A stretch of DNA of 61,936 nt from Ignavibacteriota bacterium (GTDB lineage: Bacteria > Bacteroidota > Ignavibacteria > UBA10030 > UBA6906): NCBI GenBank assembly GCA_003162635.1, contig PMNE01000030.1, positions 23,920 through 85,855 of the forward strand, given 5' to 3'. Both the position numbers and the translations under genes were made by a program. Shown here piece by piece: positions 1 to 61,936 of the stretch (the first letter of the stretch is position 1; every line of letters begins with the position of its first letter). The notes under the pieces were generated by a model, which had not been told where the DNA came from, made no database searches, and saw only the letters and a list, made by a program, of their open reading frames with translations.

Positions 1-977
1 ACGAACTCATCCACCGGCTGACCTCCAAAGGAGTCCTGCCGATGATTACCTCCTGCTCCCCCGGTTGGATCAAATTCGCAGAACACTTCTACCCAAAATC
101 GCTCGAACATCTCTCCTCGTGCAAGTCACCGCAGCAGATGTTCGGGGCCGTGGCCAAAACGTACTATGCCGCAAAGCTCGGCGTGGACCCCAGAAAGATG
201 ATCGTGGTTTCGATCATGCCCTGCACGGCGAAAAAGTATGAAGCGGGACGGCCCGAGATGGGAAGCGCATTCGAATACTGGAAAGAAAAGCGGGGCTGGT
301 CGGCCGACGACGCGTTCCAGGATGTCGATTACGTCCTGACCACGAGGGAGCTCGCCCGGATGTTCAAGGAGACAGGCATCCGATTCTCCTCTCTTCCCCT
401 TGAGGAGTTTGACAGCCCGCTCGGCGCATCCACGGGCGCGGCGGTGATCTTTGGTGCCACGGGAGGTGTTATGGAGGCGGCACTAAGAACTGCGTACGAA
501 GTGGTCACCGGGAGCACCCTTCCGAACGTGAACTTCGCGGCTGTCCGCGGAATGGAAGGGATCAAGGAGGCCGAGGTGGACATGAACGGCACGAAAGTAA
601 AGGTGGCGGTTGCCCACACGCTGAAGAACGCCCGGCAGCTCCTGGATCAGATCGAACGGGGAGAATCACCGTACGCGTTCATTGAAGTGATGACCTGTCC
701 GGGCGGATGCCTGGGAGGCGGCGGGCAACCAATCCCCACGACATGGGAGATAAGGAAGAAGAGGGCGGAATCCCTCTATAAAGAGGACGCGGGGAAGCCG
801 GTCCGGAAGTCGCACGAGAACCCCGAAATTGCGATCCTCTACAAGGAGTTCTTGAAGGAACCCCTGGGGGATGTCTCCCACCACCTGCTCCACACAACAT
901 ACGTAAAGCGGGGGATCTTCGAGGAGGGCTCGAACGGAGCCGCCAAAGTCAGGGAGGAGAAGGCCGTCCACGCATAG
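1..977 (+). CDS. [FeFe]-hydrogenase catalytic (H-cluster) domain, C-terminal part; 5' end lies outside the window
   Basis: Frame is open from nt 3 (ELIHRLTSKGVLPMITSCSPGW). H-cluster signatures are present: L1-like TSCSPGW, L2 MPCTAKKYE, L3 EVMTCPGGCLGGGGQP. Stop at 975-977. Confidence 0.85.
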   Translation, partial: ELIHRLTSKGVLPMITSCSPGWIKFAEHFYPKSLEHLSSCKSPQQMFGAVAKTYYAAKLGVDPRKMIVVSIMPCTAKKYEAGRPEMGSAFEYWKEKRGWSADDAFQDVDYVLTTRELARMFKETGIRFSSLPLEEFDSPLGASTGAAVIFGATGGVMEAALRTAYEVVTGSTLPNVNFAAVRGMEGIKEAEVDMNGTKVKVAVAHTLKNARQLLDQIERGESPYAFIEVMTCPGGCLGGGGQPIPTTWEIRKKRAESLYKEDAGKPVRKSHENPEIAILYKEFLKEPLGDVSHHLLHTTYVKRGIFEEGSNGAAKVREEKAVHA

Positions 978-1022
978 TCGGCATTCCCCCTTCCCCGCTT
1001 GAGAGGGTGAGTTCAAGACAAA

Positions 1023-1063
1023 GCGGACCGGCGTGCAGGACAGCCGGTCCGCTTCTTTTGTTT
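1023..1063. terminator. Intrinsic terminator between convergent genes
   Basis: GCGGACCGGC (1023-1032) / GCCGGTCCGC (1043-1052), 10-nt loop, followed by TTCTTTTGTTT. Confidence 0.6.
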
Positions 1064-1107
1064 CGCCCGTCACATACGGGTGCACCGTTCTGACGACGCC
1101 ATCCTCC

Positions 1108-1743
1108 TCATTTCGGATGACCGACCGTCTGCGCAAGGATGATCTTCTGATCCGCTCGCAGCTTCAGAGCGGTCGCAAGTGCGGGACGATCGAGCGACGC
1201 ACGAACCACAGCAGCGAGCCCCTGCGACGCACAGTACAGATAGACATTCTGTGCGATAAAACCGACATCGGCGGCGGTGTAGATCTTCTTGTCCTCATCG
1301 TTCCCTTTGCCCGCCCGCGCAAAATCCGCAACATAGACCAGGTTGAGGGGTGCCTCTTTCACGAAGCCCTGGACTCCCGCCAATCCCCGCAGATCGCCGG
1401 CGGCGACAAGTTCGAGCTCGTTCGTCTTCGAATTGTAGAGGTATGTTCCTTCCCGCAGAACCACATAGACGTCGACCTCCTGCCAATTCATGGCAGATGG
1501 CGCCGTCCTTTTCCCCGATTCTTTTCGGTTGATGCCGTCCGCCGCCCAGAGCAGATTGGAAAGGTCTTGCGGCGCAACAAGTGCGTCAGCGAACTCTCTG
1601 GAGGATTGGCGCAACTGCAGCGCTTGCATGAGCGGCTTTCCGATGGTCGTCTGAGGAGGAGAAAGGGAAATTGATTTCGGCTCCTGCGCATCGGCAAGGG
1701 AGAACCCGGCAAGAAGAACCAGAAGAGCGAGCGTTTGCTTCAT
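1108..1743 (-). CDS. Nitroreductase-family (SagB/ThcOx-like) flavoprotein with N-terminal signal peptide
   Basis: Start re-called at the ATG at 1743, preceded by GGAGG. N-terminus MKQTLALLVLLAGFSLADAQE. Nitroreductase-fold motifs: RQSSREF, LSNLLWAADGINR, RTAPSA. Confidence 0.75.
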   Translation of the reverse strand: MKQTLALLVLLAGFSLADAQEPKSISLSPPQTTIGKPLMQALQLRQSSREFADALVAPQDLSNLLWAADGINRKESGKRTAPSAMNWQEVDVYVVLREGTYLYNSKTNELELVAAGDLRGLAGVQGFVKEAPLNLVYVADFARAGKGNDEDKKIYTAADVGFIAQNVYLYCASQGLAAVVRASLDRPALATALKLRADQKIILAQTVGHPK

Positions 1744-1760
1744 GGAAAACCTCCTTACGT

Positions 1761-1795
1761 AAACAAAGAACGTTGCCGCACAGAATAGCGGCAAC
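1761..1795 (-). terminator. Intrinsic terminator after the DinB-like gene
   Basis: On the minus strand GUUGCCGC-N8-GCGGCAAC is followed by GUUCUUUGUUU. Confidence 0.5.
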
Positions 1796-1870
1796 CGTGA
1801 TGGAGCGTGAAGAAGATGTGATCCCCCGTCGTGCTGATGAGCAGAGTTGCGCACGGCAGAGGTGCGGGAA

Positions 1871-2377
1871 CTACGCTTTCCCCTGCTCGGGGTTGGCGGG
1901 TTTCCAGGCTACGACGTACTTGTCCCTCAGCATCAGTTTCGTCATGTAGATGATCTGTCCTGCATGCAACTCCAGATGGGTAAGGGCCGCCATGAGTGCT
2001 GACATGATACTCTCGTCGAACCCCTGAATCCGTCGGGGATCGAGAAGGGATTCTTCAGGAACATTCGCGATGACCTCCCGGACCCTTGCTTCGAGGCCGT
2101 GCAACATGGCGAGCGCCTGATCTCTCGTTGCACCATTCTCGCGCGTAAACTCCGCTTCCCGCTCCCTTCGAAACGCTTTTCCTCCCACGCCGGCATAGAT
2201 CCATTGGTTCAGGTTCCCTTCGAGATGCTGAAGGAGAATGCCAATACTGTTGGAGGAAGGAGAAGGACGGTGCCAGAGTTGTCCGTCATCCAGTTGCCGG
2301 AGCGCCTTGAGTATCCTCGCAAACGCATGCGAAAAGCGAAGCGAGCATTGGTTCAGGAATTCCGTGCGAACGTCCAT
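1871..2377 (-). CDS. DinB/DUF1572-family protein
   Basis: Four-helix DinB-like pattern (LLQHLEGNLNQWI, HLELHAGQIIY). The ORF-track start at 2395 is TTG; the first ATG is at 2377. Confidence 0.7.
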   Translation of the reverse strand: MDVRTEFLNQCSLRFSHAFARILKALRQLDDGQLWHRPSPSSNSIGILLQHLEGNLNQWIYAGVGGKAFRREREAEFTRENGATRDQALAMLHGLEARVREVIANVPEESLLDPRRIQGFDESIMSALMAALTHLELHAGQIIYMTKLMLRDKYVVAWKPANPEQGKA

Positions 2378-2526
2378 CGCTGACGATTTCCCCAAAAAAG
2401 GATGAAGAGACGGAGACCGAAGGATTGAGAAGTGGCAAATGCCCGCGATTTTCGGGGAACTTTCCCCCGCGCACCCTCTGTTGGAAAGTACGGTATTCCG
2501 GTTGGATTATCAAAACAAGCGTGCCC

Positions 2527-2554
2527 TTGACAATTCACATAATTCCATTAATTT
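2527..2554 (+). promoter_or_regulatory. Sigma70-like promoter candidate for the cysK leader
   Basis: TTGACA (2527-2532), 16-nt spacer, TAATTT (2549-2554). Confidence 0.35.
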
Positions 2555-2556
2555 AT

Positions 2557-2732
2557 GAGAAGACATCCGATGAAATCAGACGCCCGAAATATTGCCGAGC
2601 CTTTTCACGCTGCATGTTGTTGCACCCTTTTCTCCATGAAGGGCAGCGCTCGTCCACCTGTTTTCTGATCCAACGTCTTCCTGGTGAAACCGGTACCGGC
2701 CCTTCCTTCGTGAAGGGCTTTTTCGTTTTCTC
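2557..2732 (+). promoter_or_regulatory. Structured 5' leader of cysK ending in an intrinsic terminator (candidate riboswitch/attenuator, class unknown)
   Basis: Closing helix GAAGAC (2559-2564) / GUCUUC (2675-2680). GAAGGGC occurs twice (2638-2644 and 2712-2718), and either copy can pair with GCCCUUC (2699-2705). The downstream pairing plus UUUUUCGUUUUCUC (2719-2732) forms a terminator; the upstream pairing forms an antiterminator. CCCUU (2625-2629) can sequester the first AAGGG. Confidence 0.45.
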
Positions 2733-2798
2733 ATGGGTGTCGTCCAATCCGGGTTGGGCAAACCATCAATTACCATTCTCTCACAGCAAGGAGATCAC

Positions 2799-3713
2799 GT
2801 GAAAGCCAACAACATTCTTGAGACCATCGGCCGGACCCCTCTGGTGAGGATCAACCGGCTCTATCCGGAAGGGACGGAAGTCTGGGTGAAACTCGAAAGG
2901 GCGAACCCCGGCGGGAGCATTAAAGACAGGATCGCGCTGGCCATGATCGAGGATGCGGAAAAGAAGGGAATCCTCAAGAAAGGAAGCGTCATCATCGAAC
3001 CGACATCCGGCAATACCGGAATCGGCCTGGCAATGGTGGCCGCAGTCAAGGGATATCGCATTATTCTTGTCATGCCGGAATCGATGTCGGTCGAACGACG
3101 CCGGTTGATGACGGCATACGGCGCCGAGCTGGTCCTGACGCCCCGCGAGAAGGGGATGAAGGGGGCGATCGAAAGGTCGAAGGAGCTCGCGGCCGCGACG
3201 CCGAACTCATGGGTCCCCCAGCAGTTTGAGAACCCGGCAAACGTGGAAATCCACAAACGGACGACCGCCAAGGAGATTCTCGATGACTTCCCAAAGGGAT
3301 TCGATGTCTTGATCACCGGCGTGGGCACAGGCGGTCACATCACGGGTGTCGCAGAGGTGCTGAAGAAGCAATTCCCGAAGCTGAAAGTGTTTGCGGTAGA
3401 ACCCGCTCTCTCCCCCGTTCTCAGCGGCGGCAGTCCTGGACCGCATCCGATACAAGGAATCGGCGCGGGATTCGTCCCCGCAATCTTGAGGACCGAGCTT
3501 CTGGACGGGATCATCCAGGTGACCAAGGAGGAGGCGTTCACCTATGCGGCAAGGGCAGCAAAGGAAGAAGGCATCTTCCTCGGGATTTCTTCAGGCGCGT
3601 CGTTGGCCGCGGTCGCAAAGAAGATTCCGGAATTCCCTGCCAAGGCCAGATTCCTCACCTTCAACTATGATACAGGAGAGCGATATCTTTCCATTGAAGG
3701 GCTTTTTGCGTAG
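2799..3713 (+). CDS. cysK: Cysteine synthase A (O-acetylserine sulfhydrylase)
   Basis: PLP-lysine motif SIKDRIA and [14 protein letters not shown] start at 2799 with AAGGAG 6 nt upstream. The family N-terminus begins near [14 protein letters not shown]. Confidence 0.9.
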
Positions 3714-3865
3714 GCGTTTCCGCCGCAGGGCGACGGAAAGGAGAGAGAAGGAAGGCTCCCCGCCCGCTTCTTTTCCGCCCGATGCCAAGTGCCGGAAGAG
3801 CAGCGCAGGAAGTGAAGGCGGGCGGGGTATGCATCAGGGAGAAACCAACAAAGGAAGGATGAGGC

Positions 3866-4354
3866 ATGAGCATCTTTATCGGCGGGCAGCATGAACTGCT
3901 CCCACTGGGCATGTTGTTGACGCTGGCGATGGCCGCGCTGGGCGGATCACCCAACGCAGCCCGGGCGCAAACCGGACAGGAGAAGCCGGAAAGCAAGCCG
4001 TTTATCGTGGAGTATTACTACAAAGCGCGGTGGGGATTCGCCGATGAATTCATCCGTCTTTTTCGGAAGAATCACTACCCGGTTCTGAAGAAAGAGATCG
4101 CACTTGGACGGATCCTCCAAGTCACCGCAACGGGTCCGCGCTTCCACAACACGGAGGACGGACGCTGGGATTACCGCGTGACCATCGTCTGGAAGAACGC
4201 ACAGACGGCATTTGACGACTTCGACCCAGGACCGATCCTGAAAGAGCTGTTCCCCGACCAGGAGACATTCAAGAAGGAGGAACAGCGCAGGTTCGAGATT
4301 CTTCTTGCTCACTGGGACTTGCCGATCACGAGCGTGAACCTGGAGCAGCAGTAG
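3866..4354 (+). CDS. Small secreted hypothetical protein
   Basis: AAGGAAGGA RBS. Signal peptide ending AARA-QT. No recognisable catalytic motif. Confidence 0.55.
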   Translation: MSIFIGGQHELLPLGMLLTLAMAALGGSPNAARAQTGQEKPESKPFIVEYYYKARWGFADEFIRLFRKNHYPVLKKEIALGRILQVTATGPRFHNTEDGRWDYRVTIVWKNAQTAFDDFDPGPILKELFPDQETFKKEEQRRFEILLAHWDLPITSVNLEQQ

Positions 4355-4487
4355 GAGCGCCGGCGGCATCCTCCGTCAAGCGTCAGCACGTACCGCATGC
4401 GGCGGACTCGCAGGGGGAGTCCGGATCGGAGGCTGCCGGAAGATCCTGTGGGGGCCAGGGCGGACTTCCCTCTATTCCATTTCTCTG

Positions 4488-5654
4488 CTAACGGGGCGCC
4501 GCGTCCCCCGCCTTTGCCGGAGCGAGGGCGCAACGCAGATCTTCAATGAGATCCTCGATATCTTCCAGCCCGACCGACAGGCGGATCAGCCCTTCCGTGA
4601 TTCCCGCCTGGGCCCTCAATTGCGGGTCCATGGAGGCGTGAGTCATGCTCATCGGGTGATCGATCAGCGATTCCACTCCGCCGAGAGATTCTGCCAGAGC
4701 AAACAGCTTCACCGTGCGGAGCACATGATGCACCTCCTCCAATCCGCCGTTCAGCTCGAAGGAGACCATTCCGCCGAAGCCGAATTGCTGCCGCCGGGCG
4801 AGGGCGTGGTGCGGATGAGCGGGAAGTCCCGGATAGTGGACCTTCCGGACATTGGGATGGCTGGAAAGGAATTCGGCGACCCGGGCTGCGTTCTGTTCGT
4901 GGAGGCGCATCCTGGGGCCGAGGGTCTTGATCCCTCGGAGCACCAGCCAGGAATCGAACGGTGACGCACCCTGGCCGAGGGCGTTGCAGAGGTACTGGAT
5001 CCTCTCTGCAAGCGCAGGATCATTCACCACGACTGCCCCGCCGACAACATCGCTGTGTCCATTGAGGTACTTGGTTGTCGAGTGGACCACGATGTCCGCT
5101 CCGAGTTCGAAGGGACGCTGGTTGACCGGCGAGAGGAATGTGTTGTCGACAATGGCAAGGGCCTTGTGCTCGTGCGCAATGCGGGAAAGGGCCTCGATGT
5201 CGAGGATATTCAGGAGAGGATTGCTCGGGGTCTCGATCCACACCCCCCGTGTGTTCGGGCGAACGGCAGCGCTCAAAGCGGCAGGATCGTGGAGGTTGAC
5301 GTAACTGATCTGGAGGTTGAATTGTTCCTGGTAGGTCCGGAGAATCCGATCGGTCCCCCCATAACAGTCGTGGGTACAGATGATGTGATCGCCTGACTTG
5401 AACAGGTGCAACACGGTTGCGATCGCGGCCATCCCCGTCGCCACAGCCACCGCTCCAACCCCTCCCTCCAGCGACGCGATGTTTTCCTCAAGCGCCTTCC
5501 GCGTCGGGTTCGACGTCCGCGTGTAGTCATACCCCAGGGTCTTCCCCACGTCGGCGAACCGGAATGTTGAGGTTTGATAGATCGGTGTGATGACACTATT
5601 GTACGCGGTGTCCTTGTCAACCCCCGTATGAATCGCCTTCGTCTGCAGATGCAT
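4488..5654 (-). CDS. Cys/Met-metabolism PLP enzyme (cystathionine gamma-synthase / gamma- or beta-lyase family)
   Basis: STTKYLNGHSD PLP-lysine motif. Typical N-terminus MHLQTKAIHTG. ATG at 5654 preceded by GGGAGG. The ORF-track extension to 5723 overlaps the riboswitch terminator. Confidence 0.9.
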   Translation of the reverse strand: MHLQTKAIHTGVDKDTAYNSVITPIYQTSTFRFADVGKTLGYDYTRTSNPTRKALEENIASLEGGVGAVAVATGMAAIATVLHLFKSGDHIICTHDCYGGTDRILRTYQEQFNLQISYVNLHDPAALSAAVRPNTRGVWIETPSNPLLNILDIEALSRIAHEHKALAIVDNTFLSPVNQRPFELGADIVVHSTTKYLNGHSDVVGGAVVVNDPALAERIQYLCNALGQGASPFDSWLVLRGIKTLGPRMRLHEQNAARVAEFLSSHPNVRKVHYPGLPAHPHHALARRQQFGFGGMVSFELNGGLEEVHHVLRTVKLFALAESLGGVESLIDHPMSMTHASMDPQLRAQAGITEGLIRLSVGLEDIEDLIEDLRCALAPAKAGDAAPR

Positions 5655-5669
5655 GAATCCTCCCGTGAT

Positions 5670-5713
5670 GGAATAAAATGCGAATGCCCCTTCTGATGAT
5701 CGGAAGAGGCATT
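5670..5713 (-). terminator. Expression-platform terminator of the SAM-I riboswitch
   Basis: Minus strand AAUGCCUCUUC (5713-5703) / GAAGGGGCAUU (5693-5683) followed by CGCAUUUUAUU. Confidence 0.75.
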
Positions 5714-5735
5714 GGGTGTCCATCTGCTTCCTCTC

Positions 5736-5850
5736 CTCATCTTTCCCCGCTTGTTCCGCGTGGGGCAGGAATTAGCACCTGACATGGAGCAAACGCTCCA
5801 TCGGTTGCTACGGCGTCACAGGGCCTGATCCCTCAGCCGTTCTTGATAAG
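5736..5850 (-). promoter_or_regulatory. SAM-I (S-box) riboswitch aptamer
   Basis: Minus strand reads CUUAUCAAGAACGGCUGAGGGAUCAGGCCCUGUGACGCCGUAGCAACCGAUGGAGCGUUUGCUCCAUGUCAGGUGCUAAUUCCUGCCCCACGCGGAACAAGCGGGGAAAGAUGAG. All S-box hallmarks are in the canonical order: P1 CUUAUC/GAUGAG, GAGGGA, GGCCC, GCAACC, GGUGCUAAUUCC. Confidence 0.9.
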
Positions 5851-5870
5851 TGAAAGAGTATGTCTTTGAT

Positions 5871-5899
5871 AATATAATAGCCGGGGGACATGGAGTCAA
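5871..5899 (-). promoter_or_regulatory. Sigma70-like promoter driving the SAM-I riboswitch
   Basis: Minus strand TTGACT (5899-5894), 17-nt spacer, TATATT (5876-5871), about 20 nt upstream of P1. Confidence 0.55.
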
Positions 5900-6116
5900 A
5901 TGAGCGATGTGCCTCGGCCGGTTTCCATCCAAAACGGGGCCGTTGCCTCATGGAAGTTTCTCTTCCACATCGGGGAGAGGAAGGGACCCTTCTTGTATTC
6001 ATCAGGGAGATTTTTTCCATGCCCGCAGGGCGGTACCTGCCTGCCGCTTTCGAAAATCGAGGGGGACTTCAAAACAAAGGGAATCAACATTTTTTTTAGC
6101 CGGAGCTGTTGGGGGC

Positions 6117-6145
6117 TTGACACGTCAAATACTATTTATTATAAT
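6117..6145 (+). promoter_or_regulatory. Consensus sigma70-type promoter abutting the lacI-family start codon
   Basis: TTGACA (6117-6122), exactly 17 nt, TATAAT (6140-6145). The ATG is at 6147. Confidence 0.45.
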
Positions 6146-6146
6146 A

Positions 6147-7178
6147 ATGCAAACGATTGCGGGAACGATTGCACTGTCAGACCATACTACAATTACTGAC
6201 ATAGCCAAGCGGGTCGGGTTATCGGCATCGACGGTATCCCGGGCGCTCAACGACCATCCTGACATCAAGGAGGAAACGAAGAACCTCGTCAGGAGAACGG
6301 CGCAGGAGCTCCATTACACCCCGAATCCGATGGCCCAGAGTCTGAAGAGTCGCCGGACCATGACGATCGGCGTCATCGCTCCGGAGATCAAACACGATTT
6401 CTTCTCCTCCGCCATCAGCGGCATCGAGGAGGTCGCCCATCAACACGGCTACACGATCATCGTTTGCCAGTCCAACGAGAGCGTGGAGCGGGAGATCGCC
6501 AACGTCGATGTTCTCATCCATTATCGCGTGGCAGGCGTTGTCGTCTCGATCTCCCAGGAGACAAAGTGCGGCGAGCACTTCCAGGAGCTCCTCCGAAAGA
6601 AGATCCCCCTGGTTTTTTTCGACCGGGTGTGCGACGACGTGCAGGCAAGCAAGGTCGTGATCGACGACGAACGGAGCGCGTTCGATGCCGTCACCTACCT
6701 TCTGCGCAAGGGTTACACCAAGATCGCGCACTTCGCCGGTCCGCAGGATCTGCGCATATGCAGCAAAAGGATGCAGGGCTATGTCGATGCCCTGTTGCAG
6801 CACGGGATTCCGATGGCAGAGGATTTCGTACGCCATGGGGGATTGGACGAACAGGATGGATACCGCTCCATGGACGCACTGATCCGCGACGGGGCGATGC
6901 CGGAGGCGATCTTCGCGGTGAACGATCCCGTGGCCATCGGTGCGTACCAGCGCATCAAAGAAGCGGGTCTGCGCATCCCCGACGACATCGCGATTCTCGG
7001 ATTCTCCAACAGCACAATCGCCAGTCTCGTGGATCCGCCCCTTACGTCGATCGAGCAGCCGTCATTCGACATGGGAAGCCGTTCCGCCGAGATCCTGCTT
7101 GACATTATCGATGGCAGGATGACAGTTCCGCGCACGCTTGTTCTGGAAACAAAGTTGGTTGTCCGAAAATCGGCCTGA
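6147..7178 (+). CDS. LacI-family transcriptional regulator
   Basis: N-terminal HTH ITDIAKRVGLSASTVSRALN followed by a periplasmic-binding-protein-like sugar domain. The first in-frame ATG near the HTH is 6147. Confidence 0.85.
   Translation: MQTIAGTIALSDHTTITDIAKRVGLSASTVSRALNDHPDIKEETKNLVRRTAQELHYTPNPMAQSLKSRRTMTIGVIAPEIKHDFFSSAISGIEEVAHQHGYTIIVCQSNESVEREIANVDVLIHYRVAGVVVSISQETKCGEHFQELLRKKIPLVFFDRVCDDVQASKVVIDDERSAFDAVTYLLRKGYTKIAHFAGPQDLRICSKRMQGYVDALLQHGIPMAEDFVRHGGLDEQDGYRSMDALIRDGAMPEAIFAVNDPVAIGAYQRIKEAGLRIPDDIAILGFSNSTIASLVDPPLTSIEQPSFDMGSRSAEILLDIIDGRMTVPRTLVLETKLVVRKSA
6149..6172. promoter_or_regulatory. LacI-type operator-like tandem sites
   Basis: GCAAACGATTGC (6149-6160) is a near-palindrome around a central CG. 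It is immediately followed by GGGAACGATTGC (6161-6172), so AACGATTGC is repeated with a 12-bp period. Confidence 0.35.
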
Positions 7179-7294
7179 TCGCACCCACTCCTCGCCGCTC
7201 ATCGGCAGCACTCCCGATGGCTGCGTTGACAACGCGAACAAGGGGAACGACCACGCCGCCGCTCCCTGCACAGCACACCAGGAAGGAATAGCGC

Positions 7295-8971
7295 ATGCAC
7301 ACCATCGGCCTCACTCCCTTTGACTGGCTTATCATCGTCAGTTATTTTGGTTTTGTGATCGGAATCGGCATTTACCTCCGATCCTTCACCCGCAGCCATG
7401 AGGACTTCTTCCTCGCGGGCAGAAAGAACTCCTCCTGGGTTGCGGGACTCGCATTCCTCTCCGCCAACCTGGGCGCGCTGGAACTGCTCGGCATGGCGGG
7501 CAATACATTCAAGTACGGGATGTTCGTCGCTCACTTCTACTGGATCGGCGCCGTTCCGGCGATGCTTTTCCTTGGGATCTACATGATGCCGTTCTACTAC
7601 AGCAGCAAGATCAAGTCGGTCCCCGGTTACCTCAAATTGCGCTTTGATGAGAAGACCCGCGTCCTCAACGGCATCGCGTTTGCCTTCATGACCCTTCTTG
7701 TCTCCGGCATCAATCTCTATGCAATGGCGCTCGTGCTTCACACATTCATCGGCTGGAACTGGGATCTGAGTATGTGGGTCTCCGCCGGGACGGTCGCAGT
7801 CTACGTCACCCTCTCCGGACTTCTGTCTGCCATTTTCACGGAAATCATACAGTTTTTCCTTATATGGTTCGGCCTCTTCCTCGTCGCCATTTTCGGGATG
7901 ATTGAACTTGGTGGCATTGATCAGATCTTCCACCGGGTGAATGAACTCTATACCTCCGTTTCCTACACCACGCTCTGGTCGTCGAGCGGCGACGCCACCC
8001 GGAACGGCATGATGGTCACCTGGTCGGGGATCGTCCTCGGGCTCGGTTTTGTGCTCTCCTTTGGCTACTGGACAACCGACTTTCTCGTTGTCCAGCGTGC
8101 ATTTTCGGCCAAGGACCTCCGGTCCGCGCGCATGACCCCCATCCTGGCGTCATTTTTCAAGATGGCGATACCCTTCATCGTCATCCTGACCGGCCTCATC
8201 GCCATCGTTCTGGCACACGATCCGAAGAGCGGCTTCACTCTTCTCAATGACGGTGGGCAGATCAATTATGATTCCACCCTTCCTCTCCTGATCGTCAGGT
8301 ATTACCCCGCCGGTCTTGTCGGCCTCGGCATCACCGCCCTCCTCGCCGGATTCATGGCGGGGCAGGCGGGGAATGTCAGCGCTTTCAACACCGTCTGGAC
8401 CTATGACATCTACCAGTCCGTCATCAACCGGAATGCTTCAGGGAAGCATCTCCTCTGGATGGGGCGCGTCGCCACCATCGCGGGCATCCTCATCAGCGTC
8501 GGAACTGCCTATTGGGCAAAGAGCTTCCCGAGCATCATGGATTACATGCAGGCGATCTTTTCCTGGGTCAATGCCCCGCTCTTCGCGACAATGCTCCTTG
8601 GCATGTTCGTCTGGTGGATCACGCCGAACGGCGCGTTCTGGGGGTTGGTGGCGGGGATGTGCTCCTCGTTCTTCCTTTACCTCGCCGTGAAGTTCGATTG
8701 GTTTGCGCAGAGCTTGATCACCATGTCGAGCGTCCAAAGCGACATGGCTGCAAACTTCTGGCGCGCCTGGTGGGCGTGGCTGATCTGCGTTCTGGTCACT
8801 GTCGGGGTCAGTCTTCTGACGAAACGCCGGCCGAAGGAGGAACTCGTCGGGCTCGTCAAGGGACTCACTCCGGAGGCCAGCGACCGCGATGTTCCGCTCG
8901 TCAGACGCCCGGCATTCTATGCTGTCATTTCGCTGGCTGTCTTTCTTCTCCTGAATATCATTTTCTGGTAA
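7295..8971 (+). CDS. Sodium:solute symporter family (SSS/SGLT-like) sugar transporter
   Basis: About 13-14 hydrophobic segments. N-terminus DFFLAGRKNSSWVAGLAFLSANLGALELLGMAG is typical of SSS transporters. Lies in an operon with galK/galT. Confidence 0.88.
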   Translation: MHTIGLTPFDWLIIVSYFGFVIGIGIYLRSFTRSHEDFFLAGRKNSSWVAGLAFLSANLGALELLGMAGNTFKYGMFVAHFYWIGAVPAMLFLGIYMMPFYYSSKIKSVPGYLKLRFDEKTRVLNGIAFAFMTLLVSGINLYAMALVLHTFIGWNWDLSMWVSAGTVAVYVTLSGLLSAIFTEIIQFFLIWFGLFLVAIFGMIELGGIDQIFHRVNELYTSVSYTTLWSSSGDATRNGMMVTWSGIVLGLGFVLSFGYWTTDFLVVQRAFSAKDLRSARMTPILASFFKMAIPFIVILTGLIAIVLAHDPKSGFTLLNDGGQINYDSTLPLLIVRYYPAGLVGLGITALLAGFMAGQAGNVSAFNTVWTYDIYQSVINRNASGKHLLWMGRVATIAGILISVGTAYWAKSFPSIMDYMQAIFSWVNAPLFATMLLGMFVWWITPNGAFWGLVAGMCSSFFLYLAVKFDWFAQSLITMSSVQSDMAANFWRAWWAWLICVLVTVGVSLLTKRRPKEELVGLVKGLTPEASDRDVPLVRRPAFYAVISLAVFLLLNIIFW

Positions 8972-8988
8972 CCAAGGAGACTGATACC

Positions 8989-9204
8989 ATGTCCGATCCA
9001 CGCATGAAAACAATCTGGTTCTTCGTAGGGCTGATGCTCCTGCTGATGGGGGCACTCACGTTTCTCGCCGGCATCTACCAGATCTTTGTACCGCCGGCCA
9101 CACATACCATTCTCGCCGAGAGCCATCCGAATGTCTGGTGGGGCGGTCTCATGATGGCATTCGGCGCGATCATGTATCTGGTTGACCGAAAGCAAACCCC
9201 CTGA
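8989..9204 (+). CDS. Small two-TM membrane protein (71 aa), unknown function
   Basis: AAGGAGA RBS at 8974-8980. Sequence MSDPRMKTIWFFVGLMLLLMGALTFLAGIY...WWGGLMMAFGAIMYLV. Fills the transporter-galK gap exactly. Confidence 0.5.
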   Translation: MSDPRMKTIWFFVGLMLLLMGALTFLAGIYQIFVPPATHTILAESHPNVWWGGLMMAFGAIMYLVDRKQTP

Positions 9205-9211
9205 GGATACC

Positions 9212-10378
9212 ATGAGCCTTGTCGAAGCCGTCGCCTCGACATTCGTCAAATTGTTCAAGGAACAACCGCTCCTTGTCCGTTCCCCCGGGAGGGTGAATCT
9301 CATCGGAGAGCATACCGATTACAACATGGGGTACGTCCTACCGGCGGCGCTCGACAAGGCAATCTACTTCGCGATCGCTCCTGCTCCGGGCGGCGAATGC
9401 CGCGTCCATGCTCTGGACGTGAACCAGGAACACCGTTTTTCCCTCGACGCGCTTCACAAGGCACAGAACGGCTGGCCAAACTACGTGATGGGTGTCGTGG
9501 ACCAGCTCATGAAAGCCGGATACCCGGTCGGCGGATTCCACTGCGTTTTCGGCGGGGATATTCCGATCGGGGCCGGACTTTCCTCCTCCGCCGCTCTCGA
9601 AGCGGGCCTTGCATTCGCTCTCAATGAGATCTTCCCCTTGCGCATCGACAGACTGACGCTCGTGAAGCTTGCGCAAAAGGCGGAGAATGAATTTGTCGGC
9701 GTCCAGTGCGGCATTATGGACCAGTTCATCAACATCTTCGGCGCCGAGGGGAAAGCACTCCTGATCGATTGCCGTTCGTTGGAATATGAGGAGCATCCGT
9801 TCGACCCGGGCATCGCTATCGTCCTTTTTGATACGCGTGTATCACATTCCCTGGCCTCTTCGGAGTACAACCGCCGCCGGATGGAGTGCGGCGAAGGCGT
9901 CGCCGCCCTTCGCCGCCGGCATCCGGAAATCTCCTCTCTCCGGGATGTCAGCATGGCTATGCTCGCCGAATCCAAAGACACGCTGGATTCGCGAGTCTAC
10001 AGGCGCTGCAAATACGTCGTCGAGGAAAACGAGCGGGTGATCAAAGCCTGTGAGGCGCTTGAACAAAAGGATATCAGTGCCTTCGGTCGGTATATGTTCC
10101 AAACGCACGAAGGACTGCGTGACGAGTATGAGGTCAGTTGCCCGCAACTCGACGCGTTTGTCGATCTGGTCCGGGAGATGCCGCAGGTCTATGGCGCCCG
10201 CATGATGGGAGGCGGATTCGGGGGGTGCACCGTCAACCTTATCGCGCGCGAGGCGGTCGAGGAGACAACCGCCGAGGTGACCCGGAGGTACAAGGAACGA
10301 TTCACCGCCGGTTCACGGACATATGTCACGCACATCAGTCGGGGAACGGCAATCGTTCCCGGTCCCCGGGCGGCATGA
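9212..10378 (+). CDS. galK: Galactokinase
   Basis: Signature GRVNLIGEHTDYN and GHMP-kinase motif PIGAGLSSSAALE. GAGGA RBS. Confidence 0.9.
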   Translation: MSLVEAVASTFVKLFKEQPLLVRSPGRVNLIGEHTDYNMGYVLPAALDKAIYFAIAPAPGGECRVHALDVNQEHRFSLDALHKAQNGWPNYVMGVVDQLMKAGYPVGGFHCVFGGDIPIGAGLSSSAALEAGLAFALNEIFPLRIDRLTLVKLAQKAENEFVGVQCGIMDQFINIFGAEGKALLIDCRSLEYEEHPFDPGIAIVLFDTRVSHSLASSEYNRRRMECGEGVAALRRRHPEISSLRDVSMAMLAESKDTLDSRVYRRCKYVVEENERVIKACEALEQKDISAFGRYMFQTHEGLRDEYEVSCPQLDAFVDLVREMPQVYGARMMGGGFGGCTVNLIAREAVEETTAEVTRRYKERFTAGSRTYVTHISRGTAIVPGPRAA

Positions 10379-10429
10379 TTCCCGGAAGCATTTCCCCGGC
10401 AGTGGAACCACCATGACGAAACACATGCC

Positions 10430-11467
10430 ATGTCGCTGATAGAACATCCCCACCGACGGCATAATCCGTTGACCGACGAATGGATCCTTGTCTCCCCGCA
10501 CCGAACGCAGCGTCCCTGGCAAGGGAAAACGGAAGCCCCCCCTCCGCCATCGAGCCCGCCGCACGACCCGGCGTGCTACCTCTGCCCGGGGAATGTCCGG
10601 GCGGGAGGTCAACGCAATCCTCCGTACCTTCATACATTTTCATTTACCAACGATTTCCCCGCACTCCTGCCGCACGCGCCGGAGGCGGAGCACCATTCGC
10701 ACGGCCTCTTCACCAGCGAGAGCGTTGAAGGCACCTGTCATGTGCTCTGTTTTTCCCCCCGTCACGATCTTTGCCTGTCGAGACTCTCCACCGAAGACAT
10801 CCGCGGGGTGGTCGACCTCTGGGGGGAAGAAACGGAGACGCTGGGGAAGCAGTATCCGTGGGTGCAAATCTTTGAAAACAAGGGAGAGATCATGGGATGC
10901 TCCAACCCGCATCCCCACGGACAGGTATGGGCGGGCACCGCGATTCCTCATATTCCACAACGGGAACACGATTGCCAGCAACGGTATGCGGCAGCTCATT
11001 CTTCGCTCCTGCTTCTCGACTACCTTGAAGAAGAGCGCGGACGCCGGGAACGCTTGATCGTACAGAACGAACACTGGACGGCTCTTGTCCCGTACTGGGC
11101 GGTGTGGCCGTACGAAGTTCTTCTTCTCCCGCATCAACACGTTCTCCGCATCTTCGACCTCGACGACACGCAGCGCGACGCACTTGCAGCACTCTTGAAA
11201 CAGGTCATGACACGGCTGGATAACCTCTTCGAAACCCCCTTCCCCTACACCATGGGCTGGCACGGTGCCCCTTTCCACACGGGGCGTGACGCCGCGTGGC
11301 AGCTTCATGCGCACATTTACCCGCCGCTCCTCCGTTCTGCCACCATCAGAAAATTCATGGTCGGATACGAGATGCTCGCGGAACCCCAGCGCGACATTAC
11401 AGCCGAGTCGGCAGCCGGACGCCTGCGCGAGCTGTCGGACATTCACTATGCACAGAAGAACCCCTGA
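10430..11467 (+). CDS. galT: Galactose-1-phosphate uridylyltransferase
   Basis: N-terminus HPHRRHNPLTDEWILVSPHRTQRPWQG and active-site NPHPHGQ. Confidence 0.9.
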   Translation: MSLIEHPHRRHNPLTDEWILVSPHRTQRPWQGKTEAPPPPSSPPHDPACYLCPGNVRAGGQRNPPYLHTFSFTNDFPALLPHAPEAEHHSHGLFTSESVEGTCHVLCFSPRHDLCLSRLSTEDIRGVVDLWGEETETLGKQYPWVQIFENKGEIMGCSNPHPHGQVWAGTAIPHIPQREHDCQQRYAAAHSSLLLLDYLEEERGRRERLIVQNEHWTALVPYWAVWPYEVLLLPHQHVLRIFDLDDTQRDALAALLKQVMTRLDNLFETPFPYTMGWHGAPFHTGRDAAWQLHAHIYPPLLRSATIRKFMVGYEMLAEPQRDITAESAAGRLRELSDIHYAQKNP

Positions 11468-11673
11468 CCTGAGGTCCGGTCTCACAGCGGACGTCAGAGG
11501 ATTGGCAATGGACAACAACAAGCACGGCCTCGTTGCGGCAATCTGCACCAACAGGGGAGTGGGAAAAAGGGGCTTGCCATTGTCCTCGAACTCCCCGAAA
11601 TTGCGGGGGAGGATTCGAAATCCCGTCCCGATAGGCAAACCAACGTCGCGCAGAGAATCCCGCTGAATCTTCG

Positions 11674-12567
11674 ATGACCAACATCGAGAAAGAAAGGGCG
11701 CACCACAGCGAGAAGAACAGGGTCGCCATGACCTCTGTCGCCGCTGCGGTCTTCCTCACGGTGTCGAAGTCCATCATCGGTCTCCTCACCGGAAGTCTCG
11801 GCATTCTTTCGGAAGCGCTTCATTCCGGCCTGGATCTCATTGCGGCGGTCATGACCCTCCTGGCAGTGCGATCCTCCGCTCGCCCACCGGACAGCGACCA
11901 CCACTACGGGCACGGCAAAGTCGAAAATCTCTCTGCGCTCGGCGAAACGATTCTCCTGCTCATCACATGCGGATGGATCGTCTATGAGGCATGCTCCCGC
12001 CTCCTGGGGGGACGGACGATGATCGAGGTGAATGTCTGGAGTTTCGTCGTTGTTGTCACATCCGTCGTGATCGATTTTTCCCGTTCACGGGCCCTGTCCC
12101 GGGTGGCCAAAAGAACCGGCAGTCAGGCCCTGGAGGCGGACGCGCTTCACTTCTCGACGGATATCTGGAGTTCTTCTGTTGTCCTTCTCGGCCTTGCATG
12201 CGCAAAACTCGGCTACAACACAGCCGACCCGATTGCCGCCCTCATCGTCGCTGTGATCGTCGTGAGTGTTTCCTACCGCCTCGGAAAGAGGTCGATCGAT
12301 GTGCTTCTCGACAGAGCTCCGCTGAGCATGCGGGAGAGCGTCCGGGCAAAGGCACTGGAGGTTTCCGGCGTCCGCGCGGTGCATGATATCAAGGTGCGGA
12401 CGGCGGGAGCGGAGACATTTGTCGAAGTCAGTATCCATCTCGACCGCACTCTCACTCTCGAATCAGCGCACGAACTTGCGCACGCAGTTGCGCGGAAGGT
12501 CGAATCGCTGGGCAGGCACTGGTCGGTTCTCGTTCACACCGAACCGCATACCGCAAACCATACCTGA
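11674..12567 (+). CDS. Cation diffusion facilitator (CDF) family metal efflux transporter
   Basis: Motifs SEALHSGLDLIAAV and DHHYGHGKVE; six TM segments plus a C-terminal cytoplasmic domain. Confidence 0.85.
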   Translation: MTNIEKERAHHSEKNRVAMTSVAAAVFLTVSKSIIGLLTGSLGILSEALHSGLDLIAAVMTLLAVRSSARPPDSDHHYGHGKVENLSALGETILLLITCGWIVYEACSRLLGGRTMIEVNVWSFVVVVTSVVIDFSRSRALSRVAKRTGSQALEADALHFSTDIWSSSVVLLGLACAKLGYNTADPIAALIVAVIVVSVSYRLGKRSIDVLLDRAPLSMRESVRAKALEVSGVRAVHDIKVRTAGAETFVEVSIHLDRTLTLESAHELAHAVARKVESLGRHWSVLVHTEPHTANHT

Positions 12568-12607
12568 CAATCTTCCGCGCCGACGTTCGCTCCCCGAATT
12601 CCCTCTA

Positions 12608-13876
12608 TCACCGTTCGAAGCTATCAAATCGCACTTTGAGCAGTTCCTTGGTTTTCCACGACACCCATGCAACGATAACGAGCGTCATGGTTCCGCCGAA
12701 CACTGCCGACGGGACCACCCCCATCAATTTTGCGGCAACTCCCGACTCAAATGCGCCAAGTTCATTGGACGAGGAAAGGAAGATCCCGTTCACGGCCATC
12801 ACGCGGCCGCGCATGGGATCCGGTGTTCTCAACTGGAGGAGCGTTTGACGGATAACGACGCTGATGCTGTCGAAGGCTCCGCTCATGAAGAGAGCCGCGA
12901 CAGAGAGTCCCATCCACGGGGAGAACGCAAAGACAAGGATGGACACGCCGAAGCCCGTCACCGCAATAAGGAGGTTTCGCCACGCATGTCGAAGCGGTGA
13001 GAGCCGGGCAAGAACGATCAGCGTCAGTACCGCCCCCGCTGAAGGGGCCGAGCGCAGGATTCCAAGGCCCTCCGCCCCCACATGAAGGATATCCTGCGCA
13101 TAAATAGGCAGGATGGCCACAACGCCGCCAAAAAGCACCGAGAACAAGTCGAGCGAGATCGCGTAAAGAATGGGTTTCGCCGACCAGACAAACCGAATCC
13201 CCTCCTTGACGCTCGCCAGGAGAGGCGTCTGCTCCGCCTTGAGACTCATTCCCCGGTCGCCGACCCGCGAAAAGAGCACTGCAGCGATGGCAAGCAGGGC
13301 GGCAACAACCAGCAGGGCATCGGAAAATCCCATCCAGGCAAACAGAAAGCCCCCGAGCGCCGGCCCGACGATCGCACCCGCCTGCCATGACGAACTGCTC
13401 CATGTGGCCGCATTTTCGTACACGGTAATGGGGACGAGAAAGGCCCGGAGGGAGGAACCCGCAGGGGACTGGAACGCACGGCAGACGCCGATCAGGAAGA
13501 TCGTCGCGTACACCACGCCCACGAACACCGGGGTCGAGACCATGCCGCTCTCCACCCACCTCGCGGCGAAATGGAGCACGATGGCGCCGAAAGTGATGAC
13601 CCATGTGCTCCACAGGATGATCCGCCTCTTGCTCTTCCGGTCGGCGACGTGGCCGCCATACAGCGAGAGACCGATGAACGGTATGGCTTCGACGAGGCCG
13701 ACGAAGCCGAGAGCCAGGGGATCGCGCGTCAGAAGATACAGCTCATACCCCAGCGCAACTTCCTGGATCAGCAGGGCGACGGTGAAAAGAAAGGAGGCAA
13801 AAATATAGTGGCGGTACTCGGGATATCGTAGTGCTGCATACGGGTCGAGTGCCCGTTGAACAATGGGGTCTGTCAT
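12608..13876 (-). CDS. MFS transporter
   Basis: About 12 TM segments with an MFS-like loop GGHVADRKSKRR between TM2 and TM3. Confidence 0.8.
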   Translation of the reverse strand: MTDPIVQRALDPYAALRYPEYRHYIFASFLFTVALLIQEVALGYELYLLTRDPLALGFVGLVEAIPFIGLSLYGGHVADRKSKRRIILWSTWVITFGAIVLHFAARWVESGMVSTPVFVGVVYATIFLIGVCRAFQSPAGSSLRAFLVPITVYENAATWSSSSWQAGAIVGPALGGFLFAWMGFSDALLVVAALLAIAAVLFSRVGDRGMSLKAEQTPLLASVKEGIRFVWSAKPILYAISLDLFSVLFGGVVAILPIYAQDILHVGAEGLGILRSAPSAGAVLTLIVLARLSPLRHAWRNLLIAVTGFGVSILVFAFSPWMGLSVAALFMSGAFDSISVVIRQTLLQLRTPDPMRGRVMAVNGIFLSSSNELGAFESGVAAKLMGVVPSAVFGGTMTLVIVAWVSWKTKELLKVRFDSFER

Positions 13877-13976
13877 CCCGCTCTGTCAGTTTCTTCGAAC
13901 AAATTACGGAATTCTCCGTTGAATTGCCCCACGGTCTGCTCAGGTGAATGACGGGTGAACACATGACCCCAGCCGC

Positions 13977-14012
13977 GCAAAAAAAGAAACCCCCGGCACG
14001 CAGTGCCGGGGG
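13977..14012 (-). terminator. Intrinsic terminator after the T9SS cargo gene
   Basis: CCCCCGGCAC (13990-13999) / GTGCCGGGGG (14003-14012). The minus-strand transcript continues UUUCUUUUUUU. Confidence 0.7.
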
Positions 14013-14051
14013 CTGGGTTTCCATCACTCTCGCGGGGAACCGGGACAGAGA

Positions 14052-16310
14052 CTACTTCACGAGAATCATCCTCTTCAATGAGGTCTTGTCGCCGTTTGTC
14101 AGCCTGCAAAAGTACGCGCCGCTTGGTTTGTTGCTCCCGTCGAAGATGACGGTGTATTGCGTACCAGGTTGGGCGACACCAGAAAACAGTGATGCAACCT
14201 CCTGCCCGGAGACATTATAGACCTTGAGGGTCGTGTAACGGGCATCCTCGACGGAGAACATGATGCGCGTCGAAGGATTGAACGGGTTCGGGTAGTTCTG
14301 GTGAAGTGCGAATGCCACGGGAGTCTTGTCATCTCCAACTCCCGTCGTCGCCGCCACATTGACTTCCTTCGCCTCGGTCAGATGCACAGCGCCGTCCAGA
14401 TCGATTTGTCGCAGCCGATAATAATACACACCAGTCGGAACGTTTTTGTCGGACCATGAGTACACATTCCGATTCACCGTCGTCCCATTGCCGGGTTTGA
14501 AGCTCTCCGGAAGGTCCACAAAGCCATCCGTCGGGGTCGCGCTTCTTTGAACAAAGAACCCATAATTCCGGATTTCAGAGACGGTAACCCATGACAGCAG
14601 TACCCCATTCTCTCCCGGGTCAAGGGTGCAACTGAACGAGGCGAGTTGAATGGGGAGCGCTCCATTGTCCTGGGCGATCATCCAGTTGGAGAACCCTGTC
14701 AGGCCCGACTGTTGAACAAAGTTATTGACGGTATCCGGAGGGCCGGAGAGGAGAACGTTAAACCAACCGCTCCCGTCGTTTTTCCACATCGTGTAGTGCG
14801 ATTCGTCGCCCCGCACCTCGGATTGCGCGTAGGGAAGGCGCATGGTGTACAGGAATCCAGTTCCAATTCCTGCGGCGGAAATCGCATAGTACCGTTTCGC
14901 CGAAATGGCCGTATCGGTCGGCGACGGAAGGTTGGGAGGATTGATCCCGGGATACACCGTTGCGGTGATCGCCGAAGGGTTCCCCGTGCCGCCGGGTATC
15001 ACAAAAGCGTTTGCATTGAAAAAGTTGTACGTTCCGGTTCCTGCCGGAGCGATCGCGCGCGTGACAGTTCCCGTAATTGAATTCGAGCCAAGCACCAACG
15101 CACCCGGATCCGTAGAGTTGATCCTCAGGGCAAATGCGCCGGTGGCAATGTTTCCCGCACTGAGTGTCAGCGTGCTCCCGGAGGCGATGGCCACGTCTCC
15201 CGTGAGTCTGAACCCGGCCGAATCGTTCATCACCACGGATCCGAACGTCGAAGCGCCGATGTTCTGGTTCGAGGTCCCATTGAAGAGTATCGTGCTTGTT
15301 CCGTAGTTGAATGTGCCGTTGTTGGTCCATGAACCGCCCACGGAGTGCGTCAGGCCGCTCCCCCCATTGAATGTGGAACCGGCGCTAATGGTGACATTGC
15401 GCTGGATGGTGAAATTGCTGAGCGCGGTCATTGACCCGTTCACGACAAGATCATAAAAGAACTGTGACTGCGGCGAACCGCCGACCACAGTGCCGTTGAA
15501 TGTCGTCGTGGGCTCGTGTCCGAAACCGGGCGTCACGCTGGAAAGATATGTACCGTAGTTCAGCCATTGCGCACCGTTGACCACGACCACCGTGATTCCC
15601 ACGGAGGCATCGAGCGTCCCATAAATCACCACATTCCCGTCGAAAAAGATGTAGAGGATGTCGGTGGAGACGTCGAACGTCACGCCGGTGGCAACGGTGA
15701 GCGTTCCTTCGCTTCTGAATGTCGTATCGGTGGGGATCGGTGCCACTTGCTTCGTACCGCTTCCTCCGAGAGTCAGGTTGCCGAAGACGATCCCCGACTG
15801 AACAGTCTGGTTGGCCGAGGCAGTGTATTCAAATGTGCTGGTCGGGGAAAGCGAATACACATCGAAGACCGGGGTTGGTGCGCTCCCGCTGATGGTCACT
15901 TTCCCGGCGCTCCCGACAACGAGCGTGCGTGTTCCTGTCCCGGACTTTCGAAGCGTGCCACTCCCGCTCAATATCAATGTGCCATTAATCGTCGCAGTTC
16001 CGGGATTGGCGTTGACCGTCAGGTTTCCCGAGCCGGTGAGAGCCACCGTAGAGCCTGCGTCGATGGTCAAGAGGGCACATGCATCACTCGTGCCGGAGAG
16101 GGAAACCGTGAAACCCCCTGTGACAAGGACAGTATCGTTTGCGTCGGGGATCCCGTCGGAATCGGATCCCGCCAGCATCGTCCACGTTGAGGCGCTTTCC
16201 CAAGCCCCGTTTGCCTTGCTCATGAATTTCGCCTGCGCTTGGGCTGACGAATGAGCGAACACAAGGAGGGAAGCGAACATCACCACGAACATCGTTTTTG
16301 CCTGGTTCAT
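14052..16310 (-). CDS. Secreted beta-helix-like repeat protein with T9SS (Por) C-terminal sorting domain
   Basis: Signal peptide MNQAKTMFVVMFASLLVFAHSSAQA. Long G/T/S/N-rich repeats. C-terminus LHQNYPNPFNPSTRIMF...SGAYFCRL...KRMILVK matches the type-A T9SS CTD pattern. ATG at 16310 (the track start at 16322 is TTG). Confidence 0.8.
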   Translation of the reverse strand: MNQAKTMFVVMFASLLVFAHSSAQAQAKFMSKANGAWESASTWTMLAGSDSDGIPDANDTVLVTGGFTVSLSGTSDACALLTIDAGSTVALTGSGNLTVNANPGTATINGTLILSGSGTLRKSGTGTRTLVVGSAGKVTISGSAPTPVFDVYSLSPTSTFEYTASANQTVQSGIVFGNLTLGGSGTKQVAPIPTDTTFRSEGTLTVATGVTFDVSTDILYIFFDGNVVIYGTLDASVGITVVVVNGAQWLNYGTYLSSVTPGFGHEPTTTFNGTVVGGSPQSQFFYDLVVNGSMTALSNFTIQRNVTISAGSTFNGGSGLTHSVGGSWTNNGTFNYGTSTILFNGTSNQNIGASTFGSVVMNDSAGFRLTGDVAIASGSTLTLSAGNIATGAFALRINSTDPGALVLGSNSITGTVTRAIAPAGTGTYNFFNANAFVIPGGTGNPSAITATVYPGINPPNLPSPTDTAISAKRYYAISAAGIGTGFLYTMRLPYAQSEVRGDESHYTMWKNDGSGWFNVLLSGPPDTVNNFVQQSGLTGFSNWMIAQDNGALPIQLASFSCTLDPGENGVLLSWVTVSEIRNYGFFVQRSATPTDGFVDLPESFKPGNGTTVNRNVYSWSDKNVPTGVYYYRLRQIDLDGAVHLTEAKEVNVAATTGVGDDKTPVAFALHQNYPNPFNPSTRIMFSVEDARYTTLKVYNVSGQEVASLFSGVAQPGTQYTVIFDGSNKPSGAYFCRLTNGDKTSLKRMILVK

Positions 16311-16626
16311 ATCTGACCTCAACTTTAGTGGATAACGTTTTCCCCTACGCCAACATACCCATCACACAACATCAGTAACTGCATAACCAGGGATCTCACT
16401 TGATCCGTGTCAAAATATAGCAAGAACACAAGGGAAATAATGTGACTTACGTCAAACAGGCAATGAGGCATGAAAAAGAGCGTAGAGATATATACAAAAC
16501 CGGAATGAATTTGTAGAATTTTCCGGCAAAATCCAATGGGTGCGGAGAATTTCCCGGTCAAGAGAGGGGAGAACAGGAGATTGAATCACTCCTCCTTTTT
16601 GATAAGATTGAGGGAGGAGGCACCCC

Positions 16627-17583
16627 ATGCGTATTGTCGTTTTGGACGGCCGGACCTTAAACCGTGGCGATTTGAGCTGGGAGGATCTGGCAAAACTCGG
16701 TGATCTTGAGGTGTTTGAGCGAACCTCCCCTGAGGAGATTGTTCGCCGCGGACAAGACGCGGAAATTATACTCACGAACAAGACGCCGCTCAACAGGAAT
16801 GTGATCGCCGACATGCCGCGGCTGCAATACATCGGCGTCATGGCAACGGGGTACAACGTCGTTGACACAGTGGCAGCCCGGGAACGCGGCATTGCCGTTA
16901 CCAACGTCCCCGCCTACAGCACCATGTCGGTGGTCCAGCTCGTGTTTGCCCACCTTTTCAACCTTGCGCACCATATCACGCACCATACGGAGGCGGTGAG
17001 AAACGGGCGCTGGACATCTTCGATGGATTTCTCCTTCTGGGACTACCCGCTCGTGGAGTTGGCGGGGAGGACGATGGGTATTGTCGGCTTCGGACGGATT
17101 GGGAGTGCTGTGGCCACCGCTGCTTCATCATTTGGGATGAGAATCGTAGCCTACAACGGGAACCGAATCCCCGCAATGCCGGCAGCCATCAGCTTCATCG
17201 CGCTCGATGAACTTTTCAGCGAAAGCGATGTCGTAACGCTCCACTCCCCGCTCACACCGGAAACCAGAGAGATGGTCAACTCGTACCGTCTCTCCCTCAT
17301 GAAGCCAACGGCCTTCCTCATCAATACCGGCAGAGGTCAGCTCGTCGACGAGCAGGCCCTTGCCAATGCGTTGAACGCCGGAAGGATCGCAGGGGCCGGG
17401 CTTGACGTCCTTTCCCAGGAGCCACCCCTGCCGGACAATCCGCTCCCCGGCGCGCGCAACTGTTTCATCACGCCGCACTTTGCCTGGGCAACGACTGCTG
17501 CAAGGAAGAGACTGATGCACGAGGTGACGGAAAACGTCCGTTCATTCCTTCAGGGAAGACCGAGGAACGTTGTCAACGGATGA
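16627..17583 (+). CDS. D-isomer-specific 2-hydroxyacid dehydrogenase (glycerate/hydroxypyruvate reductase-like)
   Basis: NAD-binding GIVGFGRIG; catalytic region LINTGRGQLVDE...TPHFAW. Confidence 0.85.
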   Translation: MRIVVLDGRTLNRGDLSWEDLAKLGDLEVFERTSPEEIVRRGQDAEIILTNKTPLNRNVIADMPRLQYIGVMATGYNVVDTVAARERGIAVTNVPAYSTMSVVQLVFAHLFNLAHHITHHTEAVRNGRWTSSMDFSFWDYPLVELAGRTMGIVGFGRIGSAVATAASSFGMRIVAYNGNRIPAMPAAISFIALDELFSESDVVTLHSPLTPETREMVNSYRLSLMKPTAFLINTGRGQLVDEQALANALNAGRIAGAGLDVLSQEPPLPDNPLPGARNCFITPHFAWATTAARKRLMHEVTENVRSFLQGRPRNVVNG

Positions 17584-18417
17584 GAGATGGACTCTTGTCC
17601 AGAGTTTCAATTGTTCTACATTCGCAGATCCCTGACCCCTGCCTCCTCTTCCCCCCCCGCCTCGATGCCTGCCGCCACCTTCACCACCCATGCCACCCCC
17701 CATACCACCTCCCATATCGCCACCCATGTCGCCACCTGCACCTGCTTCGATGCCTCCTCCACCCGAAGGATCCCCCGCCGACCGATTCCCCGGTGCTATC
17801 TTTGGGGCTTCAAAACCGACGCCAACGGGTGAACCAAGGGAAACATCAAGGGCGAACGGGTGCCCCGGCGTGGGCTTGAAAGGAATCCGCATTTCGTACA
17901 CGAGCTTGCCTGCGCTCACATTCACCCTGACAAGGACCTCCTTTTCCGAGGTAATAGGAGTCATGAACCGCTCATCCTTACCCGGACCCAGCAATTCCAT
18001 TTCCCCTCCAGCGAACAGCGCAGCCATGGCAGAGGGTTCAACGCCCTCCTCAGGCATCGCCATGGCGCCGGCGGAAGGAGGCCGACCGAGAGGAAAACGG
18101 ACCCCGAGTTTCTGGTCGGATCCCCCGGAGGGATCAAACCAGACAGTGAGACCGGCCATCATGATCTCCCGCTCCACCCCTCGATCGCTGGTCGAAAGGC
18201 AGAGATACAGATAGCTCTCGTCGTTGCTCACTGCAACAGCCACGCCACTTTTGTCCACATACACGGGGATACCGTTCCAATCATGCTGATCTCCATCCAC
18301 AACAATTTCCCGGTCGCGGTGATAGCTCGCCAGCTCAACGCTGCTTCCACAGCCTTGAATCATGAGCAGAGAGCAACCGATGATGGGCATGCACACCAGG
18401 ATAATCCTTCGGCTCAT
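17542..18417 (-). CDS. Lipoprotein with a Gly/Met-rich C-terminal low-complexity tail
   Basis: ATG at 18417 after GAGGGA. Lipobox-like LLMIQGC. Tail GGGGIEAGAGGDMGGDMGGGMGGGMGGEGGGRHRGGGGRGGRGQG. The 3' end overlaps the convergent dehydrogenase gene by 42 bp. Confidence 0.6.
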   Translation of the reverse strand: MSRRIILVCMPIIGCSLLMIQGCGSSVELASYHRDREIVVDGDQHDWNGIPVYVDKSGVAVAVSNDESYLYLCLSTSDRGVEREIMMAGLTVWFDPSGGSDQKLGVRFPLGRPPSAGAMAMPEEGVEPSAMAALFAGGEMELLGPGKDERFMTPITSEKEVLVRVNVSAGKLVYEMRIPFKPTPGHPFALDVSLGSPVGVGFEAPKIAPGNRSAGDPSGGGGIEAGAGGDMGGDMGGGMGGGMGGEGGGRHRGGGGRGGRGQGSANVEQLKLWTRVHLSSVDNVPRSSLKE

Positions 18418-18477
18418 ACGTCCCTCATTTTGCGGCACAAAACAATCACACGTTAGACACCGGCAACCGGAGAAGGT

Positions 18478-18846
18478 TTATCGTCCCAGAAGCATCTTGA
18501 TCCCGACGAGGACAAGAAATCCGCCAAAAATCTTCCCGAGGAGCGCTTCAGGAATCTCCGCTGCCACTTTCGCGCTGCAGTAACTGCCGGCGACGAATCC
18601 CACGCATATCAGGGCAGCAACAGGGACGTTCACATCTCCCTGTCGATAGTAGGCCCAGGCGGCAAGCAATCCGATAGGCGGAACAAGAAGGGCAAGGGTT
18701 GTCCCCTGTGCCTGGTGCTGGCTGAAGCCGAAGAGGAAAACGAGAGCGGGAACGATGACGATCCCTCCACCGATACCGACAAGGCCGCTGACGATTCCCG
18801 CCCCGATCCCCAGCAGGAGATAGAGCACGATCTGGACGTTTCCCAT
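18478..18846 (-). CDS. Half-size TauE/SafE (DUF81)-family membrane protein
   Basis: GAGIVSGLVGIGGGIVIVPAL motif; four TM segments in only 122 aa. Confidence 0.65.
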   Translation of the reverse strand: MGNVQIVLYLLLGIGAGIVSGLVGIGGGIVIVPALVFLFGFSQHQAQGTTLALLVPPIGLLAAWAYYRQGDVNVPVAALICVGFVAGSYCSAKVAAEIPEALLGKIFGGFLVLVGIKMLLGR

Positions 18847-18982
18847 TCTGCCCTCTCTTCCTCAGATTATGAAAGTTGTCACTTTTGCGAAAGAAGCTCC
18901 TTCACCGTACTGAACTCCTCAGCACTCATTCCGCAAAAATACACACCGCCCGCCCCCGCGGCCTCATGCCAGGTAACGACGT

Positions 18983-19897
18983 TCAACGCTTCATCGTAAG
19001 GGCTTTCACCACTTTCAAGGCGATTTCGGTTCCTACCCGGTCCTGCGCTTCAATCGTTGATCCTCCGATGTGAGGAGAAACACTGACGCGCGGATGATTG
19101 AAAAGGGCGCGTTCCGCTTCCGTCGGCGGTTCGTGGACAAAGACGTCCAGGGCCGCCCCCCTGACTTTCCCGGAGTTCAACCCTTCCAGAAGCGCCTCCT
19201 CATCGACGACCCCCCCGCGGGAGCAGTTAACGATGATGACGCCGTTCTTCATCAGGGCGATCTCCTGCCGGCCGATGGCGGGACCCCGCACCTTGTCGAG
19301 GGGCACGTGGAGGGTAATGAAGTCCGCTTCCGCGAGCAGACGCTCCTTTGTCGTGATCTCAACGATGAAATCCATGGGAGCGAACGGCGGATCGTAGGCG
19401 AGAACGGTCATACCGAGGCCCAACGCCCGGCGCGCCACCTCCTTGCCGATATTCCCCAATCCGATGATACCGAGGGTTTTCTTGTACAGCTCGATCCCCG
19501 CGGAGTATTCCTTCTTCGGCCATTGGCCGTCCTTCATCGCCGCGGTACTCAGATGGAGAAATCTGCTCACGGCAAACATATGGCCTATGGTCAGTTCGGC
19601 AACAGAGATTGCTGACGCACCCGGCGTATTCAGCACCATGATCCCCCCGGACTCCGCATGCTTGACGTCGATATTGTCAACGCCGACACCGCCCCGCGCA
19701 ATCACTCTAAGCTTCGTACCCGCATCGATGACCTCTTTTGTCACCTTGGTTGCCGACCGGACGATGATGCACTCATACTCGGGAATCCGCTGGAGAAGCT
19801 CCTCAGGCTTCATGGATTGTTGGTGGACGCGGTGGCCGCCGTCCGACAGGATCTTGGCTCCTTCCGGCGAAATGCCGTCTGTCACGAGAATATTCAT
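18983..19897 (-). CDS. D-3-phosphoglycerate dehydrogenase-like 2-hydroxyacid dehydrogenase (short form, no ACT domain)
   Basis: GIIGLGNIGKEVARR NAD motif; NCSRGGVVDE and SPHIGGST catalytic region. Confidence 0.8.
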   Translation of the reverse strand: MNILVTDGISPEGAKILSDGGHRVHQQSMKPEELLQRIPEYECIIVRSATKVTKEVIDAGTKLRVIARGGVGVDNIDVKHAESGGIMVLNTPGASAISVAELTIGHMFAVSRFLHLSTAAMKDGQWPKKEYSAGIELYKKTLGIIGLGNIGKEVARRALGLGMTVLAYDPPFAPMDFIVEITTKERLLAEADFITLHVPLDKVRGPAIGRQEIALMKNGVIIVNCSRGGVVDEEALLEGLNSGKVRGAALDVFVHEPPTEAERALFNHPRVSVSPHIGGSTIEAQDRVGTEIALKVVKALTMKR

Positions 19898-19984
19898 GAT
19901 GACCTCCGATTTGTCACTATCAATAACTGGTTGGCACGCCGCACCGCACGCAGGGGAAACAGTGCAGGAGAGGCAGGTGGGGTC

Positions 19985-22474
19985 TCATTTTATCTCAAGC
20001 GATTGTGAGAGTCGCACGTCTCTGGAGGAGCTTCCGACTGCCACCGTGTATGTTCCGGGTTCAACCTCCCACTGTTTCTTCATGGGATGGAAGAATGCAA
20101 AGGAGGATTCGCCCAACGTCAGGTGGACAGTCTTCGTTTCACCCGGCTGCAGGGCAATCCGGGAAAAAGCTTTGAGTTCTTTCGGGGGCCGCGGAACAGA
20201 AGCATGCTCCTCGCTCACATAGACCTGAACCACTTCGGCTCCTGCACGCGTTCCGGTATTCGTCACATCGAGCGTGACGGAGTACGTTTCATGCCCGGGT
20301 CCGGGGACAACGACGAGATGTGAGTAGCTGAACGTCGTATACGAGAGTCCGAAGCCGAAAGGAAACAGCGGTTCGACGTTTGCGTGATCGAAATAGCGGT
20401 AACCGATGAATATCCCTTCCGCGTATTCCGTCTTCCCATCTTTTCCCGGATACGTGGACGACGCGGGGGAATCGTTCCACGCCTTCGGGAACGTTACCGG
20501 CAGCTTTCCGGACGGATTGACGTCACCGAAGAGAACATCCGCGATCGCCGCTCCTCCCTCCTGCCCGCCAAACCAGGCCTCCACCACCGCCGGCACGTTT
20601 TCGATCCACGGCATGAGAACAGGGGCACCGTTCACGAGGACCACAACGGTGCGTGGATTTGCCTTCGCGACGGCGGCGATAAGCTCATCCTGTCCCGCCG
20701 GCAGTGACAACGATTTCCTGTCGAATCCCTCACTTTCATAGTCTGCGGAATTGCCGACGACGACCACGGCAATGTCTGCATGCGTGGCTGCGTCCACCGC
20801 CTCCTGCAGGTTCCGCTGCAATCCGATGCGCCATCCGAACTGCATGGTGGCTCCTCCGGTGTTCTCGTAGTACTCAATCCTGAGGGCATACGTCTTCCCC
20901 TTTTCGAAATGGATCCTGCCCGTCTTTGTCACGATCCCATGATCACCCCAATTGTCGATCAGGAGCGTATCATCGATGAACAGCCGTGATCCGTCGTCGC
21001 TTCGCGTACTCAGTTCAAACTCACCGGTCTCCGGCGGAACAAGCAGTCCGGTCCACCGGATCGAGAAATGGTCCTCCGGAAAACCGGCGGCAGGCGCTCC
21101 GCCTCCCCATTCAAAATCCACCGCGGGGTCGATTCTCGTCATGAGCGGCTGCCCCTCGAAGTTTGGATTCGCAAAGTATTCGCCCCGGAGGCCGGTTTCC
21201 CGTTCCTTCCCACCAGCCGGACGAAGGACGGCAGATTCCACAGGAGCAACGTCTCCATCCATCATACACCCGCGTGCGAAACGGACGGTGATGTCGTTCC
21301 CTCCGCGTGCCTTGATCCCCTGGAGGGGGCTGATCTTCGAGAGGGGAACCACCATGGAACTCCCCCCGCCCCCCGTACGTGCGATCTCCGCACTCGGACC
21401 GATCACTGCAATGCTGTGGACGCGGGCAGCATCCAGAGGAAGGAGGCCCATCGTGTTCTTCAGCAGCACCGTCCCTTCGTCCGCCACTTCGCGCGCAAGC
21501 GCGCGGTGTTGCGCAGAGCTGATGATCGAGGAATCCGGCGCAGGCTGGGGGTTCAAGAGCCCGGTCCACATGATCACCCGGAGTATCCGAGTGATCTTGT
21601 CGTCGATGACCGGCTCCTTCACGTCGCCGCGCCGTACGGCCAGCAGAAGACTGTCCCCCCGGAGGAATTGTCCGTTGGGCATTTCGATATCCAGACCCGC
21701 ATTCACTGTCGGCACCATGCTGTGTACCGCCCCCCAATCGGAAACAACCATTCCCTTGAATCCCCATTCACGCTTCAGCACATCGGTCAGGAGAAATGGA
21801 TTCTCGCTGCACCAGGTCCCATTCACCTTATTGTATGCAGACATGATGGACCAGCTCCCCCCTTCCTGCACTGCCGCTTGAAAGGCGGGGAAATAGATCT
21901 CCCGCAGGGTCCGTTCATCTACCTGCGCACTGATGGACTCGCGTTCCCATTCCTGGTTATTGGCCGCGTAATGCTTCGTGCATGCGACGACTTTCTCGGA
22001 CTGCACGCCCTTGACATACCCGACTGCCACGCGTGCAACAAGATACGGGTCCTCGCCATAGCTTTCAAAGTCTCTCCCCCCCCACGGAACGCGGTTGATA
22101 TTGACGCAGGGGCCGAGCAGCATGCGCCGTCCCTCGGCCTTCGCTTCTCTTCCGAGGGCGCTGCCCTCGCGGGTTGCGAGAGCCGGATCCCATGCCGCAG
22201 CCAATGCAATGCTGGCCGGGAACGCTGTCGAGCGATGCCAGCGGACGCCGACCGGTCCATCGGTCATATTCAGTGCAGGGATACCGAGCCGCGCAACCGG
22301 GCGTGACTCAAAGCCCGTGCCGCTCAGCATGGAGATCTTCTCTTCGAGCGTCATCTGCCGGAGAATGTCGTGGATCTTCTTCTCCGCTTCCTGTCCCTCC
22401 TGGGCACGCGCAAAAGAGAAACCGATCAGGAGAATCAGGGAAGAGCCAAAAAGTGCGAGGAAGAACTTTTTCAT
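19985..22474 (-). CDS. Secreted GH3 beta-glucosidase with inserted PA14-like domain
   Basis: Signal peptide MKKFFLALFGSSLILLIGFSFARA. GH3 motifs KHYAANNQE and SDWGA. PA14-like insert GLRGEYFANPNFEGQPL. Fn3-like C-terminus. Confidence 0.88.
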   Translation of the reverse strand: MKKFFLALFGSSLILLIGFSFARAQEGQEAEKKIHDILRQMTLEEKISMLSGTGFESRPVARLGIPALNMTDGPVGVRWHRSTAFPASIALAAAWDPALATREGSALGREAKAEGRRMLLGPCVNINRVPWGGRDFESYGEDPYLVARVAVGYVKGVQSEKVVACTKHYAANNQEWERESISAQVDERTLREIYFPAFQAAVQEGGSWSIMSAYNKVNGTWCSENPFLLTDVLKREWGFKGMVVSDWGAVHSMVPTVNAGLDIEMPNGQFLRGDSLLLAVRRGDVKEPVIDDKITRILRVIMWTGLLNPQPAPDSSIISSAQHRALAREVADEGTVLLKNTMGLLPLDAARVHSIAVIGPSAEIARTGGGGSSMVVPLSKISPLQGIKARGGNDITVRFARGCMMDGDVAPVESAVLRPAGGKERETGLRGEYFANPNFEGQPLMTRIDPAVDFEWGGGAPAAGFPEDHFSIRWTGLLVPPETGEFELSTRSDDGSRLFIDDTLLIDNWGDHGIVTKTGRIHFEKGKTYALRIEYYENTGGATMQFGWRIGLQRNLQEAVDAATHADIAVVVVGNSADYESEGFDRKSLSLPAGQDELIAAVAKANPRTVVVLVNGAPVLMPWIENVPAVVEAWFGGQEGGAAIADVLFGDVNPSGKLPVTFPKAWNDSPASSTYPGKDGKTEYAEGIFIGYRYFDHANVEPLFPFGFGLSYTTFSYSHLVVVPGPGHETYSVTLDVTNTGTRAGAEVVQVYVSEEHASVPRPPKELKAFSRIALQPGETKTVHLTLGESSFAFFHPMKKQWEVEPGTYTVAVGSSSRDVRLSQSLEIK

Positions 22475-22621
22475 GGGTGATTCCTTTCATGTGGAGGTCA
22501 CACACAAACACATTTTTCGTGCTCGTGGTCCCGGGATCGACGGCGATTCTGCGGGACGACGTGAGCGAACTGATGAGGAGAGCTCCCAAGAAGATCCCTC
22601 AATGCCGTGGACTCATGCGAT

Positions 22622-22677
22622 GAAAACGAAGAGAGAAGAAAGGCGGAGCCCGATGTTCGCCATCGACGAGCTCCGCC
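22622..22677 (-). terminator. Terminator-like hairpin after the ROK kinase gene
   Basis: GGCGGAGC (22642-22649) / GCUCCGCC (22670-22677) with a long loop. The minus-strand transcript continues UUUCUUCUCUCUUCGUUUUC. Confidence 0.45.
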
Positions 22678-22698
22678 TTATCGATGTGTCAACAGCGC

Positions 22699-23670
22699 TT
22701 ACTTCTTTTTCCGCAGCTCATTCCAGATAAGCGCGCTTGCGCCGAGAACTGCGGTATTCCCCTCCTTCAGGCCCGATGGGAGGAGCTTCACCTTGTTCTT
22801 GAAAATATTCAGCAAGTTTGCCTCGAGATACCTCTTTGTTGGTTCGAAGATCAGCGCACCGGCATTGGCAATACCCCCGAAAAGGATGATGGCCTCCGGG
22901 CTCGTATGTGCAACCGAGTCGGCAAGCTTGAGGCCGAGAATGCGGCCCGTCACCTCAAAGGCCTCCTGTGCAATAGGATCGCCTCGACCTGCGGCGCCTG
23001 CAATGATCTTCGGTGTCAGGTCCTGAGGTGCGATAGCGCGCAATTCGCTCTCTTCGCGGCGATCCGCAAGGAGCTCGAGCACGGTCTTGCATATCCCTGA
23101 GGCTGACGCGTATGCCTCGAGGCATCCGCGGCGCCCGCAACCGCATTCGCGTCCATGTGGATCGTAGATGGTGTGCCCGATCTCTCCGGCAAATCCGTCA
23201 GCCCCGTAGATCAGATCCCCGCCGGCCACGATGCCGCTGCCGACGCCGGTCCCAAGGGTAATGACGATGAAATCCTTCATTCCCTTTGCTGCGCCATAGA
23301 GCATCTCACCCAGCGCGGCGGCATTCGCGTCGTTGGTCACGGCAACCGGAACGTCGTAATACTTCTTGAACAGCGCAGCGAGGTTCGTCACCGGCCCCCA
23401 TTTCAGGTTGGGGGGACTCTCCACCGTCCCGCGATAGTAGTTGGCGTTCGGAGCACCGACGCCAATCCCTTTCATGATGTACCGTCCGGCGAGCGGGCGG
23501 TACAGTTCATCGATTCTTTCATGCAGACGGCTGATCAGCCGCTCTGCCGGGTCGCCGCTCTGGGTAGGAATGGAGGATTCCGCAACGCACGTGCCGGTCT
23601 CCAGAACAAACCCGAAGACGGTATTTGTCCCTCCAATATCAACGCCGAGGGTGACATCTTGCGCAGCCAT
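22699..23670 (-). CDS. ROK-family sugar kinase (glucokinase-like)
   Basis: LGVDIGGTN ATP motif and ROK zinc motif CGCGRRGCLEAY. Confidence 0.85.
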   Translation of the reverse strand: MAAQDVTLGVDIGGTNTVFGFVLETGTCVAESSIPTQSGDPAERLISRLHERIDELYRPLAGRYIMKGIGVGAPNANYYRGTVESPPNLKWGPVTNLAALFKKYYDVPVAVTNDANAAALGEMLYGAAKGMKDFIVITLGTGVGSGIVAGGDLIYGADGFAGEIGHTIYDPHGRECGCGRRGCLEAYASASGICKTVLELLADRREESELRAIAPQDLTPKIIAGAAGRGDPIAQEAFEVTGRILGLKLADSVAHTSPEAIILFGGIANAGALIFEPTKRYLEANLLNIFKNKVKLLPSGLKEGNTAVLGASALIWNELRKKK

Positions 23671-23673
23671 GTG

Positions 23674-25131
23674 TCATGCCTTTTGATACGTGGGAACATG
23701 CCCCTTGAAGCCGTAGTACGCGATGTACAGGTAGCACAGCACGGGGAGGAAGAAAGCGTGATGAATGCCGATCGCGTCGGCAAAGAGACCCTGGATCACG
23801 GGAAGAACAGCTCCGCCGACGATTGCCATGCAAAGAATACCCGAGGCGTGGCCCGTGTGTTTGCCGAGACCATCAACGGCCAGCGTGAAGATCGTCGGAA
23901 ACATGATTGAATTGAAAAGTCCGACGGCAAGGATCGTCCACATGGCGGGCCTGCCGTCGAGCACCATTGTTGCAACGACAAGGATCGCAGCACCGAACGC
24001 GAGGAGTCCGAGCGTCCTGCCGGGTTTTCCCGACGACGTGAGGAACGCCGCAAGATTCACGACGGCAAAGCCGAGATAGATCATGGACTCGGTGACATCG
24101 CGGGTATTATAGAAGCCAAGCGCGACGGCAAGCACAAGCACGAGGCCCAGGAGGAGGTACCGCACGGGCGAGAGCTTTCCTCCAAGCGTAATCGAGCCGA
24201 TGAAGCGTCCGATCATCGCCCCTCCCCAGTAGAGGGAGACATACTTGCCGGCATCGACCGCTTTCAGATTTGCGACAAAGTCCTGGCTGAGATAGTTGAC
24301 GAGGAAACTGCCAATTGAGACTTCGGCCCCCACATAGACAAAGATGCCGATGGCACCGAGCACGAGATGGCGATATTTCCACGCGTTTTCGTGGTGTGCA
24401 TCATGGGTTCCGCCCGCGCTGCTCTTGACGCTGCCTGTTTCAATGAGAGGAAGCTTAATGGCGGCAAAAACGCCTGCAATCACGAACAAGAGCGCCGCAA
24501 GGAACAAATACGGCATCTGCACCGACGATGCTTCGCTCATTCTATACGTGGCTTGCTGGTCGATGGGAAGCCGGCCTATCTGTTCCAAGGACAGCGATGC
24601 CGTCGACAGTATCAGGATGGCACCGATGATCGGCGCAATGGTTGTTCCGAGCGAATTGAACGCCTGCGTCAGGTTCAGCCGGCTGGAAGCAGTCTGCGGA
24701 GATCCGAGGATCGCCACATAGGGATTGGCAGCAACCTGCAGCAGCGTGATGCCGGATGCCAGCACGAAGAACGCGCCAAGGAAAAGCGGATACGAGCGTG
24801 TCGCCGCCGCAGGATAGAACAGCAGGCATCCGATGCCGGCAGCTATCAAACCGATCACGATCCCCGTTTTATACCCCACCTTCTCCACGATGGCGCCGGA
24901 CGGGAGAGACATGATGAAGTACGCCGTGAAGAACATGAACTGAATCAGCATCGCTTCGGCATAATTCAATCCGAAGGCAGCTTTCAGATGCGGAATCAGG
25001 ATGTCGTTCAGGCACGTAATGAATCCCCACATGAAGAAAAGGGACGTCAGGATTGCCAATGCGGGAGCGTACTTCGCACCCTCCTTTGCCGAGACGGCTC
25101 CGTTCCTGGGTGTGCCGATTCCGGTAGTCAT
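23674..25131 (-). CDS. MFS sugar:H+ symporter (FucP / glucose-galactose GluP family)
   Basis: N-terminal region [27 protein letters not shown] is typical of FucP/GluP; 12 TM segments. The ATG at 25131 overlaps the upstream stop (ATGA). Confidence 0.85.
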
Positions 25132-27332
25132 CGTGTTCCTTCGGAGTTCATGGTACGATGGACCGCGTCCGCACGCAACGTGCACGGCCGCGAGAACTTG
25201 TTGATCATAAGAGTAAATGCCCCGGGTTCGATGATGCGCGTGTTGTCCCGTCCGATGAAGGAGAGATCGCCCGCCGTGATCGCCATCTGCACGCGCTTCT
25301 CCTCGCCGGGTGCAAGGAAGACCTTTCGAAATCCTTTCAACTGGCGCACCGGACGGGACACGGACCCATATTCGTCGCGCACGAAAAGCTGCACCACTTC
25401 GCTCCCCGCAACCACACCGGTGTTTTTCACCGTAATGGAGACCGTCATGGTGTCCTTCACACCGATCTCATCCCGGTCGACCGCAAGATCGCTGTACTCA
25501 AATGTTGTATAGCTTAACCCGTGGCCAAAGGGAAACTCCGGATTGTACGTGTTCCCGTCCGCAACATCGGCGGGTTTCACATCGTATGGCACCAACGCGT
25601 TCGGATACTTCGGGTACGAGAGGGGAAGTTTCCCCGACGGGTTGGCATCCCCGCAAAGGATGTCTGCGATGGCATTCCCGCCTTCCATACCCGGACAATA
25701 GCACATCACGATGGCGGCCGCCTTCTCCACAAGCGTGCGGATGATGCGGGGGCGTCCCTCGATGAGGAGGAGAACGACGGGTTTCCCTGTATCGATCAGC
25801 GCCCGCGCAAGCTCAATTTGTGCCGCGTCGAGCGTCAGATCATCGATGTTACCCCAATTTTCGCTGTAGGCCTTCTCGCCGAGACACACGATGATCGCAT
25901 CCACGCCTTTCGTTGCCGCAACCGCGGCCTGCACGTCCACAACATCGTCAAACGTGGATCCAGCGACATAGACCACCTGGTCCTTGCCGAATTTCTCCTG
26001 CAAAGCGCGGAGAACGGTGTTCTTGTCCTTCGGATAAAGAGCTTCCACATCCCCCATCCACGTGATCGTCCATCCTCCATTCAGGGATGAGAGCACATTG
26101 GCTGTCGGTCCCGTCACCAGGATTTTCGTGTTCTTCGCGAGGGGGAGGGTCTTGCGATCGTTCTTCAGGAGCGTGAGACATTCTCGTGCCGCCTGGAAAT
26201 TCGTCTGTGCCGCCTCCGGCGTGGCGAATTTCTTCGCCATGCGAAGGTCGGGATACGGGCGATCAAGAACGCCCATCTCCAACTTCACGGTAAGGATGCG
26301 CGTCACCGCCTCATCGATGCGGGAGAGCGGAACGGACCCGTCCTTTGCACATGCGAGGAGCAGGTCATGGAAACTATAATCGAGGGGAACCATGCTCATA
26401 TCGACGCCGGCCATGACCGCCATGCGGACGGCTTCTTTGGGAGATTCGGCCACATGGTCGCGCGAGTAGAGACGTTCAATATCCATCCAATCGGAGTCGA
26501 CGATCCCTTTGAAATGCATTTCGCCCCGGAGGACTTCCGTCAGGAGGTGGTAGTTGGAATGACCGGGGATCCCGTCAACTTCCGCAGAATTGGCCATCAC
26601 GGTCGGGGCACCTGCGGCAATCCCCGCTTCAAAACCGGGGAGGAAGTACTCCCGCATCATCCGTTCCGAAATCCATGCCGCGGTACGATCCTTGCCGCTG
26701 ATCGGAAAACTGTAGCCGACGTAATGCTTCAAACACGCCGCCGCCTTGTCGGGTGCGCCAAAGTCGGTTCCCTGGAGCCCGCGGATGTAGGAAACCCCCA
26801 TGCTCTTTGCGAGATGGACGTCCTCCCCGAACGTCTCCCAGAGACGAGGCCAGAGCGGCTGTCGTCCGACATCGAGGACGGGGTAGAAGTTCCAAGGAAT
26901 GCCGGATGCACGAACTTCCCAAGCAGTGATTTCCCCTTCCTGAGACACCAGATCGCTGTTCCATGTTGCCGCCATGGCGATCGGCTGGGGGAAAAGGGTG
27001 GCTCCAAGCGTGTAGTTTGCGCCGTGAATGGCGTCGATGCCGTACAGCACGGGAATCTTCAGGCGGGACTGTTGTGTGGCCACGTCCTGGATTTCGGTTA
27101 TCACGTCGATCCAGTGCTCGCGGCTGTAGGCGGACGGGCCAACGTTGAAAATGGAGCCCACGTGATGCGCGAGGATCGCTTCTTCAAGCTTGGCACGGTC
27201 GATCCGGTGCGGTTCATCGCGGCCATCGACACCCTGGGAAACAAGATCGACGGTCACCTGGGTCATCTGGCCGACCTTCTCTTCCAGCGTCATCTGCTGC
27301 AGGAGGTCGCGGACCCGTTGCTCTTTGGACAT
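25128..27332 (-). CDS. GH3 beta-glucosidase, apparently cytoplasmic (no signal peptide)
   Basis: Start re-called at [23 protein letters not shown]. Motifs KHYVGYS and SDWMD; C-terminal fn3-like domain. Confidence 0.85.
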
Positions 27333-27585
27333 GGATTCAGTTCCTGCTGCCGAAGCGGCAACAGCCGCAGGATTCAGACAGCTTGTATTGTTGGAAGCCG
27401 GGACGCACAACTTTCTGGGGCGAAGGCATGAAGCAGAGAATGGAAATACGGGAAGAAAGCCGTCCCATCGGGAGCGTACTTAAGTGTTTAACGTACACAT
27501 CTCTGCCAAGAATATCAAGAGCATGGCGGGTGGTTTCTTCACCACTTCGCACGATAAACCTGAAGGAGGCCGTGCGACTCCCCGG

Positions 27586-29841
27586 TCACCGTTCCACAAC
27601 CTCAAATGTTGTCTGCTCTCCACCCACTGAGCTCGGGCCCACCCAGAGGATGAAGGACCCCGGTTCGACCTTCTTCTTCATGTCCAGACCGGTAAATGCA
27701 AAGGAAGCAACCGGCACCGAGAACGGCACAATCGCCGACGCTCCCGGGGCGAGGTGGACTCGCTGGAAGCCCTTGAGTTCCTTGACGGGTCGTGTGACGC
27801 TTCCTGCCAGATCGCGGACATACAGTTGCACAATCTCGTCTCCCTCCCGCTGCCCGGTGTTGGTCAATGTCATGTTCGCTCTCAGGGTGTCAGCCGTCCC
27901 GAGCGACTGTCTTTCCAGGGTGAGATCGGAGTAGGAGAAGGTCGTGTAGCTCAGACCGTATCCGAACGGGTACAACGGCGATGAAGGGAGGTCGATATAG
28001 CGCGAGCTGAAGTGTTCATTGCTCGTGTCGGGACGGCCTGTGTTCTTGTGTCCGTAGTAGATCGGCACCTGACCGACTGTTCGAGGGAAGGAAACGGGCA
28101 GTTTGCCGGACGGTGCAACCGCGCCAAACAGCACATCGCCGATTGCGTTGCCGGTCTGGAGGCCGAGGAACCATGTCTCCAGGATTGCCGGCACATGTTC
28201 CGCCTCCCAGGGTATTGCGAGGGGACGTCCGTTCATAAGAACGAGGATCACGGGCTTGCCCGTGCCCATGATCACATGGACAAGGTCTTCCTGCCGTCCA
28301 GGAAGATCGAGCGTGGAGCGGCTTCCCGCCTCGCCGCTCATGTCCATGGATTCGCCGACAGCAAGCACAATCACATCGGCGCACCGCGCCGCGGACACCG
28401 CTTCGCCGAAACCAGCCGTATCGGTTCCGGAGATCGTGCACCCCCTGGCTGTGAGGACGCTCGCCGAATTCCCCACGGCGTTGCGGACCCCGTCGAGAAG
28501 GCTGACAACATTCTTTGCTTCACCGAGCCCTTTCCATGGCCCAAGCGGATCATGCCGGTTGTCCGCCAGCGGCCCGATCACGGCGATGGTCTTTGTATCC
28601 CGCCGCAGCGGCAGGAGATCACTTTGATTCTTCAGGAGGACGATGGATTCGCGGGCCATTTCCCGCGCAGCGGCGATATGCGAGGGAGTGAGCATCTCGC
28701 TTTTTTCTGTTTCCGGATTGCAGGAACGATACGGGTCATCAAAGAGGCCGAGTCGGAATTTTATTCGCAGAATCCGCCGGACGGCTGTGTCAAGAATCTT
28801 TGCGGAGACTTTTCCGTTCTTCACCAGAGCGGGAAGGTTGTCCCGGTAGACATCCGAAGCCATATCCATGTCCAGACCGGCTTCCAGCGACTTTTGCGCG
28901 GCCTCCGCTCTCGTCGCCGCAATGCCGTGGTTCAGAAGCTCGCCGATGGAATTCCAGTCGCTCACGACAAACCCGTCGAATTTCCACTCATTGCGGAGAA
29001 TGTCGGTGAGGAGATGCTTGTTGGCGCTGCTAGGAACACCGTCGATCTCATTGAACGATGCCATCAGTGTGCCGGCGCCTGCATCCACCGCCGCCTTGAA
29101 CGGAACGAGGTACACATCGCGAAGCGTCCGTTCGGAAATTTCCGCGGTGTTATAATCACGTCCCCCCTCCGCCGCGCCGTACGCGGCGAAGTGTTTCGCG
29201 CATGCGAGGATCGTCGTGGGATCGGAGAGATCACGGCCCTGGTATCCGCGCACTTGGGCCGTTGCCATCGCAGCCCCCAGGAACGGGTCTTCACCCGCCC
29301 CCTCCGCGATCCGTCCCCATCGCGGGTCGCGCGCGATATCGACCATCGGACCGAACGTCCAATGCACGCCTGCCGCTGACGCTTCGCGTGCAGCGACACG
29401 CGTCGATCGCTCCACAGCCGCCGGATCCCAGCTTGCCGCCTGCGCCAGGGGAATGGGAAACGTCGTGCGGAAACCGTGGATCACGTCAAGACCGAAGAGC
29501 AGGGGGATCCGCGCGTGCGATTCTTCGACGGCGATCCGTTGCAACTCACGCGTGATCCCGGTGCCGAAGGCGTTCAAGAATGAACCCACTCTCCCTTGGC
29601 GTATGAGCGCCCGCTCCTCAAGTGTGATGCCGCGATTCACCACTGTATCCGACCATCTTCCGGAGTATTGGAGAAGCTGGCCGATTTTTTCCTCCGGGGT
29701 GAGCCGGGCGAGGATGGAGTCGATGGCACGTTCCACCCGGTCGTTGCGGGCCTCACGTGCGGGACCAGCTGCACATAACGGCCGGTGGGGGGCGGTGACA
29801 GCAAGAAAGCCGGCGAAGAGGAATAACGATGTCTTTTTCAC
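27586..29841 (-). CDS. Periplasmic/secreted GH3 beta-glucosidase (BglX-like)
   Basis: GTG start. Signal peptide MKKTSLFLFAGFLAVTA. Motifs KHFAAYGAAEGGRDYN and VSDWNS. Confidence 0.88.
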   Translation of the reverse strand: MKKTSLFLFAGFLAVTAPHRPLCAAGPAREARNDRVERAIDSILARLTPEEKIGQLLQYSGRWSDTVVNRGITLEERALIRQGRVGSFLNAFGTGITRELQRIAVEESHARIPLLFGLDVIHGFRTTFPIPLAQAASWDPAAVERSTRVAAREASAAGVHWTFGPMVDIARDPRWGRIAEGAGEDPFLGAAMATAQVRGYQGRDLSDPTTILACAKHFAAYGAAEGGRDYNTAEISERTLRDVYLVPFKAAVDAGAGTLMASFNEIDGVPSSANKHLLTDILRNEWKFDGFVVSDWNSIGELLNHGIAATRAEAAQKSLEAGLDMDMASDVYRDNLPALVKNGKVSAKILDTAVRRILRIKFRLGLFDDPYRSCNPETEKSEMLTPSHIAAAREMARESIVLLKNQSDLLPLRRDTKTIAVIGPLADNRHDPLGPWKGLGEAKNVVSLLDGVRNAVGNSASVLTARGCTISGTDTAGFGEAVSAARCADVIVLAVGESMDMSGEAGSRSTLDLPGRQEDLVHVIMGTGKPVILVLMNGRPLAIPWEAEHVPAILETWFLGLQTGNAIGDVLFGAVAPSGKLPVSFPRTVGQVPIYYGHKNTGRPDTSNEHFSSRYIDLPSSPLYPFGYGLSYTTFSYSDLTLERQSLGTADTLRANMTLTNTGQREGDEIVQLYVRDLAGSVTRPVKELKGFQRVHLAPGASAIVPFSVPVASFAFTGLDMKKKVEPGSFILWVGPSSVGGEQTTFEVVER

Positions 29842-29855
29842 GGTGAGAATTTACG

Positions 29856-31247
29856 TTACACTGTTCTGGAAAACACCGGCTTGTCCTTCGTCATGGAATC
29901 GAGATACGCATCGAAGCACATGGCAATATTCCTCAGCAGGAGGCGTCCGGCCCCCACGATGGCGATCTTTCCCGGCGTGCGGATCACCAACCCCTCCTCC
30001 TCGAATTCCTCCACCAACTTCAGCGACGAAGCAAAGTACCTTGCGAAGTCAATCGCGAACCTCTTCTCCACCGCCCGGGTATCCAGATCGAGGTCGCACA
30101 TCAAACGCATGATCACAAACTTTCTTATCTGATCATCGTCGGTCATCCGGTAGCCCACGTGGGTCGCAAAATCCCCCCCGTCGATGGCCTTATAGTATTC
30201 CGGAATGTTCTTCGTGTTCTGGGCGTAGATCGACTGGAAGTGGCTGATCGCCGACATGCCAAAACCGTAGAGGTCGGCCCCTGACTTCGTTGAGTATCCC
30301 TGGAAGTTTCGATACAGGGTCTTCTCCTTCTGCGCCCGGGCCAGCTCGTCCTGGGGACGGGCAAAATGGTCCATCCCGATATACTCGTATCCTTCCGACG
30401 AGAGCACCTCGATCGTCATTTTCAGGATGTCAAGTTTCTGCTCCGGTGTCGGCAGATCCTCCGGATGGATAAGCTTCTGATGCGGTTTCAGCCATGGCAC
30501 ATGAGCGTAGTTGAAGACCGCGATCCGGTCCGGCGCAAAGCGGACGACAGTGCGTATCGTCTTCTCAAAGGACGTCTTGGTCTGGTAGGGGAGGCCGTAG
30601 ATCAAATCGATGTTGACGCTCATAAACCCGGCATCGCGCGCCCAATCGTACACCTGGCGCGACATCGCTTCCGGTTGGATGCGGTTCACCGCCTCCTGCA
30701 CGCGGGGATCGAAATCCTGCACCCCCATGCTCATGCGGTTGAATCCCGCATCCCGCAGCGCCAGCAGGTCATCACGCAGGAGCTCACGCGGATCGAGTTC
30801 GACGCTCATTTCCGCCGATGGATCAAGACGGAAAGAGGTCCGGATGATCTCCCCCATCTCTCTGATCTCCTCCGGCAGGAGATGCGTCGGCGTGCCGCCT
30901 CCCCAATGGACCTGCACCACTCTCCGGTCCTCCGCCAGCATCGGAGCCACCAGCGCGATTTCCTTCTTCAGAAAATGGTTGTACTCTTCGATTCGCTTCC
31001 GGTCGCGGGAAACGACCATTGTGCAGCCGCAGAAATAGCAGAGCGTGTCGCAGAAAGGAAAATGAAAATAAAGGGAGATATCCCCTGAAGATCCCGGCCC
31101 GTTTGTGTCGACGATCTCCCGGCGGAAATCTCTGTTCGTAAAAGAATTACTGAAAAGCGGTGCGGTGGGATAACTCGTGTATCGCGGCCCGGGCCGGTCG
31201 TATTTCTTGAGCAACCGGAGGTCAACCTGCGAGAACGGACTTCCCAT
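29856..31247 (-). CDS. hemN: Oxygen-independent coproporphyrinogen III oxidase (radical SAM)
   Basis: YDRPGPRYTSYPTAP N-terminus and radical-SAM motif CDTLCYFCGC. ATG at 31247 follows AGGAG. Confidence 0.9.
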   Translation of the reverse strand: MGSPFSQVDLRLLKKYDRPGPRYTSYPTAPLFSNSFTNRDFRREIVDTNGPGSSGDISLYFHFPFCDTLCYFCGCTMVVSRDRKRIEEYNHFLKKEIALVAPMLAEDRRVVQVHWGGGTPTHLLPEEIREMGEIIRTSFRLDPSAEMSVELDPRELLRDDLLALRDAGFNRMSMGVQDFDPRVQEAVNRIQPEAMSRQVYDWARDAGFMSVNIDLIYGLPYQTKTSFEKTIRTVVRFAPDRIAVFNYAHVPWLKPHQKLIHPEDLPTPEQKLDILKMTIEVLSSEGYEYIGMDHFARPQDELARAQKEKTLYRNFQGYSTKSGADLYGFGMSAISHFQSIYAQNTKNIPEYYKAIDGGDFATHVGYRMTDDDQIRKFVIMRLMCDLDLDTRAVEKRFAIDFARYFASSLKLVEEFEEEGLVIRTPGKIAIVGAGRLLLRNIAMCFDAYLDSMTKDKPVFSRTV

Positions 31248-31411
31248 GAACACTCCTGCCTGTCAAACAGCAAAGAACGTGGATACTTTCTCAGGATACG
31301 CAATTACCCCTGGAAACTCAAGTGGCCGGCATTGGGGGGAGGACGCCCGAATTTCGCTCTCATCCTCCTGTTTGCAGGTTGTTCGGCATGATGGAACCGT
31401 CCGCCCCGGCT

Positions 31412-31873
31412 TCATTCGATGACCAGCGTCGGATTGACTTCCACGATCGAAGCGATCGAATTCGCCACGAGGCAGTGTTTCTCCGCCTCGCGCAATGCCG
31501 CATGGACCTCCGCCTCGGGAACAGAGCGCGATACAACGATCGTCGGAAATATGACCACACGCGTAAAACGATAGTCGCCGTCGATATACTCAAGGACGCC
31601 ATTGGCATGGCTCTTATACGAGACGATGAGCAGTTGCTTCCTCGACGCGAATGAGAGGAACGTCGCCATGTGGCACGTTTCGACCGACGCGACGAAAAGA
31701 TCTTCAGGAGTCCAATAACCGGCCTCCCCCCGGAACTCGGGGGGGCTGGAAACCTTCAACGATGGCTTCACGTCCGACGAGAGCGTCCCTGATTTCCCCC
31801 CTGTCCACTCAACCGTGGTCTTGTAGGTGAAACTCTTGTGTTTCGTCTTCCCCTGATCGGCGGCATCCGTCAT
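31412..31873 (-). CDS. OsmC/Ohr-family peroxiredoxin-like protein
   Basis: OsmC-like size and two conserved Cys contexts (ETCHMATF, EKHCLVANS). Confidence 0.75.
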   Translation of the reverse strand: MTDAADQGKTKHKSFTYKTTVEWTGGKSGTLSSDVKPSLKVSSPPEFRGEAGYWTPEDLFVASVETCHMATFLSFASRKQLLIVSYKSHANGVLEYIDGDYRFTRVVIFPTIVVSRSVPEAEVHAALREAEKHCLVANSIASIVEVNPTLVIE

Positions 31874-31916
31874 GATCGTTCCAGTCGTCTGGTGAATGAA
31901 CCTGCTCCCCGTGCCG

Positions 31917-32420
31917 TCATGGCGCGCGGTGGGTGGATGCGAGCAGCCGCTGGCGCGTGTAGGGAATGAGACCTCCTGCGTCGATGATGGCCTGTCTCGC
32001 CCGCGGGAGCTGCAGAATGGGAAACGACACCCCCGAGGATTTGTTCACGACAGTTTCCTTTGCCAGCTCGATCTCTTCCCCCTCCGATGCAGCAAAGCCC
32101 GGGCATATCACCAGATGGAGGCCGAGGTTGATCGAGTTTTGAAGGAAGATGCGCGCAAAATCCTCCGCAATAATTGTCAGCCCGTGGCCGCAAAGGGCCG
32201 ACGCCGCCTGCTCGCGCGACGAACCGCAACCGAAGTTCTTCCCCGCGGCAACAATGCTCCCTGCCGGGATTTCTTTCGCTTTCAGCTTTGCGTTGAACTG
32301 CGTCATGTCAGCAAATGCAAATTGGGGCGTCTCCGACGGGAGGACCGTGGCCATATACCTGCCCGGATAGATCACGTCGGTGGAAATGTCATCGCCAAGT
32401 TTCAGCACGATTGTTGCCAT
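31917..32420 (-). CDS. Aconitase-superfamily small subunit (LeuD/HacB type)
   Basis: GDDISTDVIYPGRY and GKNFGCGSSREQA motifs. The ATG overlaps the large-subunit stop by 1 nt (TAATG). Confidence 0.85.
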   Translation of the reverse strand: MATIVLKLGDDISTDVIYPGRYMATVLPSETPQFAFADMTQFNAKLKAKEIPAGSIVAAGKNFGCGSSREQAASALCGHGLTIIAEDFARIFLQNSINLGLHLVICPGFAASEGEEIELAKETVVNKSSGVSFPILQLPRARQAIIDAGGLIPYTRQRLLASTHRAP

Positions 32421-33715
32421 TATTCTCCCGTCCCTTTCCGTGGATCCGTGATCTCGCCCGTCAACGCCGATGCCGCAGCCACGGCGGGAGAGCAGAGATA
32501 GACTTCTGATTGAGGATTCCCCATTCGTCCCTTGAAATTCCTGTTCGTCGTGGAGAGTGCCGTCTCGTTGTCGCCCAGCGCTCCCTCATGGATGCCAAGG
32601 CAAGGACCGCACCCCGGGTTCATGACCACCGCTCCCGCAGCCATAAAGTCGGCAATCAAGCCCTCAGCGAGGGCTTTCTGATAGATTCTTCCCGACGCAG
32701 GGAAGACCAGCATGCGGGTTCCCCCGGCGACTTTCTTTCCCCGGACGATCCCGGCTGCAATTTCGAGATCGTCGAGGCGTCCGTTCGTACATGAGCCGAT
32801 CACGACCTGGTGCACCTTCGTTCCGGCAACCTGGCCGACGGGCTTGACATTGTCGACCGTGTGCGGGCAGGCGATCTGGGGTTCAAGCGATGAGACATCG
32901 ATATCCACCACGCGCACATAGTGAGCATCGCTGTCAGCCGTTACGGGAACAAGTTTTTCCTTCACTCCGGCCTCATCTCTCAGGTACCGGAGGGTCTCCT
33001 CGTCGGCGGGAACGATCCCCGATGTCGCCCCGGCCTCGACGGACATATTGCAGAGGACAAGCCGTCCGGAGGTCGACATTCTTGTGATCGTTTCGCCATA
33101 GAACTCGATGACCTTGAAATTCGCCCCCTGCGCACTGATCACGCCGATGAGATGCAGGATCAGATCCTTGGGTCCGACAAATCGGGGAAACCGGCCGGTG
33201 ACGTTGACTCTGATTGTCTCGGGAACCTCCACATTGACGGCAATACCCAGCGTCCACACGCTCGCCATTTCCGTTGCACCGATCCCGAAGGCAAATGCCC
33301 CCAGTGCACCATGACTTGTCGTGTGGGAATCGGTCCCGACCACGACAAAGCCGGGACGCACGTATCCGTTCTCCGGCAGGATCTGGTGACAAATGCCGCC
33401 GACGTCACCCCGGATATCATGAAACTTTGTGATCGCATGGCGTGCGACGAATGCACGGATCTTCTTCTGGTTGCTCGCTGTCTTCGGGGATTCCGCCGGC
33501 ACCCTGTGATCAAAAATGATTGCGATCTTGGACGGATCCCAGGGGACCGGTTCCCTCCCGGTGTCTTTGAAGACCTCCAGGAACTGGTTGATCACCAGCG
33601 CACCGTTCTCATGCGACATGGCGAGGTCAACGCGCGGCTCCACGACGTCACCCGCCTTGACTGTATCGCGGCCGGCGGCGCGTGCGAGTATTTTTTCAAC
33701 AATTGTCATTCCCAT
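32420..33715 (-). CDS. Aconitase-superfamily large subunit (LeuC/HacA type)
   Basis: Motifs VGTDSHT, GSCTNGR, CGPCLG and NRNFKGRMG. Start re-called at MGMTIVEKILARA. Confidence 0.85.
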   Translation of the reverse strand: MGMTIVEKILARAAGRDTVKAGDVVEPRVDLAMSHENGALVINQFLEVFKDTGREPVPWDPSKIAIIFDHRVPAESPKTASNQKKIRAFVARHAITKFHDIRGDVGGICHQILPENGYVRPGFVVVGTDSHTTSHGALGAFAFGIGATEMASVWTLGIAVNVEVPETIRVNVTGRFPRFVGPKDLILHLIGVISAQGANFKVIEFYGETITRMSTSGRLVLCNMSVEAGATSGIVPADEETLRYLRDEAGVKEKLVPVTADSDAHYVRVVDIDVSSLEPQIACPHTVDNVKPVGQVAGTKVHQVVIGSCTNGRLDDLEIAAGIVRGKKVAGGTRMLVFPASGRIYQKALAEGLIADFMAAGAVVMNPGCGPCLGIHEGALGDNETALSTTNRNFKGRMGNPQSEVYLCSPAVAAASALTGEITDPRKGTGE

Positions 33716-33737
33716 AGTCGCAGTTCTTTCCGATGCC

Positions 33738-34931
33738 TTAAATGATCCTGTCGCTCCTGAGCGTTGCGATCTCCTCGTCACCGTACCCGAGCTCCCGCAG
33801 CAGCACACCTGTGTGCTGGCCGAGAGTCGGGGGAGGCGACGTGACCTCTCCCGGCGTCCTGGAGAACTTTGCGGTCAGATTGAAAAGAGGCAACTCTCCG
33901 ATTCCCTCCACCGCAACAGTGTTAAATGTCTTCCTGTGTCGTATCTGCTCCTGCGAGACGGCGGCATCCAGCGTGAGGATGGCCCCGGCGGGAACATCAT
34001 GGGCGTTGAGTTCTTCCACCCAGAAAGCCGTCTCTCTTCCCATCAACTTTTCCTCCAGAAGAGGCGTCAGGATCTTCCTGTTCTTCTTCCGGGTGTCGCG
34101 CTCATGAAAACGGGGGTCGGATTTCAACAGCGGGAGATCGAGAACGTCGGCCACCGACTCCCATTGCTCCTGTTTGTTCGCGGCGATATTGATGAACCCA
34201 TCCTTCGTGCGGAAGACACCGGACGGCGCGGCGGTGAAGTTATCGTTCCCCATGAGCACCGGCGGCTGCTTGCCGATCATCAGGTTGGCGACGACCCAGC
34301 CCATCAGGGGCATAATGGAATCGAGCAGCGCAACGTCGATGAATTGCCCTTCTCCCGTCCTCTCGCGATGGTACACCGCCGCCATCATTGCAAAAGCGGC
34401 ATTCAGCCCGCCGACCGTGTCGCATACCGGAAAACCCGCCCGGAGCGGATGCAGCCGCTCGTCGCCATTGATTGCCATCTCCCCGCTCAACCCCTGGATG
34501 ATCTGATCGTATGCCGGTTTCAAGGCATCAGGACCCGTCTGGCCGAAACCGGAAATCGCGCAGTAGACGAGGCGGGGGTTGATGACCTTCAAGTCGTCGT
34601 ACCCGAGTCCCAACCGCTTCATAACATCCGGACGGAAGTTTTCCACGACGACGTCGGCCGTTGCTGCAAGCTTGCGGAAGATCTCCTTCCCGGCCGGCGA
34701 TTTCAGATTAAGGGTTATCGATTTCTTGTTGGCGTTCTGCGCAAGGAAGCTCGTCCCCATCAACATCTGGTTGTACTTCGGTACGCTCCCGAGCTTGCGG
34801 GCCAGATCACCGTCTGCCGGATTTTCGATCTTGATCACTTCCGCGCCCAGGAGCGCAAGATGGAGCGTGGCAAAAGGCCCCGAAAGGACATTGGTCAGAT
34901 CGAGGACACGGACACCTGAGAGGATGTTCAT
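33738..34931 (-). CDS. Family III CoA-transferase (CaiB/BaiF type)
   Basis: N-terminus LSGVRVLDLTNVLSGPFATLHLALLGAEVIKIE and overall length typical of the family. Confidence 0.85.
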   Translation of the reverse strand: MNILSGVRVLDLTNVLSGPFATLHLALLGAEVIKIENPADGDLARKLGSVPKYNQMLMGTSFLAQNANKKSITLNLKSPAGKEIFRKLAATADVVVENFRPDVMKRLGLGYDDLKVINPRLVYCAISGFGQTGPDALKPAYDQIIQGLSGEMAINGDERLHPLRAGFPVCDTVGGLNAAFAMMAAVYHRERTGEGQFIDVALLDSIMPLMGWVVANLMIGKQPPVLMGNDNFTAAPSGVFRTKDGFINIAANKQEQWESVADVLDLPLLKSDPRFHERDTRKKNRKILTPLLEEKLMGRETAFWVEELNAHDVPAGAILTLDAAVSQEQIRHRKTFNTVAVEGIGELPLFNLTAKFSRTPGEVTSPPPTLGQHTGVLLRELGYGDEEIATLRSDRII

Positions 34932-34953
34932 TGCATGATCCTGAAGATGAACG

Positions 34954-35892
34954 TCAAGACCGCACGGAGGGCAGCGTGTTCACGGCCCCCCGGGGAATTT
35001 CTCCGACTTTGTACACGCTGCCGGGAAGGTCGCGGCCGAAAAAAGTACTGATATCGGCCGCAAGTGCCGTCAGCCGGTCGAGATGCACATCCTCCCTCAG
35101 CCCGGAGTGCTGAAGCATGTGGACGAAGTCCTCGGTACAGACATTCCCTCCGGCAACTTTCGTAAACGGACATCCCCCAAGACCGGCCACGGACGATTCG
35201 AACGACGTCACCCCCGACCGCATCGCCGCGCAGGTATTGGCAAGTCCGAGACCGTATGTGTTGTGAAAATGGCATGCGAGTTCGCCGCCGCCGGCAACGG
35301 CCGCCACCTCCGCGAAGAGCCTCTCCACCTGATCGGGGACGGCGTGACCTGCCGTGTCCGCCAGACTGATGGCTGCGAAACCAGCGTCGTGGTATCGCCG
35401 CACGATTGCGAGCACCCGTTCGGGCGGCACCGGGCCTTCGAAGCCGCACCCGAACGCCGATTGAACGGAAACCTGAACCTTCAATCCTGCATCGCGCGCC
35501 TTTTGCGCCGTCGCAAGAATACGCCGGGTTGCATCGGCAACGGACATCCCGGTATTCTTCATGCTGTGTGTTTCGCTGGCGGACACCCCGACACAGATCA
35601 TCCCGCAACCGGAGGCCAGGGCGCGTTCCAATCCTCTTTCGTTCAGGACGAGCCCGGAGAGCGTCACCTCCGCCGGAACTTCCCGGGACGCACGCAACGC
35701 CTGGAAGAGCTCGTCCGTATCAGCCATCTGCGGCACTTTCGTCGGATGGACGAACGAACCGATCTGAAGGATATCGATCCCGGTTCCCATCAAACGCCGT
35801 ATCCACTGGAGCTTGAGGTCGGTTGGGACGGTCTCATGTTCCATCTGCAGGCCGTCGCGCAGACCGACCTCATGCAGAATGACTCTTGTCAT
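34954..35892 (-). CDS. HMG-CoA-lyase-family (HMGL-like) acyl-CoA lyase
   Basis: EVGLRDGLQ and GSFVHPTKVPQMADT motifs typical of HMG-CoA lyases rather than 2-isopropylmalate/homocitrate synthases. ATG at 35892 follows AAGGTG. Confidence 0.8.
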   Translation of the reverse strand: MTRVILHEVGLRDGLQMEHETVPTDLKLQWIRRLMGTGIDILQIGSFVHPTKVPQMADTDELFQALRASREVPAEVTLSGLVLNERGLERALASGCGMICVGVSASETHSMKNTGMSVADATRRILATAQKARDAGLKVQVSVQSAFGCGFEGPVPPERVLAIVRRYHDAGFAAISLADTAGHAVPDQVERLFAEVAAVAGGGELACHFHNTYGLGLANTCAAMRSGVTSFESSVAGLGGCPFTKVAGGNVCTEDFVHMLQHSGLREDVHLDRLTALAADISTFFGRDLPGSVYKVGEIPRGAVNTLPSVRS

Positions 35893-35930
35893 CACCACAC
35901 CTTTCGAGTACGCCACTCCAAAACGAAGGT

Positions 35931-37049
35931 CTACAGACGCTCCGCGATCGCGCGTGCCACGTCAAGAGTCTTTGCCGACCCTCCCATGTCATACGTGCAC
36001 ACCTTCCCTTCGCGGATGACGGCAGCCGTTGCCGCCTCAACGCGCAATCCCTTTTCGGTCTCGCCCAGCCAATCGAGCATCATTTTGGCGGCGAGGATCG
36101 TCGCAATCGGATTCACTTTGTACAGCCCCGCGTACTTCGGCGCGGAACCGTGCGAGGGTTCGAAGACGGCGAGCGATGTCCCGATATTACCGGAGCATCC
36201 GAAGCCGAGTCCACCCACCATCTGGGCGGCAAGGTCGGAAATAATGTCGCCATAGAGATTGGGGGCGACGAGAACGTCGTAGTTTGCCGGGTTCTTCAGC
36301 AGCCACATGCAGATTGCATCGACATTTGCGTCGTCCGTCGCGATGTCGGGATACTCCCTGGCCACCCTCTTCGCCTCTTCAAGGAACATCCCGTCGGTCG
36401 CGCGGACGACATTTGCCTTGTGGACGATCGTGACCTTCCGACGTTTGTGATTCCGGGCGAATTCGAATGCCGCCCGGGCGATTCGTTCCGAACCCTTCAT
36501 GGTGTTCACTTTGCAGGAAATGGCATAATGCTCGTTGGGAAGCCTCGCAAACGGAGCGAACGGCCGCGAGAGCCTCGTCAGCACTTCCGACAGTTCCACG
36601 GGAACGGGGTTGAACTCGACGCCGGCATACAGATCTTCCGTGTTCTCACGGAAGACGACGATGTCGATCCCCTCCTTGAAGTTCAGCGGATTACCGGCAT
36701 ATGCCTTGCACGGCCGGAGGCAGATATAGAGGTCGAACATTTGCCGCATCCGGACGATGGGCGAGCGGTACACCAGTCCTTTCCCTCGCAAGGAGGAATC
36801 AAGTTCCGATTCCGCCGCCTTCACCGGTTTCGAGGTGATGGCCCCAAACATGGCCGCGTTGACCTTGCCGAGCAGGTCGATGGTGCGCGCGGGAAAGGCA
36901 TCCCCTTCCTTGCACCAGAATTCCCATCCAATATCACCGTGAATGTACTCGGCATCGAGCTGGAGCGCGTCAAGAACGATGCGTGCGGCCTCCATCACTT
37001 CGACGCCGATGCCGTCACCCGGCAGCCATGCAATCTTGTATCTGCTCAT
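35931..37049 (-). CDS. Isocitrate/isopropylmalate dehydrogenase-family beta-decarboxylating dehydrogenase
   Basis: IAWLPGDGIGVEV N-terminus and NLYGDIISDLAAQMVGGLG motif. Confidence 0.85.
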   Translation of the reverse strand: MSRYKIAWLPGDGIGVEVMEAARIVLDALQLDAEYIHGDIGWEFWCKEGDAFPARTIDLLGKVNAAMFGAITSKPVKAAESELDSSLRGKGLVYRSPIVRMRQMFDLYICLRPCKAYAGNPLNFKEGIDIVVFRENTEDLYAGVEFNPVPVELSEVLTRLSRPFAPFARLPNEHYAISCKVNTMKGSERIARAAFEFARNHKRRKVTIVHKANVVRATDGMFLEEAKRVAREYPDIATDDANVDAICMWLLKNPANYDVLVAPNLYGDIISDLAAQMVGGLGFGCSGNIGTSLAVFEPSHGSAPKYAGLYKVNPIATILAAKMMLDWLGETEKGLRVEAATAAVIREGKVCTYDMGGSAKTLDVARAIAERL

Positions 37050-37133
37050 GAGGAATGGTCCGTGTTATCTTCTGTGGTGGAAAAAGCATGACAATCCCTT
37101 CCCCGGAGGAAACCGGGGATGCCGCATCATCCG

Positions 37134-37376
37134 TCAATCGGCCATGCCCGCTTCGAGGTCCTGTTGGAGGTGGAGTTCATCCAGCTCCTTGCGGAGAGTA
37201 TCGGCGTGCCCCTGTTCGCTTTCTGAAAGACGGATGAGCACCTGCCGGACATGCGCATTCCCTGCTTTCGTTGCAGCGCGGCGATAATAGTCGCGCACAC
37301 CTTCTTCGTCGGCGATGGCGCGTTCGAGGATGTCCTGTACGGAGAGATCCTCCCACGGTGCGTTGTCGGTTTTCAT
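37134..37376 (-). CDS. Small helical protein (80 aa), paralogue 1
   Basis: ATG at 37376. Sequence DILERAIADEEGVRDYYRRAATKAGNAHVRQVLIRLSESEQGHADTLRKELDEL. Related to the gene immediately upstream. Confidence 0.5.
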   Translation of the reverse strand: MKTDNAPWEDLSVQDILERAIADEEGVRDYYRRAATKAGNAHVRQVLIRLSESEQGHADTLRKELDELHLQQDLEAGMAD

Positions 37377-37377
37377 G

Positions 37378-37626
37378 TCAGGCGAAACTGTCGTTGATCG
37401 TATCGATGACGGCGAACGTCGACCGCAATTGTTCCTTCGTCTGCCGCAGGAGGGCGAGTCCATTCTCCCGGTCGCGTGTCAGGCGCTGCAGCACCTCCCT
37501 GACCTCCGGATAATCGCATGAAGCGGCCGCTTCCACATACGCCGTCATGGCTTCCCGCTCCCTTTTCTCCGCCGCCTCCAGCGCCTGGCAGAGTCCCTTG
37601 CACGTGCGCTTGCATTGCTGTGTCAT
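37378..37626 (-). CDS. Small helical Cys-containing protein (82 aa), paralogue 2
   Basis: ATG at 37626 after AAGGAGGAA. CKRTCKGLC then ALEAAEKREREAMTAYVEAAASCDYPEVREVLQRLTRDRENGLALLRQTKEQL. Confidence 0.5.
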   Translation of the reverse strand: MTQQCKRTCKGLCQALEAAEKREREAMTAYVEAAASCDYPEVREVLQRLTRDRENGLALLRQTKEQLRSTFAVIDTINDSFA

Positions 37627-37639
37627 GGTTCCTCCTTCT

Positions 37640-38188
37640 CTACGCCGCGACGCGCGCGGCGAGTTCAAAGCCGCGTTTGAGCGCGGTTTCATTCAGCGGG
37701 AGCAGATTGTGATATCGTTCGGGGAGCACTTTCGCCAATGCCTGCATGATGGCGCCGGTCTCCACAACGTGGGTCCGCTCCAGGAATGCCCCCAGGATGA
37801 TCATGTTCATGGTCCTGGAGTTCTTGAGTTTCAATGCCTCTTCCGCCGCGGCAACCGGGACGATGGTGATATCGGTACGCGTCGGTGGTTTGATGATGTT
37901 GGTCGATTCATAGATCAACAAACCCCCCTTCCGTACGGCTCCCTCGAATTTGTCGAGTGACGGCTGGTTCAAAGCCACAACCGTGTCGAAAGCGGCAATG
38001 ATGGGGGAGCTGATCTTCGCATCCGACACAATGACAATGCAGTTCGCAGTCCCCCCGCGCATCTCCGGTCCGTACGACGGCATCCAGCTGATCTCTTTGC
38101 CTTCCACCATACCGGCATAAGCGAGCGTCATTCCCATGGAGAGGACGCCTTGTCCGCCAAAGCCGGCAACGAGCAATTCGTGTTTCAT
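37640..38188 (-). CDS. 2-oxoacid:ferredoxin oxidoreductase, gamma subunit
   Basis: AGFGGQGVL motif. ATG at 38188 after GAGGA. Confidence 0.85.
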   Translation of the reverse strand: MKHELLVAGFGGQGVLSMGMTLAYAGMVEGKEISWMPSYGPEMRGGTANCIVIVSDAKISSPIIAAFDTVVALNQPSLDKFEGAVRKGGLLIYESTNIIKPPTRTDITIVPVAAAEEALKLKNSRTMNMIILGAFLERTHVVETGAIMQALAKVLPERYHNLLPLNETALKRGFELAARVAA

Positions 38189-38198
38189 GACCACATCC

Positions 38199-38978
38199 TC
38201 ATGAGTGTGGGACTTTGATATCGCCGGGCGGATAGAGGGGGAACATGTTCTTCTCCAGCCACTCGTTCGCCTCTCCGGGGGTCATTTTCCAGCCGGAGGG
38301 ACAGTTCGAGACCACTTCGACAAGGCAGGTTCCTTTTTTCTCCTTCTGGTAGCGGAAGGCATGAAGAAGCGCCTTCTTCAGATGGCGGACGGCGTTCGGC
38401 GTGTGCACCGACTGTCGTGTCACGTAGGCGACTCCAGGGAGCAGTGCAATCATCTCGGAGATCTTGAGCGGGTAACCGGACGTTTCGATGGTCCGCCCGC
38501 CGGGGGATGTGCTCGTCTTCATGCCGAGGAGCGTCGTCGGCGCCATCTGGCCTCCGGTCATGCCGTAGATGGCGTTGTTGATGAACACCATGAGGATGTT
38601 TTCGCCGCGGTTAGCCGTGTGAATAGTCTCCGCGGTTCCGATCGCCGCGAGGTCACCATCCCCCTGGTAGGAAAAAACATACCTATCGGGATGAAGCCGC
38701 TTCACGGCAGTAGCGACGGCAGAAGCCCGCCCGTGCGCCGCTTCCTGCATATCAATGTTCATGTAGTGATAGGCGAAGACGGAACAACCAACCGGCGCCA
38801 CGCCAATTGTTTGATCCTGGATGCCGAGCTCTTCCACAATCTCCATCAGAACCCGGTGGACAACGCCGTGGCCGCAGCCGGGGCAATAATGAAGGCGCGT
38901 CTCCGTAAGTGTGTCGGCGGGACGAGCATAGACACATTCGAGCCCTTCGGCAATCGGATCGACCTGTACGGTATCCAT
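38199..38978 (-). CDS. 2-oxoacid:ferredoxin oxidoreductase, beta (TPP-binding) subunit
   Basis: YCPGCGHG and GDGD...NNAIYGMTGGQ motifs. Start re-called at MDTVQVDPI. Confidence 0.9.
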   Translation of the reverse strand: MDTVQVDPIAEGLECVYARPADTLTETRLHYCPGCGHGVVHRVLMEIVEELGIQDQTIGVAPVGCSVFAYHYMNIDMQEAAHGRASAVATAVKRLHPDRYVFSYQGDGDLAAIGTAETIHTANRGENILMVFINNAIYGMTGGQMAPTTLLGMKTSTSPGGRTIETSGYPLKISEMIALLPGVAYVTRQSVHTPNAVRHLKKALLHAFRYQKEKKGTCLVEVVSNCPSGWKMTPGEANEWLEKNMFPLYPPGDIKVPHS

Positions 38979-38979
38979 G

Positions 38980-40074
38980 TCAGTATGTCTCCGCATGTAG
39001 TGCAACATCCTGCGTCGTGAGGTTCTCCAGAGCCGCGAAGACCTCATCCGGCGACGGGATAATCCCGCCCATCCTGCCGGCGAAGGTCACGGGAACCCGC
39101 CCTTCGACGGCTAATCTGACGTCTTCGACCATCTGGCCTGCGTTCATCTCGACCACAAGGATGCCCCGGACACGTTCTGCCAGTGCCCGGACCGCATCGC
39201 TCGGATAGGGATAGAGCGTGATGGGCCGGAGAAGCCCGGCGCGGATGCCATGGGAGCGCGCGATCTCCACCGCCCCTTGCGCAACCCGCGCTGCAAGGCC
39301 GTAGGCAACGATCCCGTACTCAGCGTCATCGGTCATGAAGCACTCGGAACGAACTTCCTTTTCCCGGATGACCGCATACTTCTCCTGGAGCCGGATGTTG
39401 ATCTGTTCCATCTTCTCGGGTTCGATGAAGAGTGATGTGATGATGTTCCGTTCGCGCGAACGCGGCTTTCCTGTGGTCGCCCATGGCTTCGCGGGCGTAT
39501 GTTCCTTCGGATTGTAGTCGCGGAACGCGACCTTCTCCATCATCTGGCCAAGCGCCCCATCGGCGAGAATCATCACCGGATTGCGGTACTTGTCGGCAAG
39601 GTCGAACGCATCGTAGACAAAATCCGCCATTTCCTGCACGCTGGAAGGGGCGAGAACGATCAACCGGTAGTCGCCATGGCCTCCTCCCTTGGTCGCCTGG
39701 AAGTAATCACCCTGCGACGGCTGGATGGTCCCCAATCCCGGCCCCCCCCTGCTCACATTCACGATCAGACAAGGGAGCTGGGCGGCGGCGATATACGAGA
39801 TCCCCTCCTGCATCAGGCTGATTCCCGGGCTGGACGACGAGGTCATCACCCGAGCACCGGCACCGGCGCCGCCGTACACCATATTGATGGACGCCACTTC
39901 GCTTTCCGCCTGGAGAACGATCATGCCGCGCCTTCTCCCCTCGTCGGCAAGGTACTCCAAAATTTCGGACTGCGGCGTGATTGGGTAGCCGAAGTAGGCC
40001 TGGCATCCCGCGCGGATCGCCGCTTCTGCGAGGGCTTCATTCCCCTTCATCAGTTCCGCTGTGCTCACGGTCAT
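38980..40074 (-). CDS. 2-oxoacid:ferredoxin oxidoreductase, alpha subunit
   Basis: [28 protein letters not shown]-terminus. ATGA overlap with the delta gene. Confidence 0.9.
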
Positions 40075-40364
40075 TTCCTTTCGTCGTCAATCGTGACGGA
40101 GATATCGCGGGCGACATTGCTGATGGTCGCCACCGGCACCTTCCCCTTCTTCTTGTTTTCCCGGTACACCGTGATGACCGCGTCCGGACAGACGAGGGCG
40201 CAGTTGATGCATCCCGTGCAGTTGTCCTTCACCAGTACTGCGTAGTGGTATCCCTGGGTGTTGATCTCCGGAGAAAGCGCCAGGCTCTCCTGTGGACACG
40301 CTTCGACGCACAAGGAACATCCTTTGCAGGTTTCAATGCTTAGCGTAACGCTGCCTCGTGCCAT
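40071..40364 (-). CDS. 2-oxoacid:ferredoxin oxidoreductase, delta (2x[4Fe-4S] ferredoxin) subunit
   Basis: [12 protein letters not shown] and [24 protein letters not shown]. Confidence 0.85.
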
Positions 40365-40379
40365 CGGAACTCCTCCTTC

Positions 40380-41714
40380 TTACAAGTAATGATGCTCTTT
40401 CGCAAACGCCTCAAGTTCCTCGCGAAACGATGGGTGGGCGATGCCGATCAGAAGTTCTGCGCGCTGTCGTATCGTCCGTCCGTGCAGGTTGACGATGCCA
40501 TGTTCGGTGATGACATAGTGGACGTCCCCCCTCGACGTTGTGATCCCCGCTCCTTCACGCACATGCGTGGTGATGCGCGATATCGTGCCCCCCTTCGCAG
40601 TCGAAGGAAGTGCGATAATCGGTTTCCCTCCCTCCGATTTTGCCGCCCCTCTCATGAAATCGACCTGCCCGCCGAACCCGCTGTAGAAGCGATACCCCAC
40701 CGAATCGGCCACCACCTGTCCCGTCAGATCGACCTCGATCGCCGAATTGACCGCGATCATATTGTTGTTCCGCGCAATGGTGAACGGATCGTTCGTAAAC
40801 TGGCTGGGGCGGAATTCAAAGGCGGGGTTGTTGTCAACGAAGTCGAACAGTTTCTGCGAGCCGAGAACGAACGATGTGACGGTCTTCCCGGGAAGGAGAG
40901 TCTTCCGCAGGTTCGTCACCACACCGTCCTCCATCAGCGGGATGATGCCGTCCGACACCATTTCAGAATGAACGCCGAGATCTTTCCGGTCTTTCAGATA
41001 CTGGACGGTCGCATCGGGGATGCGGCCGATGCCGAGCTGGAGCGTCGATCCGTCTTCAACCAGGCTGGCCACCTGCTGGCCGATCTGACGGTACACGTCC
41101 ATTTCTTCCGGGGTGACATCTCCCTCCAACTGTGGCAGCTCTTTCAAGGGGGCATCCGTATCCACACAATAGTCGATCCGGTTCATGTGGATGAAGCAGT
41201 CGCCCAGCGTTCGCGGCATGTGGGGGTTCACCTGGGCAACAACGATCTTTGCCACATCGGTCGCCGCCCTTGTACATTCCACCCCCACGCCGAAGCTGCA
41301 ATACCCGTGATCGTCCGGAGGGGAGACCTGGATGAGAGCGACCTCAATCGGATAGTGCCCACCGTAAAAGAGAGCGGGGATCTCCGAAAGGAAGATCGGC
41401 GTGAAATCGGCCCGTCCGTCGCAGACGGCCTGCCGCACGTTTTTGCCGATGAAGAAAGCATTGTGACGGAAGTGCCCGCTCATTTCGGCCCGGGCGTAGG
41501 CCGCTTCACCGACGCCGAGCAGATGACATACTTCGACATCGTGCAGCTCTTCCCATCGCTTGACCATTGCATCGACGAGAACAAGAGGAACGGCACAACC
41601 CGGATGAATGTAGACGCGATCACCCGACTGGATGACCGATACCGCTTCCGCCGCACTGACGAACTTTCTCCCATACTTTTTCGTCATCTCCGATATCATG
41701 GTATTGTCGTGCAT
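40380..41714 (-). CDS. Acetyl-CoA hydrolase/transferase-family CoA-transferase (4-hydroxybutyrate/butyryl-CoA:acetate type)
   Basis: About 444 aa. GDRVYIHPGCAVP near the N-terminus and GGQVDF motif. ATG at 41714 after AGGAG. Confidence 0.8.
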   Translation of the reverse strand: MHDNTMISEMTKKYGRKFVSAAEAVSVIQSGDRVYIHPGCAVPLVLVDAMVKRWEELHDVEVCHLLGVGEAAYARAEMSGHFRHNAFFIGKNVRQAVCDGRADFTPIFLSEIPALFYGGHYPIEVALIQVSPPDDHGYCSFGVGVECTRAATDVAKIVVAQVNPHMPRTLGDCFIHMNRIDYCVDTDAPLKELPQLEGDVTPEEMDVYRQIGQQVASLVEDGSTLQLGIGRIPDATVQYLKDRKDLGVHSEMVSDGIIPLMEDGVVTNLRKTLLPGKTVTSFVLGSQKLFDFVDNNPAFEFRPSQFTNDPFTIARNNNMIAVNSAIEVDLTGQVVADSVGYRFYSGFGGQVDFMRGAAKSEGGKPIIALPSTAKGGTISRITTHVREGAGITTSRGDVHYVITEHGIVNLHGRTIRQRAELLIGIAHPSFREELEAFAKEHHYL

Positions 41715-41742
41715 CGTAGCTCCTGGAACTCTCCGTGAATGC

Positions 41743-43071
41743 CTATTGCGTTTGATCGAGGGAAAAAGCAAGATCTCTGATAATGTCCTCCGCCTTTTCG
41801 AGACCGATGGCAAGGCGGATCCCGCCCGTATCGAGCCCCTTGGCGGTCTGTTCCTCCGGCGGGACGGCGGAGTGGGTCATGGACGACGGATGTTCAATGA
41901 GTGTTCTGATGTTCCCCAGACTGACCGCAAGGGTGATACAATATGCGTTCTGTGCAATGTGATTGATGAAGCGTTCTGCTCGGCCCAACGCTGTCCCTGC
42001 ATCCTGCCCCTTGACGACATAGTAGATCATCGCCCCGGGGGCAAAGTTCCCGTCATAGTCCACCATTTGCTTCCGCGCGATGGCCGCTTGTGCAAACCCC
42101 GGGAGCCCTGGATACTCAACACGCGCGATGTCAGGGCGCGATAAGAGAAATTCCGCAACGCGCTGCGCGGTCTGCTGCATCTGCCGCATCCTCAACGCCA
42201 GTGTGGGAAGTCCCTGGACCAACACCGGCCACGCGCTCTTCGCAGAGAGAACACCGCCGAAATCCTTCCGGAACAGCATGAGCATGTCCTTGCTCCACTT
42301 CGGACCGATCACCACCCCGCCGATGTCCGTACCAAAGCCGCCAATCCCTTTCGTAAGCGAATGGACGACGAAGTCGATCCCAAGGGCGAGCGGACGCTGG
42401 CAGAAGGGCGTGGCAAATGTGCTGTCAACAATGGTGTAGATCCTGTTCTTGGCAGAGCGCGAGGCGTTGATCGACGCCGCCAGTTCACTGATCGCCCGGA
42501 GATCGGTCAAGCGCAGCGTGGGATTCGCGGGAGATTCCATGTACAGCACCCGCGTGTTCTTTGTGATCGAACGCCGGACATCCTCAACATTCGAAAAGTC
42601 CACGAACTTCGTCGAGATCTTGAGCCGGGGATACCAATTCGTGAGAAGGGAGTACGTGCATCCGTAGATCGTTTTGTGCGCGATGATCTCGCTCCCTGCC
42701 CCCGTCAGGATACCGAGCACACCCGAGATCGCCGCCATGCCGCTGGCAAAGGTCACGGCGATATCTCCGTGCTCTGCAAGCGCAAGATTTTCCTCGAGCA
42801 TATCTTTATTCGGTTCGCCGAGACGATCGTAGATATAGATGGGGGCCTTCGCCTCGACCGTCACCTCATCGCTTGAGTGGGCAAATTCCGCAAATCCCTG
42901 GGCGCCGCGCCGGGCGCTGTCGAGACGGAATGTCGCGCTCGACGAAATAGGCGGGAGGAGGTGGTGACTGTAGTCCCACAGTGGGTCGTCCATCTGTCCG
43001 TAGATCAGATGGGCCTCTGTTGAATACCCCTTGCCTTTCGTCTTCTCGGGCCCGTCAGCGTGCCGCCCCAT
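41743..43071 (-). CDS. O-acetylhomoserine sulfhydrylase-like Cys/Met-metabolism PLP enzyme
   Basis: HSLTKGIGGFGTDIGG PLP-lysine region. The ATG at 43071 has AAGGAG 7 nt upstream; an alternative ATG at 43086 lacks an RBS. Confidence 0.75.
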   Translation of the reverse strand: MGRHADGPEKTKGKGYSTEAHLIYGQMDDPLWDYSHHLLPPISSSATFRLDSARRGAQGFAEFAHSSDEVTVEAKAPIYIYDRLGEPNKDMLEENLALAEHGDIAVTFASGMAAISGVLGILTGAGSEIIAHKTIYGCTYSLLTNWYPRLKISTKFVDFSNVEDVRRSITKNTRVLYMESPANPTLRLTDLRAISELAASINASRSAKNRIYTIVDSTFATPFCQRPLALGIDFVVHSLTKGIGGFGTDIGGVVIGPKWSKDMLMLFRKDFGGVLSAKSAWPVLVQGLPTLALRMRQMQQTAQRVAEFLLSRPDIARVEYPGLPGFAQAAIARKQMVDYDGNFAPGAMIYYVVKGQDAGTALGRAERFINHIAQNAYCITLAVSLGNIRTLIEHPSSMTHSAVPPEEQTAKGLDTGGIRLAIGLEKAEDIIRDLAFSLDQTQ

Positions 43072-43152
43072 GACAGTCTCCTTCATGTGATCGTTGAAAA
43101 GCTGCTCCCACCCGCCAATTTCATGGACGGCGGCGCGGGGAGAGTCACGCCC

Positions 43153-43404
43153 CTACGCAGCCGTGCAGGACGCCTGCTCGCTCCTGATGGCATCGACCGG
43201 GCAATCTTCCATTGCCTCGAGGATGAAATCTTCCTGCTCCGCTGTCTCCGGCTGTCGGGCAACGAAGTACGTGTTGGACCCCTTTTCAAAATCAAAACTG
43301 TCAGGCGCAACCGCCGCGCAATAGGCACATCCGTCGCATTCTTCCGTCGTGTAGTACTTTCCCGGCACGTTGCGGGGAAGTTTTCTCGGCTCCTCGGCTT
43401 CCAT
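43153..43404 (-). CDS. Small ferredoxin
   Basis: CDGCAYC...EDCP cluster motif. The ATG overlaps the ccmF stop by 1 nt (TGATG), with GGAGG upstream. Confidence 0.7.
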   Translation of the reverse strand: MEAEEPRKLPRNVPGKYYTTEECDGCAYCAAVAPDSFDFEKGSNTYFVARQPETAEQEDFILEAMEDCPVDAIRSEQASCTAA

Positions 43405-45626
43405 CACGCCTCCTTCGCTCGTTTAACGATTGCCACGATGAATCCCATCGTGAAGATGAGTGTTCCCGCCCACAAAAGAACGATCCACGGTTTGACGCTC
43501 GCGTCGACAAAAAGTGTTTCCGCACGCGTTTGCACCGGATCATTTCGTTGAACCTGCAGAGTAACCGACGACAATCCATCCCCCATGCCCACATGCATGC
43601 CAACGAGGGCCACATCGGCATGCATGAGTTTCGAAGGAACCGGCTTGTACTCCTGCCGTCCGTTCGTTGTCACAATGGACGGCACAATCGTTTCCGTCTC
43701 ACTCTTGCCCGTCAGTTCCAGAACTGCGCCGATTTCCATTCCCGCACCCGATGTCATCCCCTGCGCCGCATGGCCCCTCATATCAAACCTCGCGAACTTC
43801 GTCGTGATGCCTCCAAGAACGGCAGTCGCCCCCTTGTTCACGCTCGCCGTCTCCCCCCGGCCCTCTTCGCGTCCTTCCTCAAGGCTGACTGGAGAGATGT
43901 ACACGTCCCGACTGATGGTCGATGCGATGTCCGGTGTCCGCATGAGCCCGCGCTCTCCCGTATTCTCCATGATGGGAGAAAGGACAAACGCTCTTTCGCC
44001 TTCCCGCACCTCCACGGTAAACCTGAATTTGCCGTCCGGTTCCTGCGTGTGGCCCGTGTAGATCATCGTTCGACCGAGCACCGTCCGGGGAGCGTTAAGC
44101 GGGAGGCCGACATGCTCCGTCGTTTCCATCCTCCCCACAAGAACGATCCCCATGAGGACGAGAGCAATCCCGGCATGGGCGATTTTTCCCCCAATGAACC
44201 TGAAATTCCCCCTCACGATCTTGATCGCGGCATCGACATTGACAAAGAGTGCGACGAGGGAGGTCCAGACGAGCACCACGACCGAAGCATCACGCATGCC
44301 GAGGAGGAAGAGGATCACGACAATGACCGCGGCGGCGGCGCAATGGGGGAGCAGACGCCTCCATGTTCCTTTGACATCCTGTATCTCCCATTGCGTCTGC
44401 AGACTGACAGCAATCAGCACAACCAGAATGATCGCCGCGGGCAGCCCTGTGGCGTCATAGAAAGAGGGTTCCACACGGGTCGCGGAAAAGATCGGGAGAC
44501 TGGTGCCGAACAGGACAATGGCCGCAAGGATAAGAATCATCAGGGTGCCCGCGCCGAGCATCGTCTCCCTCGTCACCAGTCCGCTCTCCCCCTTTTCAGG
44601 ACGGAGGTCGTTCCACCGGAGAGCGAGGAGCGCTGCGCTCCCGAGTGTCAGAAGCGCAAGGACGCCCAGGAGAAGGGCAAAGACCACCGCACCGGGATCA
44701 GTGAAGGAATGGACCGAGGCATCGCCCAGGATGCCGCTGCGTGTCAGGAACGTGCTATAGAGGACAAGGAGAAACGTGACGAGCGCAAGAGCAAAGTTCG
44801 TTCTGACGTACTTGCCTGTCCGGAGCTGGGCAAGCAGCGTATGAAGGAAAGCGACAGCCGTCAGCCACGGAACGAGGGAGGAATTTTCCACGGGATCCCA
44901 TCCCCAGTACCCTCCCCAGCCGAGAACTCCGTACGCCCAATAAGCACCGAGCATCAGACCGAGTCCGAGAACGGATGCGGCAAACAGGATCCATGGAAAA
45001 GTTTGTGCGGGGAGGATGGTATAGTTCTTTTGCCACAAGCCGGCGATCGCCATGCTGAAGGGTACTGCCAACGCGGCAAAGCCAAGAAAGAGGACGGGCG
45101 GATGGATCACCATCCAGAGATTCTGCAACAGGGGGTTGAGGCCGCGGCCGTCGACGGGAAGGGTTGTGGGTCCCTGCGGGAACATTTCCCACACCGATCG
45201 AAACGGCGATTTTGCTTCGATCAATACGAGGAGGAGAGTCAGCACTCCTCCATAGACCGCCATGATTGCCGCTTCACTCCCCCGTTTTCGCGTCCACGCA
45301 CGCAGGGCGATGCCGATGCCTGCTGCGCAGAGAGCCCAGAACAGGAAGCTCCCTTCCTGTCCGGCATAGAAGCAAGAGATCAGATATTGGAGGGGGAGGG
45401 ATCGGTCGCTGTAGCTATAGACGTATCCGTTGGAGAAATCATGTCGAAGAAAAAGAACGAGGAGCAACAGGGAAGCAAGCCCGATGCAGAAGGCGCCCGC
45501 CAGGAACATCCGCCGCGGGTGGAGAAGCGAGCCCGCACCGGTCATCGCAACCCGGCTGTAGAGAACCGTCGACGCGGCCACGGCAAGCAACGCCAAGAGT
45601 ACCACTATCTGCCCAAGAACAGTCAT
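43404..45626 (-). CDS. ccmF: Cytochrome c haem lyase CcmF/NrfE family
   Basis: WWD-type motif WGGYWGWDPVENSSLVPW. N-terminal YSDRSLPLQYLISCFYAGQEGSFLFW. About 15 TM segments. ATG at 45626 after GGGAGGTG. Confidence 0.85.
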   Translation of the reverse strand: MTVLGQIVVLLALLAVAASTVLYSRVAMTGAGSLLHPRRMFLAGAFCIGLASLLLLVLFLRHDFSNGYVYSYSDRSLPLQYLISCFYAGQEGSFLFWALCAAGIGIALRAWTRKRGSEAAIMAVYGGVLTLLLVLIEAKSPFRSVWEMFPQGPTTLPVDGRGLNPLLQNLWMVIHPPVLFLGFAALAVPFSMAIAGLWQKNYTILPAQTFPWILFAASVLGLGLMLGAYWAYGVLGWGGYWGWDPVENSSLVPWLTAVAFLHTLLAQLRTGKYVRTNFALALVTFLLVLYSTFLTRSGILGDASVHSFTDPGAVVFALLLGVLALLTLGSAALLALRWNDLRPEKGESGLVTRETMLGAGTLMILILAAIVLFGTSLPIFSATRVEPSFYDATGLPAAIILVVLIAVSLQTQWEIQDVKGTWRRLLPHCAAAAVIVVILFLLGMRDASVVVLVWTSLVALFVNVDAAIKIVRGNFRFIGGKIAHAGIALVLMGIVLVGRMETTEHVGLPLNAPRTVLGRTMIYTGHTQEPDGKFRFTVEVREGERAFVLSPIMENTGERGLMRTPDIASTISRDVYISPVSLEEGREEGRGETASVNKGATAVLGGITTKFARFDMRGHAAQGMTSGAGMEIGAVLELTGKSETETIVPSIVTTNGRQEYKPVPSKLMHADVALVGMHVGMGDGLSSVTLQVQRNDPVQTRAETLFVDASVKPWIVLLWAGTLIFTMGFIVAIVKRAKEA

Positions 45627-45661
45627 TGCACCTCCCAGGAAGACCCACACGACTTTCTCGT

Positions 45662-45677
45662 TTCAACATGCGTGCCA
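45662..45677 (-). promoter_or_regulatory. Sigma54-type promoter candidate upstream of ccmF
   Basis: Minus strand TGGCAC-GCATG-TTGAA. Perfect -24 element and spacing; the -12 element is TTGAA instead of TTGCW. Lies 36 nt upstream of the ccmF ATG. Confidence 0.45.
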
Positions 45678-45820
45678 TGAAAATGCCCGGAAGGTTGGGG
45701 AATAGAGTGAATAGGAGGCATTTCCCGGATTCTTCGCAGCGACGGGAGAAGAGATTCTTCCAATCCCTGAGAAATGCTTGGCAGGAGTGAAAAAGGGGGA
45801 ATTCGTGCACCATCGCGGGG

Positions 45821-45856
45821 CAACAATGGAAGAAGCCGGCGGGTTGTGCCGCCGGC
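45821..45856 (-). terminator. Terminator-like hairpin closing the multihaem operon
   Basis: GCCGGCGG (45835-45842) / CCGCCGGC (45849-45856). The minus-strand transcript continues UUCUUCCAUUGUUG. Confidence 0.45.
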
Positions 45857-45894
45857 CTCAACGATGAAACGTCACATGGATGGGTCTGCCTCTG

Positions 45895-46239
45895 TCACCC
45901 CATATGGAGGCGGTGCTTGAGCTGAGTCTCTTCGATAACCTCGACGATCATCGGGAAGTATCTGTCGAGAGCGCATGCCACGTCGTCCCGCAGCCGGCAG
46001 GACCCGTCGCCCGATTGGTGCGTGCAGACGCGGCAGACTTTCTCACGCAACTGCTCTTCGTAGGGTTCGATCGAAGAGCTGAACGCCGCATTGATCGCTT
46101 CGATGATCTGCGGGAATGAGGTCCGCAGCGCACATTCCCGGCCGTCGCCAATCCTACACTCTCCAAGACCGTCCCCATCCACGCACTTCGCACAGATCCT
46201 TTTCTCGATGGCTTCCCAGTACTCCACTTCCGTCGTCAT
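45895..46239 (-). CDS. Cytoplasmic Cys-rich protein with an internal tandem duplication (2 x CxxC-Xn-C-X6-CAL)
   Basis: ATG at 46239 after GAGGGAG. Repeats ICAKCVDGDGLGECRIGDGRECALRTSFPQIIEAI and VCRVCTHQSGDGSCRLRDDVACALDRYFPMIVEVI. Confidence 0.55.
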   Translation of the reverse strand: MTTEVEYWEAIEKRICAKCVDGDGLGECRIGDGRECALRTSFPQIIEAINAAFSSSIEPYEEQLREKVCRVCTHQSGDGSCRLRDDVACALDRYFPMIVEVIEETQLKHRLHMG

Positions 46240-46286
46240 GGCGGAGCTCCCTCTCAGTGTCTGAAAAAAATGGCGTTTTCCCGCGA

Positions 46287-46364
46287 TCACCCGTACGTCG
46301 CTGCCAGCAGCAATAGGAACAAAAGCGGCGGCACTATCGCTGCAAAAGCAAACCTGATTCTCAT
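46287..46364 (-). CDS. Candidate 25-aa hydrophobic micro-ORF
   Basis: MRIRFAFAAIVPPLLFLLLLAATYG. AGGGGAG lies 8 nt upstream of the ATG. An in-frame upstream ATG at 46388 overlaps the stop of the preceding cytochrome gene (TAATG). Confidence 0.25.
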   Translation of the reverse strand: MRIRFAFAAIVPPLLFLLLLAATYG

Positions 46365-46387
46365 CTCATTCTCCCCTGCGTTCTCCA

Positions 46388-47521
46388 TTATCGCATCGGA
46401 ACAGACCCGCCGAGCTCTGCGCGAAGATCGATCTGTCCGTTTATGTGTTTCGCTTTGTTGAGAATGTTCCCGGAAGCATCGGTGACGTCGCCGTGGCAAT
46501 CGACACAGTTGGCGAGTTCCGACAGGATATGGCCTTTGGGCACGTAAACACCCGGGGAGCCGCCATGGCAGCTCGAGCACTGTCCCTCGGCACTGCCTGC
46601 CACCCAGCTCGGGGACGCGTGAGCCCCCGTCATGACTGAATCAGTGTACACATATTGTTGCGCAAATGCCGATGCCGTCGCCTTCCGGAGTACCCAGTTT
46701 CCATGGCAGTACGTGCCGGCGCATGTCGGCGACGAATAAAGGGGGAGGGGAATGTTCGACCCGTTTCCCGTCACGAGACGCGCCAACGTATCCTTGAACA
46801 TGACGGCGGCAAGCCCGCCCGCATACTTGCGCTGAAAAGTCAGCAGATGACCAGGCTCGTAAATACTCGACGGAACATCATGGCATTCCTGGCACTTCAC
46901 TCCCTTCGCAGACCCGAGTGAATCGGCCCGCAGGTGGATCTGGTGCGCACCGACACCGAGAACCGTCGCCGCCGTATCGCGGAAAACGCTCTTGGGCGGC
47001 GCAGCGGAGAGCAGATATGCAATTCCCTGGAGATTTGCAGCGGCCCTGAAATCGCCATGACACGTGTTGCACGATTCGGGCGACTTCAGGTTCCCGTTGG
47101 CATCGGCGTGGCAGGAGGACGACTCACATCCCACGGTAAGAATCGCCCCGCCGGTGTAGTTCTGACCGTGGCAGGTCTGGCATTGTTGCAACGGGTAGTT
47201 CATGGCGCGCACATAATCCGTATGGCGTCCTCCCGCCTTGACGAACTGTACATCGTGTGGATAGGCGGGATGACACGTGAAGCACGACACCCCGCTGGAA
47301 CCTCCGCTAAAATCGGCAGCATGGCACGTCTTGCAGGCCGTGTCATCCCACCCCGCCTTCAGCAGAGAGCGTCCGTGAAAATTGTCAGAGGAACTTGTTC
47401 CCCATCCGGCTTCGTGCACTTTCACGCCCGACGCCACTGGTGCCGGCAGATCCGTTTTCAGCCTGGCGCAGGAAACTGCCAGCAGCGCACAAGTCAGGAG
47501 GAGGAGGATTCTCTGTGTCAT
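46388..47521 (-). CDS. Multihaem c-type cytochrome lipoprotein (7 CxxCH + 2 CxxxxCH)
   Basis: MTQRILLLLTCALLAVSC lipobox-like signal. CxxCH motifs CKTCH, CFTCH, CQTCH, CNTCH, CQECH, CSSCH, CVDCH, plus CESSSCH and CAGTYCH. Confidence 0.85.
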   Translation of the reverse strand: MTQRILLLLTCALLAVSCARLKTDLPAPVASGVKVHEAGWGTSSSDNFHGRSLLKAGWDDTACKTCHAADFSGGSSGVSCFTCHPAYPHDVQFVKAGGRHTDYVRAMNYPLQQCQTCHGQNYTGGAILTVGCESSSCHADANGNLKSPESCNTCHGDFRAAANLQGIAYLLSAAPPKSVFRDTAATVLGVGAHQIHLRADSLGSAKGVKCQECHDVPSSIYEPGHLLTFQRKYAGGLAAVMFKDTLARLVTGNGSNIPLPLYSSPTCAGTYCHGNWVLRKATASAFAQQYVYTDSVMTGAHASPSWVAGSAEGQCSSCHGGSPGVYVPKGHILSELANCVDCHGDVTDASGNILNKAKHINGQIDLRAELGGSVPMR

Positions 47522-47528
47522 GGTCGTC

Positions 47529-48749
47529 TCACCCTCTCTTTGGTCCATGGCAATATCCGCAGAAACCCTTCCCGGCGACCCCCCCCGGATGGGCATTCAT
47601 GTCGGTGTGGCAATTGTAGCAGGTCGCGCCGGGGTCGGTATGCCACGAGCCATGATCCTGCGAGCCGGCAAAGCCCGCGGGATGAGTCTTTGGATCCGTA
47701 CCGCGAATGCCGTCTGCATCGACATGGCACGTGATGCACACCGGGTCTCCCCCGCGTGCATCATGACAGGTCATGCAGCTTTCAATATCGCGCCGAGCCA
47801 ACTCCGCATGGCGTCCGCCCCCGGAGCCGACTCCAAGAGTCGTGAACCCCGATCCGATATGCGAAGCGGGGACCTGGCCCGGGGTCAGGCGATCGCCCTC
47901 GGCATGGCAACGCGCGCAGAAATCCTGCGCCGAATGGCACGTGAAGCAGTCAGATGACTTTGCCCGCGCGTCGATTCCGTGCGTGTAGCGGTAGTTCATG
48001 GAGTGCACGGTTTGCAGGGTCATCTTTTTCGGTCCCTCTTTTCCCGCATTGTTTCGCGGCGATGGCTCGGTCATCAGAGCGCTATTCCCCAACTGGAGGA
48101 GTTCTCCGCCGGCATGACACCCTGCACAGAAATCCTGGGAGTGGCACGTGACGCAGCGTACCTCCAGCGATCCGAGGCGCGTGAATCTCTTGTGGTCCTT
48201 CTTGAAATCCGCCACCAGGTGATCGTCGGGGATCAGATTGACGAAATTTGTATGGCATGCTTCACAGGTCTTCGTCGCCCGGACGTCATTATGACACGTC
48301 GTGCAGGTCGCCATGACGGGCATATTCGCCGGCCCGGCGTAGTCCGCCTTTTCCAGCCCCTGATGGCACGTCGTGCATGCGACGTCCGTCATCTCTATAT
48401 GCTGCTTGTGGGAGAACGTGATATCGCGCTCCGGTGCAGCCGCGGCGTGCATGTTCGTGGTGTCCTTATGACAGTACGCGCATGCGTTGTTGATCTGTTC
48501 TTCATGACATCCGACGCAGCTTTCATGGTTGCTCCGGAGATTGTCCGAAGCTTTCGTACTGGTCGAAGCCCCCTTGTGGCAGTCAATGCATGCAGCGCCC
48601 AGTTCCGTGACGTGGTGTGCATGCGAGAATTTCAGCGAACTCTTGTCGTCGTTGTCCGGCCAGCCCGCCGGGGCGCTCACTTTGCGAGCCACTGCTGTCA
48701 CCAGTGTGGCAATAAGGGCCACCGCGATAAAACCGTATCGGTATTTCAT
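47529..48749 (-). CDS. 14-haem c-type cytochrome (c7/c3-like repeats), periplasmic
   Basis: 14 CxxCH motifs in 406 aa. N-terminal hydrophobic signal/anchor MKYRYGFIAVALIATLVTAVA. FSHxxH...CxxCH units. GAGGAGG RBS. The ATG overlaps the upstream stop (TGATG). Confidence 0.9.
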   Translation of the reverse strand: MKYRYGFIAVALIATLVTAVARKVSAPAGWPDNDDKSSLKFSHAHHVTELGAACIDCHKGASTSTKASDNLRSNHESCVGCHEEQINNACAYCHKDTTNMHAAAAPERDITFSHKQHIEMTDVACTTCHQGLEKADYAGPANMPVMATCTTCHNDVRATKTCEACHTNFVNLIPDDHLVADFKKDHKRFTRLGSLEVRCVTCHSQDFCAGCHAGGELLQLGNSALMTEPSPRNNAGKEGPKKMTLQTVHSMNYRYTHGIDARAKSSDCFTCHSAQDFCARCHAEGDRLTPGQVPASHIGSGFTTLGVGSGGGRHAELARRDIESCMTCHDARGGDPVCITCHVDADGIRGTDPKTHPAGFAGSQDHGSWHTDPGATCYNCHTDMNAHPGGVAGKGFCGYCHGPKRG

Positions 48750-50056
48750 CAGTGGGCCTCCTCGGAAAAAAGTGACAGGCGTTCGGCAAACCAATAGAGA
48801 AGTCGGACCTGTAGGCGCATGTCGTGATCATAGAGCCTGTTTTTCATCCATTGCCCCTGGACGTCGAAGGAGAAGCTTCGGAGCGGGCGGACGGTGGCAC
48901 CCAGAAGAACGGCAAGCGCATTATCCCTGGGCGAATCAGCGCTCAGGCGATAGGAGACCAGAGAGACGCCAAGAGACGGCAGCAGCGTTCGATCGAAGAA
49001 CGGATACGTCCCCTCCGCATTGAACGACGTCAGCTCGCCGGCAAACCCGCTGCTTCCGGTGTATGTCACACTCCCGTAACCGCCGTTGACGCCCAGTGTC
49101 CATCGCATACTGTTGTCATCGGTGTAGCTCACGGATCCGAGCTTCCCGAACACGCGCACCATCGGTGTGACAATGTATTCGACCCCGCCCTCAATTTCGG
49201 TGGTGGAGCTCGCTGCAAACGCCGAGAAGATGGAATTGAAGGCGATCTGGGGTTTCCGGTAGAAGACGTCCCCCGTGACATCCAACGATGGCATCACGTG
49301 GACGCGAACGCCCCCCTCGCCCCTGGATGTTTCGGAGAAGTTGAAATCGTAATCGTACCTGCCATAGGCCGTCAGGAGGTCGCCGCACAGGTAGGAGGCA
49401 TCAACGCTTCCGAGCTGGCGGGCCAAAGACGTCCCGGAGATATAGTATGGCACAGGAATGCCAAGGGAGTCTCGTGCGCGTGTCGTCCAGTAAGGATCGT
49501 ACTCCTCGTGCCGGTTCATATAGCTCAGGCCGATACGGGCTTCGGGCACAAGCGTGGTAACGACCTGCCCGCCCACATTGATGTTATCGTGCCAATCGCT
49601 CCGCACCCCCGTGTACTCCTCCTTCACCGTCGACCCACCGTATCCGGTGACGGTGATTTTATCATCCAGAAGGCGTGCCCGGGCCGTGAGGCCGTCGATA
49701 TTCCCGTTCCCGACCCCTGCGAACACCGCTTGGCGGCCGAGACTCAGGTCGAGGGTCCTGCTGAAGCCGGTCCACGTCGCATAGAGGTTGTAGAATCGGA
49801 CGCGGCCCACGTCCCCGAACGAATTTGCTCCGTTCATCACACCCTGCGCGAAGGTGTGGAATACAAAATCGCCCTGAGCGACCGACAACTGCACGGTCTG
49901 ATATGCGCGCAGGTACGCCTTTGAGACGCCGACGGTATCGTACTGCTCCCAGGAATAGAACGACGTCGTGAAACGTCCATTAACGAGCTGGGCCGGGAGC
50001 GATGCGACGGCCGTCACCAGCAAAAGCGCCAGAAGAAACAAGCGTTTCTCGTTCAT
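48749..50056 (-). CDS. Porin-like outer-membrane beta-barrel candidate
   Basis: Signal peptide MNEKRLFLLALLLVTAVASLPAQ. No Cys or haem motifs. Many short segments with alternating hydrophobic residues rich in Y/G/S/T (VRFYNLYATWTG, IGLSYMNRH, YGRYDYDFNFS, RLQVRLLYWF). Confidence 0.6.
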   Translation of the reverse strand: MNEKRLFLLALLLVTAVASLPAQLVNGRFTTSFYSWEQYDTVGVSKAYLRAYQTVQLSVAQGDFVFHTFAQGVMNGANSFGDVGRVRFYNLYATWTGFSRTLDLSLGRQAVFAGVGNGNIDGLTARARLLDDKITVTGYGGSTVKEEYTGVRSDWHDNINVGGQVVTTLVPEARIGLSYMNRHEEYDPYWTTRARDSLGIPVPYYISGTSLARQLGSVDASYLCGDLLTAYGRYDYDFNFSETSRGEGGVRVHVMPSLDVTGDVFYRKPQIAFNSIFSAFAASSTTEIEGGVEYIVTPMVRVFGKLGSVSYTDDNSMRWTLGVNGGYGSVTYTGSSGFAGELTSFNAEGTYPFFDRTLLPSLGVSLVSYRLSADSPRDNALAVLLGATVRPLRSFSFDVQGQWMKNRLYDHDMRLQVRLLYWFAERLSLFSEEAH

Positions 50057-50089
50057 GGTGTACTGCCTTTCAGTACGGCTTCGAGGAAA

Positions 50090-50132
50090 GGAAGGAAAAA
50101 ACAGGGAGCCGGGGGAACACCGACGACCCGGC
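50090..50132 (-). terminator. Weak internal hairpin/attenuator between the tetrahaem and porin-like genes
   Basis: GCCGGG (50108-50113) / CCCGGC (50127-50132). The minus-strand transcript continues UCCCUGUUUUUUCCUUCC. Confidence 0.3.
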
Positions 50133-50156
50133 CCCGAGGAGAATGAGGCGACAGCG

Positions 50157-50705
50157 CTACTTCTTTGGTCCGCCATGTTCAATCTTCGCCCAGGCCTCTG
50201 CAAATTTGAATCCCTTGAACGAGGGGCTTCCGGAATTGTGGCACGTCTCGCACACTTTCTTGACATCGTCGCCGACGACAAGACCGGCAGCTTTTGCCTT
50301 TGCCTTGCTTTCGTCATCCTTCTTGTTGTGAAGACCGATAAAACCGGACGCAGCGCCATGGCATGCTTCGCAGGTGACGCCTTCTTCCATCTTGTAGGAG
50401 ACATCGACATTCTTTGCTGTCCCGCCGCCGGACACATGGCACTTCAGGCATTCGGGGCTCTCAGAGGCGGGCTTCGTCAGACCCCTCTTCTTCGCAATCT
50501 CTTCTGCTGCCTTCGACTTCAATGTTTCAAAAGCCATTGCATGGGGGCTCTTTTCCCACACGGCATAGGCAAGCCCGCCCATCTTCTCGATTTTGTGGCA
50601 GGCCATGCATCTCTTGACCCCGACAAACTTGTTCTCCGCAGTTGTCACGCCGCTCACACAGGCCACTGCCAGAGCGAGAGCAACGATTCCATGGATGGTT
50701 TTCAT
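50157..50705 (-). CDS. Periplasmic tetrahaem c-type cytochrome
   Basis: CMACH, CLKCH, CEACH, CETCH. Signal MKTIHGIVALALAVAC. GAAGGAGGA RBS. Confidence 0.85.
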   Translation of the reverse strand: MKTIHGIVALALAVACVSGVTTAENKFVGVKRCMACHKIEKMGGLAYAVWEKSPHAMAFETLKSKAAEEIAKKRGLTKPASESPECLKCHVSGGGTAKNVDVSYKMEEGVTCEACHGAASGFIGLHNKKDDESKAKAKAAGLVVGDDVKKVCETCHNSGSPSFKGFKFAEAWAKIEHGGPKK

Positions 50706-50773
50706 GCTGATGATCCTCCTTCGATTGTTTCTGGTGCTTGCGATGCAATGCGTGGTCAGACTTGCTCCGCGGG

Positions 50774-52225
50774 TCAACGTTTCTCGATCCGGCGGATGTA
50801 GAGATACAACGATGCCGCCAATATACTGATTATCAGGGTCGAAATGCCAAGGCCTATCCTTCGAAAGATGTATTCATCCAGCGCTCCCTGAGCTTCGATC
50901 GCAACGGAAGCCGACACCACAAGACCCTTGTCGACCGCAGTCGCAAACCGGGGAGCGTTGAATGCGTGAACGGTGGTCCGGGCTTCGAGTCGTGCCTGAT
51001 GGATATCCCGCAGCCGGTACTTGGCCTCCGAGATCTCCATCCCTTCCTGTTCTGCCTGCGCCACAAGTGCCTGTGCGCGCTGCTCCGACAACTCCAGGCT
51101 GTCAATCTGCAGGCGCATAACCTGCGCGGCAGAGTATCCCTGCGGATTGTCCGTCGGGGTATGGCAGCGGCTGCACACTGCATCGGACGACACGCCAAGC
51201 AGCGTGCTGGTTGCCGGCTCAATGTCATGATTGCCGTGGCACGTTTCGCACTCGGGGAGATGCCTTTCGTCGAACGCCTGCTTGTGCGGGCTTGCCGCAA
51301 AGAGATCGGCATTCAATGAATGGCAAATACCGCAGACCTTCGACACAGACTCGATGTCGGGCGGCGCCGCGCCGTGATTGCCATGGCAGCTATTGCATGC
51401 CGGGGCACCGAGATCGTTCTTCTTGAGAAGTGCAATGCCGTGCACGCTTCGCGTGAATTTTTCGTATTGATCCGTTGGAATGCCATACGGCTTCATGTAC
51501 GCCGCGTTGCTGTGACAGTTCGCGCATGTGGACGGCAGGTTCACCGGGAATACCTTTGAACGAACGTCTTTGACGGGAAGGATGCCGTGCGTTCCGTGGC
51601 AGCTCACGCACTCTGCCACTTTCGCATCGCCACGCGCGTTCTTCATGCCGTGCACGCTCGTCCGGTATTTCTCCCTCTGGTCGACAGGGAGGGCGGGATT
51701 ATATGCCCGCATATACGTCGCGTTGCTGTGACACGAGGAACAGGTCGCAACGATCTTCAGCGGGGAGACGGGTGAAGCAGGATCACGGACGGGCACGATG
51801 CCGTGCGCGCCATGACAGGTCGTGCACTGCACGATACGTTCCTTCCCGGAGATTGATTTCTGTCCGTGCACGCTCTCCTTGAGAAGCGCGAACTGGTTGG
51901 CAGGGAGCACGACATGATAGCCGGCCATCCGAACGGAATCCGCGTGGCACGCAGCGCATCGCGCGGAAATGACGTCGCCCTTCGGAACCCCGATGAAGTT
52001 CCCCTCTTTGTTCATTGCTTTCTCGGGGTCGTCCGTTGTCGCGTCTCCTCCGTGGCATCCGGCGCAGGTGACACCCGCACGGTGGTGAATGTCATGCGCG
52101 AATTGCGTCGAGGGTTTGTCGGCGATTGCCGTATGGCATTCGAAACACTTGTCCGCGCCCATTCCCACCCGCGTCCCCGCAAGGATGAGTGCCGCGACCG
52201 CGAGTCTCCGTATGCGCAGGATCAT
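50774..52225 (-). CDS. 11-haem c-type cytochrome with C-terminal coiled-coil and TM anchor (cytochrome c subunit of the Rieske/cyt b complex)
   Basis: 11 CxxCH motifs. Repeated module SVHG-X10-12-CxxCHGxHG. C-terminal [25 protein letters not shown] overlap with the cytochrome b gene. Confidence 0.88.
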
Positions 52226-53301
52226 AGAACCCAGCCCAGGATGGTGAAGGCGATGATATACATGACAGCACAGAGTCCCGCGTAGGAGAGTGCGCGGTTG
52301 CGTTCACCCCGTGCGCTCCTGCGATCCCAGAACGGGATCAGCAGCCACAGGAGTCCGGCGAGGGAGAACACAAAGACGCCGAGAACTTCACCGTCGATAA
52401 ACCCTATACGCGCCGGAATGAACTTCAGGGTCTGGAACATGAACAGAAAGTACCACTCCGGTCTGATGCCCGACGGCGCCGAGGCAAACAGATCGGCTTT
52501 CTTTCCCAACTCCCACGGGAAGAAGACGGCCAGGATCGCCAGCAGGTTCAGGACAATGAGCCAGAGGAGAAGATCGCGGAGGAGGAAGTTCGGAAAGAAG
52601 GGCATCGTCTTTCGGCCATTCGCAGGGAGAGCGGCCACGTGCAAGGGTTCGCTCATCCCTTGCCGCTGGACCAGCAGCAGATGAATTCCGAGCGCCACCG
52701 TAAAGATGCCTGGGAGCACCGCAACGTGAAAACCGAAGAACCGGGAAAGCGTCGCTCCGGTCACGTCCTCCCCCCCGCGGAGGAAAATCATCAGCGGCTT
52801 GCCGACAACGGGAATCACGCCCGCGATGTCCGTCCCCACTTTCGTTGCAAAGAATGCAAGTTCGTTCCACGGCAACAGGTATCCGCTAAACCCGAACCCG
52901 AGCGCAAGGAAGAACATGACCATCCCGGTCATCCACGTCAGCTCCCGCGGAGCGCGATATGACCGCTCGAAAAACACGCTGAACATGTGGACGAGCACTG
53001 CCAGGATGAACAGATTCGCTGACCAACTGTGAATCGACCGGATCAGCCAGCCGAACGACACTTTCGAAGAGATGAACTGGATGCTTTCGAAGGCCAGTTG
53101 CTCGCTCCCCTTGTAGTATAAGAGAAGGAGAATTCCCGTGACCACCTGAATCAGGAACAGGAAAAGCGATACACCTCCGAAATAGTACCAGATCGAATGC
53201 CGGTGCACCGGGACGTATTTCTTCCCCATGAACTCAACGAGGTTGGCGAGCTGGAGGCGCTCGTCAAGCCACGCGTAGAGTCTTTGCCAGGCACGTTGCA
53301 C
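52222..53301 (-). CDS. Cytochrome b (fused b6 + subunit IV type) of a Rieske/cyt b complex
   Basis: Motifs [35 protein letters not shown] and [13 protein letters not shown] start after GAGGA. Confidence 0.9.
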
Positions 53302-53309
53302 GGAGATCC

Positions 53310-53765
53310 TCAGACGTTTTTAGAAACAAACACATCACCCCCCTGAATCGATACCCGGTACGGATCGAGCGGACGCGGAGGCGGTCCAGCGATGTTGCGC
53401 CCGTTCAGATCATATCTACCGTTATGGCAGGCACACCAGATCGAACCAAAGTCCTTTCTGTATTGCACAGTGCAGTCCAGGTGTGTGCACGTCGCGGAAA
53501 ATGCACGAACCTCGCCCGCCGCTGTTCGCACGACGATAACAGGTTTGTTCCCGAAGCGCACAATCACGCCGCTCTCCTTCGGGAGAGAACTCAGCGTTCC
53601 CACCTTGACGCTCGTGACTTCCACCTCCGCCTGTTTGGGAGGACGAAGGTATGAGAATAACGGATACGCGATAGCTGCGAGCCACGCGACGAATCCCCCC
53701 GCGAGGATGTACCCCAGGAAGGATCGACGACTCGTCTGCTGCTTGAGTTGGGGAGGATACTCCAC
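53310..53765 (-). CDS. Rieske [2Fe-2S] protein with Tat-type signal
   Basis: [11 protein letters not shown] twin-arginine motif. Cluster boxes CTHLDCTV and [12 protein letters not shown] start after AAGGA. Confidence 0.9.
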
Positions 53766-53913
53766 GAATTCGTCCTTACAGGAAATTATCAGAAATCAAC
53801 GTGGTCGACCCAAAAGACGAACTCCTTTCGGAATCCGCGATGCGCAGGGACCCGACTGCCGGAGTGTCGTGCAGGAGGCGCACCCTGCCTGGCGACCGCT
53901 CCCGCGGATGCCA

Positions 53914-55407
53914 TTACTGAGCACTGTGGCAATCACTGCAGTTTGTTTCCTTCCACGCATCACCGATGTCCACGGGATGCTTGTACTCCACGCCGTCAAG
54001 CGACAGGCGAAGCTTGTCGTTGGACAACTCCTCCGCAAGAATCGTATGACAGGTATTACAGTCCCGGGACAACACTTTCCCTTCTTCCGAAAGGTGTTTC
54101 CCGTCGTGACACCGGAAGCAGCCCGGATAGTACATATGCCCGATATTGTCCGGAAATCTCCTCCAGCTCACCTGCATCTCGGGGAAGTAATTACGGGCGT
54201 AGATCTTCCTGACCTCGCCGATCGCCTGCTCGATCGCCGCGTGCTGCGTTGCGGCCACCTGGGGATACTGTGTACGATACGATTCTTCGATGAACGCGCC
54301 GATACTGTCCAGCGCCCCCTGTTGCGTCGCGTACGGCATTTCCAACGCTTTCACGGCGAGGCTCTTGATCGACGGGAGAGCGGGGTCCACCCATCCAAGT
54401 GCCATAACGTGATCAACTGATCGCGCAGGCGGATGGTAAATGTGGGTCGGACGGTTATGACAGTCGATGCAGTCCATTTTCCTTTTCGGCAGCTTCGCGA
54501 CTTCCTCGTCGCTGACCGGGTTATCGCTGGAACGGTAGACGGACACGCTCCCATCGGGTCGACGCACCTGCACCCACGGAATCACCTGACGAGTCGAGTC
54601 GGCAGGCGCATACGTCACCTGATTCGCGATGTTCATGTGCCAGTGGATTCCCGATGTCGGCCCCGCTTCACTATTGCCCCCTCCGATTTTCACCAGGAGG
54701 TTCAGACTCCATCGTGTATTGTGCTCGTCCTGCAGAAAGTATGTGTTGACGAGAAGCTTTTCACTATAGAAATGCATCGGCCAGTGGCATTGCTCGCAGG
54801 TTTCCTGCGCAGGGCGGAGATTTTCGATCGGGGTCGGGATTGGCCGTGGATATTTGTTGAAGAGCGTTGCATAGACCTGATATGTTCCCGAAAGCTTGGA
54901 ACGCACGAACCAGTCAGCACCCGGCCCGATGTGACACTTGACGCACCCAACGCGTGCGTGCGCCGAATATTGGTACGCAGTGTACTCCGGAGCCATAACC
55001 TTATGACATGTTTCCCCGCAGAACTGATCCGAATCGGTATGTTCGTATGCCTGATAGCTTCCGAAGGCCGAGAAGAGCAGGAGCAGAATCAATCCTCCGG
55101 CCACATAGAGGAAGGCCCTCCGGTGCCGCGGATCGTTCATGTCGACCCTGGGCAGGTGCATTTCCGACGGCCTCCCTGCGCGGAGTCTCCGGTGTTCGCG
55201 AATGACGCCGACCAGCGCCAGCAGAAGGCCGAGGACAAGAATCGCCGGCAGCAAGACAAAAGCGATCACCCCCATGTACGGTTTCGGCGCCGCGGAGAGC
55301 GATTCCAGAAGCATCAGAAAGAGCACGAGCCCGAAACTCACCGCAGCGACGGCGCCGCCGGCAAGGGTCAGCGAATTGTAAAATGACGAGGGTAATGCTC
55401 GTTTCAC
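53914..55407 (-). CDS. ImcH-like inner-membrane multihaem cytochrome (3 TM + 7 haem motifs, NapC/NirT-related)
   Basis: Three N-terminal TM segments. CGETCH (CX3CH) plus CVKCH, CEQCH, CIDCH, CFRCH, CNTCH, CSDCH. GTGA overlap with the upstream gene. Confidence 0.8.
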   Translation of the reverse strand: MKRALPSSFYNSLTLAGGAVAAVSFGLVLFLMLLESLSAAPKPYMGVIAFVLLPAILVLGLLLALVGVIREHRRLRAGRPSEMHLPRVDMNDPRHRRAFLYVAGGLILLLLFSAFGSYQAYEHTDSDQFCGETCHKVMAPEYTAYQYSAHARVGCVKCHIGPGADWFVRSKLSGTYQVYATLFNKYPRPIPTPIENLRPAQETCEQCHWPMHFYSEKLLVNTYFLQDEHNTRWSLNLLVKIGGGNSEAGPTSGIHWHMNIANQVTYAPADSTRQVIPWVQVRRPDGSVSVYRSSDNPVSDEEVAKLPKRKMDCIDCHNRPTHIYHPPARSVDHVMALGWVDPALPSIKSLAVKALEMPYATQQGALDSIGAFIEESYRTQYPQVAATQHAAIEQAIGEVRKIYARNYFPEMQVSWRRFPDNIGHMYYPGCFRCHDGKHLSEEGKVLSRDCNTCHTILAEELSNDKLRLSLDGVEYKHPVDIGDAWKETNCSDCHSAQ

Positions 55408-57569
55408 AAGAGACTTTCCTCCGTTCCTTCCTGTTCGGTCTGCGTCTCCCGGCGCAATTGTTCAAGCTCCAGCGGATGCTCCTCTTCCATCTCCCCTTCC
55501 GTCAGTGTTCCCTTCCAGAAAGCAAGATTGATCGGGTATGTGTCTGGATTGAAGATGACAAAGTACATGTGCCAGACCAGAATGGCAAGTGTTGCCAGCC
55601 AGGCCTCGTAGTAATGGATGGTCCGGGCGATATCCCAACCGAGTTTCGTCAGCAGACCAAGGAATGTGTTATCGAACCACATGATCACTCCCGTCGCTGC
55701 CATCACCACGACACCCCAGACAAGGGCCCAATATTCGCTCTTTTCAATGTAGCTAAACCGGCCGAATTGAGGTTTCTCTTTCGCGAAGCCGAGGTTGTAC
55801 TTCAAGACCCCAAACGCATCAGCAATATCCTGCGGCACCGGTGCCAGGTCGCGGAGAAGCTGCCTGCCTCGGCGTGTACAGAAGACATAGAAGAGGTGAT
55901 ATAGACCTGCCAGCACCAGCACCACGCCGGCGCATCGGTGAATGATACCGCGGGCGGCAAAAGCAAACGGGATGACGTTCCGGATCGGCACGACCCACCA
56001 GGCATCGGGGAATTTCAGCGCGAACCCGGTGAGCGCCAGCAGAAAGAAGCTGACGAGAAGAAGGCCATGTTGGATCCTCTCCCCGAGTGACATGCGCAAG
56101 TACAATCGGTGACCCGGCCTGTGCGGCGGCAAACCACCGCGACGCATCAGCAACCGGCGCTTCGACTTCCAGACGAAATCGAGCGCGTTGTGGACCGCCA
56201 TCCCCCCGATCACGACCGCAATCATGATGAAGTACGTCGAGGAGACGAGGTAAAGAACCCGGTCGTTCCCCGAACTTGCCAGGACGTGGACATTCCCTTT
56301 CGTAAAATTCTCGTTGGCGCCGGGGTGGCATGTCCCGCACGTCTTCGCAAGGTTCTTTTTGTTCACGCGTGAGGTTGAATCACTCGACGCCTTGATGTCA
56401 TGAACGCCGTGGCAGCTCGCGCAATTGGCGACTTCGACATTTCCCGCCCGTCCCGCGAGACCGTGGTAGCTGTCGGCAAAACTCTGGAAGCGATCGCTCG
56501 CAAGCCCGTACTTTTCGGTCAGCTTTACCGACGCGTGGCAGGGAGAACAGACCTGGGCCGAGACGTTCTTCGCCGCAACAGGCGAGGCGGCATCCTTGGG
56601 GGAGAGGATGTTGTGCTCGCCGTGACAGTCCGTGCAGGTGGCCGACGCCGTGACGCCCCGCGCAAACGACGTCCCGTGGATACTCTCTTCATACTGCTGC
56701 AGTATCTCTCCATGGCAGGCGCCGCATGTCCCGGCGATGTGTGCACGGGAAACCCGGGAATCGGGACGTGATCCTTTCTTCAGGTCGTGGCTCCCGTGGC
56801 AGTCAATGCAGGTCGCAGCCGCGTCATTGCCGTTCTTCACGGCCCGTCCATGGACGCTCCCTTCATAGCTCGACACGAAGGCGACCGACGGTCCCACCCG
56901 CGCACGAACATCAGGGTTATCGACATGACACCGGAGGCATTCCACCTGAATGTTCTTCCTGTTGGTACGTGACGAATCGTCGCCGGAGGGAAGAACGTCA
57001 TGCGCGCCGTGACAATCGATGCACGTCGGCGCCGCATTCACCCCGGCTGCCGCCGCAAGACCGTGGTCGGAGGCGGAATATTCCGCAGCCGCTGCGCCAT
57101 GACAGCGAATGCACGACTCACGCACAAGCGTGTTCTTTGCCTCTGCCCCCCCGCCGGAAATCCTCTCGATCGCATGCTTCGTGTGGCAATCGGCGCACGT
57201 CAATGCCCCTTGCGCTCCGTGCATCACGCCATGGACGCTCTTTCCGAATTTTTCTGTCTGCTTGTCGCTGTGGCAGGTGAGGCACTGCACGGGATGGATC
57301 TTCTTCGCGTGGGGAAGCTCAGCGGGGCTGAAACCGAGGTGACATGCGACGCAGGCAACTTCGCCATGGGCCGACTTCTTGAAGGAGAGGGGATCAACAT
57401 GCAGGGACACCGTTTTTCCCCTGCGCACCATGGTGGCTCCCTGCTCCCCGTGACATGCAAGACATTCGTCGTTCCCCTGCGCCCGGAGGCAGCACGGCAG
57501 CGCCGCCATGAGCACGGCCGCACATCCAAGCATCAACCCGATTCTCTGTCCTCGTGACCGAGTCATCAT
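55404..57569 (-). CDS. CbcL-like fusion: 13-haem periplasmic c-type cytochrome domain + FdnI/HydC-type dihaem cytochrome b membrane domain
   Basis: 13 CxxCH motifs. The C-terminal approximately 270 aa carry TM segments and conserved His (ERIQHGLLLVSFF, IIHRCAGVVL, ARTIHYYEAW, LVWHMYFV). Start re-called at MMTRSRGQRIGLMLGCAAVLMAALP (signal peptide). The alternative ATG at 57647 would bury the signal peptide. Confidence 0.82.
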   Translation of the reverse strand: MMTRSRGQRIGLMLGCAAVLMAALPCCLRAQGNDECLACHGEQGATMVRRGKTVSLHVDPLSFKKSAHGEVACVACHLGFSPAELPHAKKIHPVQCLTCHSDKQTEKFGKSVHGVMHGAQGALTCADCHTKHAIERISGGGAEAKNTLVRESCIRCHGAAAAEYSASDHGLAAAAGVNAAPTCIDCHGAHDVLPSGDDSSRTNRKNIQVECLRCHVDNPDVRARVGPSVAFVSSYEGSVHGRAVKNGNDAAATCIDCHGSHDLKKGSRPDSRVSRAHIAGTCGACHGEILQQYEESIHGTSFARGVTASATCTDCHGEHNILSPKDAASPVAAKNVSAQVCSPCHASVKLTEKYGLASDRFQSFADSYHGLAGRAGNVEVANCASCHGVHDIKASSDSTSRVNKKNLAKTCGTCHPGANENFTKGNVHVLASSGNDRVLYLVSSTYFIMIAVVIGGMAVHNALDFVWKSKRRLLMRRGGLPPHRPGHRLYLRMSLGERIQHGLLLVSFFLLALTGFALKFPDAWWVVPIRNVIPFAFAARGIIHRCAGVVLVLAGLYHLFYVFCTRRGRQLLRDLAPVPQDIADAFGVLKYNLGFAKEKPQFGRFSYIEKSEYWALVWGVVVMAATGVIMWFDNTFLGLLTKLGWDIARTIHYYEAWLATLAILVWHMYFVIFNPDTYPINLAFWKGTLTEGEMEEEHPLELEQLRRETQTEQEGTEESLL

Positions 57570-57815
57570 TGCGAGTATCAAAGGAACTTGGTCCGAACCA
57601 TGAGCCAGATCATCCCAAAGCGCGCCTAAAAACGGGTCAATGAGCATGCCAAGAACAGGGTATTGAATTTGTAGAGAATTGCCACATTTGCGATTGAGAG
57701 TGGGGTTTTATTCTCAAAACTGCAAGAGCAGGGTGTGCCTCTTTTCAGGCATGGGAATGGAAAGAGAAAAAATGGGTAAGAAAGGGGAAAAGCGGAATAG
57801 TATTCAGCGATGAGA

Positions 57816-58250
57816 TTAAACGGCGAGGAGTCTCTCTATCCGTCCTGAAACAGCGGAAATTTCGACCGGTTTGTAGAAGACCGAATCGACATGATCCCTG
57901 ATCGCGCGGTCCAGCGCCGCTTCCCGGGTATTGTACACGTAGAGCATGATCACAGGAAGGCATCCGCGGACGGACTTCAGCGAGTCGAGTGTGCTGATCA
58001 ATCGCTCAGAGGGAACGGCATCGACGATCAACAGATCGGCTGTGTGTTCGACGGCAAGAGACACCACCGTTGCCAGATTCGTCGTCGTGACAACGTGGAA
58101 TCTGTCCTGAAAGAGCATGAACAGACTAAAGCAGAGGTTGAGGTCCGGACTGAAGATGAGGATAGTTTTCTTATCTCCAGCCTGCTTGTCAACCCGGGCG
58201 CCACCGTTCACGCCGTGAGAATTTCCCTTCTCGTATGTCACGCCATCCAT
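57816..58250 (-). CDS. Stand-alone receiver (REC)-like domain protein
   Basis: KKTILIFSPD...ADLLIVDAVP...PVIMLYV...FYKPVEI matches the CheY-like fold pattern. The first ATG is 58250, after GGAGTGGAAG. Confidence 0.6.
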   Translation of the reverse strand: MDGVTYEKGNSHGVNGGARVDKQAGDKKTILIFSPDLNLCFSLFMLFQDRFHVVTTTNLATVVSLAVEHTADLLIVDAVPSERLISTLDSLKSVRGCLPVIMLYVYNTREAALDRAIRDHVDSVFYKPVEISAVSGRIERLLAV

Positions 58251-58372
58251 AGCTTCCACTCCGGGGGCAAATCGTTCCCGAGAGCCCTGAACCCGGGCTG
58301 TTCGATACAAAAAGGCCAGTCGGCAGAACTTGATAGCTATCCGCCTCGGGAACGGTTCCCGGAGTTTGTTTT

Positions 58373-58388
58373 TTCAAGATATGTGCCA
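58373..58388 (-). promoter_or_regulatory. Sigma54-type promoter candidate upstream of the REC gene (and possibly the multihaem operon)
   Basis: Minus strand TGGCAC-ATATC-TTGAA, the same non-canonical -12 element as at 45662-45677. Confidence 0.4.
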
Positions 58389-58504
58389 ACGAGAACCGCC
58401 GGCGCAGCGCGTGGGGGGGGGCCTAATTGGCAGAGAAATGAAGCGGAAGGTGAGTTTCTCTACAGAGGGTCTTCCAAATTGTGGGAATCACCGAGGTGGA
58501 ATTC

Positions 58505-59869
58505 TCATGCCTGCAAAGGGATATCGAGCTCTTCGATCTTCCGATAGAGGGAGGAGAGACTGATTTTCAGCGCACGAGCGGTTGCTTCCTTGTTGAACTG
58601 GTTCGTCCGCAGTACGTGGCTGATGTACTGCCGTTCAAACTCATCGACGGCTTCCTTCATGGACCTTCGCCCGTCAAACGAGTACAGGGAATCCTGTTTC
58701 TGTTCGATGAACCCGGGGAGCTCGTTCTTGGTGATCAACATTCCTTCGGCAAAGATGACGGCCCGTTCGATGACGTTCTCCAGCTCGCGGATCTCCCCTT
58801 TCCACGAATGGGTCGTAAGCGATTTCATCACCTCGTTATCAACCCCGCGCACATTCTTGTTCATCTCCAGCGCGTATTTGCTCACAAAGTGCTCGACCAG
58901 AAGGGGGATGTCGTCGGGACGTTCCGCCAAAGTCGGGAGTTTGAGTTCGACGATGTTCAACCGGTAGAAGAGATCCTCCCGGTAACGCCCCGCCTCCACC
59001 TCTTTGGAGAGGTTCTTATTGGTGGAGGCAATAATGCGGACGTCGATCGTGTGCGGCACCGCGGATCCGACAGGCGTCACCTCCTTTTGTTCGATCGCGC
59101 GAAGAAGTTTCACCTGGAGGTGGAGGGGTATCTCGCTCACCTCGTCGAGGAATATTGATCCCCCTTCCGCCGCCTTAAAGAATCCTTCCTGATCGGCGTT
59201 GGCACCGGTAAATGATCCACGCTTGTGGCCAAACAGCTCGCTCTCAAAGAGGTTCTCCACGATCGCACCGCAATTCACCGCGATGAACGGCTTGCCGTTC
59301 CTCCTGCTGTTATAGTGGATGGCGCGAGCGACGAGTTCCTTTCCTGTTCCGCTCTTCCCGTAGATGAGGACGGTCCCGTCCGTCGCAGCCACCTTCTTGA
59401 TCGTGTCGAACACCCGGTGCATCGCCACGCTCTGCCCGACCATCTTGGTAAAGTCGTACTGCCAGTTCAGCTCGCTCCGCAGGAGCTTATTCTCGATGGT
59501 GAGGCGGCGGCTGGCGAGAAGCCGTCGCACCTTGACCAGCAGCTCGTCGAACTCCACCGGCTTCAGGATGTAATCCATCGCTCCCTTCCGCAGCGCGGCG
59601 ATTGCTGTATCGATGGAGCCGTACGCGGTGATGATCATGACGAGCGTTTCCGGGTGCGTGTGCGCGACATGCTCGAGCAGTTCAATCCCCTTCATCTCCG
59701 GCATTTCAAGATCTGTGAGGACCAGGTCAAAGTCGCCGGTTTTCAGTATCTCAATGGCCGCCTTGCCATTGGGGGCTTCCTTCACGTCATAGCCCTCCTT
59801 GGTAAGGACGAACGAAAGCGACTCCCGGATGATGTCTTCATCGTCGACGATCAGAATCGATTCAGCCAT
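58505..59869 (-). CDS. Sigma54-dependent response regulator (NtrC family: REC + AAA+ + Fis-type HTH)
   Basis: ILIVDDE receiver, Walker A GKSGTGKE, GSFTGA sigma54-contact loop, C-terminal HTH NKEATARALKISLSSLYRKI. Confidence 0.9.
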   Translation of the reverse strand: MAESILIVDDEDIIRESLSFVLTKEGYDVKEAPNGKAAIEILKTGDFDLVLTDLEMPEMKGIELLEHVAHTHPETLVMIITAYGSIDTAIAALRKGAMDYILKPVEFDELLVKVRRLLASRRLTIENKLLRSELNWQYDFTKMVGQSVAMHRVFDTIKKVAATDGTVLIYGKSGTGKELVARAIHYNSRRNGKPFIAVNCGAIVENLFESELFGHKRGSFTGANADQEGFFKAAEGGSIFLDEVSEIPLHLQVKLLRAIEQKEVTPVGSAVPHTIDVRIIASTNKNLSKEVEAGRYREDLFYRLNIVELKLPTLAERPDDIPLLVEHFVSKYALEMNKNVRGVDNEVMKSLTTHSWKGEIRELENVIERAVIFAEGMLITKNELPGFIEQKQDSLYSFDGRRSMKEAVDEFERQYISHVLRTNQFNKEATARALKISLSSLYRKIEELDIPLQA

Positions 59870-61286
59870 TCTCGAATTCCCTTCCGTTCAATGGAAGAAT
59901 CATGCAAAAGGAAGTGCCCATGCCTCGCGTACTCGTTACCGTCAGGTCGCCGTGAAAGCTTCTCACGATGCCGTAACTCACCCAGAGACCCAGTCCCGTC
60001 CCCTCCCCGACTCTTTTGGTCGTAAAGAAGGGCTCAAAGATTTTCGGCAGGTCTTCGGGGAGAATCCCTCCGCCATCATCCGTAATTACCACGCGCGCGT
60101 TTTCCTCATCGCATCCCACCTCCGAAACTATCGTGCCCCGCTTCCCCTCCAGGGCGTCGACCGCATTCAAAAGGATATTGATGAACACCTGTGAAATCTG
60201 ATCCTGCACGAGTGCCATCAGGGGAATCTGCCGCCGGACGTTGGTAACGAAGGTGACGCTCTTGGCCTTTTTTCCCATCTTGACGATTTCCACCGCTTCC
60301 GACAGGGTTCGGACAAGATCGGTGGGCTGCACCTGGTAGTTCGACGGCCGTGAAAAATCGACAAGGTCGCGGATAATCTTCGTGATCCGGTGGACCTGCG
60401 ACTGGACAAGGCCCAGCTTCTCCTTCGCAAAATCGTCGGACAGGGTGCGGAGAAGGACCTGGACGATCGACGAGATGGAGGCAAGGGGGTTCCCGACCTC
60501 ATGCGCGATCCCCGCCGCCAGCGTGCCGATGCTCTCCATCTTCTGCGAATGCATCAGCTGCTGTTCCAGGTGTCTCTGCTCGGTGATATCCTGGTGCGTT
60601 CCGAGGAAGCCGACGACGCTCCCGGAGGAATCAATGATCGGGGAGATCAACAGATAGGTAAACAGCGGCGCGCCGTCTTTCCGCCTGTTCTCGACTTCTC
60701 CGGTCCAGACCTTCCCCTCGTTGATCGTCTGCCACATCTTCACCCAGAATTCCGGCGGGTATTTTTCGCTGGAGATCTTGTTGGGATTTGCGCCAATCAG
60801 CTCCTCGTTCGTGTAACCCGTCGTCTTCTCAAATGCCGGATTCACGTACACCATCCGGCCCTGCGCGTCGGTGATCTGGATGGGGTTGACGGTGTAATGG
60901 ACGACGTTCGAAAAACGGAGGAGGTCAAGATCCTTCTTCTTCGACTCCGAAACGTCCCGTGCAATAAGATACAGAAAATCCCTGTCAACACCCCTGATCC
61001 TGCGGATTGAGAGAAGGGCATCGATGACCTTCCCGTCGGCCGCCTTGAAGCGAACCTCCGCCTCGGGAGCCACATCGTTCGCGGGAAGAACAGGAAGGAG
61101 CGGCCGGGGGGAATCGTCCGTCAGGAGCGAGTGGAACGGGATGGGCGCAACGGGGCTTTCCGGAAGCCCCAGAACTTCACGGGCCCTTCTATTACAAAGG
61201 AGCACGTCACGTTCTTCCGATACGACAAAGCACATATCGGGAATGATGTCAATGAAGATGTTCGCTATGTTCTGCTCGAACGGCAT
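59862..61286 (-). CDS. Cytoplasmic PAS-domain sensor histidine kinase
   Basis: No TM segments. Two PAS-like regions. H-box AGIAHEVGNPL, N-box NILLNAVDA, G-boxes TDDGGGI and GTGLGLWVS. 8-nt overlap with the regulator gene. Confidence 0.9.
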   Translation of the reverse strand: MPFEQNIANIFIDIIPDMCFVVSEERDVLLCNRRAREVLGLPESPVAPIPFHSLLTDDSPRPLLPVLPANDVAPEAEVRFKAADGKVIDALLSIRRIRGVDRDFLYLIARDVSESKKKDLDLLRFSNVVHYTVNPIQITDAQGRMVYVNPAFEKTTGYTNEELIGANPNKISSEKYPPEFWVKMWQTINEGKVWTGEVENRRKDGAPLFTYLLISPIIDSSGSVVGFLGTHQDITEQRHLEQQLMHSQKMESIGTLAAGIAHEVGNPLASISSIVQVLLRTLSDDFAKEKLGLVQSQVHRITKIIRDLVDFSRPSNYQVQPTDLVRTLSEAVEIVKMGKKAKSVTFVTNVRRQIPLMALVQDQISQVFINILLNAVDALEGKRGTIVSEVGCDEENARVVITDDGGGILPEDLPKIFEPFFTTKRVGEGTGLGLWVSYGIVRSFHGDLTVTSTRGMGTSFCMILPLNGREFENG

Positions 61287-61361
61287 CGTTTTTTTACGTC
61301 TGGCAACATACCGATTTATCGACGGAGTTTCAAGGAGAACTCTGATTCGCTATATTGAAGC

Positions 61362-61936
61362 ATGGATTCCTTCCGATCACTATTTGCGGACGCGTTGGGG
61401 AAAGCGCCTGTTGCGCCGCCTCCCGACTCCGCGGGCTTTTGCCGCTCCATTTCATCCCGGCTGTGCACGTTGTGTCATGCATCCGTGACCGCCTACGATC
61501 TGGAGGTCCCGGCACGCAACCGCGCATTGCAGGAGTTCTGGCGTCTCCTCCAGCCTGGTCCGCCTCTTCAGCCACTGATCCGCTCACCGCAGGGCCGCCA
61601 CTATCGGACGACAACGAAGAGGAAACTCCAGATGCTCCGGGGTACTCCCGTTCTCTCCCTCATCGACTCCCGCGAGGGAGGCGGATCCCGGGCCATGGAT
61701 GTCGTTCGGTGCGCGATCGAACCGGAATCGCATGCGCGCGTCTATACGCACGTCGCGGGGTTTATCGCGAAGCCCCCCGCGTTTCTCCTGACGGACGCGC
61801 TCCGCTATGTCGTCATCAGGGGCAACGAGCGCGAGCTGACCATCATACTGACCGTGCAGGAGATCACCAGCCAGATCGTCCACATCACGAACACGCTGTC
61901 GAAGGGTCTGACCCGGGCATGCCCCGAGGTCAGGGG
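61362..61936 (+). CDS. Hypothetical protein, 3'-truncated by the window edge; possibly N-terminal part of a TrmA/RumA-type RNA methyltransferase
   Basis: Open frame from the ATG at 61362 to the window end. Not in the ORF track because it has no stop. Cys cluster CRSISSRLCTLCH and SPQGRHYRTTTK resemble the Fe-S/SPxxxxYR region of that family (weak). Confidence 0.35.
   Translation, partial: MDSFRSLFADALGKAPVAPPPDSAGFCRSISSRLCTLCHASVTAYDLEVPARNRALQEFWRLLQPGPPLQPLIRSPQGRHYRTTTKRKLQMLRGTPVLSLIDSREGGGSRAMDVVRCAIEPESHARVYTHVAGFIAKPPAFLLTDALRYVVIRGNERELTIILTVQEITSQIVHITNTLSKGLTRACPEVR

Follow-up and report, generated by a model that had tools for sequence, protein, structure and literature searches.

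The window analysed here, a stretch of 61,936 nt, probably contains a sigma-54-regulated operon for Pcc-type extracellular electron transfer that brings its own inner-membrane entry points and comprises ten closely packed minus-strand genes at 45895-57569 (Table 1). Three modules could each oxidise menaquinol on the periplasmic side of the membrane, namely an ImcH-type heptahaem cytochrome of the NapC/NirT kind, a CbcL-type 13-haem c/dihaem b protein, and a Rieske/b6-type complex with an anchored 11-haem cytochrome. Electrons would then pass to the soluble c554-like tetrahaem cytochrome g6 and on to the 14-haem g8 lodged inside the plug-less, ~24-stranded barrel g7, and the surface lipoprotein cytochrome g9 (7+2 haems) would reduce acceptors outside the cell, of which Fe(III) minerals and humic substances of the fen are the likeliest. 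A PAS kinase/NtrC-type pair encoded upstream probably activates the operon as well as g0 and the CcmF-ferredoxin haem-attachment unit, which stands apart. We infer this function, and with it localisation, complex formation, flow direction, substrate and co-transcription, from the gene content, architectures, predicted barrel fold, synteny and promoter elements seen here, which together support it well. Ignavibacteria with such pcc clusters were enriched on anodes (PMC7399161), and Melioribacter, a cultured relative, is reported to reduce Fe(III).

Table 1. Genes and sequence elements of the cluster and its flanks, by descending position
Feature	Coordinates	Strand	Description
PAS-PAS histidine kinase	59862..61286	-	cytoplasmic, 474 aa; Pfam PAS_9/PAS, HisKA, HATPase_c
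NtrC-type sigma-54-dependent response regulator	58505..59869	-	receiver, AAA+ sigma-54 interaction domain, Fis-type HTH
GAGAATTCC...ATTCCCACAATTTGGAAG	58471..58506	-	TTCC-N8-GGAA palindrome upstream of g0
TGGCACATATCTTGA	58374..58388	-	sigma-54-type -24/-12 element, 124 nt upstream of g0
g0	57816..58250	-	small receiver-like protein, 144 aa, divergent CheY-like domain
ATTCCCATGCCTGAAAAG, TTGCAGTTTTGAGAAT, AATGTGGCAATTCTCTACAA	57669..57758	-	upstream boxes of g1 promoter, phylogenetic footprints
TGGCATGCTCATTGA	57637..57651	-	sigma-54-type -24/-12 element, ~68 nt upstream of probable g1 start
g1	55404..57569	-	CbcL/MtoC/MtrH-type quinol oxidoreductase: signal peptide, periplasmic 13-haem c domain, C-terminal dihaem b domain
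g2	53914..55407	-	ImcH-type inner-membrane heptahaem quinol oxidase, 3 TM, NapC/NirT/NrfH-like region
g3	53310..53765	-	Rieske [2Fe-2S] subunit, Tat-like SRRSFLG motif, one N-terminal TM (15-33)
g4	52222..53301	-	cytochrome b, b6-type N-terminal half fused to subunit-IV-like C-terminal half
g5	50774..52225	-	11-haem c-type cytochrome (11 CxxCH), C-terminal membrane anchor TM 457-475
g6	50157..50705	-	soluble periplasmic tetrahaem cytochrome, c554-like
g7	48749..50056	-	predicted outer-membrane beta-barrel, plug-less, ~24 strands in 412 mature residues
g8	47529..48749	-	14-haem c-type cytochrome, 406 aa, 14 CxxCH
g9	46388..47521	-	lipoprotein multihaem cytochrome, 7 CxxCH + 2 CX4CH
33-aa hydrophobic ORF	46287..46388	-	between g9 and g10; called in six assemblies
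g10	45895..46239	-	cytoplasmic 114-aa protein, two CxxC-x8-C-x7-C repeats
GCCGGCGG/CCGCCGGC	45828..45859	-	GC-rich hairpin with T-rich tail, terminator-like operon end, read from sequence
TGGCACGCATGTTGA	45663..45677	-	sigma-54-type element, ~36 nt upstream of ccmF start at 45626
CcmF-type haem lyase + ferredoxin unit	43153..45626	-	ccmF 43404-45626; 84-aa 4Fe-4S ferredoxin 43153-43407

Organisation of the cluster and its host

All ten open reading frames named by an earlier, sequence-only reading were recovered, and domain searches agree with the products it had assigned (multihaem c with Ni_hydr_CYTB, NapC/NirT/NrfH-like, Rieske, cytochrome b/b6 with C-terminal part). Its figure of 58 haem motifs was reproduced by a motif count on the ten products, which gave 55 CxxCH and three CX3-4CH, divided among g1, g2, g5, g6, g8 and g9 as 13, 6+1, 11, 4, 14 and 7+2. 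The 55 CxxCH motifs fall within 3,620 residues, compared with a single one in the 46,266 residues that make up the window's remaining open frames of 100 aa or more, and a motif scan of the cluster products revealed no CxxCK catalytic motif or other catalytic-haem signature. Several gene starts had been set too far upstream, that of g1 (57647) inside a promoter. As the ATG at 57645-57647 falls within TGGCATGCTCATTGA, in the -24 box of this sigma-54-type promoter, the most likely start of g1 is 57569 (MMTRSRGQR...) or 57533. Revised starts of g6 to g10 (upper coordinates in Table 1) are the ones called in six independently assembled versions of this locus.

The tight packing and translational coupling described earlier were found at the junctions, with 4-nt overlaps at g1/g2 (GTGA) and g4/g5 (ATGA), 1-nt overlaps at g7/g8 and, at the g9 stop, with the 33-aa ORF, and spacers of 8 nt (g3/g4) and 7 nt (g8/g9). 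The widest spacers are those of g2-g3 (148 nt), g6-g7 (100 nt) and g5-g6 (68 nt). Because a consensus scan placed weak hairpins in all three, and because the barrel gene has a promoter of its own in more distant relatives, one single transcript is not assured.

The host is an uncultured Ignavibacteriota/Bacteroidota MAG from the Stordalen Mire fen (peat), and a T9SS-sorted protein is encoded in the window, in line with the T9SS-bearing FCB-group host that had been supposed. With three GH3 glycosidases, a 2-oxoacid:ferredoxin oxidoreductase and an acetyl-CoA transferase, the window context is that of a heterotroph degrading sugars and organic acids, which fits the need for an electron sink.

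Inner-membrane quinol modules

The C-terminal membrane domain of g1 is FdnI/HydC-like with 5-6 TM segments (Pfam Ni_hydr_CYTB, TIGR01583 FdnI), and the haem His residues are conserved in an alignment to E. coli FdnI (1kqf_C). With G. sulfurreducens CbcL (Shi 2018, Table S2) g1 shares the spacing module of its haem motifs and the distance from haem to TM, and 13 haems were counted in 24 of 25 orthologues. g2 matched Pfam Cytochrom_NNT, TIGR03153 NrfH and the structure of NrfH (2j7a_C). Its TM segments lie at 15-33, 47-65 and 98-116, the first haem motif is CX3CH, and the motif positions (130, 155, 204, 313, 430, 450 and 490) compare with 132, 156, 205, 311, 428, 448 and 486 in GSU3259. K171, Q177 and Y186 are positioned around haem 1 as K173, Q179 and Y188 of ImcH, whose features were taken from a preprint (10.1101/2023.05.03.539133), and the 6+1 motifs recur in 51 of 51 orthologues. 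This motif-for-motif agreement with ImcH and CbcL, and synteny in ~80 species, bear out the claim that quinol modules, shuttle and porin-cytochrome module are united in one cluster.

The Rieske subunit g3 (Pfam Rieske, 6e-13) has intact CTHLDC and CACH boxes. Searches with g4 returned Pfam Cytochrome_B (6e-49), Cytochrom_B_C and, in the PDB, cytochrome b6 (3.7e-59); its b-haem ligands His91/105 and His192/207 show b6-type spacing, a PEWY Qo motif is located at 281, and the haem-ci cysteine is absent. Within this Rieske/b complex g5 would stand in for cytochrome c1/f; it co-occurs with g3-g4 in relatives, and 37 of 38 orthologues share its 11 haems. A Rieske centre normally calls for an acceptor whose potential is considerably higher than that of menaquinol. 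Low-potential Fe(III) oxides are a poor match for this, and the g3-g5 module may therefore serve another purpose.

Periplasmic and outer-membrane components

g6 is a candidate periplasmic shuttle, as it matched Pfam Cytochrome_C554 (3.9e-19) and Nitrosomonas c554 (1bvb_A, 1e-11), and its orthologues carry a Sec-type signal. No Pfam or NCBIfam family was found for g7, which has at least 226 homologues annotated as 'hypothetical'. The porin-like barrel proposed earlier stood up to structure prediction, the AF2 model (pLDDT 79) having 24 strands with almost all residues in strands and matching outer-membrane barrels only in Foldseek. For g8, all 14 CxxCH and 12 further His are invariant in an alignment of 32 sequences; its AF2 model stayed at a low pLDDT of 53, and the protein is a candidate for the wire inserted in the g7 barrel. 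g9, with a match to the profile GSu_C4xC__C2xCH (Pfam/TIGR) and a lipobox (...[AG][SG]C-SELKxDLP) conserved among its orthologues, is a candidate surface-exposed terminal reductase. Its orthologues carry 5 to 9 haems, and orthologue counts show haem number to be constant in the inner components and variable in this outermost cytochrome, which we read in the light of the generally poor conservation of Geobacter multihaem cytochromes (Joshi et al.).

Whether the 33-aa ORF downstream of g9 is a gene is uncertain, with just two weak matches in other species. g10 is a lineage-specific 8-Cys protein that had no family match in profile searches; all eight Cys are invariant among 79 homologues, none of them named, and it probably binds a metal or cluster.

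Regulation and the CcmF-ferredoxin unit

The kinase, in which no hydrophobic segment indicative of a TM helix was found, is encoded upstream of the cluster also in the closest relatives, and its gene overlaps that of the regulator by 8 nt. Orthologues of the regulator (Pfam Response_reg 1.3e-32, Sigma54_activat 2.6e-68, HTH_8) are 71-84% identical and occupy the same place in L007, L010, L012, L013, L016, L019, L020 and L023. g0 matched Response_reg weakly (E 0.0025, below cut-off) and is kept between regulator and g1 in close relatives.

TGGCAY-N5-TTGH was matched only three times in the 62-kb window, always in this cluster, and all three sigma-54-type elements are at conserved positions in relatives, adjoining the NtrC-type activator. 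TGGCACATATCTTGA is found at the same place in eight related species, and TGGCATGCTCATTGA is conserved at the eight loci listed above and in L018. The GAGAATTCC...ATTCCCACAATTTGGAAG footprint, conserved in the window and eight related species, is a putative enhancer site for the regulator, and ATTCCCATGCCTGAAAAG, TTGCAGTTTTGAGAAT and AATGTGGCAATTCTCTACAA, common to the window and nine related species, are likewise candidate enhancer/UAS boxes. In more than 20 related species ccmF is likewise preceded, at ~50 nt, by an element identical or near-identical to TGGCACGCATGTTGA.

The hairpin GCCGGCGG/CCGCCGGC was found by reading the sequence and was not among the hits of a consensus scan. Behind it ccmF (Pfam Cytochrom_C_asm, CcmF_C) is coupled through GTGA to the ferredoxin gene (Fer4_13), which follows ccmF at 26 species loci. 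Both haem-supply genes previously noted nearby exist, but ccmF has its own promoter after the hairpin, and hemN, a HemN-like radical-SAM gene, is separated from the cluster by ~14 kb that include unrelated metabolic genes.

Relation to known systems

An unprecedented composition had been implied, which overstated the novelty, as the outer-membrane part is already known from I. album, where the pcc cluster IALB_1837-IALB_1840 has the same four parts (Shi et al., 2014; PMC4245776). By their published description, the periplasmic cytochrome IALB_1840 corresponds to g6, the porin-like IALB_1839 to g7, IALB_1838 (400 aa, 14 haems) to g8, and the outer-membrane cytochrome IALB_1837, with atypical CXnCH motifs, to g9; a MAG labelled I. 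album (L077) holds orthologues in the same order. Unlike these four genes, the window and more than 30 related species add ImcH-, CbcL- and Rieske/b-type modules, with two-component/sigma-54 regulators and the CcmF-ferredoxin pair attached, whereas Rieske/b is reportedly missing from the type strain of I. album (Liu et al., 2012). Neither the single operon nor its regulon nor the CcmF-ferredoxin pair was described in any paper that our literature search found; ImcH and CbcL homologues have already been catalogued in Ignavibacteriae (PMC6295460, PMC4251993).

The I. album proteins are only distantly related to Geobacter OmbB/OmaB/OmcB (Shi et al., 2014; PMC4245776). G. sulfurreducens Pcc (OmaB-OmbB-OmcB, ExtABCD-type) with ImcH/CbcL/CbcBA follows the same logic of several inner-membrane quinol oxidases, periplasmic multihaem carriers, and a porin that encloses a periplasmic cytochrome and touches a lipoprotein cytochrome. 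ImcH and CbcL share architecture and motif spacing with g2 and g1, and the cbcBA operon is also sigma-54-dependent, with the NtrC-type regulator BccR. In Geobacter, however, imcH is monocistronic and the cbcBA operon lacks a conduit, the periplasmic carrier is the triheme PpcA instead of a c554-like protein, the inserted cytochrome has 8 instead of 14 haems, and the third quinol module consists of a 'thiosulfate reductase'-like b-haem CbcB and a heptahaem CbcA instead of Rieske/b6. The view that such parts are scattered in Geobacter found no support, as extHIJKLMNOPQS (Cbc6) unites a porin-like protein, multihaem cytochromes and a lipoprotein cytochrome with the Rieske protein ExtO, the b6-like cytochrome b ExtP and the subunit-IV-like ExtQ (Jahan et al., 2018; PMC5877670). 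The ExtP model is matched over its full length by the N-terminal half of g4 (E 5.6e-62), but at 209 bits g4 is under the equivalog cut-off of 290, and it is a fusion of b6 and subunit IV. The window is also without the rhodanese ExtH, the selenocysteine cytochrome ExtKL and ExtJ, and has ImcH and CbcL.

The Mtr systems of Shewanella and Rhodoferax (CymA/MtrH with MtrCAB) have the porin-cytochrome principle in common with the window. MtrB is a 26-strand barrel of ~700 aa; the Mtr barrel and the decahaem MtrA/MtrC families are unrelated to the window proteins, whose matches to MtrC-domain and DmsE models were weak, partial and all far below cut-off. Nor is the combination itself without precedent, as had been implied, since Rhodoferax ferrireducens carries two cymA and mtrH in the same cluster as mtrABC (PMC6295460).

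Conservation and alternative readings

Synteny was conserved, the order g6-g7-g8-g9 being kept at essentially all of 80 related Ignavibacteriota/Bacteroidota species-level loci. Upstream of the barrel, g6 was present at 46 of 48 loci, ImcH at 40, CbcL at 32 and Rieske/b/11-haem at 30-32 of 48; downstream, g8 and g9 were each present at 49 of 49, ccmF at 33 and g10, after g9, at 11 of 49. About a third of the related loci lack the CbcL and Rieske/b modules, which are therefore accessory.

The same conduit might run inward or both ways, supplied by Fe(II), reduced humics, a cathode or a syntrophic partner as electron donor, with the Rieske/cytochrome b module reversed and pushing electrons uphill into the quinone pool. 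A complete Rieske/b6-type complex within the operon speaks for this, as do the reverse-running bc1 complexes known in Fe(II) oxidisers, e.g. Acidithiobacillus. Moreover, both Fe(II) oxidisers and reducers possess CbcL homologues (MtoC/MtrH), sequence being blind to direction (PMC6295460), and Ignavibacteriaceae MAGs of a humic bog also hold Cyc2-like genes (PMC6344600). We nevertheless consider inward flow unlikely, since ImcH, the most conserved inner-membrane partner, has so far been characterised in metal reducers, the window context is heterotrophic with no carbon-fixation or terminal oxidase genes linked within it, and cultured relatives are reported to reduce Fe(III). It is highly improbable that the cluster reduces a substrate in solution or in the periplasm (selenite/tellurite, sulfur compounds, nitrogen oxides), with the barrel as a substrate-uptake porin as earlier proposed for Geobacter ExtI. 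The score of g4 against ExtP of the selenite/tellurite ext operon, a weak match of g5 to ExtN and the similar gene union in the ext cluster (PMC5877670) suggest it, and a molybdopterin oxidoreductase, FeS and NrfD set lies inside the cluster at 2 of the 80 loci. Both scores, however, are under the ExtP/ExtN cut-offs, rhodanese, an ExtKL selenoprotein equivalent and catalytic-haem signatures such as CxxCK are missing from the cluster, and no nitrite, sulfite, hydroxylamine or other reductase is consistently linked across the 80 loci. The barrel always precedes a translationally coupled 14-haem cytochrome and a lipoprotein cytochrome, the porin-cytochrome signature, and its predicted width greatly exceeds what a solute porin would require.

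Extracellular electron transfer by the whole cluster also has to be weighed against a real pcc module with the Rieske/b/11-haem genes, perhaps CbcL too, merely adjoining as a general complex III that would feed other terminal reductases or oxidases. The variable position of g3-g5 relative to g6 and their absence from about one third of loci are consistent with this, as are the hairpin-bearing 148-nt gap, the sigma-54 promoters that g1, g6 and g7 each have in more distant relatives, and the I. album type strain, which has the pcc cluster without a cytochrome b-Rieske complex (Liu et al., 2012). We judge it quite improbable, as the window has no promoter-like element upstream of g3, the c subunit is an 11-haem wire and not a monohaem c1, and g3-g5, wherever they occur (at least 30 species), are always located within the cluster and on its strand, with ImcH/CbcL on one side and the barrel on the other.

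Organization of the cluster

The ten consecutive minus-strand open reading frames that a sequence-only reading had placed at 45895-57647 are present, and from their architecture, structure prediction and conserved synteny we infer, with good support, that they encode an electron conduit from the inner membrane out to the surface of the cell. In order, they are a CbcL-type protein (g1), an ImcH-type protein (g2), a Rieske protein (g3), a cytochrome b (g4), an 11-haem cytochrome (g5), a tetrahaem cytochrome (g6), a barrel (g7), a 14-haem cytochrome (g8), a lipoprotein cytochrome (g9) and an 8-Cys protein (g10); a small receiver-like gene (g0) lies upstream of g1. The previous count of 58 haem motifs was reproduced as 55 canonical CxxCH motifs (13, 6, 11, 4, 14 and 7 in g1, g2, g5, g6, g8 and g9) and three CX3-4CH motifs. 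Chance is excluded as their source, because the 55 CxxCH motifs fall in 3,620 residues of the cluster, compared with a single one in 46,266 residues of the other window frames of at least 100 aa. Coupled junctions were also found as described, with overlaps of 4 nt at g1/g2 and g4/g5 and of 1 nt at g7/g8 and between g9 and a 33-aa ORF; 7-8 nt separate g3/g4 and g8/g9, and the longer gaps of the cluster are 148, 68 and 100 nt. For several genes the start codon had been placed too far upstream, as judged by gene calls on six assemblies and signal-peptide positions, and the ATG at 57645-57647 assumed for g1 falls within a conserved promoter box. DNA repeats of the region are nothing more than stretches coding for CxxCH motifs and for 70-aa dihaem modules, and neither Rfam families nor tRNAs were detected in it.

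The 33-aa hydrophobic ORF that overlaps the g9 stop, MENAGENEMRIRFAFAAIVPPLLFLLLLAATYG, is called in all six assemblies of the locus and is scarcely conserved beyond it (two weak matches). Two other assemblies of the same locus (L001, L004) have ccmF in two pieces, and a third (L003) has a g6-g7 spacer about 180 nt longer with a shorter barrel call (422 aa), reflecting strain-level or assembly variation.

Features of the cluster and of the remaining window
Feature	Position	Strand	Basis of boundaries
g1	55404-57569, alternative start 57533	-	gene calls on six assemblies, signal peptides
g6	50157-50705	-	gene calls on six assemblies, signal peptides
g7	48749-50056	-	gene calls on six assemblies, signal peptides
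g8	47529-48749	-	gene calls on six assemblies, signal peptides
g9	46388-47521	-	gene calls on six assemblies, signal peptides
33-aa ORF	46287-46388	-	
g10	45895-46239	-	gene calls on six assemblies, signal peptides
Region of the CcmF-type haem lyase	43153-45677	-	
TTCCCA/GGAA-armed boxes	57669-57758 and 58471-58506	-	
756-aa protein with T9SS C-terminal sorting domain	14052-16322	-	
Sugar-utilisation block: three GH3 glycosidases (one with PA14), ROK kinase, MFS transporter	19985-29841	-	
SAM riboswitch	5734-5852	-	
411-aa ORF	4488-5723	-	

Proposed quinol-oxidising modules

The g1 protein has the CbcL/MtoC/MtrH architecture, defined by a periplasmic multihaem c domain to which a C-terminal HydC/FdnI-like dihaem b domain of about six membrane helices is fused. 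Its 13 CxxCH motifs are followed by transmembrane (TM) segments from residue 429, and this membrane domain matched Pfam Ni_hydr_CYTB (prokaryotic cytochrome b561; 1.8e-14) and FdnI (TIGR01583; 1.3e-13). Alignment with E. coli FdnI (1kqf_C) brought His489 and His532 onto haem-ligand positions, as well as His640/655. CbcL of G. sulfurreducens is listed with nine haems, the last of them separated by 28 residues from a membrane part of six TM helices (Shi et al. 2018). In g1 the haems end 30 residues ahead of the first TM segment, and the 28-30/28/43/28 spacing module shared with CbcL occurs once more.

Feature by feature, the predicted g2 protein matches ImcH, which is defined by three TM helices at the N-terminus, a region resembling NapC/NirT and seven haem motifs, CX3CH being the first (Levar 2014). 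TM helices of g2 were located at 15-33, 47-65 and 98-116, a NapC/NirT/NrfH-like region was recognized by Pfam Cytochrom_NNT, TIGR NrfH and PDB NrfH matches, and CGETCH (CX3CH) at 130 is followed by six CxxCH motifs. The resulting motif positions (130, 155, 204, 313, 430, 450 and 490) compare with 132, 156, 205, 311, 428, 448 and 486 in GSU3259, the ImcH of G. sulfurreducens. Residues H137, K173, Q179 and Y188 reported for the haem-1 pocket of the latter (preprint 10.1101/2023.05.03.539133) recur in g2 as H135, K171, Q177 and Y186 with a constant offset of -2; E127 may correspond to D125 or E122, a pairing that is uncertain without an alignment.

The third module comprises g3, with the Rieske boxes CTHLDC at 93 and CACH at 111 and a Tat-like motif, and g4, a b6-type cytochrome b joined to a subunit-IV-like part, with strong matches to b6 and bc1 cytochromes b, haem-ligating histidines H91/H105 and H192/H207 in b6-type spacing and a PEWY Qo motif at 281. 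In place of a high-potential c subunit of the monohaem c1/f type or a dihaem one, the co-translated g5 protein carries 11 CxxCH motifs and a C-terminal anchor, which makes the complex a multihaem variant, comparable to ExtN-type partners, rather than a canonical bc1/b6f complex. Given the general properties of Rieske/b complexes, this module alone among the parts of the cluster is not easily reconciled with low-potential acceptors. It may serve high-potential acceptors with energy conservation by a Q-cycle, or run in reverse during electron uptake. As the type strain of I. album is reported to be without a cytochrome b-Rieske complex (Liu et al. 2012), the Rieske module is accessory within the phylum.

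Proposed periplasmic shuttle and outer-membrane conduit

The g6 gene encodes a tetrahaem cytochrome that is predicted to leave the cytoplasm by the Sec route and is related to c554 of Nitrosomonas. Both g7 and g8 have signal peptides, the g9 orthologues share a conserved lipobox, and these three genes are adjacent in the manner of a porin-cytochrome conduit (Pcc), with the g7-g8 overlap of 1 nt and 7 nt between g8 and g9. No Pfam or NCBIfam family was assigned to g7, which has more than 200 unnamed homologues. AlphaFold2 prediction led to a model with a pLDDT of 79 and about 24 antiparallel strands spanning nearly all 412 mature residues, for which Foldseek returned outer-membrane barrels only (best TMq about 0.5 to 24-strand ushers). 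The barrel called from sequence, whose failure in barrel predictors was to count against the conduit, was thus supported, and g7 is modelled as a plug-less transmembrane beta-barrel that would probably be wide enough for a cytochrome. The predicted fold also favours a model of the barrel as a sheath, because a plug-less 24-strand barrel would be an open hole unless filled.

All 14 CxxCH motifs of g8 are invariant across 32 homologues; the AlphaFold2 model calculated from this 32-sequence alignment was discarded, as its pLDDT of 53 was too poor for a fold search. The g9 protein combines seven CxxCH with two CX4CH motifs and matched a Geobacter-type CxxxxCH/CxxCH domain. PDB sequence searches with g8, g9, g5 and g10 gave no more than generic c7/c3 fragments, or nothing.

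Conservation among relatives

When species-representative genomes were scanned with the barrel alignment, 121 relatives were obtained, and the window proteins were mapped onto the 80 loci kept. The barrel is followed by g8 and g9 in unchanged order at 49/49 loci with enough flank and preceded by g6 at 46/48, with the ImcH-type gene (40/48), the CbcL-type gene (32/48) and the Rieske/b/11-haem trio (30-32/48) upstream and ccmF downstream (33/49). Gene order of the inner-membrane modules varies between loci. Haem numbers are fixed in g1 (13), g2 (6+1), g5 (11) and g8 (14), and range from 5 to 9 in the outermost cytochrome g9. In one complete genome of 3.64 Mb assembled from a metagenome (L087) the whole cluster is present, followed by haem-biosynthesis genes at 16069-21239; these encode ferrochelatase, uroporphyrinogen decarboxylase, HEM4 and an amine-oxidase-type protoporphyrinogen-oxidase-like protein.

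Insertions in some relatives bear on the alternative that the cluster belongs to the reduction of a soluble substrate. A molybdopterin oxidoreductase with 4Fe-4S and NrfD proteins (Psr/Ttr-like) does lie directly upstream of the barrel module, together with extra 4- and 5-haem cytochromes, in L011 (5305-9793) and L060 (4697-9194), and these are the only two of the 80 loci with such a set. Other inserted genes encode extra 5-haem cytochromes, a TonB-like protein and housekeeping functions. A quinol module of a fourth kind, in which an 8-haem cytochrome is combined with a Tat-type 4Fe-4S protein and a membrane protein of the NrfD family, was found between the ImcH-type and Rieske genes of L029 (3411-6105), and also in L053, L069 and L083; its layout resembles that of Geobacter Cbc3/Cbc4. 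As neither a nitrite, sulfite or hydroxylamine reductase linked to the cluster at these loci nor a CxxCK motif in the cluster proteins was detected, and the Mo-enzyme set is confined to 2/80 loci, the soluble-substrate reading was rejected. Both the conserved order and the missing reductase linkage agree with the conduit originally suggested.

Regulation and cytochrome maturation

Two regulatory genes lie immediately upstream, one for a cytoplasmic histidine kinase with two PAS domains and one for a sigma-54 activator of NtrC type (Sigma54_activat 2.6e-68). The pattern TGGCAY-N5-TTGH has three matches in the whole window, all on the minus strand and before g0, g1 and ccmF; it was partly drawn from these sites, and the shuffling statistic is hence not independent. 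Sigma-54-type elements occur at the same positions in at least eight related species despite diverged flanks, the -12 element of the clade being TTGA compared with the consensus TTGC. In more distant relatives TGGCAC-N5-TTGC/T is placed roughly 55 nt ahead of the barrel gene, and also before g1 or g6. Non-coding boxes with TTCCCA/GGAA arms, present upstream of the g1 and g0 promoters in eight to nine species, are candidate sites for the NtrC-type regulator, and a GC-rich hairpin with a T-rich tail was found downstream of g10. At the level of sequence, the cluster shows the adjacent NtrC-type activator and upstream -24/-12 elements expected of a sigma-54-dependent respiratory operon with a bEBP. 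Matches to sigma-70-type promoters did not exceed the shuffled expectation and were dismissed. Promoter elements before g0, g1 and ccmF, the boxes and the hairpin point to g0, g1-g10 and ccmF-ferredoxin as the likely transcription units, which together would form one regulon. A parallel is the Geobacter cbcBA operon with its sigma-54 promoter, the regulator BccR and low-potential induction.

The gene of the CcmF-type haem lyase is preceded by a separate, conserved sigma-54-type promoter and is translationally coupled, through a GTGA overlap, to that of an 84-aa 4Fe-4S ferredoxin, which follows ccmF in loci of 26 related species. Speculatively, CcmF with the ferredoxin as reductant might be a lyase dedicated to the atypical haem sites, CX3CH in g2 and CX4CH in g9. 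The hemN gene, previously listed among nearby haem-supply genes, encodes a HemN-like radical-SAM protein 14 kb off, behind TCA-related, CoA-transferase and oxidoreductase genes, and was dropped as a member of the island.

The cytoplasmic g10 protein of 114 aa contains eight invariant cysteines in two CxxC-x8-C-x7-C repeats, and neither a signal peptide nor a Pfam or other known family was found for it. It represents an unnamed family (about 113 aa) confined to these Bacteroidota/Ignavibacteriota MAGs; more distant relatives have weaker paralogues (35-39% identity) some 3.5 kb downstream of ccmF.

Comparison with known systems

The g6-g9 module corresponds to IALB_1837-1840 of I. album, which encode a periplasmic cytochrome, a porin-like protein, a 14-haem cytochrome and an outer-membrane cytochrome with atypical motifs; the 14-haem protein of 400 aa was the largest Pcc periplasmic cytochrome found in that study (Shi et al. 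2014, PMC4245776). The match is by published description (400 aa, 14 haems, atypical motifs); exact-sequence clusters of the proteins of a related locus (L077) gave only MAG proteins without names and no link to the type strain. In later papers the presence in Ignavibacterium and Melioribacter of PCCs like those of Geobacter is taken as given, and ImcH and CbcL homologues of Ignavibacteriae have been tabulated (Shi et al. 2018), the ImcH entries (496-498 aa) having the seven-motif layout of g2. The cluster, for which no characterised equivalent had been supposed, is thus an extended and well-preserved member of the porin-cytochrome type, which has been reported in the phylum since 2014.

The statement that such parts are scattered in Geobacter is likewise inaccurate: extHIJKLMNOPQS is one cluster in which a porin and multihaem cytochromes are encoded along with a Rieske protein, a cytochrome b resembling b6 and a cytochrome that is a lipoprotein (PMC5877670), and in Rhodoferax cymA, mtrH and mtrABC are placed together (PMC6295460). 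Membership in the ext type was considered and rejected, with bit scores of 209 against a cut-off of 290 for ExtP, about 17 against 200 for ExtN/ExtO and 16 against 250 for ExtKL, which leaves g4 and g5 under the ExtP/ExtN equivalog cut-offs; a rhodanese gene and the ext-specific selenoprotein are absent from the cluster. In the searchable literature we found no description of ImcH, CbcL, Rieske/b and an ignavibacterial Pcc in one operon, of the sigma-54/PAS regulon of the cluster or of the conserved CcmF-ferredoxin pair. Searches for extracellular electron transfer in Ignavibacteria with Rieske and multiheme, and for cytochromes of Stordalen Ignavibacteria, yielded no papers, and the relevant terms are absent from a Melioribacter multi-omics paper (PMC5492636).

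Host and proposed role

The g4 protein is identical on many contigs of Stordalen Mire permafrost-thaw metagenomes, including PMIR01000087.1 (MAG GCA_003157155.1), and the MAGs in which relatives of the barrel protein occur carry the labels Ignavibacteriae, Ignavibacteriota or Bacteroidota. Together with the T9SS-sorted protein in the window, these relatives uphold the suggested FCB-group host. The window further encodes 2-oxoacid:ferredoxin oxidoreductase subunits, an acetyl-CoA hydrolase/transferase and MFS transporters; from the T9SS protein and the GH3, ROK, MFS, oxidoreductase and CoA-transferase genes the host is therefore an FCB-group heterotroph, and the T9SS protein and sugar-utilisation block support a polysaccharide-degrading lifestyle.

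Ignavibacteriota occur widely in peat, aquifers and sediments as well as in anode biofilms. Where permafrost fens thaw, as at Stordalen Mire, methanogenesis and the reduction of iron and humics compete for electrons. To our knowledge, the iron and humic respiration of Ignavibacteriota has never been dissected. In the proposed mechanism, menaquinol would give up its electrons to the ImcH-, CbcL- or Rieske/b-type module, the c554-like g6 would ferry electrons through the periplasm, the 14-haem g8 would be seated in the plug-less barrel, and the surface lipoprotein cytochrome g9 would pass electrons to extracellular acceptors. Most likely, the conduit allows a heterotroph living in a fen rich in iron and humics to reduce Fe(III) minerals and humic substances, in agreement with Fe(III) reduction by Melioribacter and the presence of such clusters in anode-enriched Ignavibacteria (PMC7399161) and with pcc homologues in humic-bog Ignavibacteriaceae (PMC6344600).

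A more elaborate reading, which we regard as rather unlikely, is a potential-tuned exporter with three entries, in which a proton-motive Rieske/b6-type Q-cycle complex with its 11-haem subunit would be hard-wired to the outer-membrane conduit, a cytoplasmic PAS redox sensor would switch all components via sigma-54, and the CcmF-ferredoxin lyase would be dedicated to the CX3-4CH sites. Such an exporter would provide Ignavibacteriota either with a path to extracellular acceptors of high potential that conserves energy or with a reversible one for electron uptake; we found no paper describing a hard-wired Rieske/b6 complex, a PAS/sigma-54 switch or a CcmF-ferredoxin for extracellular electron transfer. 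Apart from the exporter, the locus provides a parts list that is compact, conserved and probably co-regulated and could be used to test extracellular respiration in Ignavibacteriota, as a metatranscriptome marker set and as a target for genetics or heterologous expression, with orthologues in cultured Melioribacter and Ignavibacterium (the latter by the published description of I. album). ImcH, CbcL and Rieske/b in one operon also offer a natural test, beyond Geobacter, of the potential-partitioning model, in which each of several quinol oxidases would be matched to its own acceptor potential.

Elsewhere in the window, a SAM riboswitch (Rfam RF00162, 76 bits) was detected directly upstream of the 411-aa ORF.

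Follow-up and report, generated by a model that had tools for sequence, protein, structure and literature searches.

The window analysed here is a stretch of 61,936 nucleotides from an uncultured Ignavibacteriota bacterium from peat, which belongs to a lineage distinct from Ignavibacterium album. Three neighboring genes in this window encode a porin-like protein and two multihaem cytochromes. In the order of the coding strand the features are:

48749-50056, minus strand: predicted porin-like outer-membrane beta-barrel, 435 aa (AF2, Foldseek, signal peptide)
47529-48749, minus strand: predicted periplasmic 14-haem c-type cytochrome, 406 aa (14 CXXCH, Sec signal, without lipobox)
46388-47521, minus strand: predicted lipoprotein multihaem cytochrome, 377 aa, candidate outer-surface component (lipobox LLAVS-C19, haem motifs)

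An ORF check confirmed the order and the coordinates given in an earlier sequence-only reading of this DNA, i.e. barrel, 14-haem cytochrome, lipoprotein cytochrome. The overlap described there is also real; the ATG of the 14-haem gene shares 1 nt with the TGA of the barrel gene, and the same 1-nt overlap occurs in close relatives. The barrel is encoded in 146 GTDB species, with some records labelled Melioribacteraceae or Ignavibacteriaceae; the nearest species among the matches listed has a barrel with 69% identity. Synteny was counted in 81 related loci (81 GTDB records), nearly all of them labelled Ignavibacteriota or Bacteroidota. The 14-haem gene follows the barrel gene in 79 of the 81 loci and the lipoprotein gene is present in 70; the missing genes are almost entirely cases in which the contig ends. 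The linkage between barrel and cytochrome held across the 81 loci, down to 35% identity. A search for the triad in relatives had been proposed in the earlier reading, and it returned the same order wherever the contig was long enough. Because the same three genes occur in the same order in related loci of sufficient length, the arrangement is far beyond chance. By this sequence comparison the triad is translationally coupled or adjacent, and it is strictly co-inherited across the phylum.

The barrel protein contains no haem motif, and its signal peptide, which is probably cleaved between A22 and Q23, is the sole hydrophobic helix. The claim that it is free of cysteine was wrong; there is one, C221, while relatives have 0-4 each at non-conserved positions. 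An AF2 model built from a 41-sequence alignment (pLDDT 76, pTM 0.64) shows 24 beta-strands (DSSP) after a helix at the N-terminus. The short strands 189-194 and 201-206 may be a loop hairpin, giving a range of 22-24 strands. A Foldseek search with this model found outer-membrane barrels only; the top PDB matches, with a probability of 1.0, were AlgE, the 24-strand ushers FimD/PapC, OmpM and porins. As the sequence-only reading had anticipated, AF2 and Foldseek describe an all-beta barrel and not a soluble or alpha-helical protein. The model makes it very likely that the gene 48749-50056 encodes a haem-free, secreted beta-barrel of the outer membrane, with about 22-24 strands.

The barrel has no Pfam or NCBIfam family assignment, and neither curated families nor solved structures gave a significant match to its sequence. 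Its family comprises 488 clusters at 50% identity; the complete members in the best 150 of these 488 clusters are mostly ~380-470 aa long. Weak matches to LptD were obtained for 11 of the 41 family members. None of the 41 matched the MtrB/PioB model, and an assignment to that family was rejected. MtrB is also absent from the top 50 Foldseek matches to the barrel model.

The C-terminus had been described as a hydrophobic YWF with 12 extra residues, which would be atypical for a BAM substrate. The literal sequence, YWF followed by AERLSLFSEEAH, agrees with this description. However, the last strand in the AF2 model takes in YWFAERL and reaches L427, and distant relatives stop exactly at an aligned Phe (...RLSWF, ...RLNIF). 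Because distant relatives end at that Phe, we assign the beta-signal to ...ERLSLF430, followed by a clade-specific tail of five residues. The oddity is therefore limited to SEEAH after F430. This tail occurs in the close clade and looks more like a family trait than an anomaly.

The middle gene encodes exactly the 14 CXXCH motifs that had been claimed, with 28 cysteines. All 14 motifs are invariant in a 43-sequence alignment, and 14 CXXCH are kept in 71 of 74 relatives, which are mostly ~400-420 aa long. Pfam recognises c7/c3/MtrC-type multihaem domains. The 47529-48749 product is thus predicted to be a soluble cytochrome which is secreted and has 14 sites for c-type haem. The DmsE/MtrA decahaem family was rejected for this protein (TIGR03508 15.9 bits versus a cut-off of 192.2; 14 haems, not 10). 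Its AF2 model, with a pLDDT of 57, is too poor to judge a rod shape.

The nine haem sites claimed for the third gene are accounted for by seven CXXCH and two CX4CH motifs (CESSSCH, CAGTYCH), and the lipobox-like signal claimed for it is present as LLAVS-C19. The 46388-47521 product is, on these motifs, a predicted lipoprotein cytochrome with nine haem sites. It contains a CxxxxCH/CxxCH domain (TIGR01904, 7.8e-9, above cut-off), and of its two CX4CH motifs the one at residue 267 is kept without exception (59 of 59 relatives). The lipobox is kept in 61 of 72 relatives and is followed by a conserved C-S-[ED]-L-K-x-D-L-P, which could be a sorting signal. Otherwise this protein is the variable part of the module. 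Its relatives are 276-494 aa long, with one outlier of 722 aa, and carry 5-11 CXXCH plus 1-3 atypical motifs around a conserved core of six CXXCH and one CX4CH. In some loci there are two copies of the gene, or one more cytochrome gene after it, whereas much less variation is seen in the barrel and the 14-haem protein.

For the comparison with known systems we used the definition of the Pcc architecture by Liu 2014 and Shi 2014. The triad has a predicted haem-free porin-like barrel (24 strands in AF2, Foldseek matches, signal peptide), an adjacent periplasmic multihaem cytochrome within the range of 5-14 motifs (14 CXXCH, Sec signal) and an adjacent multihaem cytochrome for which the lipobox predicts an outer-membrane placement. 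A pcc cluster has been described in I. album JCM 16511 (Shi, Fredrickson and Zachara 2014, Front Microbiol 5:657; PMC4245776). It encodes the porin-like IALB_1839, the periplasmic 14-haem IALB_1838, the outer-membrane IALB_1837 with atypical motifs and the periplasmic IALB_1840. Compared by this published description, IALB_1840-1837 from the same phylum matches the window triad in composition and counts. IALB_1838 has 400 aa and 14 motifs versus 406 aa and 14 CXXCH in the window; IALB_1837 has atypical CX(3-15)CH motifs, as does the window lipoprotein with its two CX4CH; and the positional counterpart of IALB_1840 is the window tetrahaem gene 50157-50705. The same paper names the I. album 14-haem protein as the largest known Pcc periplasmic cytochrome, and finds that the I. 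album proteins fall into none of the five Pcc phylogenetic groups, identities among Pcc proteins going down to 8-13%. The I. album genome is absent from the best 80 barrel loci listed. OmbB-like PCCs have also been reported in M. roseus and Ignavibacteria MAGs via HMM/BLAST (PMC6137239, PMC7399161, PMC6344600). Descriptions of this type of triad, based on the genomes of Ignavibacterium and Melioribacter, have been published before. Since the architecture has been published for I. album and Ignavibacteria metagenomes, the window triad is a new example and not a new type.

The same three-part architecture of barrel, periplasmic cytochrome and lipoprotein, with genes side by side, occurs in OmbB-OmaB-OmcB of Geobacter sulfurreducens and in the ExtABCD-type systems. 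There OmaB has 8 and OmcB 12 haems, versus 14 and 9 in the window. Pcc porins have 18-22 predicted strands, fewer than MtrB, whereas AF2 gives about 24 for the window barrel (22-24 possible). The MtrB-type barrels, with 28 predicted strands in the published description (PMC4245776), are much larger than the 435-aa window barrel. Shewanella MtrCAB/MtoAB/PioAB follow the same principle, i.e. a periplasmic multihaem cytochrome sheathed by a barrel, with or without a lipoprotein cytochrome at the surface.

The triad is part of a larger island of electron-transfer genes, which continues upstream of the barrel:

50157-50705, minus strand: periplasmic tetrahaem cytochrome, c554-like (PF13435 3.9e-19, 4 CXXCH)
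50774-52225, minus strand: 11-haem cytochrome with C-terminal membrane anchor (11 CXXCH, TM segment 453-471)
52222-53301, minus strand: cytochrome b, bc/b6f type (PF00033 6e-49, PF00032 1.5e-11)
53310-53765, minus strand: Rieske [2Fe-2S] protein with N-terminal anchor (PF00355 6.1e-13, CTHLDC...CACH motif)
53914-55407, minus strand: ImcH-like inner-membrane cytochrome (3 TM, NapC/NirT region PF03264 2.7e-11)
55404-57647, minus strand: CbcL/MtoC/MtrH-like fusion (13 CXXCH, PF01292 1.8e-14)

The tetrahaem gene is directly upstream of the barrel and has the same place in 74 of 82 loci; a conserved lipobox was not found in its product (3 of 73 relatives). The 11-haem gene is translationally coupled to that of cytochrome b, and its adjacency to Rieske/cytochrome b is conserved. 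Geobacter ImcH is described as having three TM helices at its N-terminus, a region homologous to NapC/NirT and seven haem motifs, the first of them CX3CH (PMC4251993). The 53914-55407 product agrees with this family in its TM helices, its NapC/NirT region and its haem motifs, with a CX3CH (CGETCH) first and then six CXXCH. The next protein combines a 13-haem periplasmic domain with a cytochrome b561 (HydC/FdnI-type) membrane domain, the TM segments being in the C-terminal half; these are the features described for the CbcL family (PMC6295460). In Geobacter, ImcH-like and CbcL-like quinol oxidases stand in the same pathway logic as in the window island. Compared with the I. album cluster, as far as its published description goes, the window adds Rieske/cytochrome b, ImcH-like, CbcL-like and CcmF-like genes. 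The extended island is conserved in a locus with 49% identity (L082) and in most loci. The genes around it include PFOR and acetyl-CoA transferase.

The barrel prediction, the lipobox and the synteny support the Pcc-like interpretation that the sequence-only reading had offered. From the Mtr/Pcc paradigms and the gene neighbourhood we consider it likely that the triad is a Pcc-type trans-outer-membrane electron conduit; that its three proteins form a complex, that the lipoprotein is exposed at the surface and that the electrons flow outward we infer. The neighbourhood suggests that the menaquinol pool would feed the ImcH-like, CbcL-like and Rieske/cytochrome b plus 11-haem modules, and that the tetrahaem c554-like cytochrome would carry the electrons across the periplasm. 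The 14-haem protein would thread into the barrel from the periplasm, so that its haems form an insulated chain through the outer membrane, and pass electrons to the lipid-anchored cytochrome at the cell surface. The latter could then reduce insoluble or macromolecular acceptors, such as Fe(III) or Mn(IV) minerals or the humic quinones of peat. We found no experiment on this clade in the literature, and the multi-omics paper on M. roseus does not address the cluster.

The same conduit could run inward or both ways and supply the periplasm and the quinone pool from Fe(II), a partner cell or reduced humics, as has been proposed for MtoAB, PioAB and PCC3. The island includes a Rieske/cytochrome b complex, a type of complex which in iron oxidisers is involved in reverse electron flow. 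Transfer in both directions is possible for porin-cytochrome systems (PMC8258643), and Fe(II) oxidisers as well as Fe(III) reducers have CbcL/MtoC/MtrH homologues (PMC6295460). This direction of flow is nonetheless unlikely. Homologues of ImcH, for which the island has a candidate gene, are known so far from Fe(III) reducers only (PMC6295460); M. roseus, a relative in culture, is an Fe(III) reducer, and the surrounding PFOR and acetyl-CoA transferase genes point to a heterotroph. Furthermore, the Fe(II)-oxidising Mto/Pio systems are typically without the extracellular cytochrome, which is present and conserved in the window triad. Another alternative is a two-component, MtoAB-like conduit of barrel and 14-haem protein, in which the lipoprotein would be a separate, exchangeable terminal reductase or would sit at the inner leaflet of the outer membrane, facing the periplasm. 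According to the published description, Pcc periplasmic cytochromes with 12-14 haems could cross the membrane alone (PMC4245776), and the lipoprotein gene varies in length, motifs and copy number, while its two partners are far steadier. However, its position directly downstream in 70 of 81 loci, with almost all misses at contig ends, as well as the conserved haem core and post-Cys motif of its product make a two-component conduit quite improbable.

Finally, the barrel may be an ordinary porin or substrate channel that is merely co-located with cytochromes for periplasmic respiration of nitrite, arsenate, selenite or sulfur species. It is true that the barrel is without a family assignment and that its fold matches only generic porins and exporters; the lipoprotein and the 11-haem protein also give weak NCBIfam matches to ExtN/ExtO of a selenite/tellurite reduction operon, far below cut-off. 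But all island proteins scanned with Pfam/NCBIfam are electron carriers or a haem lyase, none of them being a catalytic reductase (of the molybdopterin or NrfA-type CXXCK kind, or similar), and haem motifs are absent from the larger ORFs elsewhere in the window. Together with the 1-nt stop/start overlap and the unbroken linkage of barrel and cytochrome over 81 loci, this makes a chance neighbourhood very improbable.

On the other side of the triad, and at the upstream end of the island, are genes and elements which may concern maturation and control:

43404-45650, minus strand: CcmF/NrfE-like haem lyase, divergent, 748 aa (PF01578 1e-30, PF16327 7.5e-20)
45663-45677, minus strand: sigma-54-type -24/-12 element TGGCACGCATGTTGA, 12 nt upstream of the CcmF-like ORF
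45895-46239, minus strand: small Cys-rich ORF with 8 Cys in 114 aa (counted from its ATG), located between the sigma-54 element and the lipoprotein gene
58505-59869, minus strand: NtrC-type sigma-54 activator, candidate regulator (Pfam)
59862-61286, minus strand: PAS histidine kinase, candidate regulator (Pfam)

The CcmF-like gene is downstream of the triad and adjacent to it in 51 of 82 loci. Its product scores below the curated cut-offs (TIGR00353 247 bits versus 569; TIGR03145 246 versus 927), while its matches to Cytochrom_C_asm and CcmF_C in Pfam clearly exceed theirs; it is therefore a divergent member of the CcmF/NrfE superfamily, and it probably matures the island cytochromes. A -24/-12 match upstream of this ORF was found in 20 of 20 close-clade loci, with an identical 15-mer in 17. 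Across 926 kb of loci, 26 of the 44 plus-strand -24/-12 matches lie within the interval between the lipoprotein gene and ccmF. The small Cys-rich ORF has no Pfam match and is conserved in 8 close loci only. A second sigma-54-like element is located at 58374-58388; the kinase and the NtrC-type activator are upstream of the island, and the same pair is upstream in another locus (L001). Contigs from wetland and peat metatranscriptomes with at least 99% identity span the whole 43-58 kb stretch, these being assembled contigs without strand information in which DNA carry-over is possible.

We know of no lyase specific for CX3-4CH motifs. Analogues of a dedicated lyase are NrfEFG, which acts on CXXCK, and the dedicated CcsA isoenzymes of Wolinella. 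It is a tentative suggestion that the CcmF-like protein is a lyase dedicated to the invariant CX4CH site, which would perhaps serve the CX3CH site of the ImcH-like protein too, and that the whole route from quinol to the surface is a phylum-wide, self-contained island with its own sigma-54-controlled maturation factor. Such an island may consist of the CbcL-like, ImcH-like, Rieske/cytochrome b plus 11-haem, tetrahaem and Pcc modules, and the triad may be its outer end.

The sequence-only reading proposed that 46388-50056 encodes a Pcc-like module, i.e., a porin-cytochrome conduit of the Geobacter Omb/Oma/Omc type. The region contains three consecutive minus-strand genes for a predicted outer-membrane barrel, a 14-haem cytochrome and a lipoprotein cytochrome. 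This triad occupies the distal part (minus strand) of an island rich in haem proteins, 43.4-57.6 kb; the larger ORFs checked in the rest of the window contain no haem motif.

Features of the island and its surroundings, 5' to 3' on the minus strand (window coordinates)
59862-61286, minus: PAS histidine kinase, upstream of the island
58505-59869, minus: NtrC-type sigma-54 activator, upstream of the island
58374-58388, minus: sigma-54-like element TGGCACATATCTTGA, directly downstream of the activator and kinase
57816-58250: small receiver-like ORF (weak Response_reg match), heading the cytochrome island after the element at 58374-58388
First listed gene of the island, minus: CbcL/MtoC/MtrH-like, 13-haem and cytochrome b561 fusion
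Next in the island, minus: ImcH-like, three TM helices, NapC/NirT homology, first motif CX3CH, then six CXXCH
50774-53765, minus: Rieske protein, cytochrome b and 11-haem cytochrome, the last C-terminally membrane-anchored
Before the triad, minus: tetrahaem c554-like cytochrome, periplasmic
48749-50056, minus: barrel, 435 aa, no haem motif, one Cys (C221)
47529-48749, minus: middle cytochrome, 406 aa, exactly 14 CXXCH, 28 Cys
46388-47521, minus: lipoprotein cytochrome, 377 aa, N-terminus MTQRILLLLTCALLAVS-C19, seven CXXCH and two CX4CH
45895-46239, minus: small Cys-rich ORF, 114 aa from ATG, eight Cys in CxxC...C patterns
45663-45677, minus: sigma-54-type -24/-12 element TGGCACGCATGTTGA, 12 nt 5' of the CcmF-like ORF
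43404-45650, minus: CcmF/NrfE-like lyase, divergent, 748 aa

In each triad protein the sole hydrophobic segment detected by a hydropathy scan is the N-terminal signal. Upstream-extended ORF forms (562 aa and 421 aa) were dropped because homologue lengths and signal peptides spoke against them. The first protein has no match in Pfam or NCBIfam and no relative in the PDB by sequence search. Its AlphaFold2 model, computed from a 41-sequence alignment of the family (pLDDT 76, pTM 0.64), shows 24 beta-strands after an N-terminal helix, without further notable helices. Foldseek matched this model to PDB entries that are solely outer-membrane barrels (probability 1.0, TM scores about 0.45-0.50), among them AlgE, the 24-strand FimD/PapC ushers, OmpM1 and general porins. 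The all-beta model and these matches bear out the barrel assignment, while the claim that the protein lacks cysteine was wrong by one residue, C221. The Foldseek search of the PDB gave no specific relative by fold, and MtrB was absent from the top 50. Family-model scans of the 41 aligned members found weak echoes of the LptD barrel (11/41), Porin_O_P (2/41) and OMP_b-brl, and no match to MtrB/PioB in any of them. A database search at 90% clustering returned 226 relatives; their records carry the label Bacteroidota or Ignavibacteriae, and all are named 'hypothetical protein'. When 1.84 billion representatives were searched with a profile, the family proved compact (488 clusters), and complete members among the best 150 listed are mostly about 380-470 aa long.

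The C-terminus had been described as a YWF followed by 12 extra residues, atypical for BAM substrates. The literal description stands, but the only oddity is a short tail typical of the close clade, as the beta-signal ends at F430. The last strand of the model covers residues 412-427 and so includes YWFAERL; the tail YWFAERLSLF is kept across the aligned family, and members at 35-42% identity have the aligned Phe as their last residue (...YWFSDRLSWF, ...SYYLSERLNIF). This makes ...RLSLF430 the beta-signal, and what follows is a five-residue extension of the window's clade (SEEAH; consensus xxExx). At the other end of the protein, Q23 is invariant in the family and A22 nearly so, these two residues forming the predicted signal-peptidase site. 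Many secreted Bacteroidota proteins show an N-terminal Gln, and the A22/Q23 site is consistent with the phylum assignment.

The gene for the middle cytochrome begins within the barrel stop codon, as had been noticed, the A of its ATG being shared with the TGA. A direct count confirmed the 14 haem sites. Fourteen CXXCH motifs are present in 71 of 74 relatives, and none of the 14 varies in an alignment of 43 sequences. A PDB sequence search for this protein found echoes of c7-type domains only, and the AlphaFold2 model from a 43-sequence alignment (pLDDT 57, pTM 0.37) was too poor for use.

In the third protein the seven CXXCH together with the two CX4CH (CESSSCH and CAGTYCH) account for the nine haems that had been proposed. 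A PDB sequence search found no relative. Across relatives the length ranges from 276 to 494 aa, with one outlier of 722 aa, and the motifs number 5-11 CXXCH plus 1-3 atypical ones; the conserved core comprises six CXXCH and one invariant CX4CH (59/59). The lipobox-like signal also proved to be conserved, being present in 61 of 72 relatives. It is followed by the motif C-S-[ED]-L-K-x-D-L-P-x-P (residues 19-29; homologues in the related loci L001-L083), which reads C-A-R-L-K-T-D-L-P in the window. Lipoprotein surface-export signals of such a kind are described in Bacteroidota, and by analogy the post-Cys motif could be one.

A scan of GTDB species representatives found the barrel encoded in 146 genomes. 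The best 80 of these 146 loci were examined; all come from MAGs, whose label is Ignavibacteriota, Ignavibacteriae or Bacteroidota in nearly every case, and neither Ignavibacterium album nor M. roseus is among them. A search seeded with a Melioribacteraceae barrel gave, among the matches listed, MAGs and one isolate-like record. When the three window proteins were compared with 81 loci by tblastn, the same order and strand recurred: the 14-haem gene follows the barrel in 79 of the 81 and the lipoprotein gene is found in 70, almost all absences being located at contig ends. The expectation that the triad would recur in related genomes thus held.

Published clusters offer a close counterpart. The catalogue of pcc clusters by Shi, Fredrickson and Zachara (2014) includes I. 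album. There IALB_1839 is porin-like, and IALB_1838, with 400 aa and 14 haem motifs, is the largest Pcc periplasmic cytochrome; the cluster further comprises the outer-membrane cytochrome IALB_1837, which carries atypical motifs, and an associated periplasmic cytochrome, IALB_1840. The parts list and numbers are identical to those of the window triad and its neighbour. 'Geobacter-like' or 'OmbB-like' PCCs are also reported for M. roseus and Ignavibacteria MAGs by Fortney 2018, He 2019 and Arbour 2020. These matches support the reading as a Pcc-like module and mean that the type was already known; the window triad is a further example of a described conduit type, and the concept is unchanged. 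The system lies outside the Mtr family, with no match to MtrB/PioB and a score far below the cut-off of the MtrA/DmsE model. Because Shi et al. assign the I. album proteins to none of the Pcc phylogenetic groups, 'Pcc' is here an architectural class and not a demonstrated homologous family. We found no published experimental test of the cluster in this phylum; the M. roseus multi-omics paper is silent on it, and the paper on the I. album genome does not discuss cytochrome c maturation or multihaem proteins.

The order of the island genes recurs in most loci, including L082 (49% identity). The ImcH-like gene has exactly the features published for ImcH (PMC4251993). The Rieske/cytochrome b pair is translationally coupled to the 11-haem cytochrome; the ImcH-like gene and the Pcc genes flank this unit, which about half of the related loci keep in the same place. 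The accessible parts of the Pcc papers make no mention of a bc-type complex inside a porin-cytochrome island. The tetrahaem protein contains LAVAC, and its candidacy as a lipoprotein was rejected, the Cys being kept in only 3 of 73 sequences. The small Cys-rich ORF has no Pfam match; only in the eight closest loci does it lie between the genes for the lipoprotein cytochrome and the CcmF-like protein. Downstream of the island, 38980-43407 (minus strand) encodes a ferredoxin, a Cys/Met PLP enzyme, an acetyl-CoA hydrolase/transferase and 2-oxoacid:ferredoxin oxidoreductase subunits. The gene order is that of L001, a relative at 59% identity, except that the acetyl-CoA hydrolase/transferase is absent from that position in L001, so the whole region is collinear between the two. 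Elsewhere in the window, a SAM riboswitch (RF00162; 5734-5852, minus strand, 76 bits, E 3.8e-16) lies directly 5' of ORF 4488-5723, the N-terminus of which resembles a Cys/Met-metabolism PLP enzyme.

Localisation signals, haem-site counts, the barrel fold prediction and tight genetic coupling are the basis for a proposed mechanism. The 14-haem protein would insert into the barrel and hand electrons to the lipid-anchored 9-haem cytochrome outside. Chains of the MtrCAB type extend about 9 Å per haem, and at this spacing 14 haems could cross the membrane and part of the periplasm. Electrons might pass through such a conduit outward, from quinol to Fe(III) or humics, or else inward or in both directions. 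We favour outward flow on three grounds: conservation of the surface cytochrome, Fe(III) reduction by the cultured relative M. roseus, and the presence in the island of an ImcH-like gene, homologues of which are reported only in Fe(III) reducers (PMC6295460). Inward or bidirectional flow seems less likely to us.

The CcmF-like protein scores 247 bits with TIGR00353 against a cut-off of 569 and is extended at the C-terminus by about 160 residues that terminate in a TM helix; in L082 the gene is divided between two ORFs. Because this gene always follows the cytochrome with the invariant CX4CH site, its product may act as a dedicated lyase. In the window alone the sigma-54 pattern is not significant (4 matches against 4.3 expected), and the element at 45663-45677 is credible only because it is exactly conserved at the equal position in related loci. 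All 20 close-clade loci (L001-L024 range) have a match there, 17 of them the identical 15-mer, and that single intergenic interval accounts for 26 of the 44 plus-strand matches across 926 kb of loci. This conservation implies a predicted sigma-54 promoter for the CcmF-like gene itself, whose true start codon is probably an ATG located at about 45626. Predicted sigma-54 start sites lie near 45651 and 58362. The kinase and activator genes are likewise paired in L001, accompanied by an element resembling that at 58374-58388 (TGGCACAACTCTTGA). A scan of the island for sigma-70 promoters and terminators gave no usable signal above background.

The window DNA was found in peat and permafrost metagenomes, and contigs from wetland and peat metatranscriptomes match it with at least 99% identity throughout 43-58 kb. 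These contigs, which are assembled, lack strand information and may include DNA carry-over, indicate that the island is apparently transcribed in situ. Peat, permafrost, aquifers and anode biofilms commonly harbour Ignavibacteriota, and extracellular electron transfer there, with iron and humic substances as acceptors, competes with methanogenesis.

Together, these results add a complete and apparently transcribed peat example of the conduit. The comparison across 81 loci separates the fixed from the variable features of the clade's conduit: the 14 haems of the periplasmic cytochrome, the barrel, the lipobox with its SELKxDLP motif, one CX4CH and the linked CcmF-like lyase are fixed, and the surface cytochrome is the part that varies. 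The practical value is a sharper annotation rule, the barrel being a 'hypothetical protein' in every database record seen, and the comparison yields a list of testable features for culturable relatives.

What the first reader, a model, noticed from the sequence alone, without database searches (positions are those of the whole stretch)
53914..57569. CbcL-like and ImcH-like inner-membrane cytochromes are adjacent and translationally coupled
55404-57569 has 13 CxxCH motifs fused to an FdnI/HydC-like cytochrome b domain. This is the architecture of Geobacter sulfurreducens CbcL, which as I recall has nine haems. 53914-55407 has three N-terminal TM helices followed by seven haem motifs, the architecture described for G. 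sulfurreducens ImcH. In Geobacter the two are unlinked and serve acceptors of different redox potential. Here the two genes overlap by 4 nt (GTGA), which implies co-expression and possibly a physical complex. The first ImcH-like haem site is an unusual CX3CH (FCGETCH).
Basis: partly seen in the sequence, partly recalled or inferred. Interest (0 to 1): 0.65.

Follow-up and report, generated by a model that had tools for sequence, protein, structure and literature searches.

The report
Paired ImcH and bc-cytochrome respiratory genes
Two overlapping genes in a peat Ignavibacteriota genome encode a true ImcH-type quinol-oxidising cytochrome and a 13-haem c / two-haem b fusion related to, but not the same as, Geobacter CbcL; this pairing recurs across several phyla and is sometimes fused, which suggests the two proteins work together.

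Summary
On the minus strand, gene A (55404-57569) has 13 CxxCH motifs plus an FdnI/HydC-type dihaem cytochrome b domain. Gene B (53914-55407) has three TM helices, one CX3CH and six CxxCH. They overlap by GTGA.

- B is a genuine ImcH-family member. Its CX3CH is the known family hallmark, not an oddity.
- A has CbcL's architecture but belongs to a sister clade. It has 13 haems rather than 9 and five TM helices rather than six. Its b domain is 27-29% identical to Desulfuromonadales CbcL-type sequences, against 44-60% for a second clade absent from this window.

The adjacency is not unique.
- Of 75 informative imcH loci from GTDB genomes, 51 have a cyt b module directly upstream and 64 have one within 10 kb.
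- The reverse does not hold. Only 8 of 67 A-type metagenome loci are followed directly by imcH.
- Two natural fusions join a cyt b domain to ImcH. One follows a 13-haem gene and one sits in a [NiFe]-hydrogenase operon.

The pair lies in a conserved island with sigma-54-type promoter motifs that also encodes a Rieske/cyt b module and further multihaem cytochromes. Co-expression is likely. A physical complex is plausible but untested.

The parts
59862..61286 (-). PAS-domain sensor histidine kinase, upstream on the same strand
   Evidence: Pfam PAS, HisKA and HATPase_c. The same HK-RR pair precedes the cytochrome genes in relatives L001, L002, L020, L032, L033 and L064.
58505..59869 (-). NtrC-type sigma-54-dependent response regulator (receiver + Sigma54_activat + HTH_8)
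   Evidence: Pfam E 2.6e-68 for Sigma54_activat.
58373..58388 (-). Sigma-54-type -24/-12 motif TGGCACATATCTTGAA, between the regulator and the small ORF
   Evidence: One of only two exact matches to TGGCAC-N5-TTGMW in the window (0.12 expected), but the pattern was relaxed post hoc. Conserved about 1.1 kb upstream of the A-type gene in L001, L002 and L032.
57816..58310 (-). 164-aa ORF with weak receiver-domain similarity
   Evidence: Pfam Response_reg E 0.0035, below the cutoff. Homologues lie at the same position in 7 related loci.
57637..57652 (-). Second sigma-54-like motif TGGCATGCTCATTGAC, just upstream of A's likely start
   Evidence: Read from the sequence. TGGCATG-N4-ATTGAC is conserved 45 nt upstream of the A-type gene in L001, L002 and L032. 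L010 and L013 have TGGCACAATCCTTGCC at -28. It overlaps the ATG at 57647, which argues for the 57569 start.
55404..57569 (-). Gene A: 721-aa 13-haem c / dihaem b fusion cytochrome (clade I of the CbcL/MtrH/MtoC superfamily)
56325..57464 (-). A: periplasmic domain with 13 CxxCH motifs (residues 36-415), preceded by a signal peptide (residues 1-31)
   Evidence: Motif positions. 30 His and only 2 Met in the domain, consistent with bis-His ligation.
55551..56264 (-). A: TM1 anchor plus four-helix FdnI/HydC-type dihaem cytochrome b domain (residues 436-673)
   Evidence: AF2 helices 436-476, 495-519, 540-564, 607-635 and 642-672. Foldseek top hit is FdnI 1kqf_C, prob 1.0, TMt 0.70. His501, 544, 558, 652 and 667 are invariant in 84 sequences.
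55404..55407 (-). GTGA overlap of A's stop and B's start
   Evidence: An equivalent ATGA overlap occurs in relative L006.
53914..55407 (-). Gene B: 497-aa ImcH-family inner-membrane heptahaem cytochrome
   Evidence: and Table S3 of PMC6295460.
55039..55374 (-). B: three N-terminal TM helices (residues 12-123)
   Evidence: AF2 helices 12-37, 43-76 and 93-123 with pLDDT 67-91. Hydropathy. K/R-rich loop 69-97 is cytoplasmic.
55003..55020 (-). B: CX3CH first haem site (C130-G-E-T-C134-H135)
   Evidence: Invariant in 35 diverse family members and in 82 locus sequences. Present in 136 of the top 150 family representatives.
53817..53838 (-). Terminator-like hairpin in the 148-nt gap between B and the Rieske gene
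   Evidence: Consensus scan only. It may mark the end of an A-B transcription unit.
50774..53765 (-). Downstream Rieske protein (53310-53765), cytochrome b/b6-type (52222-53301) and 11-haem cytochrome with a C-terminal TM anchor (50774-52225)
   Evidence: Pfam/NCBIfam and motif counts. Syntenic downstream of imcH in more than 15 Ignavibacteriota loci.
46388..50777 (-). c554-like tetrahaem (50157-50777), 435-aa signal-peptide protein with no Pfam hit (48749-50056), 14-haem (47529-48794) and 7-haem (46388-47596) cytochromes. Candidate periplasm-to-outer-membrane conduit.
   Evidence: Syntenic in relatives. An outer-membrane barrel identity for the 435-aa protein is NOT shown.

Best explanation
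The stretch is a co-expressed two-gene unit inside a conserved extracellular-electron-transfer island. The host is an organoheterotrophic Ignavibacteriota bacterium from peat or permafrost. Gene B encodes an ImcH-family menaquinol dehydrogenase. It has three TM helices and an NrfH-like quinol site at the periplasmic face next to the CX3CH haem 1, with conserved Lys171, Gln177 and Tyr186. Six further haems carry electrons into the periplasm. Gene A encodes a bc-type cytochrome. A signal peptide exports a 13-haem bis-His domain, one TM helix anchors it, and a four-helix FdnI-type domain holds two b haems. Those b haems connect the periplasmic haem chain to a quinone site expected near the cytoplasmic face. 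Transcription probably starts at sigma-54-type promoters governed by the adjacent PAS kinase and NtrC-type regulator, and B's translation is coupled to A's. I propose that both proteins drain the menaquinol pool side by side, probably in contact with each other. They would hand electrons to the Rieske/cyt b-11-haem module's partners, the c554-like tetrahaem and the multihaem cytochromes encoded downstream. B would be the electroneutral exit and A the lower-yield exit, chosen by acceptor potential as in Geobacter. Shown: gene structure, domain content, topology signals, family placement, conserved synteny, and the existence of fusions. Inferred: quinol oxidation by both proteins, physical contact, sigma-54 control, and the final acceptor.
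For: Anatomy and topology.
B is ImcH family. Haem spacing is [25,49,109,117,20,40] against GSU3259 [25,49,106,117,20,38], with matching TM positions. B is 44% identical over its full length to a Syntrophus-MAG ImcH that has the exact GSU3259 spacing. CX3CH, K171 and Q177 are invariant in the 82 imcH-locus sequences; in the 35 diverse family representatives CX3CH is invariant, K171 is in 34 and Q177 in 27. These residues match H137/Q179/K173/Y188 reported for Geobacter ImcH.
A carries the b-haem ligand set and the FdnI fold.
Pairing seen from imcH: among 81 imcH loci, 38 have a fused multihaem-cyt b gene directly upstream on the same strand and 13 have an unfused or truncated cyt b there. A further 13 have a fused gene within 10 kb. 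Spacers run from -4 to about 220 nt.
A-type b-domain distances and ImcH distances correlate (Mantel r = 0.87, 0 of 2000 permutations).
Fusions: P0254 is a Ni_hydr_CYTB-ImcH fusion preceded by a 13-haem + TM gene that is 32% identical to A's haem domain with the same motif spacing. P0287 is a cyt b-ImcH fusion between a [NiFe]-hydrogenase large subunit and a HycI protease.
Regulation: sigma-54-like motifs are conserved in relatives. Precedent: sigma-54/BccR control of cbcBA in Geobacter.
Expression: metatranscriptome contigs span the A/B junction, for example 55078-55573.
The island is syntenic in relatives. The rest of the window is saccharolytic and fermentative-type metabolism with no hydrogenase or formate dehydrogenase, which fits quinol oxidation as the direction.
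Against: There is no experimental datum for any clade I protein. The direction of electron flow through A is inferred from Geobacter CbcL, which belongs to a different clade. The pairing is asymmetric. Of 67 informative metagenome loci with an A-type gene, only 8 have imcH directly downstream. In 20 the next gene is a clade II module and in 31 no cytochrome gene follows. A therefore does not need ImcH. In most close relatives a clade II bc module, with or without a c554 gene, separates the two genes. The direct abutment here probably reflects loss of that module. Correlated distances are expected for any two vertically inherited genes. Each fusion protein is a singleton at 90% identity, and their b domains are only distantly related to A's. 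RNA-library depth is flat across 36 kb, so DNA carry-over cannot be excluded. The -12 element reads TTGA, not the canonical TTGC.
Confidence: 0.45

Rival explanations
1. Redox loop. A runs in the FdnI/HyaC direction. Its 13-haem domain collects electrons from low-potential periplasmic donors, and its b haems carry them inward to reduce menaquinone at the cytoplasmic face, taking up protons there. ImcH (B) re-oxidises the menaquinol at the periplasmic face, releasing protons outside, and passes electrons to higher-potential extracellular acceptors. The pair would then be a proton-motive module.
For: All solved or characterised homologues of the b domain (FdnI, hydrogenase cyt b) reduce quinone at the cytoplasmic face (discussion; FdnI match). 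The CbcL/MtrH/MtoC family is proposed to work in both directions (abstract of PMC6295460). In fusion P0287 ImcH is joined to the cyt b subunit of an uptake-type [NiFe]-hydrogenase operon, that is, a quinone reductase fused to a quinol oxidase. In L162 a 13-haem module occupies the position that the hydrogenase holds in L163. ImcH alone is electroneutral, so a partner that adds charge separation would explain the strong imcH-to-bc linkage.
Against: Both haem-c domains sit in the same periplasm and could short-circuit. The window encodes no hydrogenase or formate dehydrogenase and looks organoheterotrophic. Geobacter CbcL acts genetically as a quinol oxidase. A-type genes often stand without imcH.
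Confidence: 0.25
2. Independent enzymes with no mechanistic coupling. A and B are two alternative menaquinol oxidases, as CbcL and ImcH are in Geobacter. They merely share an island and a regulator. Their abutment and overlap here are a by-product of deletion of the intervening clade II and c554 genes.
For: Close relatives have 0.8-6.5 kb and one to three genes between the two. A-type genes commonly occur without imcH. 10 of 75 informative imcH loci have no cyt b module within reach, including the Geobacter-like Syntrophus locus L080. imcH is monocistronic in G. sulfurreducens. 4-nt overlaps are common between unrelated operon neighbours (general knowledge).
Against: 85% of informative imcH loci, spanning several phyla, keep a bc module within 10 kb, and 68% have one directly upstream on the same strand. 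Acidobacteriota keep the A-type gene directly upstream in nearly every sampled locus. Two independent cyt b-ImcH fusions exist.
Confidence: 0.25

Closest known systems
ImcH (GSU3259) of Geobacter sulfurreducens
   Same: Three N-terminal TM helices. An NrfH/NapC-like region around TM3. CX3CH as the first haem site followed by six CxxCH with nearly identical spacing. Conserved Lys, Gln and Tyr around haem 1. Similar length (497 vs 507 aa). About 44% identity to a Geobacter-group member.
   Different: The gene is not monocistronic. It overlaps a bc-cytochrome gene and sits in a sigma-54-type controlled island. Glu127 of GSU3259 is Asp125 here. Function is untested in this phylum.
CbcL (GSU0274) of Geobacter sulfurreducens
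   Same: One polypeptide with a signal peptide, a periplasmic multihaem c domain, a TM anchor and a HydC/FdnI-type dihaem b domain. The His ligand set is present. The last four haem spacings (30, 29, 42, 28) resemble CbcL's (29, 28, 43, 28).
   Different: 13 haems, not 9. Five TM helices, not six (no C-terminal TM6), ending in an acidic cytoplasmic tail. The b domain is 27-29% identical to Desulfuromonadales CbcL-type sequences, against 44-60% for the clade II proteins of related genomes. A is a sister clade, not an orthologue.
CbcL/MtrH/MtoC family as surveyed by Zhong & Shi 2018 (PMC6295460)
   Same: The family is defined as a multihaem c (3-23 motifs) fused to a HydC/FdnI-like b domain. The 19-haem Ignavibacteria proteins in their Table S2 correspond to clade II here.
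   Different: The one A-type partner checked by locus-tag prefix (COS95) is absent from Table S2, and only 2 acidobacterial CbcL homologues are listed against 19 ImcH. The linkage to imcH is not discussed, although their own tables place imcH and cbcL one gene apart in a Geobacteraceae MAG.
FdnI / HyaC (HydC) cytochrome b subunits of formate dehydrogenase-N and [NiFe] hydrogenases
   Same: Four-helix dihaem b fold (Foldseek prob 1.0 to 1kqf_C). His ligands lie on helices 1, 2 and 4. N and C termini are cytoplasmic.
   Different: Here the domain is fused to a 13-haem cytochrome c instead of docking to an FeS subunit. The direction of electron flow is unknown.
NrfH / NapC / CymA quinol dehydrogenases
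   Same: B's TM3 and first haems match Cytochrom_NNT and NrfH (PDB 2j7a), which have a quinol site at the periplasmic face.
   Different: Those are tetrahaem proteins with a single TM helix and a CxxCH first site. B scores far below the NCBIfam NrfH cutoff (53 vs 134 bits).
CbcBA with the sigma-54 regulator BccR (Geobacter)
   Same: A bc-type quinol oxidoreductase operon next to a receiver/sigma-54-activator/HTH regulator, with -24/-12 promoters.
   Different: CbcBA is two proteins in b-then-c order with 7 haems. The regulator there is transcribed divergently.

Membership tests
ImcH family (gene B) | Three N-terminal transmembrane helices | tested here: met
   Hydropathy 15-33, 47-65, 98-116. 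AF2 helices 12-37, 43-76, 93-123 with pLDDT 67-91. GSU3259 has 13-35, 45-67, 100-122.
ImcH family (gene B) | Atypical CX3CH first haem motif next to TM3 | tested here: met
   CGETCH at 130-135. Invariant in alignment A1. Described as a family trait in PMC4251993 and PMC6295460.
ImcH family (gene B) | Six further CxxCH motifs with the family spacing | tested here: met
   Spacing [25,49,109,117,20,40] against GSU3259 [25,49,106,117,20,38].
ImcH family (gene B) | NapC/NirT (NrfH-like) homology over TM3 and the first haems | tested here: met
   Pfam Cytochrom_NNT 43.9 bits (cutoff 24.1), residues 102-186. NrfH 2j7a_C E 8e-4.
ImcH family (gene B) | Conserved haem-1 pocket residues (Gln distal ligand, Lys, Tyr, acidic residue on TM3) | tested here: met
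   K171 and Q177 are invariant in 82 sequences, Y186 is Y or F, and D125 aligns with the family's Glu. They correspond to K173, Q179, Y188 and E127 of GSU3259. The numbering offset is inferred, not aligned to GSU3259 itself.
ImcH family (gene B) | Full-length sequence similarity to Geobacter ImcH | tested here: inconclusive
   The GSU3259 sequence was not obtainable. Proxy: 44% identity over residues 2-496 to a Syntrophus-MAG protein with the exact GSU3259 haem spacing. Near-identical-architecture Ignavibacteria proteins are listed as ImcH homologues in Table S3.
ImcH family (gene B) | Required for reduction of high-potential extracellular acceptors | not testable with these tools
   Needs genetics or electrochemistry.
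CbcL proper (Geobacter/Desulfuromonadales orthologues) (gene A) | Periplasmic multihaem c domain fused to a HydC/FdnI-like dihaem b domain | tested here: met
CbcL proper (Geobacter/Desulfuromonadales orthologues) (gene A) | Nine CxxCH motifs | tested here: not met
   13 motifs. GSU0274 has 9.
CbcL proper (Geobacter/Desulfuromonadales orthologues) (gene A) | Six TM helices, including one at the extreme C terminus | tested here: not met
   Five helices in the AF2 model. 0 of 60 clade I tails have a hydrophobic stretch, against 23 of 24 clade II tails, and the Desulfuromonadales fragments P0392-P0394 end in a hydrophobic C-terminal stretch.
CbcL proper (Geobacter/Desulfuromonadales orthologues) (gene A) | b domain most similar to Desulfuromonadales CbcL | tested here: not met
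   P0391-P0396 (one from Desulfuromonas thiophila) are 27-29% identical to A (36% over a 90-residue stretch for P0396), and 44-60% to clade II. These fragments were retrieved with machine-read pieces of a published alignment.
CbcL/MtrH/MtoC superfamily, broad sense (gene A) | 3-23 haem c motifs plus a b domain with conserved His ligands | tested here: met
   13 motifs. His501, 544, 558, 652 and 667 are invariant across clades I and II. Homology to clade II at E 1e-23 to 1e-31.
Prokaryotic cytochrome b561 / FdnI-HydC (PF01292) | Pfam gathering score and four-helix dihaem fold | tested here: met
   54.3 bits against a cutoff of 30.1. Foldseek 1kqf_C prob 1.0, TMt 0.70.
NrfH/NapC/CymA proper (gene B) | Tetrahaem, single TM helix, curated NCBIfam score | tested here: not met
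   Seven haems and three TM helices. NrfH 53.4 bits (cutoff 134.2) and NapC/NirT 15.8 bits (cutoff 310.6).

The most novel reading that the evidence does not exclude
ImcH and a partner FdnI-type b module (A here) form a menaquinone redox loop. The b module reduces menaquinone at the cytoplasmic face with electrons collected in the periplasm, by a 13-haem domain or, in one fusion, by a [NiFe] hydrogenase. ImcH re-oxidises the menaquinol at the periplasmic face. This would make ImcH-dependent extracellular respiration proton-motive. It could account for why imcH is so often encoded directly behind a bc-type gene.
Probability: 0.25. Interest if true: 0.8.

Novelty: new variant of a known kind. 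Interest (0 to 1): 0.55.

Why it matters
ImcH and CbcL are used as marker genes for extracellular electron transfer. In Geobacter they are treated as independent, unlinked exits from the quinone pool. Levar et al. 2014 stated that finding what interacts with ImcH would improve sequence-based prediction. This analysis gives three leads.
- Outside the Geobacter group, imcH usually sits directly behind a multihaem-c/dihaem-b gene.
- That partner comes in two clades, and only one of them is CbcL-like.
- The b module is sometimes fused to ImcH itself, once within a hydrogenase operon.

This yields a concrete, testable partner for ImcH and a candidate route to energy conservation. It also warns that 'CbcL' calls in metagenomes lump together at least two paralogous families. 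For peat and permafrost Ignavibacteriota, it outlines a complete, conserved gene island for Fe(III)/humic respiration.

Tried and rejected
(1) The GSU0274 and GSU3259 sequences could not be obtained. No collection here is searchable by accession, and PDB holds neither protein.
(2) I used machine-read fragments of a published CbcL alignment. The text is visibly corrupted, with rows repeated. The database search with them returned only six short proteins. These were enough to place CbcL-type b domains with clade II but do not replace the full sequence.
(3) Haem spacing alone suggested that A resembles CbcL more than clade II does. I set this aside in favour of the b-domain sequence comparison and the TM6 test.
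(4) The RNA evidence is inconclusive. Junction-spanning contigs exist, but depth is flat over 36 kb including unrelated genes.
(5) The AF2 model of B has pLDDT 54, so it was used only for the TM helices, and no fold search was run on it.
(6) The sigma-54 consensus with up to 2 mismatches shows no enrichment (26 found, 25.9 expected). Only the relaxed exact pattern and its conservation in relatives are suggestive.
(7) Co-folding of A and B was not attempted. The structure tool returns no inter-chain confidence and accepts only window or database sequences.
(8) No Pfam family was found for the 435-aa protein between the c554-like and 14-haem genes. Its outer-membrane porin role remains a guess.
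(9) Literature searches found no statement that imcH and cbcL-type genes are adjacent. The library is limited, so absence is not proof.

Full report
OBSERVATION. Both genes lie on the minus strand. The upstream ORF runs 55404..57647. A sigma-54-like motif overlaps the ATG at 57647, and a typical signal peptide (MMTRSRGQRIGLMLGCAAVLMAALPCCLRA/QG) begins at the ATG at 57569. This protein, A, has exactly 13 CxxCH motifs. It also has a Pfam Ni_hydr_CYTB domain above the gathering score (54.3 bits, cutoff 30.1). The downstream ORF 53914-55407 (497 aa, GTG start) is B. It has three hydrophobic helices, one CX3CH (CGETCH, residue 130) and six CxxCH. The junction reads CTCTTGTGAAACG, so A's TGA and B's GTG share GTGA, and a GGAGGA lies 10-16 nt upstream. 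B's N-terminal residues are conserved from position 1 in 42 homologues, which validates the GTG start. The positive-inside rule places the K/R-rich loops in the cytoplasm (B 69-97; A 467-500 and 565-610). Both haem-c domains are therefore periplasmic.

GENE B IS AN ImcH. Zhong & Shi 2018 (PMC6295460) define the family by three N-terminal TM helices, an atypical CX3CH next to the membrane domain, and five to nine CxxCH. Levar et al. 2014 had already noted the CXXXCH first motif. Table S3 of the survey gives GSU3259 as 507 aa, with motifs at 132, 156, 205, 311, 428, 448 and 486 and TM helices at 13-35, 45-67 and 100-122. It also lists 496-498-aa Ignavibacteria proteins with B's pattern.

- B's motif spacing is [25,49,109,117,20,40], against [25,49,106,117,20,38] for GSU3259.
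- An exhaustive profile-free search found 3661 50%-identity clusters related to B, 807 of them below E 1e-30. 136 of the top 150 carry the CX3CH.
- In an alignment of 35 diverse members, C130, C134 and H135 are invariant.
- K171 and Q177 are invariant in 82 locus sequences. Y186 is Y or F, and D125 aligns with the family's Glu. These match K173, Q179 (the proposed distal ligand of haem 1), Y188 and E127 of Geobacter ImcH (bioRxiv 10.1101/2023.05.03.539133).
- I could not obtain GSU3259 itself. As a proxy, a Syntrophus-MAG protein with exactly the GSU3259 spacing is 44% identical to B over its full length.
- B is not a plain NrfH or NapC. It scores far below the NCBIfam cutoffs, and its only PDB relative is NrfH at E 8e-4.

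The 'unusual' CX3CH is thus the family's signature.

GENE A IS CbcL-LIKE IN ARCHITECTURE BUT NOT A CbcL ORTHOLOGUE. The AF2 model of A (pLDDT 71) shows one anchor helix (436-476) and four further helices (495-519, 540-564, 607-635, 642-672), followed by a cytoplasmic acidic tail. Its only significant structural match is FdnI (1kqf_C, prob 1.0, TMt 0.70). Five His are invariant in 84 related b domains: 501, 544, 558, 652 and 667.

Among the cyt b modules found next to imcH genes, two clades separate cleanly.
- Clade I is 39-71% identical to A. It has 13 haems in Ignavibacteriota and 9, 11 or 13 in Acidobacteriota.
- Clade II is 26-31% identical to A. It occurs as 19-haem fusions of about 925-953 aa, or split into a multihaem gene (666 aa in L001) and a cyt b gene (281 aa in L001).

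To place true CbcL, I took machine-read fragments of the G. sulfurreducens CbcL row from the supplementary alignment of PMC9129911. That text is visibly corrupted, so I used it only to fish for real sequences. The six proteins recovered include one from Desulfuromonas thiophila. They are 44-60% identical to clade II but only 27-29% to A, apart from 36% over a 90-residue stretch for P0396. The recovered sequences that reach the C terminus (P0392-P0394) and 23 of 24 clade II proteins carry an extra C-terminal TM helix, matching the sixth TM of GSU0274 at 589-611. None of 60 clade I proteins has it. The window contains no clade II gene. A is therefore a member of the broad CbcL/MtrH/MtoC superfamily but a paralogue of CbcL. 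The published survey seems to have missed the clade I partner genes. The one imcH-bearing MAG checked by locus-tag prefix (COS95) has no entry in Table S2, and only 2 acidobacterial 'CbcL' homologues are listed against 19 ImcH.

HOW COMMON IS THE PAIRING? A scan of one genome per GTDB species with the ImcH profile gave at least 598 hits, and the 80 most similar to B were kept. Together with one NCBI locus, this gives 81 loci:
- 38 have a fused multihaem-cyt b gene directly upstream on the same strand.
- 13 have an unfused or truncated cyt b directly upstream.
- 13 have a fused gene within 10 kb but not adjacent.
- 1 has a cyt b only.
- 10 have nothing despite at least 3 kb of upstream flank, among them the Geobacter-like Syntrophus locus.
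- 6 are uninformative.

Directly linked loci carry labels from Ignavibacteriota/Bacteroidota, many Acidobacteriota, Dadabacteria, Binatia and Zixibacteria; Calditrichota (a clade II gene about 0.3 kb upstream) and Kiritimatiellales (gene order reversed) fell just outside the automatic 'directly upstream' class. Spacers range from -4 nt (L006, ATGA) through 0-40 nt to about 100-220 nt.

The commonest Ignavibacteriota layout is clade I (13 haems), then clade II (split), then sometimes c554, then imcH. The window's direct abutment looks like that layout minus clade II. Distances among clade I b domains track those among the linked ImcH proteins (Mantel r = 0.87). This is expected for co-inherited genes and is not proof of contact. 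Published tables also place imcH (A2X80_11560) and a nine-haem cbcL (A2X80_11570) one gene apart in a Geobacteraceae MAG, without comment.

The reverse survey tempers this picture. Of 80 metagenome contigs with A-type b domains, 67 are informative:
- 8 have imcH directly downstream on the same strand, and 2 have it convergent.
- 20 have a clade II module next.
- 4 have another c-type cytochrome next.
- 31 have no cytochrome gene next.

So imcH nearly always keeps a bc partner, but the bc gene often lives without imcH. Both surveys are 'best 80' samples biased towards relatives of the window.

FUSIONS. Two of the top 150 family representatives carry an N-terminal Ni_hydr_CYTB domain fused to a complete ImcH: P0254 at E 1.5e-22 and P0287 at E 5.5e-25.
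- In P0254's contig, the preceding overlapping gene encodes a 13-haem cytochrome with a C-terminal TM helix. It is 32% identical to A's haem domain over 409 residues, and its spacing [37,23,30,28,30,27,38,28,30,38,37,26] mirrors A's. The same three modules therefore occur as (c+b)|ImcH here and c|(b+ImcH) there.
- In P0287's contig, the fusion sits between a [NiFe]-hydrogenase large subunit (E 7e-185) and a HycI protease. That is the position of the hydrogenase cyt b subunit.

Each fusion is a singleton at 90% identity, so artefacts are not fully excluded. They are nevertheless two unrelated cases with compatible topology.

CONTEXT AND REGULATION. Upstream on the same strand lie a PAS histidine kinase, an NtrC-type sigma-54 activator and a small receiver-like ORF. 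Two -24/-12-like motifs stand before the small ORF (58373-58388) and before A (57637-57652). Both are conserved in the closest relatives. Their -12 element is TTGA rather than TTGC, and the pattern was relaxed post hoc. A sigma-54 regulator also controls cbcBA in Geobacter.

Downstream of B lie, in order:
- a terminator-like hairpin;
- a Rieske protein, a b6-type cytochrome b and an 11-haem cytochrome with a C-terminal anchor;
- a c554-like tetrahaem;
- a 435-aa exported protein with no Pfam family;
- 14- and 7-haem cytochromes;
- a CcmF-like gene.

The island is syntenic in more than a dozen Ignavibacteriota genomes. The rest of the window encodes GH3 glycosidases, transporters, 2-oxoacid:ferredoxin oxidoreductase, acetyl-CoA transferase and HemN. 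The sequence occurs at 98-100% word identity in peat and permafrost metagenomes. Metatranscriptome contigs cover the island and span the A/B junction. Their depth is as flat over the neighbouring 20 kb, so they do not prove co-transcription.

MECHANISM. I commit, at 0.45, to a co-expressed pair of menaquinol oxidases working side by side and probably in contact. B would use a periplasmic-face quinol site and be electroneutral. A would use a cytoplasmic-face site and two b haems to reach its 13-haem periplasmic chain, giving a lower yield. Both would feed the cytochromes encoded downstream.

The main rival (0.25), which is also the most novel reading, is a redox loop in which A reduces menaquinone and B re-oxidises it. 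The hydrogenase-b-ImcH fusion and the strong one-sided linkage favour it. The organoheterotrophic context and the risk of a periplasmic short circuit count against it.

The second rival (0.25) is simple co-location of independent enzymes.

NOVELTY. The families, the CX3CH motif, the variable haem numbers and the wide distribution are all known. I found no report of the following (within a limited library): the conserved imcH-bc synteny, the split of the partner into two clades of which only one is CbcL-like, and the cyt b-ImcH fusions. I rate it a new variant of a known kind, of moderate interest.

Noticed in passing
window 50774-53765 (-): A Rieske protein, a b6/ExtP-like cytochrome b (359 aa, b6 plus subunit-IV parts) and an 11-haem cytochrome with a C-terminal TM anchor form a third quinol-oxidising module directly after imcH. 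It is syntenic in many Ignavibacteriota loci.
   Followed up: partly
window 48749-50056 (-): A 435-aa protein with a signal peptide and no Pfam or NCBIfam match sits between a c554-like tetrahaem and a 14-haem cytochrome. Homologues keep this position in 15 related loci. It may be the barrel of a porin-cytochrome conduit, but this is untested.
   Followed up: partly
window 45662-45677 (-) and 43404-45650 (-): A second exact TGGCAC-N5-TTGAA motif lies about 12 nt upstream of a CcmF-like cytochrome c maturation gene. Haem attachment may be co-regulated with the cytochrome island.
   Followed up: no
L163:1-4297 (Logan contig SRR22507543_87387): In a [NiFe]-hydrogenase operon the cytochrome b subunit is fused to a complete ImcH (771 aa). 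The fusion is flanked by the large subunit and a HycI-type protease.
   Followed up: partly
L162:2726-6465 (GCA_053998095.1): A 13-haem + TM gene homologous to A's haem domain overlaps a gene encoding a cyt b561-type domain fused to ImcH (734 aa). The b module has moved to the other partner.
   Followed up: partly
L001:4170-11494 and similar loci (L003, L005, L013, L016, L020, L032, L039, L064, L077): Close relatives carry an extra CbcL-like (clade II) module between the A-type gene and imcH. It is split into a multihaem gene (666 aa in L001) and a cyt b gene (281 aa in L001). The window lacks it, which suggests a deletion in this lineage.
   Followed up: yes
Tables S2/S3 of PMC6295460: In Geobacteraceae bacterium GWB2_52_12, imcH is A2X80_11560 and a nine-haem cbcL is A2X80_11570, one gene apart. 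Linkage therefore also exists inside the Geobacter family, although the paper does not remark on it.
   Followed up: partly
window 56423 / 51648: One metatranscriptome contig (run X24) joins 56423 to 51648 with 37 unrelated letters in between. This is probably an assembly chimera between similar haem-motif regions of A and the 11-haem gene.
   Followed up: no
window 14052-31253: Three GH3 glycosidases, MFS transporters, a protein with a T9SS C-terminal sorting domain and an oxygen-independent HemN-like gene. These fit a polysaccharide-degrading anaerobe of the Ignavibacteriota/Bacteroidota group.
   Followed up: no
window 57816-58310 (-): A 164-aa ORF between the sigma-54 regulator and gene A shows weak receiver-domain similarity (E 0.0035). 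It is conserved at this position in 7 related loci. Its function is unknown.
   Followed up: partly
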